Of a stretch of DNA of 56,970 bases, positions 1 through 56,970 are shown piece by piece. The stretch comes from a virus (lineage: Duplodnaviria > Caudoviricetes). Where the stretch lies: positions 1-56,970 of the IMG/VR virus record IMGVR_UViG_3300049436_000157. One strand, given 5' to 3'. A program made the translations under genes and the position numbers. Numbering within the stretch: the first letter of the stretch is position 1; each line of letters opens with the position of its first letter. Under the pieces are notes generated by a model, which had not been told where the DNA came from, searched no databases, and saw nothing but the letters and a program-made list of their open reading frames with translations.

Positions 1-798
1 TCACTCATCTCCACCAGACGCACAACCCGTCGGTGCAGGGGACGCGCCGCAAGCGGCGCTCCCCTGACCTAGTGCGTTGTGCGTCAAAATCCGCCATGCA
101 GCCGCAGCCACTCGCGGAACCTGGGCATTTCCAAGACAGCGCAGTCTGTCCAGCCGGTCGGGAACCCCATCAACCACTCTGCCCACGTTGGGTTCACTCG
201 GCCAGTCGAGGAAGTTTTCAGCCCCTCCACTTCGGCCAACCGGCTTGCCAGTGTGTCCGCCTTGCCCCTGTGTCGGCCGCCGCATTTCCTCCCAATCGAA
301 GCGGTAAGCGTCGGCCAAAATCCAAAGCCTCTTTCTTTCGTGCGGAGCGTCGGCGTTGTCTGCGCCAACAACTCCCCATCGAGCATCAAACCCCAACTCG
401 GCCAGGTCGCCGAGAACTCGGCCCAACCCCCGAGTAGTGAGCGCTGGTGAGTTTTCCACCCACACGAATCGCGGTCGTACTTCGCCAACGATCCGCGCCA
501 TTTCCCGCCATAGGCCGCTTTCAGGCCCGTCAATCCCGGCTCCTGCTCCGGCGACGGAAATGTCCGTGCAGGGGAATCCACCGCTGACAACATGCACACT
601 CCCTGCCCAGGGCTTACCGTCGAAGGTTCGCACATCGTCCCAGATCGGGAAGGCTGGAAGCAGTCCGTCGCGCTGGCGGGCGAACAGCACGCTCCGGGCG
701 TAGGCATCAACTTCAACAGCGCAGACGGTGCGCCATCCAAGGATGGTGCCTCCCAAGATGCCTCCGCCTGCTCCTGCAAAAAGTGCCAACTCATTCAT
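1..798 (-). CDS. C5-cytosine DNA methyltransferase (alpha polypeptide), cassette 1
   Basis: Motif I LFAGAGGG, IV GGFPC, VI ENS, VIII R-x-R, X LGNAQVP. ATG at 798 with AAAGG SD. The C-terminal tail is encoded by attC1. Confidence 0.92.
   Translation of the reverse strand: MNELALFAGAGGGILGGTILGWRTVCAVEVDAYARSVLFARQRDGLLPAFPIWDDVRTFDGKPWAGSVHVVSGGFPCTDISVAGAGAGIDGPESGLWREMARIVGEVRPRFVWVENSPALTTRGLGRVLGDLAELGFDARWGVVGADNADAPHERKRLWILADAYRFDWEEMRRPTQGQGGHTGKPVGRSGGAENFLDWPSEPNVGRVVDGVPDRLDRLRCLGNAQVPRVAAAAWRILTHNALGQGSAACGASPAPTGCASGGDE
20..82 (+). repeat. attC: attC site 1 (63 bp)
   Basis: R'' GCACAAC, 5-nt spacer, L'' GGT[G]CAGG ... L' CCTGACC, 6-nt spacer, R' GTTGTGC; central GCGCCGC-AA-GCGGCGC hairpin. 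Confidence 0.9.
84..794 (-). CDS. Nested alternative-frame beta polypeptide of a two-subunit C5 methyltransferase (M.EcoHK31I-like)
   Basis: 236-aa ORF entirely inside the methyltransferase gene, starting 4 nt after its ATG (ATGAATGAG). Carries motif IX-like RVNPTWAEWLMGFPTGWTD, which the main frame lacks. Confidence 0.75.
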   Translation of the reverse strand: MSWHFLQEQAEASWEAPSLDGAPSALLKLMPTPGACCSPASATDCFQPSRSGTMCEPSTVSPGQGVCMLSAVDSPARTFPSPEQEPGLTGLKAAYGGKWRGSLAKYDRDSCGWKTHQRSLLGGWAEFSATWPSWGLMLDGELLAQTTPTLRTKERGFGFWPTLTASIGRKCGGRHRGKADTLASRLAEVEGLKTSSTGRVNPTWAEWLMGFPTGWTDCAVLEMPRFREWLRLHGGF

Positions 799-819
799 CG
801 TTACCTTTCGTCCGTTGCC

Positions 820-887
820 GCACAACAATTCGTCCAACCGTACCTCGCGCAAAAAGCGCGCGAGGCCGGTTAACTCAATCGTTAGCA
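820..887 (+). repeat. attC: attC site 2 (68 bp)
   Basis: GCACAAC-AATTC-GTCCAACC...GGTTAAC-TCAATC-GTTAGCA; closely resembles the classic 59-base-element pattern AACAATTCGTTCAAGC...GCTTAACTCAAGCGTTAG. Confidence 0.92.
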
Positions 888-1651
888 GGCAAAAGCATGT
901 CGCCCTGCACCGCCGTATCGCCAGCGCCGACTTTTGGTTCAGCGAACATTTGCTCTTGAGCCTGAGCGCCCGTCACCCTCGGCACCGCGATTCCGTGGAA
1001 ATACTCATGCTCGCGCTCAATCCCGATAAATCGCCGCCCCTCCAAGTGCGCCGCCTCGCCAGTGGTTCCGCTTCCCATGAAGCAGTCCAGAACCGTGTCG
1101 CCTGCGTTCGTGGTCAGTCGTATCAGGTGCCGCATCACGTCCACCGGCTTCTCTGCCGCGTGCGCCGTCGTCTTGCTGTTACCGGCCATCCACCGGCAGC
1201 GGTAAATGTCGCTCGCGCTCCGGTTGTCTATCTTGGCGTCTGGCATCCCGGCAAAAAGCACAACCTCGTAAGTCGGGCGCAGTTGGCGCGGCCCTGCTGG
1301 TCCGATCCATTCCTTGTCCCAAATCATCAGCGAGTCCACTTGCCATTTCACCTTAGCAAACGCATAGAGCAGTGTTGGCAGGCTGCGCCAGTTTCCGAAG
1401 ACACAGGCAAACCCATCTTGCTTCAGTGCGCGCCGCGCCAGCTTCAGCCATTCGGCGTACCACCAGGCGCTATTTTCCATGTCAGCCCATCCGCCAGCTT
1501 TCGCGCTTGCGTCGCCGGTCGAGATTGCGCCAATCATGTAGGGCGGGTCGGTTATCACCGCGTCCACGCTCATCGGCGGCAACTCCGCCATCACTTCCAG
1601 GCAGTCGCCTTGCCACAGTTCAGCGTTCCCGATTGTCACTTTCTCAGCCAT
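875..1651 (-). CDS. N4/N6 DNA methyltransferase (beta class), cassette 2
   Basis: GDCLEV, catalytic DPPY N-terminal to H-x-x-EKP and DCFMGSGTT. GGAG SD. Stop codon lies within attC2. Confidence 0.93.
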   Translation of the reverse strand: MAEKVTIGNAELWQGDCLEVMAELPPMSVDAVITDPPYMIGAISTGDASAKAGGWADMENSAWWYAEWLKLARRALKQDGFACVFGNWRSLPTLLYAFAKVKWQVDSLMIWDKEWIGPAGPRQLRPTYEVVLFAGMPDAKIDNRSASDIYRCRWMAGNSKTTAHAAEKPVDVMRHLIRLTTNAGDTVLDCFMGSGTTGEAAHLEGRRFIGIEREHEYFHGIAVPRVTGAQAQEQMFAEPKVGAGDTAVQGDMLLPAND

Positions 1652-1676
1652 CGTCACTCCGTAGTTACCGTTTGCC

Positions 1677-1746
1677 TGCTAACCCATCATTCCAGGGGAC
1701 GCTGCGCGATAAAGCCGCGCATCGCCCCTGAATTCAGGCGTTGTGC
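1677..1746 (+). repeat. attC: attC site 3 (70 bp)
   Basis: TGCTAAC-CCATC-ATT[C]CAGG...CCTGAAT-TCAGGC-GTTGTGC. Confidence 0.92.
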
Positions 1747-2300
1747 GTCTTGCACTTCGCTGCCAGCTCTACCAGCCATTGCGCCAGCTCGGGCGGTGTG
1801 TGCTCTCGTTCGGCCTTTGTGATGTGCGGCCGGTAGTCGTGTCGCTTCCGGCTTTGCACCACATAGGCCGCCTCGCCCATCACGTAGGGCAGCGGCGGTA
1901 TGTCGCCCGGCTCGCACCCCACCACGTAGAACCACGTCGCCTTTTCGGCTTTGTGGCCCCACCACTTCTGCGGCGCGGCCAGTGTCCACCCGCCGTATTG
2001 GTCGCGCTCGCCCGGCATCGGCAGCTTCTGCGCCGGCCAGAGCGTCGAGCCTGCCGGGTGCTCAAGCACGCCGCCAAACTCCCGCACCAGCGCCACCGCA
2101 AGCCGCGCCAGGTTCATCTCGTCGGGTCGTGGCCGTGCGAACGTGCGCAGCCGGCCCCACGCCCTGCAAGGCGGGTGCGCCACTACCGGGCAACCTCCGG
2201 GCCAGCGCCTGGCGTCCCTCTCAGCGTCCCACACGTCCACGCCGGCCAGTGCCTTGTAGTGGCTATCTGCGCGGGCGAAAAGTACTGCAACCGTCATCAC
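1734..2300 (-). CDS. Divergent C5-methyltransferase-like protein, cassette 3
   Basis: VVAHPPC (motif IV-like), VLEHP (VI-like), Q-x-WWGH-x-x-x-KAT (VIII-like), REHTP-x-x-LA (X-like). Canonical FxGxGG is absent. Stop lies within attC3. Confidence 0.6.
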   Translation of the reverse strand: MMTVAVLFARADSHYKALAGVDVWDAERDARRWPGGCPVVAHPPCRAWGRLRTFARPRPDEMNLARLAVALVREFGGVLEHPAGSTLWPAQKLPMPGERDQYGGWTLAAPQKWWGHKAEKATWFYVVGCEPGDIPPLPYVMGEAAYVVQSRKRHDYRPHITKAEREHTPPELAQWLVELAAKCKTHNA

Positions 2301-2770
2301 TCATCTCCACCAGACGCACAACCCGTCGGTGCAGGGGACGCGCCGCAAGCGGCGCTCCCCTGACCTAGTGCGTTGGGCGTCGTCAGCGTGATCCAGCCCC
2401 GTTGCTCTGCGCTGTCGTCGATCCGTCCTTCGTGTCCGATCAGAAGCGCCGCGTCGTTCGCCATGCGCTCTGTGCATTCGTTCTCCACGGCCGGGATGTT
2501 CGGAAGCCAGAAGAACAGCGCATCCTTCAGCCGTTGGTTTTCGGCGCGCAGTTCGTGGTTTGCTTGGTCCTTCTTCGCGTACAGGTCGGCGTCCTTGTTC
2601 GCTTGGGTCAGCGCGTCCCGAAAATCTTCAACAGCGCGGTCGCCGGACTTCACGAGCGCCAGCAGTGCGCCGGCCAAGCTCTCAGCGTCTTCGCGCCGAA
2701 TGAACGATCCATCCTCGCGCTGGTGCATGCTTCCAGGGTATGCGCTGTCGTATGCCTCAATCGTTTTCAC
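2297..2770 (-). CDS. Hypothetical coiled-coil phage protein, cassette 4
   Basis: GTG at 2770 after GGAAGGG. Reads through attC4; its stop overlaps the start of the next gene. Confidence 0.75.
   Translation of the reverse strand: MKTIEAYDSAYPGSMHQREDGSFIRREDAESLAGALLALVKSGDRAVEDFRDALTQANKDADLYAKKDQANHELRAENQRLKDALFFWLPNIPAVENECTERMANDAALLIGHEGRIDDSAEQRGWITLTTPNALGQGSAACGASPAPTGCASGGDE
2316..2378 (+). repeat. attC: attC site 4 (63 bp; same sequence family as attC1 and attC7)
   Basis: GCACAAC-CCGTC-GGT[G]CAGG...CCTGACC-TAGTGC-GTTGGGC. Positions 2297-2375 are identical to 1-79. Confidence 0.9.
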
Positions 2771-2795
2771 GTCGTTTCCCTTCCGGGCGTCCGCC

Positions 2796-2865
2796 GCCCA
2801 ACTCTGCATTCGAGCGGGACTGGCCGCATAAGGCCGCGTCCATCCCCTCAATTTGACTGTTGGGC
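2796..2865 (+). repeat. attC: attC site 5 (70 bp)
   Basis: GCCCAAC-TCTGC-ATT[C]GAGC...CCTCAAT-TTGACT-GTTGGGC. Confidence 0.9.
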
Positions 2866-2869
2866 CTCA

Positions 2870-3097
2870 TTAGTGCGGCATCCTGAATTCGCATGCCGGC
2901 GGGTTTGCCGCAATGTCCGCCAGTGCGCTTTCCAGCCATCCGCGCACGAACTCGTCTCCCTCGGTGGTCCGCAGCAGGTTGTAGCCGGCCAACATCAGCG
3001 CCCCGAGTGCGTCCGACTTCTCGCGCTTCGTTGGCAATTTGTGCATCAGCGCCCCGAGCATGTCGAGCGCCAGCTTGGCAATCTGGTCTTCATTCAT
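2870..3097 (-). CDS. Small hypothetical protein (75 aa), cassette 5
   Basis: GAGGA SD and ATG; helical composition; fills the 325-bp cassette. Confidence 0.8.
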   Translation of the reverse strand: MNEDQIAKLALDMLGALMHKLPTKREKSDALGALMLAGYNLLRTTEGDEFVRGWLESALADIAANPPACEFRMPH

Positions 3098-3125
3098 TTC
3101 GCGTTCCTCTCTTGTTCCGTCTGAG

Positions 3126-3190
3126 GCCCAACAACCGCATCGAGCGGACCGGGCGAAAAGCGGCCCGGCCCCTCATGCGGAGCGTTATAC
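3126..3190 (+). repeat. attC: attC site 6 (65 bp)
   Basis: GCCCAAC-AACCG-CAT[C]GAGC...CCTCATG-CGGAGC-GTTATAC. Confidence 0.9.
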
Positions 3191-3194
3191 GTCT

Positions 3195-3941
3195 TCATGC
3201 CGCTATCACCATTTGCACGGCTTGCGGCTCCCAAAACGTCGTCGCCTGGTGGCTCTCGATCCGCTCACGCATCACCAGCGCCCTGCATTCCTTGCTTGCT
3301 GGCGTGTAGGTGCCGCGCCAGGCCGAATAAATTCCCACGTTCTGCGCGATATTGGTGCTGTCCGCGCTGGCGAACGGCAACCGCGAGAACACATCCGGGT
3401 TCAACATCCGCAGGCCATGCAACTTGCAAACCGGGTTTCCGTTCTTGTCACACACGGCGTTCATGGCTTCGGCGATCCGGTCCCACCATCGTGCATTGCC
3501 AACGGTGGCGTACTGGCCGCTGCTGCCGAGACAGACCCGCTGCCACTCCCGCGCAAGACGCCGTAGCCGATCAATAGATTCGTGCATGTGCCAGACTGGG
3601 GCACCGACCCATCGAGATACCGCATCGACCCAAGGCCATTCAGCCAGCAACTCATCATTGGCTTTCTCATCGCCATCAATCACGTCCGGGATAACTGCAA
3701 AGTCAAAAGACGGGTATCGGTGCAACTCGGCCACCCAAGCGTAATAGCGGCTCCAGTCCGTTACCGGCTCGCCGCTTTTCCACGCCGAGAAAGCGCCGTT
3801 ATCCACCGCGAAGGACTGGCAAACCTCAAGCACAAGTCCCAACTGGTCGGGGTAGCGGAAGGACACAAACGAATGCCCTCCGCTCACTGCGGCGCGAGCT
3901 GCTGTCGCTGGCGTTATCGGTAGGCCGTGGTAGTGGATCAT
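3195..3941 (-). CDS. TGT/DpdA-like (tRNA-guanine transglycosylase-fold) phage protein, cassette 6
   Basis: Start MIHYHG at 3941 (ATGA overlap). Motifs DNGAFS, IPDVI, PVWH, LHGL and SADST resemble TGT-fold DSGxF / HxxG / SxDS motifs. Confidence 0.6.
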   Translation of the reverse strand: MIHYHGLPITPATAARAAVSGGHSFVSFRYPDQLGLVLEVCQSFAVDNGAFSAWKSGEPVTDWSRYYAWVAELHRYPSFDFAVIPDVIDGDEKANDELLAEWPWVDAVSRWVGAPVWHMHESIDRLRRLAREWQRVCLGSSGQYATVGNARWWDRIAEAMNAVCDKNGNPVCKLHGLRMLNPDVFSRLPFASADSTNIAQNVGIYSAWRGTYTPASKECRALVMRERIESHQATTFWEPQAVQMVIAA

Positions 3942-4213
3942 TTGCGCTCCGTGGTCGCAGCCGTATAACCCGTCGGTGCAGGGGACGCGCCGCAAGCGGC
4001 GCTCCCCTGACCTATGGCGTTGGCAGGCAATGGCCGCCATCCCTGCGGCTCGCCATACATGCCGTGCCACGTCCACCCGCCGCCGTTGAAGTCGATCCAT
4101 GTCGCCTCGACAACCTGCTCCCACTGTCGCTTTTCCACGCCCTTTGCGTACTGTCGGTACGGGTGGTGCATCAGCATGTGGATCACCGTTCCATCCTTGG
4201 GTGCCGTTTCCAT
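3938..4213 (-). CDS. DUF551-like phage protein; C-terminus extended through attC7
   Basis: (EWRP)METAPKDG ... P-x-GWRPLP family signature. Start uncertain, because the conserved WRP lies upstream of the only ATG. Confidence 0.7.
   Translation of the reverse strand: METAPKDGTVIHMLMHHPYRQYAKGVEKRQWEQVVEATWIDFNGGGWTWHGMYGEPQGWRPLPANAIGQGSAACGASPAPTGYTAATTERK
3963..4025 (+). repeat. attC: attC site 7 (63 bp)
   Basis: GTATAAC-CCGTC-GGT[G]CAGG...CCTGACC-TATGGC-GTTGGCA. Confidence 0.9.
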
Positions 4214-4265
4214 CGGGCGCCATTCCGTATCGGCTGTTGATTGAGCCTGCTGGAGAAGGGTGTCC

Positions 4266-4607
4266 TTACGCGGTCTTGAGGTTGGCGGTGGTGATGTCGG
4301 TCGTGCTGGGGATGCTCTTCAGGTCGAGCTTGGTCTGGCGCGGATCGTCGGCGACAAGGTGGCCTTCCGGGGTGGCGAACAGCATCGCCTCCATGGGCTC
4401 TTCGGCCGGCTTGGTGAGTTTGACGTTGCCGGTGATGTGCATGGCGCCTCCTCGGGTGGCTTTCTTCACCTTGATTTCGATGACCAGCTTGCCGGCCTTC
4501 CCGCTGCCGTCGACGGCGCTGACCAGTTCGGCCATCTTGTCGCTGGCGGTGTCGATGAAGATCCCGCCGCCGATGTGGCGCAGGGTGTCGGTGATGGGTT
4601 TGCTCAT
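4266..4607 (-). CDS. Hypothetical phage early protein
   Basis: AGGAG SD, start MSKPITDTL, strong GC3 bias. Confidence 0.8.
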   Translation of the reverse strand: MSKPITDTLRHIGGGIFIDTASDKMAELVSAVDGSGKAGKLVIEIKVKKATRGGAMHITGNVKLTKPAEEPMEAMLFATPEGHLVADDPRQTKLDLKSIPSTTDITTANLKTA

Positions 4608-4641
4608 GGCTTCTTCTCCTTCTGGGTGGGTAGTGCTGCCG

Positions 4642-6369
4642 TTAGGCAGCGGCTTGGTAGTGGCTGATCTCGCCCCGTTCCATCCAGAACGCCTGGAAGG
4701 TGTCACCGGGCAGCGTCGGCAGGCCCTTCAGGGTGGCGAAGATCAGGGCCGTGTCGATCTCTCCGGCGGTGGCCAGTCCGTGGAGCCAGCGCAGGAGGGT
4801 GGACCGGTTGCCCATGTCCAGCACATCCATCCGGTCCAGGGCGATCAGGCTCAGGCCGGATACGTGGGCGATGGCCTCGGCCAGGGACGCATCGGCCCGC
4901 CAGCGGGCGGACTCGCTGCACAGGCTGTAGAGCCTGCCGCCGATGCGCACGCTCATGTCGGGATCCACGGCAACCTGTGCCCATCCGGTGGCCGAGGCGG
5001 TAGCGCGCAGCCGGTCGTTGAACGGCTTGATGGCATCTGACAGCAGTTCGCCCGGGATGCCATCCGGAGCCAAGGCGTCGGCGATCTTGAGCCAATCCTT
5101 CAGGTGCTGGTGGTTCTCGGCAGCGGCCCGGGTCTTCTTGTCGGCGGCGGTTGCCTTGCGCTGGGCATCTTCGACGAGACGGATGGCCGCCTGGTGGTTG
5201 GCCGCTTCGTGCTTGAGGTTGGCGATCGAGCTTTCCAGGTCGGCGATCATCTCGGCGGTGACCGTATCCGGCGTGGCCTCGATCTCCTGGAGGGAGGCCG
5301 CGGCGGCCTTGGCTTGCTCCAGGTCGCGCTCTCCGTTGGCCACGGAGCGCACCATGACTTCCAGCGCCCGTTCGTACTCGGGCAGGGCTTCGCGTGCCTC
5401 CGGGTCTGCCTTCTGGGCCGGCGCTTCGTATTCGACCAGAGCGCCGTCGGCGTGCCGGTGCATGAGGATGGATCCGCAGCTCGGGCAGGTGTAGGACGGA
5501 GGGGTTTCGGTGCTTCCGGAGGCCTTCGCCCGGGTGGCTTCCACCTTGGCCTGCCACTCGGCCATGTCGCCCCGGTCCTTCTCAAGCTTGGCGGTGATTC
5601 TGCCGATATTGCCGGCCTGCTCCTGGAGCCCGGCCACCTTGGCGCGACGCTCGTCCTGCTGGCGCTTCATCGCCCGGAGTTCGCCCATACGCTCCGTGTC
5701 GGCGGATATGCGCTCATTCGCGGCAGCCAGGGCCGCCTTGGTTTCGTCCAGGCCGGTGGTGTCGATCGCCGGCTTTTCCGCTTTCCAGGTCTCGGCCTTC
5801 TTTTCGCCGTAGGTCTCGCCGGTGATCTGCTTCCAGGCGCCGCGGCACTCGGTCGCCTTGGTCTTGGCATAGTCATGGGCGGCCGGGAAGCCTGAGACCA
5901 GCAGCGGGGCAACGGCTTCCGCCTTGTCGGCCGAGCAGCCGCGGTCGATCATCTTCTGCCGGATGGCTTTGGGCGCGGCAGAGGATCCGGTCAGGGCAAA
6001 GAGCATGCTGCGGCGCTCGTTGTCCTCGAGGCTGGCGAAGCGCGGCGGATCCAGCACGAATGGCAGGGCGCCGTGGATCGGGTCGCCGCTCATCGTGCGC
6101 TTGCCATCCGGCAGGGTGATGGCCACCTCGCCGGCGGTGTGCTTGATCAGGACCGATGCCGCCTTGGCGCCGTCTCGGACCAGCGCGGGGTAGTCCTTCT
6201 TCAGCTTGACGCGGACCACCTCGCCGGTCATGGCCAGGCGGATGGCCTCCTGCATGCTGGTCTTCCCCTGCTCGTTGCCGCCGGCCACCAGGACGACGGG
6301 CCGGTCGATGGCCAGTCCGATGTCGGTGATGGCCTGGAAGTTCTGGATGTTGATGGCGGTGATCTTCAC
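4642..6369 (-). CDS. Rad50/SbcC-like ABC ATPase
   Basis: IQNFQ, Walker A GGNEQGKTS, coiled coils around a CPSC zinc hook, LCSES signature, Walker B LIALD. Confidence 0.88.
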   Translation of the reverse strand: MKITAINIQNFQAITDIGLAIDRPVVLVAGGNEQGKTSMQEAIRLAMTGEVVRVKLKKDYPALVRDGAKAASVLIKHTAGEVAITLPDGKRTMSGDPIHGALPFVLDPPRFASLEDNERRSMLFALTGSSAAPKAIRQKMIDRGCSADKAEAVAPLLVSGFPAAHDYAKTKATECRGAWKQITGETYGEKKAETWKAEKPAIDTTGLDETKAALAAANERISADTERMGELRAMKRQQDERRAKVAGLQEQAGNIGRITAKLEKDRGDMAEWQAKVEATRAKASGSTETPPSYTCPSCGSILMHRHADGALVEYEAPAQKADPEAREALPEYERALEVMVRSVANGERDLEQAKAAAASLQEIEATPDTVTAEMIADLESSIANLKHEAANHQAAIRLVEDAQRKATAADKKTRAAAENHQHLKDWLKIADALAPDGIPGELLSDAIKPFNDRLRATASATGWAQVAVDPDMSVRIGGRLYSLCSESARWRADASLAEAIAHVSGLSLIALDRMDVLDMGNRSTLLRWLHGLATAGEIDTALIFATLKGLPTLPGDTFQAFWMERGEISHYQAAA

Positions 6370-6611
6370 GCTGCGGCCCTCCTGCTGATGGTCTGGTACT
6401 CGGTGCGGTCGATCATGGTGACGACGTGCCGGCCCGGTGTCGGCGGCTTCTCCTTTGCGTCGGCGTCCCGGTACTGCTGCTGCTGGGAGGCCATGAAGCG
6501 ATCAACATCCCAGGCGCGATGTTGGGTAGCGATGACGGCGCCGGTCTTCGTGTCGGTGACCTTCACGAACACGTCTCGCCCGGTCAGTTCCTGGTTGATG
6601 GAGGCGGCCAT
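6366..6611 (-). CDS. Hypothetical protein
   Basis: Tightly coupled to both neighbours in the recombination operon. Confidence 0.7.
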   Translation of the reverse strand: MAASINQELTGRDVFVKVTDTKTGAVIATQHRAWDVDRFMASQQQQYRDADAKEKPPTPGRHVVTMIDRTEYQTISRRAAA

Positions 6612-6613
6612 GG

Positions 6614-7780
6614 CTATTCCGCCTGGAACATATCGCTGCCACCGGTGCCGGCCGGCTTGGCATTGGCGATGGACACGTTGATCTGACGCTGCTGGTTCTC
6701 CGGCAGGCCGCGGGCGATGTCCCGGGCCATATCGAAGTCGCCGGACTTGACGGCCGACATGGCGTCGTCGAAGGTTGGGGCGCCAGAAGCTGCGCGTACT
6801 GAAGAAACCTCGGCGCTTACCGTCCCTACAGAAACCGTTTCCGCGTCTGCTTCGATGTGGGTGGTCACCGTTTCAACCTCCTGATGCTCCAGCGCAGGAG
6901 GTTCGGCGCCTTCCTCGAACACTTGGCTGATGGTGGCCGGGTCGGCCATGGCGGAAAAATCGACGGCCCGCTCGTCCAGCTGGCTTGCGATGGCGATAGG
7001 GTCGTTTGATGCCAGCGGAAGCCTCGAGTTGATGATCTTCTTGATCACCGTCTTGCTTGCCATGGTGTCCTCGTGCATCACCCATGGCGTGTCGGCGAGT
7101 TTCTGCGCGGCCTTGGCGCGGTCCTTGTCGCTGTCGGCTTGATCGACGGCGCGAACCAGTGAGTTGTAGGTTTCGGACTTGGAGCGCGCCTTGTAGATTT
7201 CGTCGAGCGGCAGGGTCAGGGCTACCTCGTTGCCGTTCTTCATCTTGATGAGGCAGTAGGCGCCGACCAGCGGTCCACGGTCCTTGAGGGCCTTCCTGAA
7301 CCGGACCAGGCCGGTGCTACCCTGCATGTGCTCGAATTCGTCTCGTTCGTGGATCGCCTCGGCCTCGAGGGACGCTACGTTTGGACTGCGGTAGGCCAGG
7401 GTGATGAATCCCTTGTAGCCGATCTGGAATTGGCACTCGGTTCCGATGACGCCCCATTTTCCGTTCGGCAGCTTGCCGCGCTTGTCGTAGGGGATCAGGT
7501 ACGCCTGCCCGGCCGGCGTGTTGGGCTCAAGTCCAAGGGCGGCGGCGGCCATGAACGCACCGAGCACGCTCTGCGGGTCGCACTGGGCGAGCTTCGGGGT
7601 CTTGCGGATCGCATTGACGCAGAGCGCCAGCATGCGGTCTCCGGTCATGTAGCGGCCGGCCATGGCCGTCATCTGCTTCTTGGTCTTCTCGGCGCCGAGC
7701 AATTGCAGGATATTGGCCCGAGGCTGGCTTGCTGCTGGTGTGCCCCCTTCCTTCAGGGTGGCGATGTTGGTCGCGCTCAT
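6614..7780 (-). CDS. recT: RecT-family single-strand annealing protein
   Basis: PKLAQCDPQS...LGLEP...GQAYLIPY...QFQIGYKG...MASKTVIK. Confidence 0.93.
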   Translation of the reverse strand: MSATNIATLKEGGTPAASQPRANILQLLGAEKTKKQMTAMAGRYMTGDRMLALCVNAIRKTPKLAQCDPQSVLGAFMAAAALGLEPNTPAGQAYLIPYDKRGKLPNGKWGVIGTECQFQIGYKGFITLAYRSPNVASLEAEAIHERDEFEHMQGSTGLVRFRKALKDRGPLVGAYCLIKMKNGNEVALTLPLDEIYKARSKSETYNSLVRAVDQADSDKDRAKAAQKLADTPWVMHEDTMASKTVIKKIINSRLPLASNDPIAIASQLDERAVDFSAMADPATISQVFEEGAEPPALEHQEVETVTTHIEADAETVSVGTVSAEVSSVRAASGAPTFDDAMSAVKSGDFDMARDIARGLPENQQRQINVSIANAKPAGTGGSDMFQAE

Positions 7781-7801
7781 GGTCTGGTGGTCTCCAGTGA
7801 A

Positions 7802-8617
7802 TTATTCGTGATAGATACAGGTGTCGAAAACAGGGCAAAACTTCTCCCCGCACATGAAGCTGCGCGGGTTCGGCGGAAACAGTCCGGTGCGGAACATCTC
7901 GGCGGCGAACTGGATCAGGCCCGGCATGGTGTCGGTGCCGACCATGATCCGTTTCGGGTTGATCACCGAGGCGGTGGCCACTTCCAGAGTGCCCTTGGTC
8001 TTGAGGCCGATGATCTCCGCCGGCTCGGTGATGGCCTGGCCGGTGGTGTGCTCGTGCAGAAGCTCATAGGTGCCGAGCTGGGCGCCGTGGCCATCGATCT
8101 TGGCCGCGCCTTTCTGCACCGCCGTGGCGCCGCTTTTCAGGTCGGCGATGCCCAATCCGCTGGTCCCCTGCTTGAGGCGTGAGCGGTCCATCGTGCCGGT
8201 CAGGCGGACGATGACGCCGTTGCCGCAATCAATGTCCATGGGCTTTGTTTCAAGCTCAACCCCGGCGAAGGTGTAGCGCGGGCTGATCTCGGCGCAATAC
8301 TTTGAGTGCAGCGTCAGGCCAATCTTCTCGGCCTCCGGCATGGTCAGATCGTCCAGGTTCATGTCGACCTCGGCGGCCGATTCCTTCAGGGAGTCGACCA
8401 CGGCGCCGGCGGCGTCCGTTGGGGTCAGGCCCTGGCCGTTCATGCGGCTGGTGTCGTAGATGGCCGTGGCCCTGTGGATGGCCGTGCCAAGGGCCATGCG
8501 CAGGCCGATGGGGTTGCGCTTCTTGTCGATGTGGATGGCGTGCCAGCGCATGGCGCAGTCGAATAGCGCGCCCCAGCTGGAGGCGCGGACCGTCATCGAC
8601 GGGGTGATTTCGTTCAT
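7802..8617 (-). CDS. PD-(D/E)XK exonuclease (RecB/Cas4-like)
   Basis: GTAIH, LTGTMD, IADLKSG, QLGTY; one N-terminal plus three C-terminal Cys; adjacent to recT. Confidence 0.85.
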   Translation of the reverse strand: MNEITPSMTVRASSWGALFDCAMRWHAIHIDKKRNPIGLRMALGTAIHRATAIYDTSRMNGQGLTPTDAAGAVVDSLKESAAEVDMNLDDLTMPEAEKIGLTLHSKYCAEISPRYTFAGVELETKPMDIDCGNGVIVRLTGTMDRSRLKQGTSGLGIADLKSGATAVQKGAAKIDGHGAQLGTYELLHEHTTGQAITEPAEIIGLKTKGTLEVATASVINPKRIMVGTDTMPGLIQFAAEMFRTGLFPPNPRSFMCGEKFCPVFDTCIYHE

Positions 8618-8620
8618 TGT

Positions 8621-8827
8621 TCAGTCCTCGTGGTGGTCGTGGTTGACGCCGTGGTTCTTGCAGGCCTTGCAGCGCCTGGCATTACGGTTTTCGTCCTGGG
8701 TCAGGGTCCGGTCGAAGGCGACGCAGTGCGCGGCGCCGAAGATCCGCGCCAGGTGCCCGCAGTGCGCCGGGCAGATTCCGTCGGCCAGGCCCGGGGAGTA
8801 GTTCAGGTGCTCGGCGGTGGTGGTCAT
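8621..8827 (-). CDS. Small Cys-rich protein
   Basis: CPAHC..C..CKAC; ATGA overlap with the upstream gene. Confidence 0.6.
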   Translation of the reverse strand: MTTTAEHLNYSPGLADGICPAHCGHLARIFGAAHCVAFDRTLTQDENRNARRCKACKNHGVNHDHHED

Positions 8828-9108
8828 CGGGTGGCCTCCCATCTCGTCGGGAGCCCGTCAATGCGGCGGACCACTTCGCGCTCAGCCATCCGCCGGCAGA
8901 CATTGGTGATCGTCGACGGGGACATGTCGCCCAGGTCAAAGTAGATGTCGGTGATCGAGGCCTGGCCTATCCGCTTGATGGCCATCAGCACGCGGTCATC
9001 CTTGGCCCGGTCCGACTGGCGGCGCGACTGGATCCGGCGCTGCTTAGCTGTCACTGGAGAAACGAGCGGCTTGCAGCCTCCGATCGCCAGATTCCACATG
9101 GATGTCAT
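8824..9108 (-). CDS. Winged-HTH-like protein
   Basis: VLMAIKRIGQASITDI...SPSTITNVCRRM...V-x-R; ATGA overlaps. Confidence 0.65.
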   Translation of the reverse strand: MTSMWNLAIGGCKPLVSPVTAKQRRIQSRRQSDRAKDDRVLMAIKRIGQASITDIYFDLGDMSPSTITNVCRRMAEREVVRRIDGLPTRWEATR

Positions 9109-9422
9109 CGAACGATGCTCCACAATCCCGGGGTGCCCCATCCCTTCTTCGACCGCTCTGCCTGGCCGCGCTGGAACATGTCGCGCATAATCTCCGCGAC
9201 CGTGTTCCTCGATAGGCCGGAGAGCTTGATGATGGCGTTTTCTGATACCGGACCATGATCGACCAGGATGGAAATCACCTGCTCCCTGTTCATGCCCCGG
9301 ATACGCTTAGCGGCTTGAACGCCAGCACGCTGGCCGGCGGCGATCCTGGCATCAGGAGTTCCCATCATTGGATAGGAAGCAACAGAGGCGAGGCCGGATA
9401 TTTGAGTTAGCCACATGCTCAT
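9105..9422 (-). CDS. Winged-HTH-like protein
   Basis: ILVDHGPVSENAIIKLSGLSRNTVAEIMRDM; GGAGG SD. Confidence 0.7.
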   Translation of the reverse strand: MSMWLTQISGLASVASYPMMGTPDARIAAGQRAGVQAAKRIRGMNREQVISILVDHGPVSENAIIKLSGLSRNTVAEIMRDMFQRGQAERSKKGWGTPGLWSIVR

Positions 9423-9456
9423 GTCGCCTTCCTCCGCACCCATGTGGCCCGGGCAA

Positions 9457-10050
9457 TCACGATGCCGACACAACCACTTTGAGAGCGCCAGCCGCCGAAG
9501 CGATGGCGTCCTTTGCCGCCTTCTCGATGTTCTTGGCGATCACCTTGTTAACGTCTGTCACCGCCTCTTTCGCCGCCTTTTCCATCGTGTCCTTGATGTA
9601 CATCTTCATAAGCACGGTCAGGCGCGGCCCGCACGATCGCCAGTTGTAGGTCGATTCGTTCTTTGCATCCATATCGGCCTTTGAGTTGCCGTGGTAGTCC
9701 ACTTCCTCGGTCATGTAGGTCTCTGCCCGGTGCGCGATGTATTCCTTGAAGGTCATCGACGCCGACTGCGGCTCGCCGTAGCGATTCGTCTTGCGCATGT
9801 CGGCCTTCTCGATCAGTTCGCCAACCCGGGGAACCAAATGCACGGCAGCCAGAGCCGCAATCTTTTCATCGACGGCCTTCTGAATGCGGGCCTCGATTGC
9901 CTTCTTAAACCGCGACTCGTAACGCGTCTCTTGCTCGGTGTCTGGGTCGAATCCGCTAGTGCTCAGCAGCACTTCAACCGCTTGATCTACGATCCGGTCG
10001 CCAAGTGCTTCTGGGCTGATTCCGAGTGCTTCGAGAGTCTTGATGTCCAT
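9457..10050 (-). CDS. Hypothetical phage protein
   Basis: 197-aa helical ORF with AAGGA SD. Confidence 0.8.
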   Translation of the reverse strand: MDIKTLEALGISPEALGDRIVDQAVEVLLSTSGFDPDTEQETRYESRFKKAIEARIQKAVDEKIAALAAVHLVPRVGELIEKADMRKTNRYGEPQSASMTFKEYIAHRAETYMTEEVDYHGNSKADMDAKNESTYNWRSCGPRLTVLMKMYIKDTMEKAAKEAVTDVNKVIAKNIEKAAKDAIASAAGALKVVVSAS

Positions 10051-10133
10051 GTTCTGTGTCCTTGTGTGTTTCGCTAGAGGTTTTGGTGCTGGCTAATCCG
10101 TAAATCAGCCGCCTGTTATTTCGCAGTTATCAA

Positions 10134-10235
10134 TCACAGCAGCAACTCCAGGATGTCCTGTGCTATGCCAGCGACCAGGACGAGGACGCACAGGGAGACA
10201 ATCGCGCGCTCGGCGATTTGGCGGTGGCTACGCAT
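10134..10235 (-). CDS. Small single-TM peptide (33 aa)
   Basis: MRSHRQIAERAIVSLCVLVLVAGIAQDILELLL; GGAG SD; overlaps the upstream stop. Confidence 0.55.
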   Translation of the reverse strand: MRSHRQIAERAIVSLCVLVLVAGIAQDILELLL

Positions 10236-10491
10236 GGCAACGCTCCGCCTTGTCTTCGTCTGCGCAGACCATCAGCATCTTCTCGACAGCCTCACGAATC
10301 CACGGCCATTCATCGCGGCAGATGGCCACTTTGTTCTCTCCGTGGGGGCCGGTGGGTTGAGAGATGAAAACAAACGGACCGGCTGCCTCGTCATCTATTC
10401 CGACCGTTGTTGCCTGCTCCGAGAATGTCGGTTCCGTCTTCGGCTTGACGATCATGGCGCTTGTGATGATGTGGTATTCAGGCACGGTCAT
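10228..10491 (-). CDS. Hypothetical protein
   Basis: 87-aa ORF in the operon. Confidence 0.7.
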   Translation of the reverse strand: MTVPEYHIITSAMIVKPKTEPTFSEQATTVGIDDEAAGPFVFISQPTGPHGENKVAICRDEWPWIREAVEKMLMVCADEDKAERCHA

Positions 10492-10591
10492 CCTCCCGGC
10501 GGCCTGGTCCGCTGCTGACGATGCTGGCGCCGGCCATTAGGCACATGGCGACAACGAAACCGACGATCACAACGACGGCAATCACGGACAT
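10478..10591 (-). CDS. Small single-TM peptide (37 aa)
   Basis: MSVIAVVVIVGFVVAMCLMAGASIVSS...; GGAGG SD; fills the gap between neighbours. Confidence 0.55.
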   Translation of the reverse strand: MSVIAVVVIVGFVVAMCLMAGASIVSSGPGRREDDRA

Positions 10592-10770
10592 GCGATCCTC
10601 CCCATGGTCAATTCGTGCTTATTGATTTCCCGGGCGGTGGCCTGTTCTGCCCTGGCCAGGGTGTAGAGGCGGGCCTGGGCATCAGCGAGCACGGCGCGCG
10701 CCTCGGTCATTTCGCGCTGTAGGCGACGCTGCCGGCGGCGCAGGAACATCAGGCGGATGGCAGGGATCAC
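10582..10770 (-). CDS. Small basic coiled-coil protein
   Basis: GTGA overlap with the upstream gene. Confidence 0.6.
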   Translation of the reverse strand: MIPAIRLMFLRRRQRRLQREMTEARAVLADAQARLYTLARAEQATAREINKHELTMGRIACP

Positions 10771-11123
10771 AGCCCATGCTCCGCGCAGAACTTCATGGCC
10801 GCGTAGCTGGATCCGTTTCCCCAGTCACGGCGAGCAATGATTCCGGCTTCGAGCTTCAGTAGCTCGTTGAGCCGGGTTTGCGCCTGGAAAATCTCCATGC
10901 TGGTGGTTGCCGACTGGAGCGCCCGAATCACGTCCTCTCGGTCCTCGGCCTCGTCCAGCAGGCCGGCCACGTCGGTGAGCAGCAGTTCGGTGGATCTCTC
11001 GCGGAGGAACTGTTCCTCCAACTCGTCCATCAGCCGGTCACGCTCGTCTGCGATCGCGGCGGCCATGGCCCCGATGCCCGGGTCCATCGACAGGGGAACG
11101 GTGATTCCAGATGCAAAGCCCAT
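10767..11123 (-). CDS. Acidic helical hypothetical protein
   Basis: GGAGG SD before the ATG at 11123. Confidence 0.7.
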   Translation of the reverse strand: MGFASGITVPLSMDPGIGAMAAAIADERDRLMDELEEQFLRERSTELLLTDVAGLLDEAEDREDVIRALQSATTSMEIFQAQTRLNELLKLEAGIIARRDWGNGSSYAAMKFCAEHGL

Positions 11124-11125
11124 GA

Positions 11126-11377
11126 CTACTTCCTCCGTGACAGCTTGTTGCGGTTCTTGTTGATGCGCTTCTGCGCCATCCTGCGCACCTGGGCGACAGT
11201 CCATCCCGGTCCGGTGGGGTAGTTCCACACAGAGGATTCTGGCGATGCCGTCGAGATGTGGTTTTCACGACGATCCGCAGCAACAGCCCGAGAAGTCGGC
11301 GTAAGCGCAATTGCTCCCACACCAGATACAGATCCAAGTGCTGCGGCAACAGCCGCCAAAAGAGATGACTTCCGCAT
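11126..11377 (-). CDS. First gene of the PL operon; hydrophobic N-terminus, Arg/Lys-rich C-terminus
   Basis: GGAGG SD; ends RRMAQKRINKNRNKLSRRK. Confidence 0.65.
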   Translation of the reverse strand: MRKSSLLAAVAAALGSVSGVGAIALTPTSRAVAADRRENHISTASPESSVWNYPTGPGWTVAQVRRMAQKRINKNRNKLSRRK

Positions 11378-11593
11378 TACATCCTCCGGTGTTCAGCCTG
11401 GTATCCCGCCAGGACGGGGACCGTCTTCCCGATCTGCCTGCGTGAGCACCCGCCGGTGGTTCCTGCACAATCAGCAGGGGCGATGTGGCCGGTTCATCCG
11501 GCTTGCCGTCGGGGGAAATCCTCCCGCGTCCGGTGGCTCGCTTCCGTTGGCTCACGGAACTATTGCCGGTCACATCCCGCTGCTGACGTGCAC

Positions 11594-11635
11594 AGTATGC
11601 GCAAAAGTTTGCCGCTTCGTCAAGCAAAAGTTTGC
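11594..11635 (-). promoter_or_regulatory. PL promoter with two operators
   Basis: -35 TTGACG (11623-11618), 18-bp spacer, -10 CATACT (11599-11594). GCAAAAGTTTGC at 11601-11612 and 11624-11635. Confidence 0.85.
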
Positions 11636-11680
11636 GCATTTGAAGCGTTGGTGTTGGTGGTGGGGGGCGACGGAGGAAAC

Positions 11681-11709
11681 AAAAAAGCCCGCCGTGGGTG
11701 GGCGGGCTT
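11681..11709 (-). terminator. Intrinsic terminator of the cI operon
   Basis: AAGCCCGCC-loop-GGCGGGCTT followed by a T tract on the minus strand. Confidence 0.85.
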
Positions 11710-11733
11710 GTATCGTTGGAGCTGATGAACTAC

Positions 11734-12075
11734 CTAGTTCTGTGGATCGGCTTGGTCTATGAAGTTACGATCAGCATCCGGGCAGATCATGGAACTGGTA
11801 CGGAACTCTCGGTGGGTGTAGAGAAAGCACTTGGTATCCATCGGTTCGCCCATGGCGCTCGGGATGACCACCAGGCGCACGGTTTCGCCGGGGGCGATCT
11901 CCTTTTCCTTGGCGATGTAAGCCCAATCCTTGAATCGCTGTACATCCGCGGCGTTACGCTGCGCTACCTGGTAGCGATGTCTCTCTGGGGCCGCCACCCA
12001 GGACTGGTATGCCCAAACCGCCAGGCCGGAGGCAACGATGAGCAGCCCAAGTCGAGTCTTGGTCGTCTCGGTCAT
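11734..12075 (-). CDS. Membrane-anchored protein in the immunity region
   Basis: N-terminal TM helix, C-terminal Cys pair; downstream of cI. Confidence 0.75.
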   Translation of the reverse strand: MTETTKTRLGLLIVASGLAVWAYQSWVAAPERHRYQVAQRNAADVQRFKDWAYIAKEKEIAPGETVRLVVIPSAMGEPMDTKCFLYTHREFRTSSMICPDADRNFIDQADPQN

Positions 12076-12296
12076 AACCGATCCCGGAAGCGACGTGCCG
12101 ATGCCTCGCTGATGGTTCGCTCACCAGTCAACTCGGCGATTTCCTCATCGCTGGCGACCACGCCGGTCTTAAGTGATACCCATCCGAACCAGAGGAGAAA
12201 TGCCGCAGGAACGGACAGCCACAAGGTCCAAATCACCATAGCCACTGCTGCAGAAAGGCACACGACGCCGATGATGATGGGAACATGTCGGTTCAC
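12072..12296 (-). CDS. Small membrane protein in the immunity region
   Basis: About 35 hydrophobic residues; AAAGG SD; ATGA overlap with the next gene. Confidence 0.7.
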   Translation of the reverse strand: MNRHVPIIIGVVCLSAAVAMVIWTLWLSVPAAFLLWFGWVSLKTGVVASDEEIAELTGERTISEASARRFRDRL

Positions 12297-12370
12297 TTCT
12301 ATGCCTTTCGTCTAATTCCCAAATTGAATAGCTGTTTGTACTATTCGCTGGCGCCACTCCGCCATGGATA

Positions 12371-12919
12371 TTACGCGGCCTTTGGACTGGGCTTGTTGGT
12401 ATGACGCCGGTTTGAGTCTTCTTTCTCGTCAAGGTACCTTTGAAGCAAGGATCTAAACAAAGATACGTCTTCGTTGCCAACGTACTCTGGGCGGTTAGTT
12501 CGCGCCAGGGCCTCCCGGACCAAGCTGTCCGGTTTCCCGCTTAAATGCTCTCTGAGCTTCTTCTCTCGCTCTGCTCCGGGCGAACTTGCCATTGCAATCT
12601 TGCGTTGGTAGTCCGATTCGATGGCTTGGTACATCTCGCGCTCGCGGATTGAGCGCTCGATGTCTGGGTGGAGGAGCTCCCATACCGCGCAGCCGAGCTT
12701 ATCGCAGATGCTGACGAGCTTGTCCATGGTTGGGAAGCCCTCCAGCTTGGTACTGGTGGTTGTCCTCCGGGATGGATCGAGAAGGTTTCGCACTGTGTTG
12801 GGGGATACCCCAGCCGCAATTCCCAGTGCGTTTGGGTTCTTGTAAGGGCAGGTTTCCCGCCCCATGAAGTAGCGCAGGTTCCTGGCGAGCGTGGCTTGTA
12901 GCTGCCGGTCTTTGGTCAT
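12371..12919 (-). CDS. cI: XRE-family repressor (cI-like) without an S24 peptidase domain
   Basis: LARNLR...LGIAAGVSPNTVRNL...PTMDKLVSICDKLGCAVWELL; divergent from cro across the operators. Confidence 0.8.
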   Translation of the reverse strand: MTKDRQLQATLARNLRYFMGRETCPYKNPNALGIAAGVSPNTVRNLLDPSRRTTTSTKLEGFPTMDKLVSICDKLGCAVWELLHPDIERSIREREMYQAIESDYQRKIAMASSPGAEREKKLREHLSGKPDSLVREALARTNRPEYVGNEDVSLFRSLLQRYLDEKEDSNRRHTNKPSPKAA

Positions 12920-12935
12920 GGCGAGAAACTAGCAC

Positions 12936-12979
12936 TTGACGAGCGCAAAAGTTTGCGTCTAAGATGCGCAAAACTTTGA
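12936..12979 (+). promoter_or_regulatory. PR promoter with operators
   Basis: -35 TTGACG (12936-12941), 18-bp spacer, -10 TAAGAT (12960-12965). GCAAAAGTTTGC at 12945-12956 and variant GCAAAACTTTGA at 12968-12979. Confidence 0.85.
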
Positions 12980-12990
12980 GTGGCCACGCC

Positions 12991-13218
12991 ATGACCGACC
13001 TCGTTAAGGAACTCCAGTCCGAGCTTCAATCCCGCAGGGGCGAATGGAAACTGATCGCCGAGAATGTCCCTGGGGCCTCTTATTCGTGGATATCCAAGGT
13101 TGGGCGCGGAAAGTACACGTCGTCCCCGTCCTACGAACGCATCGTGGCTGTTCTGTCGTTTCTGAAGGGCCTGAGAGGTAGGCCTTTGGTCGATGCGAGG
13201 GTCGGGAAGGCGGCGTGA
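12991..13218 (+). CDS. cro: Cro-like HTH regulator
   Basis: WKLIAENVPGASYSWISKVGRG...SPSYERI; first gene after PR. Confidence 0.8.
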   Translation: MTDLVKELQSELQSRRGEWKLIAENVPGASYSWISKVGRGKYTSSPSYERIVAVLSFLKGLRGRPLVDARVGKAA

Positions 13219-13315
13219 CATGCGACGCTGCGCTGTGACCCTATTCGTTCTCGGCGTCTTCGGTCTGCCGAAATCTCCGTACTGGTGGCGGCAGCAGTAC
13301 CGCCTGGAGCGCTGA

Positions 13316-13585
13316 ATGTCTTCACGGCTGGCGCGCTCAATCCACGGCACCGTGTTGGGGAAATGCACCGACGAGGTGAAGACCAAGGTTCCCGGCGACG
13401 ACAAGGAGGATTTCGACCGGTACTGTCGTTCTGTTGGGACGACGGCTGGGGAGTTGCTGAGAGACTTCATCCTGACAAAGACCCGCGGGGTTGAATTCGT
13501 CCGCAGTCTGTACGAGCGCCGCATGTCTGTCGTGTCCGCAATGGGGCCCGGTGAGGCCCCCGTCGATGGTGGAGGCCATGATTGA
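13316..13585 (+). CDS. Ribbon-helix-helix-like regulator in the cII position
   Basis: EVKTKV...KEDFDRYCRSVGTTAGELLRDFI; GGAG SD. Confidence 0.6.
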   Translation: MSSRLARSIHGTVLGKCTDEVKTKVPGDDKEDFDRYCRSVGTTAGELLRDFILTKTRGVEFVRSLYERRMSVVSAMGPGEAPVDGGGHD

Positions 13586-13953
13586 CCATGGCCGCCCGAG
13601 ACCGGATACGCCTGCCATCCCTGTACCAGCAGTTGATGGCCGCGGCTTCCTGCGCTGCCATGTGCCCAGGATCGCCACGACCTCATTGGCCGACAAACCC
13701 ATTCTCTTCGGGTGTCCGTGTCGGGTCCGTCACCGAGAAGGTGCGGTCCATCCTGGTGGCCAAGCACCCTCGGTGGCTGGAACATCGAGACCTGATGCGG
13801 ATGACCGGAGGATCCCGTGGGGCGATCTCCTGGGCCGTCCGGTACCTGCAGGAACACGGCCTGGCCAGGTCAATTCCATCCACGTCCTGCCGGCCTCAAG
13901 GCGGCGGGCCCCAGCTGCGCCGCTACCAGGCGGTGATCGAAGGATCTGAATGA
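13582..13953 (+). CDS. Winged-HTH-like protein
   Basis: RDLMRMTGGSRGAISWAVRYLQEHGL. Confidence 0.65.
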   Translation: MTMAARDRIRLPSLYQQLMAAASCAAMCPGSPRPHWPTNPFSSGVRVGSVTEKVRSILVAKHPRWLEHRDLMRMTGGSRGAISWAVRYLQEHGLARSIPSTSCRPQGGGPQLRRYQAVIEGSE

Positions 13954-14004
13954 TGGCCAGCAGCAATGATCGGTGCCCGCCGGGCCTGGACGGAGGATGC
14001 GGCC

Positions 14005-15066
14005 ATTAACTACTACGAACATCACATCAGAGACTACGACACGGCCACCGCCCACCTGACGTGGGAGCAGGATCTGGCCTACCGGCGCCTGATCGCGTGG
14101 TACTACCGCAAGGAGGCACCGATCCCGGGCGACATCAAGGAAGCCTGCCGCCAGGTACGGGCCGTCACAAAGCCCCAGCGCGATGCCGTGGCCACCGTCC
14201 TGGCAGAGTTCTTCGACCTGGCGGACGACGGCTGGCACAACGGAACTTGCGACGAGGTGATCGCAGCATTTCACGCCGGAGAGCCCGAGCGGGAGGCGAA
14301 GAAGCGGAACGAGGACACGCGCCTAGCCAAGCATAGAGCCGAGCGGTCAGAGCTTTTCGGGATCATCAACGCCGCAGGAATCCACCTGCCTTGGAATACC
14401 AAGATGGAGGAGTTGCGGACCGTTGCAGACCGGGTTCGGTACGGGAGACCTGAAACACCTGCAACGGCACCTGAAACAAAAACTGCAACGCCTGCAACGC
14501 AACCTGCAACGGCACCTGCAACGCCTGCAACGGCTACCCAGACACCAATACCCAATACCCAATACCCAGAAGGTAAACCTAACTCCGAACAAACGACGTC
14601 AACGACGATACCCGTGTCAACCGCGCAACCTCCCCCGTCGTCGTCGCCGGGATTCGATTCGAGAGCCGAGTCCGTCTGCGCGGTCTTGCGAAAGCTCGAG
14701 GAGGACAGAGGCAAGCGCTGCACGATCCACGCCAAGCACCCGAAGGTGCTGCGATGGGTAGAGGCCGGGATGACGGACGCAGACCTGCGCCAGGCCTACG
14801 ACCTGGCTGTGGCCCAGCGGCATGAGGACGGCGACCAGACCCCCATCAATGCCGGATTCCTCGACCTGTTCGTCGCCAAGGTCATGAACCCCAAGGACTC
14901 GACGAGCGCGGTTACCGCAGTGGCCAAGGCCTGGCACCAGTCCGCCTCCGGGGTCGCTGCCAAGGCGGCGGAGTTGGGGCTGCCTCCGTACCACCCCGAC
15001 AAGTACCCGGGCGGTCAGCCTGAGTTCAAGACTCGTGTGCTTGCAGCGGCGGGGGTTGCACCGTGA
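14005..15066 (+). CDS. YdaU/DUF1376-family replication initiator (start at ATT 14005 or ATG 13966)
   Basis: NYYEHHIRDYDTATAHLTWEQDLAYRRLIAWYY signature; internal iterons; position after cro and the cII-like gene. Confidence 0.85.
   Translation: MNYYEHHIRDYDTATAHLTWEQDLAYRRLIAWYYRKEAPIPGDIKEACRQVRAVTKPQRDAVATVLAEFFDLADDGWHNGTCDEVIAAFHAGEPEREAKKRNEDTRLAKHRAERSELFGIINAAGIHLPWNTKMEELRTVADRVRYGRPETPATAPETKTATPATQPATAPATPATATQTPIPNTQYPEGKPNSEQTTSTTIPVSTAQPPPSSSPGFDSRAESVCAVLRKLEEDRGKRCTIHAKHPKVLRWVEAGMTDADLRQAYDLAVAQRHEDGDQTPINAGFLDLFVAKVMNPKDSTSAVTAVAKAWHQSASGVAAKAAELGLPPYHPDKYPGGQPEFKTRVLAAAGVAP
14449..14565 (+). repeat. Iteron-like repeats, probable replication origin
   Basis: About 8 copies of (C)CTG(C/A)AAC followed by tandem CCAATAC repeats, inside the initiator gene. 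Confidence 0.75.
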
Positions 15067-15293
15067 GCGACCACTCCGGACCACCGATCCGCCCACCCGA
15101 AGCCGATCCGACAGGCTGGACGCAGATCAGCGACATAGCCGTCCGAAAGGGCAGTTGGGTGATCGCCAAGCTGCGCACCGGCGGCCGCCTCGTCTTTCGG
15201 GCCTGGCGCGACATGGATCAGTTCCCGGCGTTTCACGACGCATCGCTGGCGAAGGTCAAGGCCTTTGTCGAATCGAAGGAGTCGAACCCATGA
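15063..15293 (+). CDS. Hypothetical protein
   Basis: GTGA/ATGA overlaps on both sides. Confidence 0.7.
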   Translation: MSDHSGPPIRPPEADPTGWTQISDIAVRKGSWVIAKLRTGGRLVFRAWRDMDQFPAFHDASLAKVKAFVESKESNP

Positions 15294-15562
15294 GCCCGGA
15301 AGACGAAGCGGATCTGCGCCGGCTGGTGCTGGCGGAGTACCACCGGACCCACGAGATGCAGGGGTCTGGCTGCGACGGCAAGGCCTCGTTCGATTCTCCG
15401 GACCTGGCGCGGGAGGTGGCCAAGCGCACCAGGGACATCCACGGTCGGCTGATGACCTACCGCTGCCGCTACTGCGGATCCTGGCACATCGGCAACCACC
15501 TGAGCCCGGCGGCGGCGAACCGCCGGCCGAAGGCCAAGGAATCGCAAAGGAGCATGGCGTGA
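15290..15562 (+). CDS. Small zinc-binding protein
   Basis: CDGKASF...YRCRYCGSWHIG; AAGGAG SD. Confidence 0.75.
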   Translation: MSPEDEADLRRLVLAEYHRTHEMQGSGCDGKASFDSPDLAREVAKRTRDIHGRLMTYRCRYCGSWHIGNHLSPAAANRRPKAKESQRSMA

Positions 15563-15801
15563 GGAACCAGAAATCCAGGATTCAGCTGCTGCGCTCGTTC
15601 AACCGCTGGCGCCGCGGAGGAAGGTGCGCGCCACCGATGGATCCGGCCCCGGTGGGCGACCTGATCGACTGGGCCATCGGCGTCTGCGAGGCGGCCGACA
15701 AGCTGGTCAATGGATCGGGCCGGCAGAAGCCCGATGTGGCGTACCGGACGCTGGAACAGGCGCTCAACGGCAAGGAGGGGAAACCGTGTCAGGACCAGTG
15801 A
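15559..15801 (+). CDS. Hypothetical protein
   Basis: AGGAG SD; GTGA overlap. Confidence 0.65.
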   Translation: MRNQKSRIQLLRSFNRWRRGGRCAPPMDPAPVGDLIDWAIGVCEAADKLVNGSGRQKPDVAYRTLEQALNGKEGKPCQDQ

Positions 15802-16205
15802 AGCTGACCATCATCGGCGAGCCCGCCAGCAAGGCCAACAGCCGCCAGATCGTGCTGATCAAGGGCGTTCCGAAGGTGATCAAGTCGCAGAAGGCCAGAG
15901 ACTTCGAGCGGGATGCGCTGCTCCAGATCCCGCCGGCGGCCAAGGTCATGTTCGACTGCCCGGTGCGCGTGAGCATGCGGATCTTCTACGCCACGGAGCG
16001 CCCCGATCTGGACGAGTCGGTGATCCTAGACGTGCTGCAGGCGAAGTTCGAAGGGTCCGGAAAAGAGCGCAAGTGCATCCGCCGGGGCGTGTATCACAAC
16101 GACCGGCAGGTCCGCGAGAAGCACGTCTTCCATGGAATCGACCGGGCCAAGCCGCGGGCGGAGATCGAGGTGGAGCCGATCGTGGAGCAAGGGAAGCTGC
16201 TGTGA
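15786..16205 (+). CDS. rusA: RusA-like Holliday junction resolvase
   Basis: PASKAN, RPDLD, ILDVL, NDRQV, PRAEIEV. Confidence 0.8.
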   Translation: MSGPVKLTIIGEPASKANSRQIVLIKGVPKVIKSQKARDFERDALLQIPPAAKVMFDCPVRVSMRIFYATERPDLDESVILDVLQAKFEGSGKERKCIRRGVYHNDRQVREKHVFHGIDRAKPRAEIEVEPIVEQGKLL

Positions 16206-16813
16206 CGACACGCAAGGCGGCCAAGCCGAAGAAGCCAGACAACTTGCCAGGCACCAGCAAGCGTGCTGCTCGAGATCGTGAGGCGATGTTCGTCGAGGCC
16301 TACCTGGCCAACGGAAGGAACGGGGCCCAGGCCGCTGTCGCCGCCGGCTTCGCCAAGACCGCAGCGAAGCGCCAAGCCTTGCGACTGCTCGACCGAGATA
16401 GCGTGCGGAAGGCGATCGAGGCCCGCCAGGAGGTGCTGGCGAAGAAGTACGAGCTGACCACCGACGGCGTGATCGGCGAACTGGCGAAGATTGTCCATGC
16501 CGACGTGCGCCAGCTGTTCGACGACGACGGCAGCCTGAAGCCGATTAGCGAGTGGCCGGACGCGATATCCGGGGCCGTGGCCTCGGTGGAGGTGGTCGAA
16601 GAGTTCGCGGGCACCGGCGCCAAGCGGGTGCAGATCGGCTGGGTGAAGAAGGTCAAGCTTTGGGACAAGAACCCTTCGATCGAGAAGGCGATGAAGTTCC
16701 TGGGCATGTTCGAGAAGGACAACAAGCAGAAGACCGACCCGCTGCGCGAGTTCCTGGCGGCGCTGCCTGGGGCGGTGATTGGTGTGGTTGAAGAGCCGGC
16801 CGGGGATGATTGA
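16202..16813 (+). CDS. terS: Terminase small subunit
   Basis: FVEAYLANGRNGAQAAVAAGF...A-x-RLL; KKVKLWDK...LGMF. Confidence 0.88.
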   Translation: MTTRKAAKPKKPDNLPGTSKRAARDREAMFVEAYLANGRNGAQAAVAAGFAKTAAKRQALRLLDRDSVRKAIEARQEVLAKKYELTTDGVIGELAKIVHADVRQLFDDDGSLKPISEWPDAISGAVASVEVVEEFAGTGAKRVQIGWVKKVKLWDKNPSIEKAMKFLGMFEKDNKQKTDPLREFLAALPGAVIGVVEEPAGDD

Positions 16814-16823
16814 GGAGACCACC

Positions 16824-17024
16824 ATGACCGACGACCAGTACGAGCGTGCGAAGGTGCTGCAAGGTGAAATCCGGAATCGAGAGTACATCCTGGCCAACAT
16901 CGAAGAAGACGAAAAGAATTGGATAGGGCTCCCGAAGGAGATGTTTGATCGGCATATGCAGGAGAAGCGGGCATTCGTGCAGGCAGAAATCGAACGCCTG
17001 AAGCAGGAATTCTCCGCGCTGTGA
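16824..17024 (+). CDS. Small hypothetical protein between terS and terL
   Basis: GAGGAG SD; GTGA overlap with terL. Confidence 0.7.
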   Translation: MTDDQYERAKVLQGEIRNREYILANIEEDEKNWIGLPKEMFDRHMQEKRAFVQAEIERLKQEFSAL

Positions 17025-18598
17025 CTGACGTCGCCATCGCCGCCGCCAATCTCTCCAACCCGCTGTGGAGGATCAACAACCTCTACAAGATCATCGTCAA
17101 AGGCGACGACGAGAACGACGACGGCCTGGTGGTGCAGTTCCGCATGAACCGCACCCAGCGGCGCATCGTGGCCAGGCTCTGGAACCGCAACCTGATCCTC
17201 AAGGCCCGGCAGCTCGGCTGCACTACCCTGATCGCCATCCTATGGCTCGACACGGCGCTGTTCTCGCATAGCCCAATCCGCTGCGGCATGATCGCCCAGG
17301 ACAAGGAGGCCGCTGAGTCGATCTTCCGCGACAAGGTGAAGTTCGCCTACATGAACCTGCCCGAGAGCCTGCGCGCGGCCATGCCGCTGGCCAGGGACTC
17401 AGCCTCCGAGCTGCTGTTCGCCCACAACGGCTCGAGCATCCGCGTTGCCACCTCCATGCGCTCCGGAACGATCCACCGGCTGCATGTATCCGAGTTCGGG
17501 AAGATCTGCGCCCAGTCGCCTGACAAGGCTAAGGAGGTGGTGACCGGATCCATTCCCGCTGTGCCGAAGACCGGCATTGTGGTGATCGAGAGCACGGCCG
17601 AGGGCCGGGACGGAGCCTTCTACGACATGACCCAGCGGGCCCAGGCGCTACAGGAGCAGGGCGCCAAGCTGACGCAGAAGGACTACCGCTTCCACTTCTT
17701 CGCTTGGTGGGACGCGCCCGAGTACGAGATCGACCCCGAGGGCGTGCCGATCACCCAGGCCGACCACCGCTACTTCGATGAGGTGGAGGGGAAGACCGGC
17801 GCCAAGTTGTCGATGCGCAAGCGCGCCTGGTACGTGGCCACCCGGGAGGCGGACTTCAGCGGCGATGCCTCGCTGATGTGGCAAGAGTATCCGAGCACGC
17901 CGGAAGAAGCCTTCCAGGTCTCGACCGAGGGCTGCTACTACGCAACGCAGCTGGCCCGCGTGCGCAAGGAGGGCCGCATTGTCCGGGGAATCCCGGTTCT
18001 ACCTATCCCGGTCAACACCTTCTGGGACATCGGCCGCGGCGACATGACCAGCATCTGGAACCACCAGCACGCCAGCATGCAGCATCGCTTCCTGTCCTAC
18101 TACGAGAACTCAGGCGAGGATCTGGTCCACTACGTGCGCCACCTCCAGGAATGGGCCGCGACACGCAATGCGACCTTCGGCACCCACTACCTGCCGCACG
18201 AGGCGGACCACAGGCGCATCGGCGCCACGCCGGACACGTCGAAGACGATCAAGGAGATGCTGGAGGATCTGTGGCCCGGGCAGAAGTTCGAGATCGTGCC
18301 GCGGGTGACCAACCTGCAGGCCGGCATCGAGGCGACCCGGGCCGCCCTGGCGCTGGCTTGGTTCGACGAGGAGGGCACGTTCAAGGGGGTCAAGCGGGCG
18401 TCGAACTACCGGAAGCGCTGGAACACGGCCCAGGGCTGCTGGAGCGACGAGGAGGTGAGCGACGACAACGCCCACGGCGCGGATGCGCTCCGGCAATGGG
18501 CCCAGGAACTGGCGGCCGGGAACCAGTTCAAGAATGGGATGGCGTCTGGGGTGCGGCGCAATGTGGCGCGGCGTAGTGGATCGGCGATGGCGAGATGA
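17021..18598 (+). CDS. terL: Terminase large subunit
   Basis: LKARQLGCTT (Walker A), LHVSE (Walker B), IESTAEG, WDIG nuclease motif, HGADA. Confidence 0.95.
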   Translation: MTDVAIAAANLSNPLWRINNLYKIIVKGDDENDDGLVVQFRMNRTQRRIVARLWNRNLILKARQLGCTTLIAILWLDTALFSHSPIRCGMIAQDKEAAESIFRDKVKFAYMNLPESLRAAMPLARDSASELLFAHNGSSIRVATSMRSGTIHRLHVSEFGKICAQSPDKAKEVVTGSIPAVPKTGIVVIESTAEGRDGAFYDMTQRAQALQEQGAKLTQKDYRFHFFAWWDAPEYEIDPEGVPITQADHRYFDEVEGKTGAKLSMRKRAWYVATREADFSGDASLMWQEYPSTPEEAFQVSTEGCYYATQLARVRKEGRIVRGIPVLPIPVNTFWDIGRGDMTSIWNHQHASMQHRFLSYYENSGEDLVHYVRHLQEWAATRNATFGTHYLPHEADHRRIGATPDTSKTIKEMLEDLWPGQKFEIVPRVTNLQAGIEATRAALALAWFDEEGTFKGVKRASNYRKRWNTAQGCWSDEEVSDDNAHGADALRQWAQELAAGNQFKNGMASGVRRNVARRSGSAMAR

Positions 18599-18915
18599 GA
18601 TATTCGACAAGAATCCGGAGCATCTCCATGGTAGTCAGGAGAGCTAAATCAGGTGTCGTTGATCACTTGGTTGAAATACGTGGGCTTTGGCTGTTCGGTG
18701 GTGCTCTGCGCGGGCAGGACTGCGGTGATATCGATATCGCCTTTGACTTCTCGACTGTTGGCAAGAATCCAGTATGGAGACCTGGTAATACTTGGCGTTG
18801 CCCAGAAAATGTGACGATTGCCCTAATAGAGTTGAGAAGAGGGATCAAGAGAATTGACTTTCATCCTCTTGATGAGATTGAAAGGCTTGGTGCCATCAAG
18901 ATGCGCTTGGTATGA
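18595..18915 (+). CDS. Minimal nucleotidyltransferase-like protein (low-GC insertion)
   Basis: LWLFGGALRG...GDIDIAF resembles the pol-beta hG[GS]..DxD motif; visibly AT-richer than the flanks. Confidence 0.55.
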   Translation: MRYSTRIRSISMVVRRAKSGVVDHLVEIRGLWLFGGALRGQDCGDIDIAFDFSTVGKNPVWRPGNTWRCPENVTIALIELRRGIKRIDFHPLDEIERLGAIKMRLV

Positions 18916-19364
18916 CCACCATCGCCTGGGACGGGACCACCCTTGCCGCCGACCGGTGCAGCTGGGCCGGAAGCGGAATCCGCAGGCGCGCCCGCAAGGT
19001 GTTCAAGGTGAAGGCAGCGGATGGCCGCCTGTTCCTGGTGGCATTTGCTGGTAATGGCGCCTTCGCCCTAGCGGTTCTCGACTGGATGCGCGGTAATCGA
19101 GAGGCTCCGTTCTTCAGGGACTACATGAACGACGGCAGTCCGGACGATACCTGCTGCGTCTGCATCGACGAGCGGCGGCGCGTCTGGGTGCTCAATGCCA
19201 GGCTGTCGTGGATCCAATTTCCAGAGAAGGTGTTTTCCACCGGCGCCGGCCAGGAGTTCGCCTGGGGCGCCCTGGAGGCCGGAGCCTCGGCCAGGCGCGC
19301 GATCGAGATCGCCATGAAGCGCAGCGACTATGCCGGCCTAGGGGTGGATTGCGTAAGGTTCTGA
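18912..19364 (+). CDS. Ntn-hydrolase (proteasome beta/HslV-like) protein
   Basis: N-terminal MTTIAW..LAAD, K, AFAG, STGAG..FA-x-GAL..A..A-x-EIA. Confidence 0.75.
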   Translation: MTTIAWDGTTLAADRCSWAGSGIRRRARKVFKVKAADGRLFLVAFAGNGAFALAVLDWMRGNREAPFFRDYMNDGSPDDTCCVCIDERRRVWVLNARLSWIQFPEKVFSTGAGQEFAWGALEAGASARRAIEIAMKRSDYAGLGVDCVRF

Positions 19365-19374
19365 CCGCCTGATT

Positions 19375-19397
19375 CTCGCGCCATGCGTGGCAGTCTG
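19375..19397 (+). promoter_or_regulatory. Late-gene motif, copy 1
   Basis: CTCGCGCCATGCGTGGCAGTCT, intergenic, upstream of the pre-portal gene. Confidence 0.6.
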
Positions 19398-19426
19398 CCG
19401 GCCAATCCACACGGAGCCGCCGGCAC

Positions 19427-19846
19427 ATGGGAGCAGTCCTCGACCTTTCCAAGGCCTTCAAGCATCGCCAGCACGGCGACCTGCTGGCCATCTACACCTG
19501 GTTCAACGATGAGCGGGCCCTGATCCTGCTCCCCGCCTACCGGAAGAACGCGGCCTGGTTCATCATCCTCGAGCCCGCGGCCTGGAAGTACGACAACCCG
19601 CGCTATCTGGCCCAGCAGGCCGTCAAGGCCTGCGAGGTGGTGGGCATCGAGCCTTCGACCGCGAACTGGCGCCGCATCGCCAACATCATCATCGAGGGCC
19701 TTCCCGACCTGATCGAGATGCCCAGCCAGCCGGATCCGGTCCTGTCCAGGGCGACCATCGGGGAAATGAAGCTCTTCGCCGACGGCGAGCTGCTGGGCGG
19801 CGAGGAAATCCGCCTGGAGGTGGAGACCGGGGCGACCTATGGGTGA
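19427..19846 (+). CDS. Hypothetical protein upstream of the portal
   Basis: GGAG SD; strong codon bias. Confidence 0.8.
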   Translation: MGAVLDLSKAFKHRQHGDLLAIYTWFNDERALILLPAYRKNAAWFIILEPAAWKYDNPRYLAQQAVKACEVVGIEPSTANWRRIANIIIEGLPDLIEMPSQPDPVLSRATIGEMKLFADGELLGGEEIRLEVETGATYG

Positions 19847-22520
19847 GCCCTACGAAATCGGTGTCCGCCATCGGGCGGCCGGCGATCACTACTCCGACTG
19901 GATCGACGAGCGCGCCGACGAGGCGAACATGCTGCCGGCCGGCCACCTGGACTCGCCGCAGTCGCGCAAAGTTCACCGGCGCCTCATGGACTGGTTCTTC
20001 CATGAGCGGTCCAAGCAGGCCGAGAACCGGATGGAGATGGCGCTGGACGCCGACTTCTACGACGGCCTGCAGTGGGATCCGGATGATGCGCAGATCCTGT
20101 CCGACCGCGGCCAGATGCCCCTCGTGTTCAACGAGGTGGCGCCGATGGTCGATTGGCTGATCGGCACCGAGCGCCGGACCCGGGTGGATTGGCGGGTGCT
20201 GCCCCGCACCGAGGACGACGTGTCGCTGGCCGACGTGAAGACCAAGGCATTGAAGTACGTGTCGGACGTCAATCGGGTTCCCTTCGTGCGCTCCAGGGCC
20301 TTCGCCGATTCCGTCAAGGTGGGCGTCGGCTGGGTCGATGACGGGGCCCGGGACGATCCAACCAAGGACATCCTCTATTCCCGCTACGAGGACTGGCGGA
20401 ACGTGCTCTGGGATTCCTCGAGCTACGAGCTGGACCTGTCCGATGCGCGCTTCGTGTTTCGCTGGCGCTGGGTGGATGCGGATATCGCGGCCATGATGTT
20501 CCCGGCCCGCAAGGAACAGATCCGCCGCTCCGTCATTGACGCCGGCACCAGTACCGAGCAGCAACTGGACGCCGACTGGTACCTGGGCGAGCCCCTGTCC
20601 AGCAGCGGCACGCTCTACGCCTCCGGCTCCGGTGTGTATGGGGACGCCAGCAGGCGCCGCATCAAGCTGATCGAGTGCCAGTTCCGCATGCCCACCAAGG
20701 TGCAGATCATCGCCGACGGGCCAATGAAGGGTGTTTTCTTCAACCCGACCGATATTGCCCTCGCTTCCGCGCTCGAGCAGGAGCCGGTGTCGATGATCGA
20801 GAAGGTGATGATGCGCATGCACTTCGCGGTCTTCACCGAGTCTGACTTGATCGCCATGGCGCCGTCGTTCTACCGGCACAATCACTTCACCCTGACGCCA
20901 ATCTGGTGCTATCGCCGCGGCAAGGATCGCCTCCCCTACGGCGCAATCCGCCGCGTCAGGGACATCCAGCGCGACATGAACAAGCGGGCCTCGAAGGCCC
21001 TGTTCCTGTTCAACTCCAACCAGATCATCATGGACAAAGGTGCCGTCGATGACACCGATGCCTTGAGGGAGGAGGCGCAAGCGCCTGACGGCATCATCGA
21101 GAAGGCGGTAGGGAAGGTTCTGGAGATCCGCCGCGATTCCGAGGCAGCTGCCGGCCAGGTCGAGATGATGACCCTCGACGCCAACGCCATTCAGAGAACG
21201 GCCGGCGTCACCGACGAGAATCTGGGGCGGAAGACCAACGCGGTATCCGGCAAGGCCATCGAGGCCCGGCAGCTTCAGGGGTCCGTGGTCACCACTGAGC
21301 CTTTCGACAACCTGCGCTTCGCCACGCAAGTCCAGGGTGAAAAGCAGGTGGCGCTGATCGAGCAGTTCTACACCGAGGCCAAGGTTCTGCGGCTGACCGG
21401 CGCGAAGGGCGCGCTTGAGTGGGTGCGCATCAACCAGCCGGAGATGCAGGCCGACGGCTCGGTGCGCTACCTCAACGACGTGACCGCCAGCCAGGCAGAT
21501 TTCATCGTCTCGGAGCAGGACTACGCCGGCACGCTGCGCCAGGTGATGTTCGAGGGCATCGCCGGAATGGCCCAGAAGCTGCCGCCGGAGATCGCCATCC
21601 GCCTGTTCATCATCGCCATGGAGTTCTCGGACCTGCCGAACAAGGACGAGATCGCCGACGCGGTGCGCAAGGTGATCGGGGAGCGCGACCCGAACAAGCC
21701 GATGACGCCGGAGGAGGCCCAGCAGATGGAGCAGCAGATGACTGCCCAGGCCGAAGCCCTCCAGATGCAGCGCGAGATGGCCATCGCCGCCCTGGACGAG
21801 CAGAAGGCCAAGGTGGCCAAGCTCAACGCCGAGGCCCAGAAGATCCTCGCCGAGGCGCAAGCAGCCGGATCCGTTGTGGATCCAGCCATGGAACAGGCGC
21901 TGCGCCAGATTCAGGAGCAGGCGACCGCCAAGCTCGAGGCGATGGCCGACCAGCTGCGCAAGGTGCAGGCCGAGGCCGCCAACAAGACCCTGGCGATCAA
22001 CAAGGATGCCGACGTGAAGCTGGAAGCCGCCCGGATCGATGCCGCCAGCCGGGAGCGGGTGGCGGAGATCCAGAACGCGGCGGCCAAGCAGATGGATGGC
22101 TTCATGGGTCGCATCGAGGCCCTCGCCCAGTCTGTGGGCGACGTGGCGAAGCAGGCCCAGGAGGCGAACCGCGCCGCGGAGAAGGCGGCCAAAACAGCCG
22201 AGCAGGCGGGTAAGAGCGCCGACGACGCCGCCAGCCAGGCCAAGGAAGCCGGGAAAACTGCCGAGCAGGCAGCGAAGACCGCCGAGAAGGTGGGCAGCGA
22301 AGTGGAGAAGGTGGGTCAGGCGGTGAAGGAATCTGCCGCCAAGGAGCCCGCAAAGGCAGAGCCAGCCCCGCCGCCGCAGATCACCGTGCCGATCACCCTG
22401 GAGGCCGGCGCAATACAGGTCGATGCCCGGCCAGCTGGTGGCGCCAAGACCATCACCCTGACCGCCGGCGACCAGAAGGTCACCGGGACCATCACCACTG
22501 ACAAGGAGCCGACGAAGTGA
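19839..22520 (+). CDS. Portal protein with a long coiled-coil C-terminus
   Basis: DFYDGLQW..RGQMPLVFN, GVGW, YGAIRRVRDIQRDMNKR, AVSGKAIEARQ (P22-like portal). Confidence 0.92.
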   Translation: MGEPYEIGVRHRAAGDHYSDWIDERADEANMLPAGHLDSPQSRKVHRRLMDWFFHERSKQAENRMEMALDADFYDGLQWDPDDAQILSDRGQMPLVFNEVAPMVDWLIGTERRTRVDWRVLPRTEDDVSLADVKTKALKYVSDVNRVPFVRSRAFADSVKVGVGWVDDGARDDPTKDILYSRYEDWRNVLWDSSSYELDLSDARFVFRWRWVDADIAAMMFPARKEQIRRSVIDAGTSTEQQLDADWYLGEPLSSSGTLYASGSGVYGDASRRRIKLIECQFRMPTKVQIIADGPMKGVFFNPTDIALASALEQEPVSMIEKVMMRMHFAVFTESDLIAMAPSFYRHNHFTLTPIWCYRRGKDRLPYGAIRRVRDIQRDMNKRASKALFLFNSNQIIMDKGAVDDTDALREEAQAPDGIIEKAVGKVLEIRRDSEAAAGQVEMMTLDANAIQRTAGVTDENLGRKTNAVSGKAIEARQLQGSVVTTEPFDNLRFATQVQGEKQVALIEQFYTEAKVLRLTGAKGALEWVRINQPEMQADGSVRYLNDVTASQADFIVSEQDYAGTLRQVMFEGIAGMAQKLPPEIAIRLFIIAMEFSDLPNKDEIADAVRKVIGERDPNKPMTPEEAQQMEQQMTAQAEALQMQREMAIAALDEQKAKVAKLNAEAQKILAEAQAAGSVVDPAMEQALRQIQEQATAKLEAMADQLRKVQAEAANKTLAINKDADVKLEAARIDAASRERVAEIQNAAAKQMDGFMGRIEALAQSVGDVAKQAQEANRAAEKAAKTAEQAGKSADDAASQAKEAGKTAEQAAKTAEKVGSEVEKVGQAVKESAAKEPAKAEPAPPPQITVPITLEAGAIQVDARPAGGAKTITLTAGDQKVTGTITTDKEPTK

Positions 22521-22789
22521 AGATCCCGCGCATGTCCGACTGGCTGCTGATCGCCATCATCCTGGCCGTCGTCATCTACCTGGTGGCCCCGCATCAGCTG
22601 CCGGTTACGCTGTACAAGCTCTCCTTGGTCTCCCTGGCCGCGGTGGCCGGGTACTGGGCCGACCGATCGACCTTCCCCTACGCCAGGCCTGACATCTTCT
22701 GGGGGAAGGACACGCTGTTTGCCGCGGCCATGATCCGGCGGGCCATCATCATGGCCGCCTTCGTGGTGGCGGTGTCCCTGGGCGCGTAG
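22517..22789 (+). CDS. Putative holin
   Basis: 2-3 TM segments; GYWADRSTFPYARP..RRAII; precedes the endolysin. Confidence 0.85.
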   Translation: MKIPRMSDWLLIAIILAVVIYLVAPHQLPVTLYKLSLVSLAAVAGYWADRSTFPYARPDIFWGKDTLFAAAMIRRAIIMAAFVVAVSLGA

Positions 22790-22792
22790 GCC

Positions 22793-23446
22793 ATGTGCCA
22801 GGTCAATCACAGCCGCGTGACGTTCTGGGTATCGGTGGTGATCGCCGCCCTGATCATCTCGATCGGCTACGCCTGCGGCGCAGAGATCCCGGCTGACGCC
22901 AACAAGTACCGGCGCGACCTGACCCGCAACGCCCACATGATCTGGGGCCTCTCCGCCCCAGTGGCCACCTTCGCCGCCCAGATCCACCAGGAATCTGGCT
23001 GGCGGCCGGACGCGAGGAGCGCCTATGCCTACGGACTCTCTCAATTCACGCCCGGCACTGCCGAATGGATTGGCACTCTGGACCCTGTACTGGCATGGGC
23101 TGACGCTGGCAACCCTGTTTGGGCTCTCCGCGCTCTGGTGCGCTACGACCGCTGGCTGTGGGATCGCACTACCGTGGCGTCTGCGGCCACGCCTTGTGAT
23201 CGTATGGCGTTCTCCCTGTCGGGCTACAACGGCGGGATCGGCTATGTCATCCGTGAGCAGCGCCTTGCGGCCTCGGCCGGCCTTGCGCCTGATCGCTGGT
23301 GGCAGAACGTCGAACTGACCTGCGTCAAGTCAAGGGCCGAATGGGCCTGCGAGGAAAACCGCGGCTATCCGCGGCGGATCCTGTTGCGCCTGGAGCCGGT
23401 CTATGCCAGGGCCGGGTGGGGCCTCGGTGTGGGGTGCGCGCAATGA
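22793..23446 (+). CDS. SLT-type lytic transglycosylase endolysin with N-terminal TM
   Basis: AQIHQES, GLSQFTP-x-T, YNGG, ENRGY. Confidence 0.9.
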   Translation: MCQVNHSRVTFWVSVVIAALIISIGYACGAEIPADANKYRRDLTRNAHMIWGLSAPVATFAAQIHQESGWRPDARSAYAYGLSQFTPGTAEWIGTLDPVLAWADAGNPVWALRALVRYDRWLWDRTTVASAATPCDRMAFSLSGYNGGIGYVIREQRLAASAGLAPDRWWQNVELTCVKSRAEWACEENRGYPRRILLRLEPVYARAGWGLGVGCAQ

Positions 23447-23628
23447 ATACGCTGCGCTTCATGGGCTGGCTGACGCTGATCATGTTGATCAGCATGCAGA
23501 TCGCCTCCGGCCTGGCTCTGGTCAAGGACGCCATCACGTGGCGCGACTATCTGTCCCTCTGGGCGCCGATCCTGACCATGGCCATGGGCTACTGGTTCGG
23601 CAAGCAGCAGTCCGGGGGTACGCCATGA
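23443..23628 (+). CDS. Small two-TM protein
   Basis: Two hydrophobic helices ending GYWFG; ATGA overlaps. Confidence 0.7.
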   Translation: MNTLRFMGWLTLIMLISMQIASGLALVKDAITWRDYLSLWAPILTMAMGYWFGKQQSGGTP

Positions 23629-24203
23629 CCGACCGAGAGCACATCGCCGCCCTGCTCGCTGCCTGCCTGGCCCTGGCGTTTCTGGCGCTGCTGGGCTGGG
23701 CCATATTCCGTCCCGCGCCGGTGGTCGAGACGCCCGCCGCCGAAGTGCGTCAGGACGATGGCTCGCTGGTCCTGCAGCGCGAGGCCTCCGGACCCATCAC
23801 GCCGGCCACCAAGCCCGCCCACACGATCCCGCCAAGAGCCCGGGTGGAGCGCATCGTCAAGGTGAAGGTGCAGCCGAACCAGCCGCCGGCCGGCCAGCCG
23901 TGCCCGCCGGTGACGGTCGATATGACGCTGGTCCGAGAGCTTGACGGCAGCCGCCGGGTGATCGCCTCGAGCCCGGACGGCCAGGTGGTCGCCGGCATGG
24001 ACATCCCCGTTGAAACCATTTACCCGACGTCGGGCAAATGGGCGGCCGGCCTCAGTCTCGACCCGATCCACCAGGCCCCGGGTGTCTGGCTGGAGCGCGA
24101 TCTGAGTCGTATCCGGGTCGGGGTCGAGATCAATCAGGTGGCCCAGAAGAACGGCGGAACAACGGGCGGGGAGATTCGACTTCGACTGGGGATGACCTGG
24201 TGA
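23625..24203 (+). CDS. Membrane-anchored lysis accessory (spanin candidate)
   Basis: N-terminal TM; C-terminal amphipathic beta strands ending in W. Confidence 0.55.
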   Translation: MTDREHIAALLAACLALAFLALLGWAIFRPAPVVETPAAEVRQDDGSLVLQREASGPITPATKPAHTIPPRARVERIVKVKVQPNQPPAGQPCPPVTVDMTLVRELDGSRRVIASSPDGQVVAGMDIPVETIYPTSGKWAAGLSLDPIHQAPGVWLERDLSRIRVGVEINQVAQKNGGTTGGEIRLRLGMTW

Positions 24204-24212
24204 GGATGAGGA

Positions 24213-24554
24213 ATGAAGAGGATGAGTGATCCCATCGAGCAACGGATAGTCGCCGCTATTGCGGAGATGACGGACCCGAACATGAAGACGGTACTGCTGC
24301 TGCAACTGGGGGTATTGAAGGAACTGGGCGGACGCCTTGATGCCATGCGCGCCGACGAGGCCGGTCTGCGTGAGGCGGTTCTGAATGGGCACAGCAGGGA
24401 CCACGATTCACACCACACCTGGGTGGCCAAGAAGATCAAGGAGGAGGAGGCCGCGGCTCAGGACAACAGGAAGATCCGCGCTGGACTTGTGGAGAAGGTG
24501 CTGTGGTCTCTGCTCGTGCTGGCGGCGAGTTCAGGGTGGTGGCTGCCGAAATAA
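24213..24554 (+). CDS. Coiled-coil protein with C-terminal TM
   Basis: Helical body, hydrophobic C-terminus. Confidence 0.7.
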   Translation: MKRMSDPIEQRIVAAIAEMTDPNMKTVLLLQLGVLKELGGRLDAMRADEAGLREAVLNGHSRDHDSHHTWVAKKIKEEEAAAQDNRKIRAGLVEKVLWSLLVLAASSGWWLPK

Positions 24555-24652
24555 AGACCATTGGAGTGCCGGGTTACTCGGCAATTGCTCCGAATACACC
24601 CCACCCCGAGAGTTGGAACTGAGACTCAACCTGCAACCCTACGGAGAATTCT

Positions 24653-25240
24653 ATGCTCACTGATGCCCGCGTAAATGCAATGCTCGATGCCGAGCTTTCC
24701 GCCAACGACAAGTTGTCCCTTCACACTGCCTACTCGACCACCGGCGCCAACGAAGTCACCGGTGGCAGCTATGCCCGTCAGACCGTGACCTGGGCGGCGG
24801 CGGCAAGCCGTAGCAAGGCCAGTTCCGGAAACGTCGACCTCCAGGTTCCCGCCGGTACCACGGTGGCCTGGATCGGTGTCTGGAACTCGACCGGGACTAC
24901 GTTCCGCGGCATGTTCCCCAACGGCGGCCAGGATCGCAGCTTCCAGGTGGATCTGACGAACAACCGGATCTACTGCGAGGGCCACGGCATGGTCGCCGAC
25001 AACCGCGTGGTCTTCACCGGCGCCACGGTCCCGGCCGGACTGACCGCGGGCACCCACTACTACGTCGTTGGCGTGACCGCTGGCGATCCGGATTACTTCC
25101 AGGTGTCGGCCACCCAGGGCGGCGCGGCCATCGACATCACTGCCCAGGCCTCTGCGGACTGCACGGTATCGAAGATCGTCCTCGAAACCTATGCGGCCGA
25201 TGGTACCCACCGCGTCACGTCCCTGTCGGTGGCGATGTAA
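24653..25240 (+). CDS. Virion structural/fibre-associated protein
   Basis: LSLHT..GANEVTGGSYARQ-x-V-x-W motif, related to 32962-33753; followed by a HG..V-x-F..PAGL..YYV..FQVS module. Confidence 0.75.
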   Translation: MLTDARVNAMLDAELSANDKLSLHTAYSTTGANEVTGGSYARQTVTWAAAASRSKASSGNVDLQVPAGTTVAWIGVWNSTGTTFRGMFPNGGQDRSFQVDLTNNRIYCEGHGMVADNRVVFTGATVPAGLTAGTHYYVVGVTAGDPDYFQVSATQGGAAIDITAQASADCTVSKIVLETYAADGTHRVTSLSVAM

Positions 25241-25255
25241 TCGCCACAATCAATC

Positions 25256-25666
25256 ATGGCTCTCCGCGATGAAATCCTGGTCGCCTTCCCAGGCCTGACT
25301 GCCGCTACTCGGGACGATGGTGCGATTGCCACTGCCCTGAGTGCCGGCCGGACCCGGCTGTGCAAGACCGAGGTCGGATTTGGCACCGTCCTCTCCACGC
25401 TTGGTCCGGTGGATGGGTCTGCGCTGCTGGATACCCTGAGTACCATCAAAGCGACGAACCGGCCGCTCTACTGGGCGTGGTATCTGCTGGAGCGCGGCGT
25501 GTTCGATTTCGGCACGGCGGCCGCGCAGGCCCAGATGGATGGCCTCGTTGCTGCTGGTGTCCTGTCGGCGGTCAATGCTGAGAAGCTGAAAGCCCTTGGC
25601 GTTGAGCCTGTGACCGTATCACCGCAGGAAGTGGCGAAAGCACTGGAGGGCTATTTCGATGCCTAA
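25256..25666 (+). CDS. Hypothetical protein
   Basis: ORF in the operon with typical codon bias. Confidence 0.75.
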   Translation: MALRDEILVAFPGLTAATRDDGAIATALSAGRTRLCKTEVGFGTVLSTLGPVDGSALLDTLSTIKATNRPLYWAWYLLERGVFDFGTAAAQAQMDGLVAAGVLSAVNAEKLKALGVEPVTVSPQEVAKALEGYFDA

Positions 25667-26102
25667 CGTCACTCAAGCAGTCGGCACCCGCACCACTCTC
25701 GGATCGTTGGGCACCCTGGCCAGCGCCACGTACCTCAACGTCGGCACCCTGACTTTCAATACCAACAAGCCCCTGGACGTTGAGCTTGAAGTTTCGGCCA
25801 CCCCTGGCACGGTGAGCGGGAACAAGCAACTCAAGGTGTTTGCCCAACAGTCCCTCGACGGAACGAACTTCGAGACGGGGCCGGTAAGCGGGACCACGAC
25901 GACGGACGAACCCAATCTGACCTTCATTGGCACCGTGCCGCTGAACAGCAACGCCACGCTCCAGCGGAAGGTATTCAAGCTCGCCGCTGCATTCGGCGGG
26001 ACGCTGCCGCACTCCGCGAAGATCATCGTGCTCAATGACAGCGGCGCGGCGCTTTCCTCTGGCTCCGTGGAGTATTCGGAAGTCACCACGACGGTGGCGT
26101 AA
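25659..26102 (+). CDS. Beta-rich putative structural protein
   Basis: Thr/Ser/Gly rich; SLDGTNF motif. Confidence 0.75.
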   Translation: MPNVTQAVGTRTTLGSLGTLASATYLNVGTLTFNTNKPLDVELEVSATPGTVSGNKQLKVFAQQSLDGTNFETGPVSGTTTTDEPNLTFIGTVPLNSNATLQRKVFKLAAAFGGTLPHSAKIIVLNDSGAALSSGSVEYSEVTTTVA

Positions 26103-27964
26103 TGAGCCTGATCCTGCGCCCACCCTGGACGCGGCAGCCCAACGACATTGTTGGGCTGGACATAGCCGGGCCGTTCGCCGCCAACCTCCAGGCTGCCGTG
26201 CTGGTCGGCAGCTTTGGGGCCTACGAGGTAGTGAGCGGCCGGTCATTCTCTCGGCTTGGGTCGGCCACCGGGACGGGGATCGACTCTCGCCAGCAGGGGC
26301 GCGTCGTCACCACCTCTACCGGATCGACGGACGCCTGGGCACTCACCGGTCTTGAGCCTCTTTGTGCGGTCACGGACAAGCTGTCCTGGGTGGTGGGGGC
26401 CTACTCCAACACTGCCGGCATTCTGCGGAAGCGTGCCATCCGGTTCTCGCACAGCACGGCTGGCACGATCATCCCCATCGACTTCTCCGATGGGGTCAGT
26501 GACGTAATCCAGACTGGTGTGCAAGTGTCTGGGGTGACTTTCGCCAACGCTAATTTGGTTGGTCAGGCCCAGGTCGCCGGCAGGCACTTTTTCCTCGGGT
26601 ACAGCTACGACACGAACAACGGCTCGACCCCCTACCTAGCGTCTGTCGACGGGAACACCCAAGCCTTCTCTGTAAATGGCGCTTCGGTCAACAACCTCGC
26701 CAACGTCATCAACCAGATATACCTGGGGAATAGTGGCTCCGGCTTTCCTCTCAACGGCGGCGTCTCGGTGGCGCTGCTTTGGAACTGCCTCTGGTCGCAG
26801 GGGGCGCTCAATGCTCTCACTGCGAACCCGTGGCAGGTATTAGCCCCCATCAAGCGCCGGATTTGGGTTCCGGTAGCGGCTGGCGGAGGCGCGATCAGCA
26901 CCACGGCGGCCGGCCTTGTTGTGCCGCGGGGGGCCGATGCATCAACAAAAACGGGCACCACCTCGTTTGTTGGCCAGATCCTCCATCTGGGCGCGTCCTC
27001 GGCGGCGAAGATAGCCACGGCGTCCCAGGGCGGGTCCGTTCGAACGGTGGCTGCGATCACCGGCGCCAAGGTCGCGGGGTCCTCCGCGGCAGGTTCGGCG
27101 CCTGCCCTGGGCTCCAATGTGGGCGCGAAGATTGCGGCGCATACGTCCGCCGGGATCGATGCTGCGCTGGGCACCGCATCCTGGGCCAAGATCAGTCAGC
27201 CATCCGCGGCGGGCCTCCTGTCGCCCTTCGGTGCCTCGGCCTGGACGAAGACCGGGACCGCTGCATCCGCTGGGTGGGCGGTCCCGGCGGGGGCATCGGC
27301 GGCCGGAAAGGTGTCGGCGAACGTCGTCACGGCCCAGGCCGCGGGATTCATGCCTGGGTTTTCGTCACTGGCCTATGCAAAGGTCGGCGGAGGTGCCGCG
27401 GCGGGGGCCTATCAATCGGTCGGGTCTGCCGCATGGACGAAGGTCGGCACTTCCCAGGCTTCAGGGGCCACCCCCGCCTGGGGCGCTTCGACCCCGACCA
27501 AGATCGTGGGCCACTCGGCGGCTGGCCAGTCAATTCACTATGCCGCGGCCGGCGCCAGGAAGATCGCCGACTATTCCCTGTCCGGGCGCCTCACGCTGGA
27601 GGGCATCGCGTCCGGCGGGCCGGTGGCTGGCGCCTCAATCTCTGCCGCGGCCATGGTCAAGCTGGCCGAGATATGGGCACGGCTGGGCCTGGATGCCGCC
27701 CGGCCGGTCCTGAATTCCTCGACGTCCATCACCTTCGGCACCATCACCCAATCCCTGGCGGATGACGGGTCCAGCGTGACTTGCACCCGGGTAGGGGCCT
27801 CCCTGCCAAGTGGGGATGCTGATGCGCAGATCCTGGACATCTGGCGGCGCCTTGGCCTGGACAGTGATGCGCCCATGGTCACGACCATGACCACAATCAC
27901 GGCCGGGCCTACCGTCACCTTGAACCTGGAGGGCGACCAGGAGATTACGGTGTCTAGGCAATGA
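26102..27964 (+). CDS. Fibre-like protein: LamG-like N-terminus plus ~20-aa Ala/Gly/Ser repeats
   Basis: IYLG..PLNG-x-V..LW..L-x-ANPWQ; about 13 'AAG....G.S...K' repeats; duplicated IW-x-RLGLD module. Confidence 0.7.
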   Translation: MSLILRPPWTRQPNDIVGLDIAGPFAANLQAAVLVGSFGAYEVVSGRSFSRLGSATGTGIDSRQQGRVVTTSTGSTDAWALTGLEPLCAVTDKLSWVVGAYSNTAGILRKRAIRFSHSTAGTIIPIDFSDGVSDVIQTGVQVSGVTFANANLVGQAQVAGRHFFLGYSYDTNNGSTPYLASVDGNTQAFSVNGASVNNLANVINQIYLGNSGSGFPLNGGVSVALLWNCLWSQGALNALTANPWQVLAPIKRRIWVPVAAGGGAISTTAAGLVVPRGADASTKTGTTSFVGQILHLGASSAAKIATASQGGSVRTVAAITGAKVAGSSAAGSAPALGSNVGAKIAAHTSAGIDAALGTASWAKISQPSAAGLLSPFGASAWTKTGTAASAGWAVPAGASAAGKVSANVVTAQAAGFMPGFSSLAYAKVGGGAAAGAYQSVGSAAWTKVGTSQASGATPAWGASTPTKIVGHSAAGQSIHYAAAGARKIADYSLSGRLTLEGIASGGPVAGASISAAAMVKLAEIWARLGLDAARPVLNSSTSITFGTITQSLADDGSSVTCTRVGASLPSGDADAQILDIWRRLGLDSDAPMVTTMTTITAGPTVTLNLEGDQEITVSRQ

Positions 27965-28350
27965 GCCTGTCCGCCCGATCGCTGGCTACCCTGGGGATGG
28001 GATATTTCCCTCGGCTGGTTGCTGCTGTCGGCTTGTGGGCTCCGCCGGTAGTGGAAGCCGCGATTGGAGGTTATGGAGGTCGGGAATCGGCGGGTGATGA
28101 AGCTCAGATCCACCGCGACCACTGGGAATACCTCGACGGCCTGCGCCAGGTCGAAGTCCAGGTGGCCGACGACGTGGCTGGTGTGCGGACCTACCGGATC
28201 CCTGCCGATATGGCGCTTCCTGAAGACCTGGTCGCTCGCGCCATGCGTGGCAGAGTCCGCCCCGGATATCAGCCGACCGTGGCTGACGCCCTGCACGACC
28301 CAGCCATTCTCGCGGCGCTGGTCCTGCTGATCGACGAAGCCGACGAATAG
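27961..28350 (+). CDS. Hypothetical protein
   Basis: ATGA overlap with the upstream gene. Confidence 0.6.
   Translation: MSLSARSLATLGMGYFPRLVAAVGLWAPPVVEAAIGGYGGRESAGDEAQIHRDHWEYLDGLRQVEVQVADDVAGVRTYRIPADMALPEDLVARAMRGRVRPGYQPTVADALHDPAILAALVLLIDEADE
28235..28257 (+). promoter_or_regulatory. Late-gene motif, copy 2
   Basis: CTCGCGCCATGCGTGGCAGAGT, about 100 bp upstream of the gene at 28360. Confidence 0.55.
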
Positions 28351-28359
28351 GAGATTGCC

Positions 28360-28557
28360 GTGGCGAAGAAGCGCAGCCTGGGAACAGTATCGATCAAACC
28401 CGACGAGGAGTGGCGTGTCGAGGACGACATGCGCACGTTGATGAACGCCAAGGAGATCCAGGCCGATCCGAAGCGCATGGCCAAGATCAAGGCCTTGGCC
28501 CGCAAGAAGCTTGAAAGCGTTGCCTCTGTGCTGAGCGAGGCCAGCGAGACCGAGTAG
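28360..28557 (+). CDS. Small hypothetical protein upstream of the scaffold
   Basis: GGGAG SD; W-x-x-EDDMRTL..A-x-EI..DP-x-R. Confidence 0.75.
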   Translation: MAKKRSLGTVSIKPDEEWRVEDDMRTLMNAKEIQADPKRMAKIKALARKKLESVASVLSEASETE

Positions 28558-28594
28558 CACCACCCACCCATCCACCAAGAGCAGGAGTTCTGCT

Positions 28595-29608
28595 ATGAGC
28601 AAAAACGACGATTCCGCCCCCACCGACCGCGATGCCGCACTGGCCGGCCTGACCGACGAGGAGCGCGCGGCCATTGCCGATGACGAGTTCAGCGAAGAAG
28701 AGCGCAACAGGCTGCAGGAGATTGCCGGAGACGACGACTCGGACGACGATGACGACGACGATGGCGAGGACTACGACGAGGGGGGCGGCGCCGCGAGCGG
28801 AGATGCCTCCGGAAAGCCGGCGGCCGGGGCCTCCGATGATGCTGGCGACGGCGGCGACGCGGGAGATGACGGCGCCCCCTCTGGCGAAGACGATGACGAC
28901 GAGAGCTATCGCCCGCGTTATCAGGTCCAACTGCCCGAGGACTTCCAGCAGCGCGTCCAGGCCCTGGAGGAGCAGGAAGTGGAACTGGCGAAGAAGTTCA
29001 GGTCCGGCGAGATCGAAGCCGAGGACTTCCTGGCCGAGAACAAGCGCATCGCCAAGGAGCGCCGCGATCTCGACAAGCTCGAGACGAAGCACGAGATCGC
29101 CGAGGAGTTCAACGCCCAGACCGCAGAGCAGGAGTGGGTGGGCACCGTCAATCGGTTCCTGCGCAAGGTGAAGGCCGAGGAAGGCATTGATTACCGGTCG
29201 GGTGACATGTCCGATGACTTCGACTCCCTGATCAAGACGCTGGCCGCCAACCCGAAGCACCAGGGCAAGAGCTACCAGTTCTTCCTCGAGCAGGCCCACA
29301 AGGCCACCAAGGCGCTGCACGGCATCGGCGACAAGAAGCCTCCCAAGGCGCAGGATGATCCGCACAAGAAACCGGCAGCCGCCGCGGACCCCGGGAAGCC
29401 TGCCCCAAAAGCCGACGGCAAGCCCGCTGCGCGCAAGCCGCCGGTGGATCAGGTGCCCAAGACGCTGGCCAACGTCCCCGGGGGAGAAGGCCCGGGCGAT
29501 GTCGAGGACGAGTTCTCCCACCTCGATTCACTGGACGGCCTGGAGTATGAAACGGCCTTGGCCAGCATGTCGCCCGCCCAGCGCGAGCGGTACCTGAAAG
29601 CCGCGTGA
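28595..29608 (+). CDS. Capsid scaffolding protein
   Basis: Highly acidic, coiled-coil, C-terminal helix pair (MSPAQRERYL); precedes the capsid gene. Confidence 0.8.
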   Translation: MSKNDDSAPTDRDAALAGLTDEERAAIADDEFSEEERNRLQEIAGDDDSDDDDDDDGEDYDEGGGAASGDASGKPAAGASDDAGDGGDAGDDGAPSGEDDDDESYRPRYQVQLPEDFQQRVQALEEQEVELAKKFRSGEIEAEDFLAENKRIAKERRDLDKLETKHEIAEEFNAQTAEQEWVGTVNRFLRKVKAEEGIDYRSGDMSDDFDSLIKTLAANPKHQGKSYQFFLEQAHKATKALHGIGDKKPPKAQDDPHKKPAAAADPGKPAPKADGKPAARKPPVDQVPKTLANVPGGEGPGDVEDEFSHLDSLDGLEYETALASMSPAQRERYLKAA

Positions 29609-29811
29609 TGCCCTCGCCGGCGGTGTCCCAGATGACCGTCGATGTCCGCCCCGGGCAGCATCTGCTGCTCGATGGGCGGCGGATCGTTGTGGAGCTTCTG
29701 GACAAGAGCGGGAAGCTGGCCAGACTGCGGGTGACCGCGCCGCGAGACATGAAGATCGAGAAGGAAGAAGGGGATTCGCCTCGCGCCATGCGTGGCAATG
29801 TAGCGCCGTAG
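29605..29811 (+). CDS. CsrA-like small protein
   Basis: DVRPGQHLLL..IVVELL..GKLARLRVTAPRDMKI resembles the CsrA beta pattern. Confidence 0.5.
   Translation: MMPSPAVSQMTVDVRPGQHLLLDGRRIVVELLDKSGKLARLRVTAPRDMKIEKEEGDSPRAMRGNVAP
29780..29802 (+). promoter_or_regulatory. Late-gene motif, copy 3
   Basis: CTCGCGCCATGCGTGGCAATGT, about 75 bp upstream of the major capsid gene. Confidence 0.6.
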
Positions 29812-29877
29812 TTTGTCGTTCGAATTCAGGGTGCGCAGGAGTGCGCCTGGTTGAGTCACTAACCAAGGAGCCTCCAA

Positions 29878-30993
29878 ATGGCACGCACCATCGTCGGGGT
29901 CAATGACCCCAAGGCAGTCAAGAAGTGGTCCGGCAATCTCGCCCTGGACACCAGCCTGAAGTCGTTCTTCAACACCCGCTTCATGGCCCGCGGCGCCGAG
30001 GCGGAGGTACCCATCCAGATCCTCACGGATCTGGAGTCCGATGCCGGCGAGGAGATCAAGTACGACCTGCTGGCCGAGTTGGTGATGGCCCCGGTCGAGG
30101 GTGAGGATGACCTGGAAGGCAAGGAAGAGCGTCAGCGCTTCTACACCGACTCGGTCTACATCGACCAGGCCCGGTGCGGCGTCAATACCGGCGGCCGCAT
30201 GACCCGCAAGCGCACCCTGCACAACCTGCGCGAGAAGGCCCGGCGCCAGCAGTCCAGCTGGTGGGCCCGCCTTCAGGACGAACTGCTGTTCATCTACCTG
30301 TCTGGAGCCCGCGGTATCAATCCGAACTTCCTGGTTCCGACCGGCTATACCGGACGGGCCAGCAACTCGCTGGTGTCTCCGGACACCAATCACGTGCTGT
30401 ACGGCAACGACGCCACGGCGTTCAACAACATCGATTCCACCGACAAGATGGATCTGGGCATCATCGGCCGGGCGGTTGTGCGCGCCGAGGTCCAGGGCGG
30501 TGGCATCTCGAACATCCCGGTCATGCAGCCCTGCAAGATCGGTGGCGAAGAGTGCTTCGTCATGGTGATGCACACCTGGCAGGAGGACGACCTGCGCAAG
30601 AGCACCGCCACCGGCGACTGGCTGGATCTGCAGAAAGCCGCCGCCGCCGCCGAGGGGCGCAACTCGCCGCTGTTCAAGCGGAACCTGGGCATGCACCGCG
30701 GCTGCGTTCTGCACTCCCACAAGAACGTCATTCGCTTCAACACCGCCGGTTCCGGCGCCAACGTCGAGGCGGCCCGGGCGCTCTTCATGGGAGCCCAGGC
30801 CGGCGTGGTGGCCTTCGGCTCGCCGGGCACCAACCTGCGCTTCGACTGGTTCGAAGAGACCCGCGACAACGGCGACAAGGTGGTGATCTCGACCAGTTCC
30901 ATCTTCGGCTGCAAGAAGACCACCTTCACGACCGAGTCCGGTGCACAGGACTTCGGCATCTTCGCGCTGGATACCGCCTGCGCCTCTCGCTAA
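29878..30993 (+). CDS. Major capsid protein, N4-gp56 family
   Basis: DPKAVKKWS, LEGKEE, IDQARCGV..GRMTRKRT-x-HNLR, RALFMGAQA, D-x-GD, DFG. Confidence 0.92.
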   Translation: MARTIVGVNDPKAVKKWSGNLALDTSLKSFFNTRFMARGAEAEVPIQILTDLESDAGEEIKYDLLAELVMAPVEGEDDLEGKEERQRFYTDSVYIDQARCGVNTGGRMTRKRTLHNLREKARRQQSSWWARLQDELLFIYLSGARGINPNFLVPTGYTGRASNSLVSPDTNHVLYGNDATAFNNIDSTDKMDLGIIGRAVVRAEVQGGGISNIPVMQPCKIGGEECFVMVMHTWQEDDLRKSTATGDWLDLQKAAAAAEGRNSPLFKRNLGMHRGCVLHSHKNVIRFNTAGSGANVEAARALFMGAQAGVVAFGSPGTNLRFDWFEETRDNGDKVVISTSSIFGCKKTTFTTESGAQDFGIFALDTACASR

Positions 30994-31048
30994 TCGGACG
31001 ATGGCCGGCTGAGAACGCCGGCCGTCTCCCTGAAAAGGAGCAACAAAC

Positions 31049-31543
31049 ATGAGCTTCGCAACCAAGAACGACTACATCACCGGCCGCAAGCCGATCGTGT
31101 CGCCCTCCGGCGCCGAGGTGTGCGCCGTCCGTTTCGCCCAGGCCGTGGCCGCCGGCGAAATGGCGCTGAACGCCCTCGACAACATCGGCATCCTGCCGGC
31201 CGGCTGCGTGCCGGTGGCCGTACTGGTGGACTCGGACGACCTGGACACCAACGGCACACCGACGATCCAGTGGGCGTTCGGCGTCTCCAATGCCGCGGTC
31301 ACCAACAACGTGCAGGGGCAAACGCCGACGGACATCTCCACGGCGACGGCCGATGGCGGCGCTGCCTGGGCGACCGGCGTCACGATCTCGCAGGCTGGCG
31401 GCCAGGTGGATGCAGTGAGCAAGGCGCTGTCCCGCGTCCAGGCTGTGAATTACGACCGTTACATCGTGGCCAAGGCAACGACCGCGGCGGCCACCGGTGC
31501 GGCCGGCGAGCTGGGCCTGACGCTCCTGTACCGGCCCGCGTAA
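31049..31543 (+). CDS. Capsid decoration/cement-like protein
   Basis: LPAG...DDLDTNG-x-PT; follows the capsid gene; AAGGAG SD. Confidence 0.7.
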   Translation: MSFATKNDYITGRKPIVSPSGAEVCAVRFAQAVAAGEMALNALDNIGILPAGCVPVAVLVDSDDLDTNGTPTIQWAFGVSNAAVTNNVQGQTPTDISTATADGGAAWATGVTISQAGGQVDAVSKALSRVQAVNYDRYIVAKATTAAATGAAGELGLTLLYRPA

Positions 31544-31586
31544 CGACCAGTCCTCTGAGGGGTAGGCCCTCGTCGGGCCTTTGACG

Positions 31587-31615
31587 AAGGGGGCGGAGAT
31601 CGCCCCCTTTCTTTT
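31587..31615 (+). terminator. Intrinsic terminator after the capsid genes
   Basis: AAGGGGGCG-GAGAT-CGCCCCCTT-TCTTTT. Confidence 0.85.
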
Positions 31616-31630
31616 GACTAGGAGCAGAGC

Positions 31631-31960
31631 ATGAAGCTTTCTACCGACATCAAGCCGCGCAAAGACGGGACCGTCAAGGTCACCGTGCCGGACGGTACCG
31701 AATACAAGTTTTCCGTCGATGGCGACGGCCAGCTGTCTGCCGAAGTCGCCAATGCCGACCACATCGGCTTCCTTCTGGATACCGGCAATTTCTACCCGGT
31801 TGAAGAGGACGACATTGACGCAGGCCTCAAGCTCGTGGCCGGCGGTGACGACGACGCGCAAGCGGATGATCAGCCGGATGGTGCGGTCGATCACGTCGCC
31901 TATCCCCTTGCTGCGGCCGGCGAGACCGAAGCGAAGCCGGCGCCCAAGAAGAAGAAGTAA
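31631..31960 (+). CDS. Hypothetical protein
   Basis: AGGAG SD; acidic with a KKKK tail. Confidence 0.75.
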   Translation: MKLSTDIKPRKDGTVKVTVPDGTEYKFSVDGDGQLSAEVANADHIGFLLDTGNFYPVEEDDIDAGLKLVAGGDDDAQADDQPDGAVDHVAYPLAAAGETEAKPAPKKKK

Positions 31961-31963
31961 GCG

Positions 31964-32605
31964 ATGCCGAAGAAGTGGTCGGACTTCTACAACGACCTGG
32001 TGCCGTCGCTGCCCGGGGTAGGGCTGCCGCTGCTCGAGCATGAGCTGCGGCGGGCCGCCCAGGACTTCTTCTCGGGGTCGCGCGCCTGGCGGATTGTGCT
32101 GGACCCGATCGGCACCGAGGCGGGGGTCTTCGAATACCAAATGATGGCGGACGACCGCGGCCAGGACGTGGTGAGGATAGAGGCCGCCGCCTATCTTTCT
32201 GGCGGTCTTGATGTGCTGACGCTTCCCGATGTCGTCACGCGCTACGGGGCGGATTGGTGGAATGCCTCTGGATCCCCGGCAGCGGTGACCCAACTGCGAC
32301 CCGGCTATATCTCGCTTTGTCCGACGCCAGATGCGGCCGTCGCTGATGCGCTGGTGCTGACCGTTTCAGTGCGGCCGTCGGATACATCAACCGGGATCGA
32401 TGATGACTTGGCGATCAAGTTTCGCTCGGCCCTGATCGACGGCGCCAAGGGACGATTGATGCTGATGCCAAAGAAGCCGTGGACAGATTTTCAGCTGGGC
32501 AGCGTGCTATCTGCGCGTTTCGGCGACAAGGTTGATGATGCCCGGTCCAAGGCGGAGCGCGCCTATGGTCGTGGTCGGGTGCGGTCCCGGCCCCAGTGGT
32601 GTTGA
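31964..32605 (+). CDS. Putative head-tail adaptor
   Basis: Position; AAQDF..S-x-AW, L-x-PTPD, I-x-DGA..RL..P..PW pattern. Confidence 0.7.
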   Translation: MPKKWSDFYNDLVPSLPGVGLPLLEHELRRAAQDFFSGSRAWRIVLDPIGTEAGVFEYQMMADDRGQDVVRIEAAAYLSGGLDVLTLPDVVTRYGADWWNASGSPAAVTQLRPGYISLCPTPDAAVADALVLTVSVRPSDTSTGIDDDLAIKFRSALIDGAKGRLMLMPKKPWTDFQLGSVLSARFGDKVDDARSKAERAYGRGRVRSRPQWC

Positions 32606-32613
32606 GGTAGGCC

Positions 32614-32943
32614 ATGGCCACGATGCAGGACGTCCTCAACCGATCCCGGATCCCGCTCAACGACGACGAGAAGATCCGCTACACCGACGAGCGGGCGCTG
32701 GAGTTCGCCAATACCGCCATCGCCAGGGCCTATCAGGTCCGTCCCGATCTGCGCTTCGGTTCCTATGGGACCGCCTTCACGCCGCTTGCTGTGGGGGCTG
32801 ACTTCCCGCTGCCCTACCAGCATGTCCAGTCCGTGGCCGACTACGTGACCGGCCGGCTCCAGACCATTGATGAAGAGGCAACGGCAGCCGAGAAGGCCGT
32901 TGCCTATATGTCCGCTTTCGAGAGTGCGCTTGCCAGCGCCTAG
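32614..32943 (+). CDS. Adaptor-like structural protein
   Basis: LND....RYTD..L..N-x-A....RPD. Confidence 0.65.
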   Translation: MATMQDVLNRSRIPLNDDEKIRYTDERALEFANTAIARAYQVRPDLRFGSYGTAFTPLAVGADFPLPYQHVQSVADYVTGRLQTIDEEATAAEKAVAYMSAFESALASA

Positions 32944-32961
32944 CCAGGAGATCACCAGACC

Positions 32962-33753
32962 ATGAGCGCCGCATCCACCTATCTGGCCCAGGCCATCATC
33001 GGCCATGTTCTGCGCAGCCAGGCCTACACCCCGCCGGCCGGCATCTACCTAGCCCTGGCCGTGGATAGTCTGACCGACGACAACGACACCACCAAGGAAC
33101 TCTCCGCTTCCTGGTACGCCCGCAAGCAGATCGCCAGTTGGGCGGCGCCCACCGGCTCCGGCATGAGCACGTCGAACTCCAACGCCGTGACCTTCGACCG
33201 GGTGACAGGAAGCGCCGTGACCGTGCCCAACTGGGGGCTCTACGATGCCGCCAGCGGTGGCAACCTGATCGCTCATGGGGCCTTCGACGCGGCGAAGGTC
33301 GCCAACGTCAACAACGTCCTGCGGGTTGGCGCCAACGAGCTGGTCATCACCTTCGGTGGCATGTTCTCGGTGCACCTTGCCCAGGCCCTGATCAACCTCA
33401 TTTTCCGCAGCGTCGCCTACACGCCGCCGAGCCCGCGCCTCGCGCTCTACACGGCCGACCCCACGGCATCGGATGTCACGGCCAACGAGGTATCGGCAGC
33501 CTGGTATGCCCGGCAGGCCATCTCCGCATGGACCGCGCCGACCGGAACTGGCAATTCGTCGGCGAACTCGGCCGCCTTCGCCTTCCCGGCAGTGACCGGC
33601 GTTGCCAATGTGCCGGTGACGCACTGGGGCCTGAAGGATGCAGCGACGCTGGGCAACCTGCTGTTCAGCAAGGCGCTGCCGACGACCGAGACGCTGAACC
33701 CTGCCGACATCTTCGCCGGTGATCCTGGCGACCTTGTGGTGCAGATCCTGTGA
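32962..33753 (+). CDS. Tail-associated protein with an internal tandem duplication
   Basis: Two ~130-aa repeats (S-x-YLAQA-x-I...WYAR-x-x-I..W-x-APTG...WGL-x-DAA..GNL). Confidence 0.8.
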   Translation: MSAASTYLAQAIIGHVLRSQAYTPPAGIYLALAVDSLTDDNDTTKELSASWYARKQIASWAAPTGSGMSTSNSNAVTFDRVTGSAVTVPNWGLYDAASGGNLIAHGAFDAAKVANVNNVLRVGANELVITFGGMFSVHLAQALINLIFRSVAYTPPSPRLALYTADPTASDVTANEVSAAWYARQAISAWTAPTGTGNSSANSAAFAFPAVTGVANVPVTHWGLKDAATLGNLLFSKALPTTETLNPADIFAGDPGDLVVQIL

Positions 33754-34247
33754 ATCGGTCCGCCCTAAACTCCGCAGTCGTCGGGTCCGGAAACACGCCG
33801 GCCTGGACGCTGCTGTCGGCGCACGGGATCGTCCAGGCGGTTGGCGATCTGTCGGTATCCCTGACCAAGCGGGTCAGTGCCACGGCCCAGGTAGTGGCCG
33901 GCGGCGCCTGCACGGCGATGCACGTCATTGCCTCGAGAATGACGGCCCTGGTGGCTGCCGCGGGCAGCCTGACGGTGCAGCGGCTGATACCCCTGGACGT
34001 GTCGGCAATGGCCTTCGTCGGTGCGTCTGTCGATCTGCGCCCCATGCGGGTGCGCGTGGTGGGGGGAACAGGGCTGGCGATTGCCGATGGCAGCCTGACA
34101 CCGAAGATCATGCGCGGCCTGTCCGGGTCCGGCGTGGTGGTGGCCGATGGCTACTGCCTGGCCATCGACATCTACACCGGGCCGGCGCCTGCCGAGCGGA
34201 CCAGCTACCTCGATGGCGGCGACCGCACTTCTTACCTGACGAGGTAA
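33750..34247 (+). CDS. Tail-associated protein
   Basis: MN..LN N-terminus; Ala/Val-rich repeats. Confidence 0.65.
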   Translation: MNRSALNSAVVGSGNTPAWTLLSAHGIVQAVGDLSVSLTKRVSATAQVVAGGACTAMHVIASRMTALVAAAGSLTVQRLIPLDVSAMAFVGASVDLRPMRVRVVGGTGLAIADGSLTPKIMRGLSGSGVVVADGYCLAIDIYTGPAPAERTSYLDGGDRTSYLTR

Positions 34248-34253
34248 CGCGAC

Positions 34254-34556
34254 ATGGCCGTCATCGGTTCCTACTCAATGCAGCCTCACGAGCGGCTGGA
34301 CTTCGACACCAACTGCACCGACCTGGTGGGCATCGATGACCAGGTGAGCGAGGTCACGGCGGTCGTGACCCCGGCCACCGGCCTGGACCTGAACGTGTTG
34401 ATCAACCCGAGCAAGACGGGCGTGAAAACCTGGGTAGGGCCCAGCGCCCCGGGCGCCCTCAGCACGCCGGGGAGCTACAAGGTCGATCTGCGCATCAAGA
34501 CCCTCCTGGGCCGCACTCGGGAAGGCGAACTGAAGTTCAAGATCAAGGAGGTGTGA
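34254..34556 (+). CDS. Fibre adaptor-like protein
   Basis: QP-x-E-x-LDFD...K-x-W....YKV....T..GR..E-x-E. Confidence 0.7.
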   Translation: MAVIGSYSMQPHERLDFDTNCTDLVGIDDQVSEVTAVVTPATGLDLNVLINPSKTGVKTWVGPSAPGALSTPGSYKVDLRIKTLLGRTREGELKFKIKEV

Positions 34557-34557
34557 C

Positions 34558-35475
34558 GTGGAGCAGCTTCTATTCACCAACAACGCCACGGCCACCCTCA
34601 ATGGATCGCTGACGCAGGGCGGCACCACGATGGTCCTGGCGACCGGCCTGGGCGACAAGTTCCCGGCTCCAGGCGCCGGCCAGGCCTTCCTGGCGACGAT
34701 CTACGAACTCGACCTGTCCAGCAACGAAACCCGCATCGAGATCGTCAAGTGCACGGCGCGGACCGCTGACACGCTGACCATTGAGCGGGACGTGGAGGAA
34801 ACGGTGGGCGTGGTGGGCGGCTATGCCTACCCGTCCGCGCCCGGGCAGACGGTCTATGTCGCCCTGCGCTGGACCGCGGCCGGCGCCCATGAAATGCTCC
34901 AGGCGAACAAGAACCTGGCGGACCTAGCCAGCGCGGCGACGGCCCGCACCAGCCTGGGCCTTGGGGATGCCGCGACCAAGAACACGGGCACCGGTGCCAG
35001 CACGGTGGCCGCTGGGGATCACAATCACACCGGCGTCTATGAGCCGGCCGATGCGACCATCCTCAAGAGTGCCGCCATCGGCGTGTCGGTCCAGGCCTAC
35101 GATGCCAACACCACGAAGAACAACGTGGCCAACACCTTCACGGCCGCGCAAACCTTTGGCGCCTCGGTGAAGGAGAAGAAGACGGCCATGGCCGCCAACG
35201 ACATCGACCTGTCGGCGGGGAACTTCTTCAGCAAGACCATTTCCGGGAATACCACCCTAACGGTCAGCAACGTCCCGACGACCGGAACGGTAGGCAGCTT
35301 CATCCTCGATCTGACCAACGGCGGCAGCGCCACTATTACATGGTGGTCCGGCATGAAGTGGGCCGCGGGGGTGGCGCCGACCCTCACGGCCGCCGGGCGT
35401 GACGTGCTTGGGTTCTTCACCCATGACGCCGGAACCACCTGGACCGGCCTGGTGCTCGGCAGGGACGTGAAGTGA
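34558..35475 (+). CDS. Tail fibre protein
   Basis: FTNNA..L, EIVKCTAR..DTLTI-x-R, NLADL...TAR..LGLG; C-terminal IDLS-x-GN-x-F..W..G-x-APTLT..G-x-D. Confidence 0.85.
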   Translation: MEQLLFTNNATATLNGSLTQGGTTMVLATGLGDKFPAPGAGQAFLATIYELDLSSNETRIEIVKCTARTADTLTIERDVEETVGVVGGYAYPSAPGQTVYVALRWTAAGAHEMLQANKNLADLASAATARTSLGLGDAATKNTGTGASTVAAGDHNHTGVYEPADATILKSAAIGVSVQAYDANTTKNNVANTFTAAQTFGASVKEKKTAMAANDIDLSAGNFFSKTISGNTTLTVSNVPTTGTVGSFILDLTNGGSATITWWSGMKWAAGVAPTLTAAGRDVLGFFTHDAGTTWTGLVLGRDVK

Positions 35476-36131
35476 TCCACGACATCATCATGGCGGCTGC
35501 CGGGGCGGTCAGGGACCGACCCACCTACGTCGCTGGGGTGGCGTTTGGTGAAAACACAGCTTCAAGCACCCTCACGATCAACAAGCCGAGTGGTGTCGTT
35601 GAGGGCGATCTGCTGGTCGCCATTACCGCCTTCGGTAGCCTGACCGACTCCAACAACGCAACATGGACCGGCGACACAGGATGGACCGAGGCGTATGACC
35701 AGGGGGCCAATCCAAACATCCGCGTAGCCTGGAAGGTCGCGGGTGCGAGTGAGCCGGCGTCGTACACCTTCACGACCAGCCTCACGTCCGGTGGGCATGG
35801 AGGCGTGGTCCTGGCCTTTCGTGGTGCGGCCTTCGACGTGTGCGGGACTGCCGTGGTGGCCGCGAGCGGTGGCAACGTCACGGCATCCGCGATCACGGTG
35901 TCCGAGGCCAATTCCATCCTGCTCGGCTTCTGGTTTGAGTACGCCAACATCGCATCGTTCTCCACGCCTTCCGGGATGACGCTGCTGCTCGACGGGTCCG
36001 GTAGTGCCGCCCCTGACTTCGACACCTTCTACCAGAACGTCGACGCCGGATCGAGTGGCACGAAGACGAGCGGACCGGGCGCCGGGACGCGCAACGTCGG
36101 CGGGATCCTTCTCTCCATCAAACCCAAGTAG
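35472..36131 (+). CDS. Fibre tip/receptor-binding candidate
   Basis: P-x-GV-x-EGDLLVA...WKVAGASEP-x-SYTF beta-sandwich pattern. Confidence 0.7.
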   Translation: MIHDIIMAAAGAVRDRPTYVAGVAFGENTASSTLTINKPSGVVEGDLLVAITAFGSLTDSNNATWTGDTGWTEAYDQGANPNIRVAWKVAGASEPASYTFTTSLTSGGHGGVVLAFRGAAFDVCGTAVVAASGGNVTASAITVSEANSILLGFWFEYANIASFSTPSGMTLLLDGSGSAAPDFDTFYQNVDAGSSGTKTSGPGAGTRNVGGILLSIKPK

Positions 36132-36139
36132 AGGAACTC

Positions 36140-36631
36140 ATGGCTCTATACGTTCGATCCTCTGACAATGCGGTGGTTGGGATCGTCGAGATCCGCGCTG
36201 CCCATCCCGACAAGTCGATCCCGGACGGCATTGATCACGCCGACCTGGGGTTCCCGCTTCTGGTCGATGCTGCCCAGCCTGCGCCGTTGCCGTGGCATCG
36301 CGTCGTCGCCGGCCCCGTGGTGGGAAACGCTACTACCTGGGTGCAGCAGCCGATGTCCGCCGCTGACATCGAGGCCATCCTGGTGGCTGCGCTTGATGCT
36401 CACTTCGACGCTACCGCAAATCAGCGGCGCTACCGTGACCGCTACACATGCAGCGTTCGGGCGGGGTATGTCGGGCCGTTCCAGGCCGAGGGCGTGGCCT
36501 TCGCCACCTGGATGGACGCCTGCAACGCGCTGGGCTACCAGATCATGGCCGAGGTTAAGGCCGGGACGCGGGCGATTCCGACGCCGGCCGAACTGGTGGC
36601 CGCTATGCCGGCGATGGTGTGGCCAGCATGA
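36140..36631 (+). CDS. Tail fibre assembly-like protein
   Basis: LD..A..R-x-Y...FQAEG-x-AF..W-x-D..P...WP C-terminus. Confidence 0.7.
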   Translation: MALYVRSSDNAVVGIVEIRAAHPDKSIPDGIDHADLGFPLLVDAAQPAPLPWHRVVAGPVVGNATTWVQQPMSAADIEAILVAALDAHFDATANQRRYRDRYTCSVRAGYVGPFQAEGVAFATWMDACNALGYQIMAEVKAGTRAIPTPAELVAAMPAMVWPA

Positions 36632-37110
36632 AGTACAGCCAGGTCCGCGACAAGATCAAGACCGGTGACGCGCTGGTCTTTTCCACCACCACCTGGAACG
36701 GGTTCTGGGATTGGCTGGCGCAGCTCGTCCGCATCAAGCGCCGCTCGAAGTGGTCGCACATCGGCATGGCTGTCGTGTGGGCAGGGCGCGTGTGGGTACT
36801 GGAGGCTACGCGGCATGGGGTATGGCCGATCCCGTTGTCGAACAAGAAGCAGGATTTTGGATGGATTCCATGCTCTGAACTCGGGGACGCAGAGCTGGAG
36901 CGTGCCTTCTCGATTGTCGGTGACGGCTATGGGTGGCTGGATGCCTACGAGGCTGATCAGGGCACGCTGACGCCAGGGGCGAACCGGCTCTGGGAATGCG
37001 CCGAGGCGTTCTGCTGGTGGCGTGACATCTGGGGCGTGCAGTACGTGCCTGATGCGGTTGTCGATTACCTGCTCAAGGGTGATGTGTCGCTTACGGAGGT
37101 GCAACTATGA
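36628..37110 (+). CDS. Permuted papain-like NlpC/P60 (YiiX-like) enzyme
   Basis: KTGD-x-L, WSHIG, VLEA, Y, CAE, PD; His precedes Cys. Confidence 0.75.
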   Translation: MKYSQVRDKIKTGDALVFSTTTWNGFWDWLAQLVRIKRRSKWSHIGMAVVWAGRVWVLEATRHGVWPIPLSNKKQDFGWIPCSELGDAELERAFSIVGDGYGWLDAYEADQGTLTPGANRLWECAEAFCWWRDIWGVQYVPDAVVDYLLKGDVSLTEVQL

Positions 37111-37703
37111 TTGATCGATCGCTCATGGAATCGGACATTGCCGAGTCCAAGCGGATGCTCAAGGGGAAGATCACCGCCATGCTGTGGGTGGTCCTGATGA
37201 CCCCCGTCGCCATGCTGTTCGCCATCGGCAAGGATGGCCCGTTCCCTCGGGACTCCTGGCTTTGGCCGTTCCAGGAATGGAAGTGGGGCATCAACGGGGA
37301 TCCCTACTGGCAGGCCAAGTATGGCGACCGGGTGAAGTCCTGGTGGGTCCGCTGTTTGTGGGTCTGGCGCAACGCCAACATGGAAGATTCCCTGCTCGGG
37401 GTGGACGCCAACAACATCGTCAGGCTGGAATACGACGGCGATCCTTGGGTCAGCAATCACCCGCTGCATGAGGGCTGCCTGGACATCCACGCATGGGACA
37501 AGGACGGCCGGCGCTACTGGGCCTACTACGATGTCCATCGCAACCCGGATCCGCCCGGCAGGTGCTACCGCAGCTACATCGGGTGGAAGCTCCAGGAAGT
37601 GCTGCACAACCACCTGAAGACCGGCAGCTACGTCGGCACCGGCGACCCGATCATGCCGGCCGTGTATTCGGTCAATCCGCTCATGGGGTACACGACGGAA
37701 TGA
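37107..37703 (+). CDS. Trp-rich hypothetical protein with N-terminal TM
   Basis: W-x-WRN and IGWKL motifs; ATGA overlaps. Confidence 0.7.
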   Translation: MIDRSLMESDIAESKRMLKGKITAMLWVVLMTPVAMLFAIGKDGPFPRDSWLWPFQEWKWGINGDPYWQAKYGDRVKSWWVRCLWVWRNANMEDSLLGVDANNIVRLEYDGDPWVSNHPLHEGCLDIHAWDKDGRRYWAYYDVHRNPDPPGRCYRSYIGWKLQEVLHNHLKTGSYVGTGDPIMPAVYSVNPLMGYTTE

Positions 37704-37822
37704 GAGAGATCGCCGACGGCATCACCTATGTCCTGATCGCCGGGGCCGCGGGCCTCGTGGCGCTGGCCGTCGTCGCGGTGTGGTTCCTCTGGTCGCTGGC
37801 ACGGAGCAAGTCCGCAAAATGA
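37700..37822 (+). CDS. Small single-TM peptide
   Basis: ATGA overlaps on both sides. Confidence 0.55.
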   Translation: MREIADGITYVLIAGAAGLVALAVVAVWFLWSLARSKSAK

Positions 37823-40218
37823 TCATCCCCATCCGGCAATTCTCCGGCGAGTTCCCCCGCGTCCTGCCGCACCAGTTGCCGGACGGGGCGGCGCAATACA
37901 CTCAGTCGCTGGACATTGCCCGGGGCAACCTGTCGGGCCTTGCCGATGATCTTCCGGCGCCCATCGGCCCGGCTGCCTCGACTGTGCGCTCCCTGTTCAT
38001 GCCAGAGAGCAATGCCTACCTGGGCGTGACCTTCGCGTGGTACGCCTGGGACCGGGAGGTCGACGCCGTGCGCGGGCCGACCGTCGATGACCAATACACC
38101 CGCTTCTACTGGTCGGACGGCACCGGGTTCTATGTTTCCCAGGCCAAGCTGGGCGGCTACGGCCGGGAGCCCAACGCAGCGACGAATCGCTGGAAGGTCG
38201 GGGTGCCGCAGCCGGCGACGCCCATGGCCCAGGTCAATACCGGCTTCCAGATCCCGGGCATCACCGACTATTCCTTCTCCGCCTTCTGCGAGGGTACGGA
38301 CGGCGCCAGGCTGAACAAGACCGCGGCGCTGATCCACAACTACGACAGCAATGCCGTGCTGCCCAGCATGGTGAGCCGCCGGTGGATGCTCTACCCGGAG
38401 GGCCTGGACTGCATGAGCAATGCCGCGGCCTCGTCCGGATCCAGCACCTCCACCACCACGACGGAGCAGGCCACTCTCGAGAATATGGCCTTCTATGGGG
38501 TGGCGCCGATTGTGCCCGGCGGAGGTGGTTCGATAGGCGCCGCGCAGGCTACCGTGTCCGTCCCGATCTACAAGGCCAGCGGGTCCGACACCTTCTACTT
38601 CCACTGGGCCGATTGGGAATCCGCGCCGCTGGCCGGGTCCGCGTCCTGGACCGACGATGTGACCATCCGCACCTTCAGCCACATCGGCAGCGGCTGGTAC
38701 TCGACCAATTCGTCGGCGACGGCGCCCAACACGGGCGGCGCATCCGCCGTGGCTTCCGTGACCTACACGCCGGCCCTGGAAGTCACGATGACCCGCGACG
38801 ATGGCTCCACCGTCGTGGCCGTCCTGCGCACCGATGCCGCGGCCAATTCCTGGCCGGCCGAGCTTTCCGGGTACTCGGCTTCTCTGTCCATCAAGGAACA
38901 GGCCCGCGTACAGCCGACCGACCCCATCACCTACTACATGGAGGTGGAGCTTCATTCGCGCACGGACTACCTAACCAGCCGGGCCTACTCCTACTCCTAC
39001 GTCAATGTGTGGGGCGAAGAGGGGGCCCTGGCGGATCCGCTCCTGATCGAGGACATCATCGAGGGGCAGCAGGTGAAGCTGTCCTACACGCCGCCGCCGG
39101 CCGGGCACGGCTACTGCCCCATCCAGAAGGTCCGCATCTACCGGACGGCCACCGGCAGCGGTGGCACCGATTACCTGTTCGTGGCGGATGTCGATCCGAT
39201 CAACACCTCCGAGCCCTATTTCCTGGACACGCTCACCGGCGACCAGTTGGGCGAGTCGGCGCAGACGGTTGATTTCCTGCCTCCTCCCCAGAATCTAAAA
39301 GGCCTGGCGATGCTGCCCAACGGGATCCTGGCCGGGTTCGTGGCCAACGAGATCTACCTGATGGAGCCGTACCTGCCGTATGCCTGCGTCCGCAAGAACA
39401 TCAAGACGCTGCCCTACAACATCGTGTCCCTGCTGGCCGGCGAAACCGGGCTCTATGCGGTCACCTCGGCGCATCCCTACCTGCTGTCCGGGGTCACGCC
39501 GGACTCCATCGTGCCGCAGAAGATCGCGGCCATCCAGGGCGGGGTTTCGCGCAAGTCCATCTGCGATGCTGGGCAGGTGGCGATCTACGCCTCCCGGGAT
39601 GGGCTGGTCATGCTGCGCGGTCTGGATGCCAGCCTCGATGGGTCGTTCAAGCTATTCACCCGCGAGAAGTGGCTGGAGTTCGTGGGCGGCGAGGCGAACC
39701 TGCAACACCTGCACCTGTGCGCCCACGATGGCGCGGTCCTCGGCTGGTTCGACAACGGGTACGCTGGATTCCTGGTCCGCCTGGACGAGGCCCAGGGCCT
39801 GACGCGGATCCCGAATTCCGGGATTACCGCGTCCCTGGTGTCTCCCGAGGACGATGCCCTGTACCTCGCCAAGGGGACCAGCATCGCCGTCTTCCGCAAG
39901 GGCACGACTCGGCGGCAATGGCAGTGGTGGAGCAAGGACTACATCGTTCCCAAGCCAACGAACTTCGGGGCGCTCCAGGTCGTGGGCGATGGCCCGGTGT
40001 CCATTCAGGTGGCGGCCGATGGCCAGATCATCCACACCATCCCCACCCAGGACATGACGCCCGAGGTCAACGGCAAGCGCCAGGACCAGATGATTTTCCG
40101 CCTGCCACCCGGATTCAAGGCCCGCCGCTGGATGGCCCTGGCCATCGGCGAGGCCGGGTATTCCGAGGTGCGCGAAATCTACCTGGCCGAGACAGTCCAG
40201 GAACTGCGGAATGTCTGA
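37819..40218 (+). CDS. Tail nozzle/head-stabilisation protein
   Basis: FSGE-x-PR..P..LP..AQ, R-x-Y-x-YSYVN-x-WGEEG, RIYRT, NGILAGF, YAS-x-DGLV, W-x-SK, FRLP-x-G. Confidence 0.8.
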   Translation: MIIPIRQFSGEFPRVLPHQLPDGAAQYTQSLDIARGNLSGLADDLPAPIGPAASTVRSLFMPESNAYLGVTFAWYAWDREVDAVRGPTVDDQYTRFYWSDGTGFYVSQAKLGGYGREPNAATNRWKVGVPQPATPMAQVNTGFQIPGITDYSFSAFCEGTDGARLNKTAALIHNYDSNAVLPSMVSRRWMLYPEGLDCMSNAAASSGSSTSTTTTEQATLENMAFYGVAPIVPGGGGSIGAAQATVSVPIYKASGSDTFYFHWADWESAPLAGSASWTDDVTIRTFSHIGSGWYSTNSSATAPNTGGASAVASVTYTPALEVTMTRDDGSTVVAVLRTDAAANSWPAELSGYSASLSIKEQARVQPTDPITYYMEVELHSRTDYLTSRAYSYSYVNVWGEEGALADPLLIEDIIEGQQVKLSYTPPPAGHGYCPIQKVRIYRTATGSGGTDYLFVADVDPINTSEPYFLDTLTGDQLGESAQTVDFLPPPQNLKGLAMLPNGILAGFVANEIYLMEPYLPYACVRKNIKTLPYNIVSLLAGETGLYAVTSAHPYLLSGVTPDSIVPQKIAAIQGGVSRKSICDAGQVAIYASRDGLVMLRGLDASLDGSFKLFTREKWLEFVGGEANLQHLHLCAHDGAVLGWFDNGYAGFLVRLDEAQGLTRIPNSGITASLVSPEDDALYLAKGTSIAVFRKGTTRRQWQWWSKDYIVPKPTNFGALQVVGDGPVSIQVAADGQIIHTIPTQDMTPEVNGKRQDQMIFRLPPGFKARRWMALAIGEAGYSEVREIYLAETVQELRNV

Positions 40219-41386
40219 GCCCGTCGTCCCGAGCCTGCCGCCCCTGTCGGGCATCAAGGATCCCGCCACCCGGGCCGCGTTCCAGGCGCTCTACGATCAG
40301 TTGCGGGTGCGCAACGGAGAGGTGGGCACCGGCGAGAACCGCTTTCTCACGGAGAAGGATCTGGTGGCCGGCGTGTCGTCTGCGGTTCGCGGGGCCGGAT
40401 CCGGCGGCAGGCGTACCGGCATGTCGGGGTCCGGCAGCCGCGGCGGGATCTCCGGCGCCATCCAGGACATTGTGGACAAGGTGGCGGAAGAGATTGCCGG
40501 CTCCTGGATCTACAAGCAGTTGAAGGAACGGCTGGAGTGGATCGAAACCCCGGACTGGTTCCTGGGCAAGTTCGGCGCAGCCATCCAGCAGGAAACCACC
40601 ATCCGGGAGTCCCAACTACAGGCCCAGGCGACGTGGACCAATACGGCCGTCGCCGACATCAACGGCAACATCGCCCTGGCCCAGGAGCGCATCACGGTCA
40701 TGTCGGATGCCGCAAGTGCGCTGGCTCAGAAGGTAACGACGGTCCAGACCCAGGTGGATGGGGTCCAGGTGATCGCCCAGGAAGGATTGAGTGTCGCCCA
40801 GGACGCCAAGGGCAACATCAATGGCGCCTGGTCGGTGAAGTTCGATGCCAATGGCTACGTCGCCGGCATCGGCCTGGGGGTGGAGAAAAAGCCCAACGCG
40901 CCGCCTCAATCGAAGTTCATCATCAACGTCGACAAGTTCGCCGTCGCCGCGCCCGGCGCCGCTCCCTACTTCCCCTTTGTGGTCAACGCCAATCCTTCGC
41001 CAGGGGATCCGGCCGTCGTGGTCAACGGCGACATGGTGGTCAACGGCACCATTACTGCCAAGAAGATCGCCAACAACTCCGTCAGCCGTCCGATGGCCGG
41101 CGGAGCGGTGGCACTGGCCGAGGGAGAAGAGGCCACGATCATCCTGTTTGGCGGCGCCAACTGGTTGTCGTCTGGGGGTGCGGATTACAGCTTCTACGTC
41201 TCCATCAGCGGGACCAACGGGGTAGGGGTGTCGCAGAAAGGCGGGTTCTCCACCGGCGCTTCTACGTCGGCCGTCTTCCATAGAACCGGGCCGGGATTGT
41301 TCCTCTTCAGCTTGGACAAGTCAGTCACGACGACGGACGGAAGCTGGGGGTCTTCGTGGCTCAACGGCGTTGCCTTCCTGAAGTAG
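40211..41386 (+). CDS. Tail tip/fibre protein (DUF1983-like region)
   Basis: Coiled coil then WSVK-x-DANGYVAGIGL..F....DKFAV..PF....GTITA-x-KI. Confidence 0.78.
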   Translation: MSEPVVPSLPPLSGIKDPATRAAFQALYDQLRVRNGEVGTGENRFLTEKDLVAGVSSAVRGAGSGGRRTGMSGSGSRGGISGAIQDIVDKVAEEIAGSWIYKQLKERLEWIETPDWFLGKFGAAIQQETTIRESQLQAQATWTNTAVADINGNIALAQERITVMSDAASALAQKVTTVQTQVDGVQVIAQEGLSVAQDAKGNINGAWSVKFDANGYVAGIGLGVEKKPNAPPQSKFIINVDKFAVAAPGAAPYFPFVVNANPSPGDPAVVVNGDMVVNGTITAKKIANNSVSRPMAGGAVALAEGEEATIILFGGANWLSSGGADYSFYVSISGTNGVGVSQKGGFSTGASTSAVFHRTGPGLFLFSLDKSVTTTDGSWGSSWLNGVAFLK

Positions 41387-41393
41387 GTGGCGC

Positions 41394-41413
41394 CGCCCCA
41401 TGCGTGGCAGAGT
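41394..41413 (+). promoter_or_regulatory. Late-gene motif, copy 4
   Basis: CGCCCCATGCGTGGCAGAGT, intergenic. Confidence 0.6.
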
Positions 41414-41437
41414 TGGGGTGCTCATATGGGAGATGCT

Positions 41438-41851
41438 ATGCCGCTCGTCAGTATTGACCCTCGCTATCTAGATCAAGTCTGGCCAGCCGTGTCGTCCATG
41501 CTGGCTGTGGCCGTCGCTCATGCCGACGAGGACATCACCCTGGATCAGCTGCAGTACCGCATCCGCCGGGGCGAGTCGATCCTGCTGATCTGGATTGCCG
41601 ATGATGGCGAGTTGATTATCGGTGCCGCCACCGTCGAGTTCAAGGAGTACCCACGGCAGCGGGTGGCGCTGGTGTCGTTTGTCGGCGGAGACTCCGGACT
41701 GACGGATCAAAGCAAGTTCGACGTGCTGGCACAGTGGTGCAGAGAGCGCGGCGCCTCGGCGATCGAGGCCTGGTGTCGGCCGGTTGCCGCCCGTCTGTTC
41801 GAGAAGAACGGATTTCAGCAGAAGTACATCGTGACGAGGTGCGCACTATGA
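41438..41851 (+). CDS. GNAT-like protein preceding the ejection genes
   Basis: F-x-GG..W...G...IE..R....RL....GF pattern. Confidence 0.65.
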   Translation: MPLVSIDPRYLDQVWPAVSSMLAVAVAHADEDITLDQLQYRIRRGESILLIWIADDGELIIGAATVEFKEYPRQRVALVSFVGGDSGLTDQSKFDVLAQWCRERGASAIEAWCRPVAARLFEKNGFQQKYIVTRCAL

Positions 41852-44562
41852 CGATCTCCAGAAAGCAGCTGTATGCGGCCGGCGAGCCGTTCGGCAATTC
41901 ATGCACCCGGTTCGATGGCTGCCGGCGCGTCTATGGTGGCGGCGGTTCGGATGGTGGCAGCAACAACTACTACGCCAACCAGGACCGCCTGCTCGGCGTC
42001 CAGGCTGACATCGCCCAGGGAATCTACAACGACATCTACCAGCCGAACGCCCCGGGCGCTGTGGCCAAGTTGGCGGGAATGGTCGATGAGGCGAACAGCG
42101 GGGCGCTGACCCAGAGAGCGCGGGATACCGCCGGCGCCGATGCTGGGCAGGCGCTCGGCGATGGGATCGCCGCGTCGAACCGGAACCTTGCCCGCTACGG
42201 CCTGGACCCGCATCGTTTTGCCGGCGACAGCAACTCGATCGCCCTGGGCGGCGCCGCCATGAAGGCGGAGGGGATGAACAAGGCGCAGCAGTGGGGGGAG
42301 GGGCAGAAGTGGGGCCGTACCTACGACTTCTACAATGCGTTGTCGGGCATCCCATCCCAGGCCTCGGCTTCTCTTGGAAGCGCAGCTGCAGGCTATGGAA
42401 CGATGGGGCGCGGTGCGGATGACAACGCCAACGCCAATGCGGCCGGATGGGGTAAGGCCGGCGGGTTCATTGGCCGGTCTCTGTTTGCGGCCCGTGGCGG
42501 CAAGGTGTCGAAGCGTGGCGATCGGGCAGCAATCGTTCGTCGAGGCGTCAAGCCGGTGGCCATGGCCTGCGGCGGCAAGGTCAAGAAGGGCGTGGTGCAC
42601 ATGGCTGCCGGAGGCCTGATGAAGTTGCCCGACTGGAGAACCAGGCCGTCTAATGTCCGCTCCGGAGGTGGCGCCAATCCGATGGAGGCCTTCATGACGT
42701 CGGCGGCATTGGCGGCAGGCGGCCAGGCGGTGAAGGGCATCGGCAAGCAGGTGTTGCGCGGGGCATTCGACAAGATGACGTCGCAGGCGCCCGCGCCGGT
42801 CTCTACCGCTACACCGGCAGCCGTGCAGAACCCCGGTGTGGCTACCGCTTCCGAGCAGGGCGCGAATGGCCTCGGCGACACGGCAGACGCCACCCAGGCC
42901 GCGGCCCCGGTTACCACGGCGACCACCACGCCGGTTGAAGGGGCGACTACCGGCGTGGAAGGTGCCACCCCCTACGGGGCCATCCTGAATGCGGGCATCA
43001 ACATCGCCAACGGCCAGGATGTGGGCTCGTCGGTTGCCAACGCCGCGGGCAGCTACGCGGGTGCGGAGGCTGGTGCACAGGTGGGCACGGCCATCATGCC
43101 GGGGGTGGGGACCGTGGTCGGCGGCCTGGCGGGCGGTCTGCTGGGCGGTTCGTTCTTCGCCAAGGGCGGGAAGGTTGCCGCCATCCAGCGCGGCATCCAC
43201 CGCCAGGACATGACCCCGGGCGGCAAGGTGTCGGGCCCGGGCGGCCCCACCGAGGACAAGGTACCGGCACAGCTATCCGATGGGGAGGTAGTCGAGAGCG
43301 CGGCCGCCGTCAATCTGCCGGTTAGCGAAACGCAGAAGATCATCCAGAAGTGGGCGCAATCGGGCGGGACTACCGAGGATCTGCTGATCGGCATCAACGA
43401 TGCCGGGCAGGAGCGCGGTGGCGATGCTCAGACCACGATCCAGGCCGACGGTATTCATGCGGCCGGAGGCCTTGGCGTTGCCATGGGCGCGGCGGTGGAC
43501 GAGATCAACCGGCAGAAGGAGCAGGAACGTCAGGACAAGGCTTCGTCCCGTGCCGATGAGCAACTGGACGTCCTCAAGAAGACTGCAGCCCAAGAGCAGG
43601 AACTGCGCGGCATCAAGATCAAGGAAGCCACCCAGGCGCAGGACGAGGCGACAGCCGTCCGCGAACACCTGAAGTCGTGGCAGCAGGGGCGCCAGAAGAT
43701 TCTGGCAGGTGATATGTCGCCGTTCGCTGCGGAGGTGGAGAACTACAACCGCAATGCGGATGCCTACGCCGACGGGAATCAGCTGGTAGCCCAGAACACG
43801 CCAAACGGCCCAGTTCTGAATCACATTGATGCGCAAGGGCGCGTCATGAATACCTACACCCCCGATCAAGGGCTGACGCTGTTCGATGCCGGCATGGCCA
43901 AGAAACTGCAGTTCCTGTCTCCGCACTACTTCGAAGCGGCGCAGAAAGCTTCAGCCGAGGCGGCGCAGAAGAAGGCCGAGATGGATAGCCGCGAGAAGAT
44001 CGCCACCATCGGCGCGGAATCCCACCGGTACACCGCCGACAAGACCTACGAGGTGGGCATGAAGAATGCAGATGCCCATCGGATATCTGCGGGGGCATCC
44101 GCGGCGCAGGCGGGCATTGCTGCCGACAAGTGGCGGATGGAGAAGCCGGCCGCGCAGACCGATGCCCAGTTGGCGGCCACCCTGGGAACGATGAGGATTG
44201 CGGCGGCCAACGAGACGGACCCCGCGGCCCGGGCGGCGATCAACGATCGCATTGCCGCAATCACCGTCGGTACTGGCGCCGGGAAGGACGCGCCAGCCGA
44301 GGTGAAGCTGTCCCAGGCTTTCATGCGCTCCGGGTTGGCCAAGACTGAAGCCGACGCACTGCGCATGGCAACCCACGCCAAGGATCTGTCGCCGGAGAAG
44401 ATGCGCTTCGAGTTGATGAAGGGGGCGCTGCAATCCACGATGGGCGATCAGAAGCGCTCCGAGAAGATGGTGGAGGAGTCAATGCGGTTCCTTGGTCAGG
44501 GCGCGGCACCAGCGCCCGCCGCGAGCCAGAAGCCCGGCTGGGGAATCAAGCCGATTCCTTGA
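41848..44562 (+). CDS. Internal virion/ejection protein
   Basis: Gly/Ala/Gln rich; glycine-zipper segment; repeated AxGGKV; GPGGPTEDKVPA-x-LSDGE motif. Confidence 0.75.
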   Translation: MTISRKQLYAAGEPFGNSCTRFDGCRRVYGGGGSDGGSNNYYANQDRLLGVQADIAQGIYNDIYQPNAPGAVAKLAGMVDEANSGALTQRARDTAGADAGQALGDGIAASNRNLARYGLDPHRFAGDSNSIALGGAAMKAEGMNKAQQWGEGQKWGRTYDFYNALSGIPSQASASLGSAAAGYGTMGRGADDNANANAAGWGKAGGFIGRSLFAARGGKVSKRGDRAAIVRRGVKPVAMACGGKVKKGVVHMAAGGLMKLPDWRTRPSNVRSGGGANPMEAFMTSAALAAGGQAVKGIGKQVLRGAFDKMTSQAPAPVSTATPAAVQNPGVATASEQGANGLGDTADATQAAAPVTTATTTPVEGATTGVEGATPYGAILNAGINIANGQDVGSSVANAAGSYAGAEAGAQVGTAIMPGVGTVVGGLAGGLLGGSFFAKGGKVAAIQRGIHRQDMTPGGKVSGPGGPTEDKVPAQLSDGEVVESAAAVNLPVSETQKIIQKWAQSGGTTEDLLIGINDAGQERGGDAQTTIQADGIHAAGGLGVAMGAAVDEINRQKEQERQDKASSRADEQLDVLKKTAAQEQELRGIKIKEATQAQDEATAVREHLKSWQQGRQKILAGDMSPFAAEVENYNRNADAYADGNQLVAQNTPNGPVLNHIDAQGRVMNTYTPDQGLTLFDAGMAKKLQFLSPHYFEAAQKASAEAAQKKAEMDSREKIATIGAESHRYTADKTYEVGMKNADAHRISAGASAAQAGIAADKWRMEKPAAQTDAQLAATLGTMRIAAANETDPAARAAINDRIAAITVGTGAGKDAPAEVKLSQAFMRSGLAKTEADALRMATHAKDLSPEKMRFELMKGALQSTMGDQKRSEKMVEESMRFLGQGAAPAPAASQKPGWGIKPIP

Positions 44563-44623
44563 TAGGACCGTCGCCCAATGCAAGGGTGTTGCTTTTTCAC
44601 GATTGACGAATAGGAGTATCGAT

Positions 44624-46129
44624 ATGGGGCAACTTCAGGAAACGATGTTCCGTGAGTATCCATTTGTGGTCAGGGACGTGACGGCTGCGCAATTTGCTGT
44701 TCTTTCAGCAAGCGCTCCTCAGAATCCTGGGGTGATGTACCGGGTCGATGGAGCGTTCGTGTATCGCTACAACGGTACAACGTGGGTTGACCACGCCGCG
44801 GAGCATGCGGCGATGGGTGCCGACTATCGACAGATAGGCGTATCAGTCGCCGGTGTAACGTCGATGTGCCTTTTCGACCAACTTCAGACTGGCGAGTTTG
44901 TTTGTGGCGACACCGACAATGGTGACTGGGGACGGAAGCTGTTCCTGTTCTCCGGTAACCCATTGACGAAGGCAGGAACAGTCACGGCGCTGGCTCAGAC
45001 GAGCTGCACTGCTGGTAACGGACTCAAGGACACGGCGGGCAATGCGGTTCCGTTCGACTCGGCAACCAAGATCGTCAATGCTTGGGCAGTATCGAACGGT
45101 GACATCTATTTCCTGACGTTCGATACCGGCTTGAAAAATCACCTGTGGCGGGCGAAGGCTGGAACCTACACCGTTGGCTCCGATGCCGCCTACAGCAACA
45201 AGCAGGCATGCGTCGACCTCGGTCTGCACTCCGGGGTCCAGTCGACAAACATCCGCTCGCTCTCGCACCGGACATTCCTGGAGGCCACCGTTGGCGGCGC
45301 GTCCCATTTATTCCTGTGCGAGTACAACGTGAACGGTGCTCGCACCCCGGGTTCAGGTGGGGCTGGCGCTGACCAGGCCGTCGTGTGGAGATCCACGGAC
45401 GGCGGAAATACCTGGGCGATTTTCATGGAATTCAACACTGGCGGCGCGCATCAGGCCGCCCACTTCCACGGCGCAGTCCAAGACCCCTATACCGGCTGGA
45501 TCTATTTCATGCTGGGCGATTTCACCACCGAGCCGGCGCTAATTGCATACAACGGGACGGCGTCGGCTCTGGCGGCAAATACCCCGTATGCCACCATTGC
45601 GACGACGCCTGGATACAAAGTCATCTCCGGGTCTGAATTGAACCGGTATTGCGACCTGTGTTTCTCTGATGCTGGAATCTTCTCGATCCCCGACTCGGAC
45701 TCCGAGGGAGCTGACACATCAGCAACGTCCTACGTGTCGACGCTCATTCCAAGGACGCTCGACTATGTGATGTCCAAGAGTGCAGTGGAGAGGGCGACTA
45801 ACGCCCCGCCGGTGATCGCCGCGAAGGGCCAGGATTTCGCCCTGTTCGCCAGCTTCTTCAGTTCCAGTGGAGACTCCAAGCGCCACAATATTTGGGCGGC
45901 GGATTCAAAAACGGGCGGCTGGACACTCGTCGCCAAGATCAAGAACAACTCTGCAGCCGCAACCTGTGTTCCTGCGAACTTCTTCGTCGACAAGCTCAAT
46001 CCGGACAACATCTGGCTTTCGTTCGGGTACGCCCAGGGCGGGTACGTCACCGCAGCTTCGCAGAGTGGAAGTAGCGTTTTGTTAAATCCATCACGGCGCG
46101 GTGGAGTTGTCACGTATGCGGCCAGTTGA
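44624..46129 (+). CDS. BNR/sialidase-like beta-propeller protein
   Basis: AGGAG SD; Asp-box VWRSTDGGNTW; HFHGAVQDPYTG. Confidence 0.75.
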   Translation: MGQLQETMFREYPFVVRDVTAAQFAVLSASAPQNPGVMYRVDGAFVYRYNGTTWVDHAAEHAAMGADYRQIGVSVAGVTSMCLFDQLQTGEFVCGDTDNGDWGRKLFLFSGNPLTKAGTVTALAQTSCTAGNGLKDTAGNAVPFDSATKIVNAWAVSNGDIYFLTFDTGLKNHLWRAKAGTYTVGSDAAYSNKQACVDLGLHSGVQSTNIRSLSHRTFLEATVGGASHLFLCEYNVNGARTPGSGGAGADQAVVWRSTDGGNTWAIFMEFNTGGAHQAAHFHGAVQDPYTGWIYFMLGDFTTEPALIAYNGTASALAANTPYATIATTPGYKVISGSELNRYCDLCFSDAGIFSIPDSDSEGADTSATSYVSTLIPRTLDYVMSKSAVERATNAPPVIAAKGQDFALFASFFSSSGDSKRHNIWAADSKTGGWTLVAKIKNNSAAATCVPANFFVDKLNPDNIWLSFGYAQGGYVTAASQSGSSVLLNPSRRGGVVTYAAS

Positions 46130-46317
46130 TCCCAGTGAGCACGTCCCCGCATTGCCGCCAGTGCCCGCGGGCCGAATGCTCGGCGCAGATACCGACCGAC
46201 GCCGAGGTGGCGTTCGTGGCCGAGTTTGGCGAACAGCCGGATGGGCCAGTGCGGCATCTGTGGGAAGCCGCTCTTGCGATCTGGTGCCGTGCGTGGCTGG
46301 CTTGCATTGGTAGGTAG
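46126..46317 (+). CDS. Possible small Cys-containing protein
   Basis: TTGA overlap with the upstream stop; CRQCPRAEC. Confidence 0.35.
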   Translation: MIPVSTSPHCRQCPRAECSAQIPTDAEVAFVAEFGEQPDGPVRHLWEAALAIWCRAWLACIGR

Positions 46318-46344
46318 AGTAGGTGGCAGGGACTAAGTAGACAG

Positions 46345-46366
46345 TCGCCCCATGCGTGGCAGAGTC
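46345..46366 (+). promoter_or_regulatory. Late-gene motif, copy 5
   Basis: TCGCCCCATGCGTGGCAGAGTC, about 30 bp upstream of the giant gene. Confidence 0.6.
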
Positions 46367-46392
46367 GCCGCATTCCATAGTGGGGTGCGACG

Positions 46393-49300
46393 ATGGCTCG
46401 ATACGAGATCACTTCTCCCGACGGGCGCCGGTTCGAGGTAACGGCGCCCGACGACGCCGGCCAGGACGATGTTCTGGCCTACGCCCAATCGAATTTCGGC
46501 AGCAAAGATCAGGACGGTGGTGGGCGCTCCGTTCTCGATGTCGTTTCGGCCGGTATCCACGGAATCGTTGACGATGTGCGCGGCGGAATATCCAGGATCG
46601 ACGCCAGGCGGCGCGAGGAATCGATTGCTCGCAGCAATGCGGCCAATCAAGAAATGCTGGCCACCAGCAGAGCATCCGGAACCTCTGCTGAACTCGAGCG
46701 TCAGGCGTTGGCCAAAGACGCGGCAGCCAGGTACCAAAATGATCCGGTGAAGCGCGGAATCGACTTCGGCCGTGATCTTGCATTGAGCAGTGCGCAAGGG
46801 GTAGTCGGACTAGGCGAGGCGGCCGTCGGTATCGGCGATCTGGCCACCGGCTGGACCGGATATACGCCGGGCCAGGCGCTGAAGGATACCGTTGGGTACG
46901 ATCCAGAGCGCACCAAGTCTTCGATCATTGGCGACCTGAAGAGCGATTCCGGCAAGGCCCGGGATGCAATCTACCAGGGCACCAAGGGATTCACCGAGAC
47001 ACTGCTGACCCTGGGCGCCGATCCGGCAATGCTGGCCGACAAGATCACCGAGTCGCTGGCGGGAACGGTTGGGGCTGGCGCCATCGGCGGCAAGGTGGTG
47101 CAGATGGCGCTGCCCAGGGTCACAGCTGCCGCGTCGGCGGCCGGGTTGTCTGGGGCCGAAGCCGAGGCCTTTATTGCCGACCGCCTGGCCAAGATCGCCA
47201 TTGGTGCCTCTGCTGGTGCGGAAGGGGCGCAGCAGGCTGGCAACCTCGCGGAGACAGCGCGCCAAGGGGGGAAGTCTTGGCGTGACTACGCGCTGCCGGC
47301 CATTGCCTCCGGGATTGGCACGGGCGCCATTGCCGCCGGTTCTGGCGCCTTGGCCAAGAAGATCGGTATCGGCGACATCGAATCGGACATTGCCCTGCGC
47401 GGGCAGCGGCCGGGCCTCAAGACTGACCATGGGTTCGCCGTGAATCGTGCCGCCATCGAGGGCATCAAAGAGGGTTCCCTGGAGGAGATGCCGCAGTCCG
47501 TCCAGGAATCGGCCTGGGAGAACGTCGCCATGGGGCGGCCGTGGGACGAGGGGCTGGGCAAGGCTGCGGCCTCTGGCCTGGCAACTGGCGCAGGAATGGG
47601 TGGCGGTCACGCCGCGGTCAGCCGGCCATCGGAGTCAGTACCATCCGAGCCGCTGGCAAATACCGCAGGCGGGGGTAATGCAATCCATGCGGGTGATGTG
47701 CTCGGCTCGCCGGTGGTTGAGGCTTCGCCGGGAGCGGGTAGTGCGCCGGCGGTGGCCGCCGTGCCGACGGAATCCGACAAGGCGCTCTACACGCCCAAGA
47801 GCCTGACGGCCCTCGACAGGGTTCAGGAAATCGACATGCGCCTGGCGGCGCCCGATCTTGCCCAGGGCGAGGCCCAGTCGCTGAGCGCGGAACGGGACGG
47901 AATCACGGCGTCCTGGCCCACGGCAACGCCAGGCGTGCCCACGTCCTTTTCCACGGAGACCGGAGCCCGCATCAACGGCCAGTACGCCCTGATGGAAGCC
48001 GGAGACCTGACCACTTCCCACGACGAGAACCTGCGGCCGGTCGGCACGTACCCGGTGGAGCTTCAGCCCCGCGAGCGGGAACGCCATGCCTCGGAGATGC
48101 AGGTCCAGCAGATCGTCGGCAAACTGGATCCGGCCCGGCTGGGCGAATCGGCAGACGCCGCCACCGGCGCGCCGATCGTTGGTGCCGACGGGCTGGTGGA
48201 ATCCGGAAACGCCCGGACCATTGCCCTGAAGCGCGTCTACCAGGCCAACGGCCAGAAGGCGCTCGACTACCGGCAGTTCCTGAAGGACAACGCCGGGCGC
48301 TTCGGTATCACACCAGAATCCGTCGATGCCCTGCAGAAGCCTGTGCTGGTGCGGGTGCGCAGCACCCCGGTGAATCGGGCCGAGTTCGCGCGCCAGGCCA
48401 ACGCCTCGACCGTGGCGCGCATGAGCCCGTCCGAGCAGGCGAGGTCCGACGCCGCGGCGATCGACAGCCTGGACGACCTGAACCCGGACGACGCGGGAGA
48501 TTTCACGTCCGGAAGCTCGCGGCCGTTTATCCGCCGCTTCCTGGCCAAGTTGCCAGGCACCGAGCAGGCCGGCATGATCGACGCCGGCGGGCAACTCTCC
48601 CAGGCCGGCTATGCGCGGATCCGCAATGCGGTGCTGGCCAAGGCCTACGGCGACTCGCCAGTGCTGCTGCGCATGGTGGAAAGCCTCGACAACAACCTGC
48701 GCAACGTCACGGCCGGCCTGATGCGCGTGGCTCCCCAGGTGGCCAAGGCCCGCGAGGCCATCGCCGATGGCGCCCTGTTCGATGCCGACATCACCCAGGA
48801 TCTGATGGCCGCCGTCGAGGAGCTGGCGACCTTGCGCGACAAGGGCACCTCGGTGGCCGACTACCTGGCGCAGTCCAGCATGTTCGGCGACAGCCTGTCG
48901 CCGGAGGGCCGCGAGCTTCTGATGTTCCTCGCGGACAATATCCGCAGTCCCCGGCGCATCGCCGAATTCATCCAAGCATACCTTGAAGCCCTGACGGCCG
49001 CCGGCAACCCGGCCCAGGGCTCCGTGTTCGGCGAGCAGCAGGCGCCGGCCAAGGCCGATCTCATGGCTGCCGCTGCAAGGAGTCAAGGCGATGCCAAGCA
49101 ACCAGGATCCACTGATGCCGGTCAAGTTGCCGGGAACCAAGGCGCTATTGGACAAGGTGAAGGCCAGCCCGCGAATCAGGCAGGCGATCCGCGCGGCGCT
49201 CAAGGCGATGCGGGCGCCAGCGAATGGGTAGCCTTCCCGCCTGAGAGCGGCACGCTCGGCATCCCCCGGGCGGACATGCCACAGATCAAGGGCGAGCACC

Positions 49301-52300
49301 GTGGCGCGTTGATACAGTTCCTGGCTGGGCAGGGGATCACCCACGAGACCGTGGAGATGACGGCCGACCAATTGAAGCCGACCCAGGCCGAGTTTTCCAC
49401 CAAGAAGGCGGAGGGTTGGAAGGAGGTCCGCGAGGGTTCCGACCGATCTGTGCTGGCCTCGTCGGACGGGTACATCCTGGATGGCCATCACCAGTGGGTG
49501 GCCGCGCTGGCCCAGGGAGAGACCGAGAAGGTGATCCTGTTCAATGCGCCGATCCGGGAACTGCTGGCGGCGACGTACCAATTCCCGAGCGCCAAGCGGT
49601 CAGATGGCGCAACGGTGTCGGAACTGAGATCCAAGTCGCGCCAGGACTTCAAGGACGCGCTGGCAGACCTCGCTCAGATTGCGACCCGCCACACCCGGGC
49701 GGCGATGATGCCCGAGGACACGCCGAACCTGATGCCTACCTTGGTTCGTCTATTCGACGCCGGCATCAAGGAGGTTGGCTACGGCCTCCAGGATCTGATT
49801 GCCTACGTGAAGAAGGCGCTACGCGCCGACGAGAAGCTCAGGACGTTCTGGAACAAGATCGACAACGCGACCTATCGCAAGGCCGCGAAGCAGGCGATAG
49901 ACCAGGAGAGCACGCAGCGCGTTGATGACCTGTTCGCCGCGGCCACGTCACGCAAAGAAGACATCGGCGAGACCGGAAATGAGCCCAAGGGGGATGTCTC
50001 CAATAGCGACCAGCAGGCAGCGGAGACGGATGGTTCGGAAGTCTATCTCAGCGAGAACCTTTCCCAGGAGTCTAGGCAAGGTAAGGAAACGCCTGGAACT
50101 TTAAATAGCGGAGACGCTACCGAGTCAGGCACAACCACAGACGCTGTGGCAGAAGCGAACTCCCCGATCGAGATCATCCAGAGGGTGGCGAAGTCCCGGC
50201 CGTTCGATAAGTTCGATGAGGTCCGGTCATCGGCCTTCGACCAATTGCGAGAGAAGACCGGGAAGGATGCTGCCGACCACGATGAATTGCGCGGGTCCAT
50301 GATGCGCGATCCGGTGGCAGAGGCTATCCACGAGGGGCAGTTTCAGGGGCAAGTCGAGTACGCGAAAACCCTGCCGGTACACATCTCGCCGACGGCTATC
50401 TCCATGCACGATGCGGCGGCAGCCTTCAGTGGAACCTCTCATTCTCCCGAGCAGAGAGGCGCCGGAGTTCGGCGCGGGCTGTTCCAGGACCTGCTATCGC
50501 TCTGGCGGATGTTCGAAGTCAAGTACCAGGCCACTGACGCCCAGAAACAAGCCGAATTCGCAAAGGCCTTCGACGATGTGGCAGCGCGCTACACGGACCT
50601 GACGCGGGCCTATCTCGCTTCACACGGGCGCGTCATGTCGGCCATGATTGTTGGGCCGGCGAGGTTCCCGGTGGCCGCCAACCTGAAGCGCTCTGATGCA
50701 GCCAGCCGCCGGGCGCAGGACGCCAGTGACTACCTGGCCAAGGCGCCGCGCATGCTCGAGCGTGTGCTGCATGGTGCCACGGACAATTCAGTGTCGTCCC
50801 AACTGGCCGAGGCCAGGCAGAAACTAGCCGAACGCGAGAAGCTGCAGGAGACCATGAAGGCCGCCAACGCAGCCATCAGAAAGGGCGATGATGAGGCCCT
50901 GCGGGGGCTTGGGTTTGACGATGACCGGATCGCTCAGCTCAAGAAGCCGGACTTCTCCGGACGACGCGGATTTGCCGACTATCATCTTGCCAACAACAAC
51001 GCCGAGATCAAGCGCATCCGCCAGCGCGTGGAAGACTTGCAGGCCCGCGCCGCGGAGGCGGATGCCGAAACGGAGTCGGGTCGGCAGGTAGCACCTGGTG
51101 TGCGCATGGTCAAGAACACCCAGGACAACCGGCTGCAGCTGTTCTTCGATGGCAAGCCGGCAGATGATGTCCGAGCAGACCTTCGGGCGAATGGGTTCAA
51201 GTGGGCGCCATCGGTATCTGCTTGGCAGCGGCAGTTGACCGCGAACGCCATCTCATCCGCAGAGCGCATTGTCGGTAAGCACTTCGGAACGACTGATGAT
51301 GCCGGCGCCGATGTGGCGCCCGTGTCATTCTTGGCGCGGAGTGGTGACGATGCCTCCGGCCCTGCACTGGCCATCGGTCGTGAGAACGCGGAATCCGTGG
51401 TCAACGACGTCAGAACGTCTTTCGGCCCGGATGCTCGCTTCCAATTGCATCTGGTGGAGTCGTTCGATGCGCTTCCGGCGGATGCGCAGCAGGATGCCCG
51501 CGACCAAGGCGGAAACGAGCGCAACACCAAGGGCCTCATTCATCGTGACGGTTCAATCTGGGTGATCCGGACGAACCATTCTACCGCCGCTGATCTGGAG
51601 GAAACCGTACTCCATGAACTGCGCGGCCACCTGGGAACGCGCAAGCTGTTCGGTAGGTCGTTCGTGACTCAGCTCAACAACCTCTTTGATCGGCTCGGTG
51701 GATGGGGTGGGTTGAAGACGCTGGCCAGGAAGTATGGCGAACAGGATGCGATCGAGACCTACCGGAAGTCACTCTTCATTCCCGGAAAGGCGCCTGACTG
51801 GGATCTGGAGGTGAAGATAGCGGTGCTGACCGACGAGTTGATGGCGCGTATCGCTCAACGTCGTCCCTCCATTGCCACGACGATGAAGGAGATCATCGGA
51901 GGAATCCGTCACGCTCTCCGCAAGCATGGGCTGGCTCAGCTTGCCGATTATGGCGACACGGATCTGGCCTACCTGATCAAGCGTGGAACCGAGGCGCTGC
52001 GCAATCCGGAAACGCCGGGCGGATACACGGTGTTGAACCGAGACACGAATCCGCGACGCGGACCTACCGGAGAAGATATTGAGAAAATCCGGTCTCGCTT
52101 CTCATGGAACGCCACCGGAAAGAACGAGACCGGCCCCATGTTCTCTGGCGAATCTTTCTCTCTGGAGCCTGTAACGAAAGTCGAATTCGGTTCAGACGTC
52201 ACGGACTTTCCTGAAAGCGGGGAATGGCCTCTTGGCCATGCCCGAGCTGTCGAAAATTCGGATGGAGTCTTCTGGTTCGAGATTCGTGACAGGTCAGACG

Positions 52301-55300
52301 GATGGGCCAACGGGCGCTATCTGGGGCAGATGCTCGCCGAGGTCAATGACTTTGGTGAAATATCCGCCATCCATGACATGGTGGTTGAACCTCAGTTCCG
52401 TGGGCGCTATATTGGACAGGAGGTCGTCGCAACGATCGCTGCAAACGCGCCAGATGGCGTCAGGATCGTCGAAGCCCTCGATCAAGCGAAGGGATTTTGG
52501 AATAGCCTCGGGGCAAGAGATGACTACGACACCTACCAAGACGGACGAATTACCTGGAATGACACGGTCCGGTCCGTTCTCGGACTCCAGGGAAGAGATG
52601 CGCGCCAGGGTGAAGAAGCTGGCGCTCGAGTACAACCAGACGCATCCCGTTCCGTTCGGCCCGGAGCAGCAAGGTTCCTCGGAAAATTCAGATCAGGGCA
52701 AGCTGGACTAGGCAATTCCGAAGACCTCGGAAGCAACAGTCTTTCCCGCCTGAACCAGTCACGTCCCGATACCGGACGCCGCATCCATCTAGAAGACCTG
52801 ACGGCCGTTGCCCAGGCATTCCGGTCCGCCTTCCCTGGCCTACCGGTGCATGCGTTGGAGACCGAGCGCCAGGCGCCAAAGGAATTGCTCCAGTGGATCG
52901 GCAGCCAGAATGCCCGCGGAGATTGGAGCGCGGCCGTTCACAAGGGCGAGGTCTACCTGCTGCGCTCCGGACTCATGGACGCAGAGCACGCCATGGAGAT
53001 CGCTATCCACGAGGCAGAGCATGCCGGTCTGGAGCGTATGTTCGGCCAGCAGATCGACGGCGTGATGCTGGACATCTATCGCAGCAACCCATCGGTGAAG
53101 GCCCAGGCAGACGCCATCATGGCGAAATACCGCTACTCGGCGGTTCGCGCGGCCAACGAGGTGCTGGCCGACATGGGACCGACGGCACGGAATCTGAGCG
53201 GGTGGCGGAAACTCTTGGCGAAGGTGCGCGACATCCTGCGCAGCATCCGCATCGCCGGAAAGCCGCTGGTCATGAAGTGGAGCGACAGCGATGTGGAGGC
53301 ATTGGTGCTGCGCGCGCTCGCCGCAGCGAAGCGCCAAGCTGGGAAGCATGTGTCGACGGGGACGTGGACGGCGCTGGCGCGCCAAGGAGCGCATGACTTT
53401 GCGGCCGCGGTGCGGCAGGTGGTTGCCGACAGCGTCGCTGGACGAAATTTGCAGGCATATCCAGTTCATGTCATGGACAGCACCCCGGCGACGCTGCGCG
53501 CTTTCGGGTGGGACGATCTTCCGGTGTCGATGAACCCAAAGGAAATCGACAAGGTGCATTTCGACCACGGGATGACTGCTGACCGTATCGCACAGTTGGT
53601 GCCGGAAACTCTGGAGCGGCCATCGCTCATGCTGCGTTCTACTACTAGGGAAGGTCGCATGGTGATGGTCGCCAACGAGTACAGCGGAAAGCCGGTGCTG
53701 CTCGTCGTTTCGCCGGGGGCCGACACACCGGCTGGAAAGCGGCAGCTCGTGGTGTCGATGTACCCGAAAGGCGAGGGGTGGGATTGGGTCGCGCGCCAGA
53801 TTCGTTCCGGGAATCTGCTCTACAGAGATCCGCAGTCTCCGGTGGCGCCAAAGGTCGCCGGTGCTGTGGCGGACGCGCAAAAGAAATTCGCCCAGATCGG
53901 ACGCCTCCTGACAGGTCCAATTCCTGAAAGTAGCGCCGTCCGGGACAAACTGAAGGGTCAAATCCCCAAGAGTGGCCCCGGCAACCTGAGCGAGGCCTAC
54001 AAGGTACTCCTTCCGTCCGACTTGCGCAAGGTTGAGGAAGATGCAAGACTCGTCGCCATCAAGGAATTGGAGTCACGCCATGGGGCAGAACTACGGGAAA
54101 TCATCGGCATCGAGCCCGGCGCCCTCACGTCCAGCGAAGCCCAATACCTCCTCGGTTTCCGAACGACTGACGAACTCCGAAATCGAGTCGCTAAGGCAGG
54201 ACAAGAAAGACTCGCTCGCCTCCGCTCAAAAGGCCTTCTTCCCGAAGGCCAGGATCCGCAAGGCGGCGTAACCCGCCTTTCCCGCGTCGGCCAGGCCGGC
54301 GTGGCTCCGACTGTTGAACAGCGGGCCGAGGCCATCATCCAGCAGAAGGCGGCTACCCCAAGGCCCGTCGACGATCTTCTTCGCAAAGCGACCGAGATCA
54401 GCCGCGCCGACATCGGCATCCGCAAGGCCTTCGATGTGGCAGCCAGCGTCATCGACCGATTCACCCCGGAGACAGTCAAGGCCGGCGTGATCTCCGACTA
54501 CGGAGTTCCCGAGGCGGTGATCGACCAGCGTTCCATGATGGTGGGCCGACAGAAGCGCGAGCTGCGCGCCGCCGGCGCCCTGATTGAGAAGCTGGCCACC
54601 CTGACCCGGGCCGAAAGCCGGGTTGCCTACGAGTGGATGAATTCGGACAACCCGCAGGCGGCCGACTACTTCCGCGATCAGCTACCGCCGGAGTCCATCA
54701 AGACCCTGGCCGAGGTGGAGAAGATGATCGATCAGCTGTCCGCCGAGGCGGTGCGCCTGGGGCAGCTGACGCCGGAAGCCCGGGATCGCAACCGCTTCGC
54801 CTACCTGCACCGGTCCTATGTGAAGCACACCGCTGAACTGACCGCCGGGGAGGCGCAGAGCCGGGCCAGGGCGATTGCCGTGCTGGGCGACCAGTACAAG
54901 GGTCGCGGCATGACCGATGGCGCTGATATGGCGAAGATCAAGAACACGGCCCCCGAGTGGTGGAACCGGAAGCTCAAGGCGGGCCAGGCCGACAAGCAAC
55001 TGGTGGGCGAGCGGTTCATCCGCCTGGAGCGCCGGGCCGCCACCGGCGAGGGCACCACGGCACTGCCCGGCATGGGCGAGAAGGGCCGCGGCCGGCTGCT
55101 GGAGGTGGCCTATTGGCCGGCGGCCGAGCCGATGCCGGCCAGGTATGGTGCCTGGGATCAGGCCGGAACCTGGGAGGCCAGGGACACCAAGGGCGGCAAA
55201 CTGATCCTCTGGCGCGACTTCACCAAGCAGGAGCGGGAGGCCTTGGGCGAGATCGACGAGGTGCGCTACGCCATCGCCAAGACCCTGCACGGCATGATCC

Positions 55301-56970
55301 ACGACGTGGAGGTGGGGCACTATCTGGAGTGGCTGGCCCAGCGCTACGCCAAGAAGGAGGGCGAGATGATCGACGGCCAGGTGGTCGAGGCCTCCGAGCG
55401 CATGCGCGATACCTTCAAGCCTGGCGAGTGGGTGAAGGTGCCTGACACGACAATCCCCGGGACCAAGGCCAAGCGCTACGGTGTGCTGTCTGGCCGGTAC
55501 CTGCCGGGCCCCATCTGGAACGACGTGCGCCAGGTGGCCGGAGGCGCCTACCGGCCGCTGGGCGAAGTGGGGGCACAGATCCTGCGCGCTTGGAAGACTT
55601 CGAAGACCGCGCTGTCCCCGGCGGTGCACATGAACAACGTCATGTCGAACTTCGTGATGGCGGACTGGCACGATGTCTCGGCCGGACACATCCTGAAGGC
55701 ACTGCGCCTGATGACTTCGAAGGACGCGGCGGCCCAGGAGGTGATGAACCGCTACGAGGACTCCGGCGGTGGAATCGGCACCTGGGCAACGAAAGAGCTT
55801 AAGGATGAGCAGCTGCGGCCGCTGATCGAGTCGCTGGAGAAGGAACTGGGCGCGGCCGGGCAGACGCCGGGCGTCCAGGTGGGTGCCATGTCGGCGGTGA
55901 ATCTGCTGGTCCACGGAAAGTTCGGCGCGTCCTGGGACGCCATCAAGCCGACGACTGCCGGAAGATTCACCGGCAAAGCGGTGCAGAAGATGATCGACAT
56001 GTACCAGGCAGAGGACGACGTATTCCGTCTGGCCGCCTGGCTGAAGGCCAAGGAGAACGGTGCCTCCGATCAAGATGCAGGTAAGGTCGCGCGCAAGTCC
56101 TTCCTGGACTACAGCATCAACGCGCCATGGATTCAGGCCATGCGGAGCACGGCCTTCCCGTTCATCGCCTTCACCTACCGGGCGGTGCCGATGATGCTGT
56201 CCACCATGCGCGACAAGCCGTGGAAGCTGGCCAAGTTGGCCAGTTTCGTCGGCGTCCTGAATGCGCTGGGCTACCTGCTGTCTGGCGGGGGCGAGGACGA
56301 CGAGCGCAAACTGCTACCCGAGGAGAAGGCTGGGCGGGTCTGGGGTCTGGTCCCCAAGTTGGTGAGGATGCCGTGGAATGATGGTAACGGATCCCCGGTG
56401 TTCCTGGACATCCGTCGCTGGATCCCGGTGGGCGACGTGCTCGACGTCGGCCAGACCCACACGGCCATCCCGGTGCTGCCGGTGGCCGTGCCCGGCGGTC
56501 CGCTCGCCTTGCTCATGGAATTGGCCGCCAACAAGAGCCAGTTCACCGGGCGGGAGATCACCCTGGAGACGGACACACCTGCCGAGAAGGCCGGCAAGGT
56601 GATCGACCACCTATGGAAGGCCTTCGCGCCGAACCTGCCAGGACTTCCCGGCACCTACTCGACGACCGCTATCGTCAATTCCGGCAGCGGCAAGACGGAC
56701 GCCTTCGGCAGGGAGCAGAGCCTGACCCAGGCGGTGGTCTCGTCGATCGGAATCAAGGTGGGCAGCTACCCGACTGACGTGCTGCGTCAGAACGCCCAGC
56801 GGGCAGCCCAGGCTAAGATGATGGAGATCGACCGAAACATCACCAGGTTGAAGCGAGAGCGTCAGGCGAACGGAATCGACGCCGAGGACTTCCAGGATAG
56901 GGTGCGGGCCCAGCAGGAGAAGAAGCGGAAGATCCAGATGGACCTGGCAGCGAAGGTAGCCGGCGGGTGA
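46393..56970 (+). CDS. Giant polyvalent internal virion protein (3525 aa)
   Basis: ddrB-like ParB (ELQPRER..GAPIV..VESGNAR), second ParB-like (LKPTQ..ILDGHHQW), DUF3560-like, two zincin-like motifs (HELRGH, HEAEH), GNAT (V-x-PQFRGR-x-IG..GFW), PBECR-like region, helical C-terminus. Confidence 0.85.
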   Translation: MARYEITSPDGRRFEVTAPDDAGQDDVLAYAQSNFGSKDQDGGGRSVLDVVSAGIHGIVDDVRGGISRIDARRREESIARSNAANQEMLATSRASGTSAELERQALAKDAAARYQNDPVKRGIDFGRDLALSSAQGVVGLGEAAVGIGDLATGWTGYTPGQALKDTVGYDPERTKSSIIGDLKSDSGKARDAIYQGTKGFTETLLTLGADPAMLADKITESLAGTVGAGAIGGKVVQMALPRVTAAASAAGLSGAEAEAFIADRLAKIAIGASAGAEGAQQAGNLAETARQGGKSWRDYALPAIASGIGTGAIAAGSGALAKKIGIGDIESDIALRGQRPGLKTDHGFAVNRAAIEGIKEGSLEEMPQSVQESAWENVAMGRPWDEGLGKAAASGLATGAGMGGGHAAVSRPSESVPSEPLANTAGGGNAIHAGDVLGSPVVEASPGAGSAPAVAAVPTESDKALYTPKSLTALDRVQEIDMRLAAPDLAQGEAQSLSAERDGITASWPTATPGVPTSFSTETGARINGQYALMEAGDLTTSHDENLRPVGTYPVELQPRERERHASEMQVQQIVGKLDPARLGESADAATGAPIVGADGLVESGNARTIALKRVYQANGQKALDYRQFLKDNAGRFGITPESVDALQKPVLVRVRSTPVNRAEFARQANASTVARMSPSEQARSDAAAIDSLDDLNPDDAGDFTSGSSRPFIRRFLAKLPGTEQAGMIDAGGQLSQAGYARIRNAVLAKAYGDSPVLLRMVESLDNNLRNVTAGLMRVAPQVAKAREAIADGALFDADITQDLMAAVEELATLRDKGTSVADYLAQSSMFGDSLSPEGRELLMFLADNIRSPRRIAEFIQAYLEALTAAGNPAQGSVFGEQQAPAKADLMAAAARSQGDAKQPGSTDAGQVAGNQGAIGQGEGQPANQAGDPRGAQGDAGASEWVAFPPESGTLGIPRADMPQIKGEHRGALIQFLAGQGITHETVEMTADQLKPTQAEFSTKKAEGWKEVREGSDRSVLASSDGYILDGHHQWVAALAQGETEKVILFNAPIRELLAATYQFPSAKRSDGATVSELRSKSRQDFKDALADLAQIATRHTRAAMMPEDTPNLMPTLVRLFDAGIKEVGYGLQDLIAYVKKALRADEKLRTFWNKIDNATYRKAAKQAIDQESTQRVDDLFAAATSRKEDIGETGNEPKGDVSNSDQQAAETDGSEVYLSENLSQESRQGKETPGTLNSGDATESGTTTDAVAEANSPIEIIQRVAKSRPFDKFDEVRSSAFDQLREKTGKDAADHDELRGSMMRDPVAEAIHEGQFQGQVEYAKTLPVHISPTAISMHDAAAAFSGTSHSPEQRGAGVRRGLFQDLLSLWRMFEVKYQATDAQKQAEFAKAFDDVAARYTDLTRAYLASHGRVMSAMIVGPARFPVAANLKRSDAASRRAQDASDYLAKAPRMLERVLHGATDNSVSSQLAEARQKLAEREKLQETMKAANAAIRKGDDEALRGLGFDDDRIAQLKKPDFSGRRGFADYHLANNNAEIKRIRQRVEDLQARAAEADAETESGRQVAPGVRMVKNTQDNRLQLFFDGKPADDVRADLRANGFKWAPSVSAWQRQLTANAISSAERIVGKHFGTTDDAGADVAPVSFLARSGDDASGPALAIGRENAESVVNDVRTSFGPDARFQLHLVESFDALPADAQQDARDQGGNERNTKGLIHRDGSIWVIRTNHSTAADLEETVLHELRGHLGTRKLFGRSFVTQLNNLFDRLGGWGGLKTLARKYGEQDAIETYRKSLFIPGKAPDWDLEVKIAVLTDELMARIAQRRPSIATTMKEIIGGIRHALRKHGLAQLADYGDTDLAYLIKRGTEALRNPETPGGYTVLNRDTNPRRGPTGEDIEKIRSRFSWNATGKNETGPMFSGESFSLEPVTKVEFGSDVTDFPESGEWPLGHARAVENSDGVFWFEIRDRSDGWANGRYLGQMLAEVNDFGEISAIHDMVVEPQFRGRYIGQEVVATIAANAPDGVRIVEALDQAKGFWNSLGARDDYDTYQDGRITWNDTVRSVLGLQGRDARQGEEAGARVQPDASRSVRPGAARFLGKFRSGQAGLGNSEDLGSNSLSRLNQSRPDTGRRIHLEDLTAVAQAFRSAFPGLPVHALETERQAPKELLQWIGSQNARGDWSAAVHKGEVYLLRSGLMDAEHAMEIAIHEAEHAGLERMFGQQIDGVMLDIYRSNPSVKAQADAIMAKYRYSAVRAANEVLADMGPTARNLSGWRKLLAKVRDILRSIRIAGKPLVMKWSDSDVEALVLRALAAAKRQAGKHVSTGTWTALARQGAHDFAAAVRQVVADSVAGRNLQAYPVHVMDSTPATLRAFGWDDLPVSMNPKEIDKVHFDHGMTADRIAQLVPETLERPSLMLRSTTREGRMVMVANEYSGKPVLLVVSPGADTPAGKRQLVVSMYPKGEGWDWVARQIRSGNLLYRDPQSPVAPKVAGAVADAQKKFAQIGRLLTGPIPESSAVRDKLKGQIPKSGPGNLSEAYKVLLPSDLRKVEEDARLVAIKELESRHGAELREIIGIEPGALTSSEAQYLLGFRTTDELRNRVAKAGQERLARLRSKGLLPEGQDPQGGVTRLSRVGQAGVAPTVEQRAEAIIQQKAATPRPVDDLLRKATEISRADIGIRKAFDVAASVIDRFTPETVKAGVISDYGVPEAVIDQRSMMVGRQKRELRAAGALIEKLATLTRAESRVAYEWMNSDNPQAADYFRDQLPPESIKTLAEVEKMIDQLSAEAVRLGQLTPEARDRNRFAYLHRSYVKHTAELTAGEAQSRARAIAVLGDQYKGRGMTDGADMAKIKNTAPEWWNRKLKAGQADKQLVGERFIRLERRAATGEGTTALPGMGEKGRGRLLEVAYWPAAEPMPARYGAWDQAGTWEARDTKGGKLILWRDFTKQEREALGEIDEVRYAIAKTLHGMIHDVEVGHYLEWLAQRYAKKEGEMIDGQVVEASERMRDTFKPGEWVKVPDTTIPGTKAKRYGVLSGRYLPGPIWNDVRQVAGGAYRPLGEVGAQILRAWKTSKTALSPAVHMNNVMSNFVMADWHDVSAGHILKALRLMTSKDAAAQEVMNRYEDSGGGIGTWATKELKDEQLRPLIESLEKELGAAGQTPGVQVGAMSAVNLLVHGKFGASWDAIKPTTAGRFTGKAVQKMIDMYQAEDDVFRLAAWLKAKENGASDQDAGKVARKSFLDYSINAPWIQAMRSTAFPFIAFTYRAVPMMLSTMRDKPWKLAKLASFVGVLNALGYLLSGGGEDDERKLLPEEKAGRVWGLVPKLVRMPWNDGNGSPVFLDIRRWIPVGDVLDVGQTHTAIPVLPVAVPGGPLALLMELAANKSQFTGREITLETDTPAEKAGKVIDHLWKAFAPNLPGLPGTYSTTAIVNSGSGKTDAFGREQSLTQAVVSSIGIKVGSYPTDVLRQNAQRAAQAKMMEIDRNITRLKRERQANGIDAEDFQDRVRAQQEKKRKIQMDLAAKVAGG
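49091..49231 (+). CDS. Nested +1-frame ORF (46 aa) inside the giant gene
   Basis: AGGAG 8 nt before ATG; codons mostly G/C-ending in this frame; amphipathic helix KALLDKVKASPRIRQAIRAALKAM. Confidence 0.55.
   Translation: MPSNQDPLMPVKLPGTKALLDKVKASPRIRQAIRAALKAMRAPANG
52520..52711 (+). CDS. Nested +1-frame ORF (63 aa) inside the giant gene
   Basis: Follows the GNAT domain; SREEMRARVKKLALEYNQTHP helix; weak SD. Confidence 0.4.
   Translation: MTTTPTKTDELPGMTRSGPFSDSREEMRARVKKLALEYNQTHPVPFGPEQQGSSENSDQGKLD
54080..54271 (+). CDS. Nested +1-frame ORF (63 aa) inside the giant gene
   Basis: GGAG 7 nt before ATG; LTNSEIESLRQDKKDSLASAQKAF helix; follows the PBECR-like region. Confidence 0.45.
   Translation: MGQNYGKSSASSPAPSRPAKPNTSSVSERLTNSEIESLRQDKKDSLASAQKAFFPKARIRKAA

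Follow-up and report, generated by a model that had tools for sequence, protein, structure and literature searches.

The left 4 kb of the provirus is an attC array without an integrase (CALIN), which confirms the observation made in a first-pass annotation of this DNA. We consider it likely, with a probability of roughly 0.7, that this temperate phage bears at its left end a cassette array of integron type that lacks an integrase and whose polarity is inverted relative to bacterial integron cassettes, and that the genes crossing a recombination site borrow residues and a stop codon from the next cassette. The window analyzed here is the whole 56,970-bp record of the provirus (IMG/VR record IMGVR_UViG_3300049436_000157, Caudoviricetes).

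An attC array without an integrase

Sites were located with a home-made structural scan (AAC, 5 nt, an 8-nt L'' with one extra base, a loop, a 7-nt L', 6 nt and GTT, with at most one L-box mismatch), and genes were called with a home-made codon log-odds score trained on the window genes, which was used in place of a longest-ORF heuristic. Over both strands of the window (114 kb of strand), the scan returned eight matches, of which seven lie in the array, all on the + strand, while the eighth is 138 nt long and intragenic. The array sites and the genes between them are as follows.

1..798, - strand: C5 cytosine DNA methylase gene; in-frame crossing at AAC 76-78, then through attC1 to a TGA stop at 3..1, the first bases of the window
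20..82, + strand: attC1, 63-bp family, found by the scan; preceded on the left by 19 nt that match the leader 2297-2315 exactly
820..887, + strand: attC2, found by the scan; boxes and spacers like those of the R100 aadA1 attC; antisense frame 0 reads AAC GAT TGA
875..1657, - strand: N6/N4 DNA methylase gene (PF01555, 6.4e-39), ending ...PAND*; stop inside attC2, 6 nt past AAC
1677..1746, + strand: attC3, found by the scan; antisense frame 0 reads AAC GCC TGA
1734..2300, - strand: phrog_12600-family gene, ending ...THNA*; start at GTG 2300 or ATG 2297, overlapping the upstream stop
2297..2315, - strand: leader of the phrog_12600 cassette, with GGAG, a TGA stop in frame 0 (2299..2297) and the start that follows; it codes for the last residues of the upstream protein, ASGGDE
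2297..2770, - strand: gene for a 157-aa protein with no assigned function; the likely start is GTG 2770, and the gene lacks its own stop ahead of the crossover
2316..2378, + strand: attC4, 63-bp family, the site named in the first-pass annotation; antisense translation NALGQGSAACGASPAPTGC
2796..2865, + strand: attC5, found by the scan; the upstream gene stops 11 nt before AAC
2870..3097, - strand: gene of 75 aa that terminates on its own (TAA TGA) just ahead of attC5
3126..3190, + strand: attC6, found by the scan; the upstream gene stops 11 nt before AAC
3195..3941, - strand: phrog_887 gene (annotated queuine tRNA-ribosyltransferase, DpdA-like); ATG 3941 overlaps the upstream stop (ATGA)
3938..4213, - strand: gene for a 91-aa cassette protein; body conserved to ...GWRPLPAN, tail made of attC7 and leader
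3963..4025, + strand: attC7, 63-bp family; antisense translation NAIGQGSAACGASPAPTGY

All seven array sites fit the canonical attC layout (R'' ...AAC, R' GTT... and an imperfect L''/L' hairpin) and show the attC asymmetry on the + strand, with an extrahelical base on the AAC arm of the top strand (G in attC1, attC4 and attC7; C in sites 2, 3, 5 and 6) and spacers of 5 nt versus 6 nt. With DNA parameters, the bottom strand is predicted to fold more stably than the top strand at six of the seven sites, attC7 being the exception. The grouping of attC1, attC4 and attC7 into one antisense stop-free family held, as each is 63 bp long and their 38-nt core is identical. With seven sites in one orientation inside 4 kb and no intI in the record, the array belongs among CALINs, which are defined by at least two co-oriented attC sites without a neighbouring intI. 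Profile searches (TIGR02249, PF00589) gave no integrase match in the 56,970-bp record, within which the array, unlike a complete integron, has no intI, attI and Pc beside it. No run of U follows the attC hairpins in the window sequence. The array sits at the far left of the provirus record, and the window begins inside it.

In their R''/L''/L'/R' boxes, 5- and 6-nt spacers and extra base on the top AAC arm, the sites are like those of integron cassettes such as aadA1 (In2, R100), and they share with them a G|TT crossover, matching unit ends and an attC that overlaps the end of the ORF. A distant search of plasmids with attC2 found no integron site because the query was too short. At all six junctions in the window, the R' of one site is complementary to the R'' of the next (unit ends match, TTRRRY versus own R''). 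Across the wider set of related arrays, such complementarity was found at 50/71 adjacent pairs versus 10% for shuffled partners and 8/71 within one site. Judged by sequence, matched unit ends of this kind are the pattern that a crossover at G|TT would produce, and the features above support the view that the repeats are genuine attC-type sites that are read antisense. Of 151 genomes sampled from the likely host family (Rhodocyclaceae), 80 have IntI, and the cassettes would be moved by host IntI in trans.

Cassettes of inverted polarity

A textbook integron cassette consists of a promoterless ORF followed by its attC. None of the seven window genes has this arrangement, with the ORF on the attC top strand and the attC after it; all seven attC top strands are on the + strand and all seven genes on the - strand (gene strand supported by Pfam and PHROG matches), so the coding strand is the recombinogenic bottom strand. 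Each unit on the mRNA thus comprises an attC, a leader of about 20 nt with a Shine-Dalgarno sequence, and an ORF, and the attC precedes the gene, unlike in integron cassettes. The attC orientation was cross-checked against the attC 3' of aadA1 in R100, against L014, an intI-linked integron that has sense ORFs and attC sites of this family, and by applying to the window sites the criterion given in PMC5027507, according to which the extrahelical bases of the top strand are on its AAC arm. In 21 regions adjoining intI, 73 scan matches were in the expected orientation and 10 were not.

Related loci were gathered via one attC core and one gene family, and the locus set is therefore a biased sample. 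Among 104 clustered sites in these phage and metagenome arrays, the flanking gene was antisense at 79, sense at 4 and undecided at 21, whereas the right flank of host integron sites was sense in 24 cases, antisense in 6 and undecided in 33. A strict scan of Tetrasphaera phage TJE1, for which a CALIN has been published, gave no convincing attC, every match being intragenic, and its sites may not fit the pattern. A near-identity search of window positions 1-8000 against phage records returned a single irrelevant 304-bp match. Integrase-less attC clusters have been described in both temperate and virulent phages (Qi et al. 2023, PMC9892861), with DNA methyltransferases among the cassette genes, as here. 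That paper, however, describes a typical cassette structure, and the passages of it consulted here mention neither antisense ORFs nor translated attC sites nor a frame relation. Our literature searches for antisense or translated attC sites in phages found nothing on point, which does not in itself prove absence.

Reading frame at the crossover and neighbour-dependent C-termini

Five of the seven window genes read the crossover AAC as Asn, which agrees with the first-pass claim for every gene reaching an attC, and the other two stop 11 nt before AAC. Two of the five crossing genes stop at a TGA two codons on, and three read through the whole of a 63-bp attC to a stop at or adjoining the next start codon. 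The two prompt stops, which had been attributed to attC2 and attC3, are the TGA codons 6 nt after AAC in the PAND* and THNA* genes. The three minus-strand ORFs that run through a 63-bp attC end in ...THNALGQGSAACGASPAPTGCASGGDE (1..852), ...TPNALGQGSAACGASPAPTGCASGGDE (2297..2851) and ...PANAIGQGSAACGASPAPTGYTAATTERK (3938..4213). That these tails are added to three unrelated proteins also proved right, the proteins being a C5 DNA methylase and two without a shared family in Pfam or PHROG. In the C5 methylase, the PF00145 and phrog_363 matches span only residues 1-238 of 265, so family homology stops where the tail starts.

We propose that each unit would end at AA|C, the crossover point, which falls among the final codons of its ORF. 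A gene would either have a stop of its own, immediately ahead of or within the R' box, or cross with AAC as Asn, and a crossing gene would take its remaining residues and its stop from the next cassette. The borrowed stop would be a TGA two codons on, or one reached through the whole hairpin and located at the next start or a few bases short of it. The phage ORF crosses the R' box, in contrast to the canonical cassette ORF, which ends at R''. The proposal that the downstream neighbour sets the tail was borne out among relatives of the 91-aa protein, seven of which share ...GWRP[LM]P[AS]N (or ...TPN) with it and are wholly different thereafter, so that one body common up to ...PAN is followed by eight different tails. 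These relatives came from a protein search, the related-locus search with the same protein having found none. The tail search suggested by the first-pass annotation located the window tail on 36 further database proteins belonging to 32 unrelated body families. These comparisons support the idea that the C-terminal tail is determined by the downstream neighbour. Because every copy has an identical 38-nt core, the tail offers no sequence variation on which selection could be tested. Fused gene cassettes (PMC4670013) are similar in that a cassette ORF runs past its own boundary into the neighbour, but the attC is lost in those described there and they are rare, whereas the window attC sites are intact and read-through is systematic. 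Another idea, that the first insertion struck the 91-aa gene as a resident gene of the phage, was dropped because the homologues of this gene end in ...PAN followed by different attC-type tails.

The fixed frame rule that had been proposed at the crossover fared less evenly. The 5/5 in frame 0 (AAC read as Asn) has P = 0.004 under a 1/3 null, but P = 0.10-0.50 under a composition null, since an in-ORF AAC in GC-rich DNA sits in frame 0 in 63-87% of cases (AAC, 240/380; YYAAC, 84/97); the window count is thus not significant alone. A stop-free antisense attC frame is also common (frame 0 in 18/73 distinct cores, frame 1 in 37/71 and frame 2 in 18/72), and the open frame of the 63-bp family by itself is not beyond chance. 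The high composition null and the common open frames mean that the window alone fails to establish the rule, and it is the wider data that do. In the wider tally of arrays that had been called for, taken without the cluster filter, frame 0 was used in 60/70 crossing ORFs (49/59 by family). The four non-frame-0 cases with a good hairpin were inspected. One, L117, is a genuine exception in which the ORF crosses between two codons; another comes from a site placed in the wrong register, and the remaining two are spurious intragenic sites. The other six were set aside for a weak hairpin (dG per nt above -0.2) or a length over 110, with the window match, L028 and L077 examined individually. Under the 87% null, finding frame 0 in 49 or more of 50 families has P = 0.008, and under the 63% null P = 3e-9. 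The frame-0 rule is near-universal but not absolute. In the related arrays, roughly half of the genes (44 of 79) have a stop of their own before the crossover, and 35 ORFs cross with the cluster filter applied, 33 of them in frame 0. Of the 33 copies in the 63-bp family, 24 have frame 0 open for 36 codons or more on the upstream side, 18 of these with a coding score; coding scores in frames 1 and 2 are absent from all 33. The interpretation given in the first-pass annotation is, overall, partly supported.

Frame 0 reaches a stop by 45 nt past the attC end in 71/73 cores, as compared with 46/71 and 61/72 for the other frames. Units that make no use of frame 0 still have a stop in it ahead of the next gene in 42/43 cases (25/42 and 33/43 for the other frames), while frame 0 does so in 53/63 host integron controls. 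Safety alone is insufficient to explain the rule, because frame 1 of the 63-bp family would stop harmlessly after 7 nt and is never used.

Stop-start overlap (ATGA, TGATG) is a coupling arrangement in phage and bacterial operons. The window has the geometry for termination-reinitiation, with minus-strand overlaps of GTGA at 2300-2297 and ATGA at 3941-3938, as the first-pass annotation had reported; for the gene starting near 2297, an ATG one codon downstream of the GTG is equally possible and gives a TGATG overlap (2300-2295). Among 63-bp family leaders with a callable start, 14/22 overlap (ATGA or similar) and seven more have the stop 4-12 nt upstream. As in operon coupling, the spacing between the upstream stop and the next start ranges from an overlap to at most 12 nt, although here the overlap is made by two mobile units meeting at a recombination site. 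Ribosomes reading through the hairpin may unwind it, and would terminate and then re-initiate at the next gene. The downstream genes carry their own Shine-Dalgarno sequence (GGAG), which predicted mRNA folds leave outside the attC hairpin; translational coupling would be consistent with the stop-start geometry but is not required. Translation into or across an attC hairpin was linked to downstream cassette expression in 2009 work cited in PMC11511950, which concerned short ORFs, a top-strand transcript and canonical cassettes, unlike the full-length bottom-strand genes here.

Alternative explanations and implications

It is very improbable that the repeats are intergenic hairpins that resemble attC without being integrase substrates, such as REP-like elements, attenuators or homology patches of mosaicism. 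The window has no integrase, the evidence for recombination here is sequence-based rather than direct, and contigs from other samples break within the repeats, as they would for any repeat. Yet the complete attC architecture with correct asymmetry at 7/7 sites, the match of attC2 boxes and spacers to the aadA1 attC, the occurrence of the same attC family beside intI in a bacterial integron, the excess of matched unit ends over shuffled partners (50/71 versus 10%) and the missing U run all argue for attC sites. We likewise give little credence to the array being a decayed host chromosomal integron beside the prophage that was swept in by the provirus boundary call. Its position at the extreme left of the record, with the window starting inside it, and a GC skew and GC3 unlike the phage core would fit such an origin, but the cassette genes belong to phage families and are co-oriented and contiguous with RecT, exonuclease and SbcC-like early genes. 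Moreover, like antisense arrays occur inside other viral contigs of 13-59 kb, the L028 array adjoins a 72%-identical phrog_204 gene while having different cassettes, and host integrons carry sense ORFs.

A more serious alternative, though still an unlikely one, is that frame 0 is a by-product, with R' boxes that originated in, or were taken from, the 3' ends of GC-rich genes inheriting the Asn frame, which then spread by cassette ancestry while the tails were tolerated. The composition counts favour it (240/380 and 84/97), as do the window P value of 0.1-0.5, the invariant 38-nt core, whose tail lacks the variation needed for a selection test, and internal frame-0 stops that are equally common in host integron attCs (47/63) and phage attCs (55/73). 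Against it, 49 of 50 independent families in frame 0 would still be improbable at the 87% null (P = 0.008), and unused frame 0 terminates in 42/43 units versus 25/42 and 33/43 in the other frames, compared with 53/63 in host integrons. Frame 0 could instead be a selected convention that keeps shuffled arrays translatable. Somewhat short of an even chance, in our estimate, is the fuller form of this selected convention, in which phages of integron-bearing hosts keep their own pool of inverted, attC-first cassettes with the crossover in the fixed phase AA|C (Asn) and with exchangeable stops and tails; each attC-leader unit would be kept able to end frame-0 readers at the next start, and the convention would keep any order translatable and perhaps coupled.

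If this is true, phages draw on a cassette pool distinct from that of their hosts, the recombination site is part of the proteome of many unrelated proteins, and the C-termini of proteins change with cassette order. An array of DNA-modification genes in a temperate phage would then offer a system for asking whether hairpin translation tunes the next gene and whether bottom-strand transcription affects recombination. Furthermore, attC finders and annotation pipelines that assume sense ORFs would mis-describe inverted arrays.

Parts of the array were also encountered in sequence data from other samples. Contigs from two RNA libraries match parts of it, including 738-890 across attC2, from which transcription is not demonstrable, and stretches of the array that lack such matches carry no meaning. 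Read contigs contain joints from 936 to 1626 and from 936 to 1681 in the array, and the attC3 core is present at high copy number in bioreactor runs.

attC-type sites and the polarity of cassette genes

A structural attC scan (AAC, 5 nt, an 8-nt L'' with one extra base, loop, 7-nt L', 6 nt, GTT; at most one L-box mismatch) of both strands of the window returned eight matches. Seven lie within 20-4025, every one on the plus strand (attC1-attC7 at 20-82, 820-887, 1677-1746, 2316-2378, 2796-2865, 3126-3190 and 3963-4025), and the eighth, 138 nt long, falls within a gene. As the first-pass annotation had proposed, attC1, attC4 and attC7 form one 63-bp family; the scan showed that they have an identical 38-nt core. 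In gene orientation, the aadA1 attC of plasmid R100 consists of R'', a 5-nt spacer, L'' with the extra base, L', a 6-nt spacer and R'; the plus strand of attC2 has identical boxes and nearly identical spacers. A section of Nivina et al. (PMC5027507) places the extrahelical bases on the AAC arm of the attC top strand, which is where the plus strand carries them at 7/7 window sites. We further compared the window with a Contendobacter contig (L014), in which three scan matches diverge from intI: the closest belongs to the window attC family, the scan-called top strand points away from intI, and the ORFs there are sense. Across 21 intI-adjacent host-family regions, 73 matches were oriented as expected and 10 opposite. 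The bottom strand folds more stably than the top at 6/7 window sites, and the classical cassette signature is seen, with complementarity between an R' and the following R'' at 6/6 window junctions (50/71 in a wider set, versus 10% for shuffled partners and 8/71 within a single site). Given the likeness to aadA1, the strand criterion, the intI-linked controls, the folding and the matched unit ends, the window sites are attC-type and bound real cassettes in a CALIN (attC sites clustered together with no integrase).

The second cassette of L014 (1567-2394, minus strand) codes for a 275-aa protein. Its STFK...-type motif presumably recalls class D beta-lactamases. In four bioreactor runs, the attC3 core (window 1681-1731) reached a contig depth of 115-269, with flanks at 2-10 and many different flanking sequences; in those communities, numerous cassettes have an attC of this type.

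The attC bottom strand carries all seven cassette genes of the window. We trained a codon log-odds score on genes of the window and used it to call genes at 104 clustered sites, drawn from the window, contigs with the attC core and 80 viral loci encoding a phrog_12600 homologue. Of the 104 flanking genes, 79 ran antisense to the attC and 4 sense, the remaining 21 being undecided; in host integron arrays the right flank, scored likewise, was sense in 24 cases, antisense in 6 and undecided in 33. Host integron ORFs are thus mostly sense, whereas those of the window are antisense. On the mRNA, a phage cassette therefore comprises the attC, a leader of ~20 nt with a Shine-Dalgarno sequence, and the ORF, ending at the crossover between AA and C. 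Phage CALINs, integrase-less attC clusters that include methylases as in the window, are already described in PMC9892861; attC sites overlapping stop codons, and small attC ORFs, are established as well. Among the papers covered on phage, antisense or translated attC sites, we found no systematic antisense ORF polarity, no ORFs crossing the crossover in one frame, and no stop codons or tails supplied by the neighbouring cassette.

Reading through the crossover and the origin of C-terminal tails

The minus-strand C-termini in the window match exactly the ORF ends of the first-pass annotation. Three proteins (the C5 methylase, the 157-aa and the 91-aa protein) read through a 63-bp site and acquire the NA(L/I)GQGSAACGASPAPTG tail, while the N6/N4 methylase and phrog_12600 genes find the predicted immediate stop at attC2 and attC3, reading AAC and then TGA two codons on. 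The proposed stop-start overlaps at 2297-2300 and 3938-3941 are likewise present; the remaining two cassette genes stop 11 nt short of AAC. Of the 79 antisense genes, 44 end at a stop of their own; for 21 of these it is the TAA within an R' box that ends TAAC, and most others terminate 8 or 11 nt upstream of AAC. The other 35 cross, 33 in frame 0 (the crossover AAC read antisense as Asn) and 2 in frame 1, and both frame-1 cases look like false sites within long genes. Lifting the cluster filter brought the number of unique crossing ORFs to 70, with frame 0 used by 60, frame 2 by 8 and frame 1 by 2; they represent 59 families, and frame 0 accounts for 49 of these. A good hairpin was present in 4 of the 10 cases outside frame 0; inspection of these four revealed one genuine exception, one mis-registered site whose gene actually ends at the TAA of its own R' box, and two false sites within genes. 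The exception (5020-5077, reverse strand of the related locus L117) has an 86-codon ORF whose crossover sits on the codon boundary between GAA and CGC and which terminates 11 nt later at a TGA inside the L' box. Another locus, L071 (2026-2144, reverse strand), holds a frame-0 reader that runs for 450 nt without a stop and enters the next gene; this could reflect a natural fusion, or the site could be false.

The 63-bp family comprised 33 unique copies, of which 24 have at least 36 open upstream codons in frame 0, with a positive coding score in 18/24; frames 1 and 2 gave no coding score in any of the 33. In four copies (L112, L122, L128 and L136) the crossover AAC is changed to ATC or ATT with the ORF still open (…HIAIGQGS…), and the database proteins P0042 and P0048 likewise carry a changed triplet. 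The ATC/ATT copies look like dead, fixed junctions.

Because the crossover lies between AA and C on the gene strand, everything past AA belongs to the next cassette. Shared bodies with differing tails, among homologues of both the 91-aa protein and phrog_12600, bear out the earlier proposal that the downstream neighbour decides the C-terminal tail. A database search with the 91-aa protein found a body common to eleven homologues, seven of which continue through ...GWRP[LM]P[AS]N or ...TPN into seven different tails; the remaining four are without the N and have other endings. By eye, a C-x-x-x-N ending is recognisable in 21/80 phrog_12600 homologues, after which comes either a stop at once or one of various tails; the others have ordinary ends. 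The suggested search for the tail peptide on unrelated proteins recovered the 63-bp-site tail on 36 further database proteins from 32 body families, with 28 different leader-encoded endings after it. This tail is rich in Gly, Ala, Ser and Pro, methylase family models end where it starts, and we take it to be a tolerated extension. With its DNA identical in every copy, the tail offers no variation from which selection on the peptide could be read.

Strength of the proposed frame convention and stop-start geometry

Frame 0 is less surprising than a null of 1/3 implies. In 14 phage genes of the window, in-ORF AAC falls in frame 0 in 240/380 cases, and YYAAC in 84/97. The fixed frame rule of the first-pass annotation therefore stands in part: it describes most crossing ORFs and families (60/70 and 49/59), but the window's own 5/5 is within composition chance (P = 0.1-0.5 under the composition nulls) and L117 is an exception. 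At the family level, at least 49/50 in frame 0 corresponds to P = 3e-9 (63% null) to 0.008 (87% null). The stops encoded by attC and leader are a line of evidence independent of upstream genes. By 45 nt past the attC, an antisense stop occurs at 71/73 distinct sites in frame 0, 46/71 in frame 1 and 61/72 in frame 2; where frame 0 is idle, the upstream gene having its own stop, the counts are 42/43, versus 25/42 and 33/43. Host integron sites had no comparable frame difference (stops in 53, 47 and 45 of 63 for frames 0, 1 and 2). Stops inside the attC are equally frequent in the phage (55/73) and host integron (47/63) sets, and the frame-0 excess therefore sits in the leaders. This gives moderate support, short of proof, to frame-0 termination as a maintained convention.

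In the 63-bp family, the frame-0 stop lies 63-93 nt after AAC in 32/32 copies with a defined stop. A start could be called in 22 of its 27 distinct leaders; the stop overlaps that start in 14 (ATGA, GTGA or TTGA) and precedes it by 4-12 nt in seven; these overlaps are partly dependent, six preceding the same gene. This layout is the geometry of termination and re-initiation. The ~100-130-nt mRNA segments holding each attC have predicted folds of -44 to -57 kcal/mol, and on these predictions frame-0 ribosomes must melt a very stable hairpin. Translational coupling across the attC is plausible but unproven, since the downstream genes carry their own GGAG, which the predicted folds leave unburied. 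For canonical cassettes, translation has been connected with the influence of attC on the following cassette (PMC11511950, which also cites Jacquier 2009).

Phage record, likely host and proposed cassette exchange

Beyond the cassettes, the record, an IMG/VR provirus, encodes:

Window, minus strand: early genes for a RecT-like protein, an exonuclease and an SbcC-like ATPase
Window, plus strand: terminase, portal protein and internal virion protein
46393-56970, plus strand: giant ORF of at least 3525 aa, open-ended past the window end

The PHROG matches of the giant ORF are large virion-associated proteins without known function, and its residues 1382-1627 are primase-like. Searches of the whole 56,970-bp window with the integron-integrase model and with the Phage_integrase family gave no match. 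Bioreactor metagenome runs holding window DNA, and contigs with the same attC family, point to a host among Rhodocyclaceae-like wastewater-reactor bacteria; the genome contigs with this family come from Rhodocyclaceae MAGs, Azonexus and Candidatus Contendobacter. An integron integrase scored above the curated cut-off in 80/151 sampled genomes of the family of Azonexus (G005-G153), several of which have 2-4 copies.

Host IntI, common in the likely host family, could act in trans on the phage cassettes and would swap units between co-infecting or resident phages. Such exchange is consistent with unit ends that match, with the differing cassettes beside the conserved phrog_204 gene at the related locus L028, and with the shuffled gene orders of other contigs. 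As for the inverted polarity, we speculate that it might make the recombinogenic strand the non-template strand, which transcription would expose.

GC skew flips sign at ~4000 (window 1-4000 versus 4001-9000), both parts being minus-strand coded, and GC3 is 0.716 in cassette genes versus 0.808 in phage core genes, which suggests that the cassettes differ in origin from the core. Tandem CTGCAACG-type short repeats with periods of 12, 21 and 33 nt, possibly iterons, occupy window 14450-14548 within a primosomal/replication-protein-like gene (13966-15063). A GCGCAAAAGTTTGC-containing repeat occurs in two copies 1.3 kb apart (11599-11634 and 12943-12978), close to where leftward genes give way to rightward ones; the copies look like operators.
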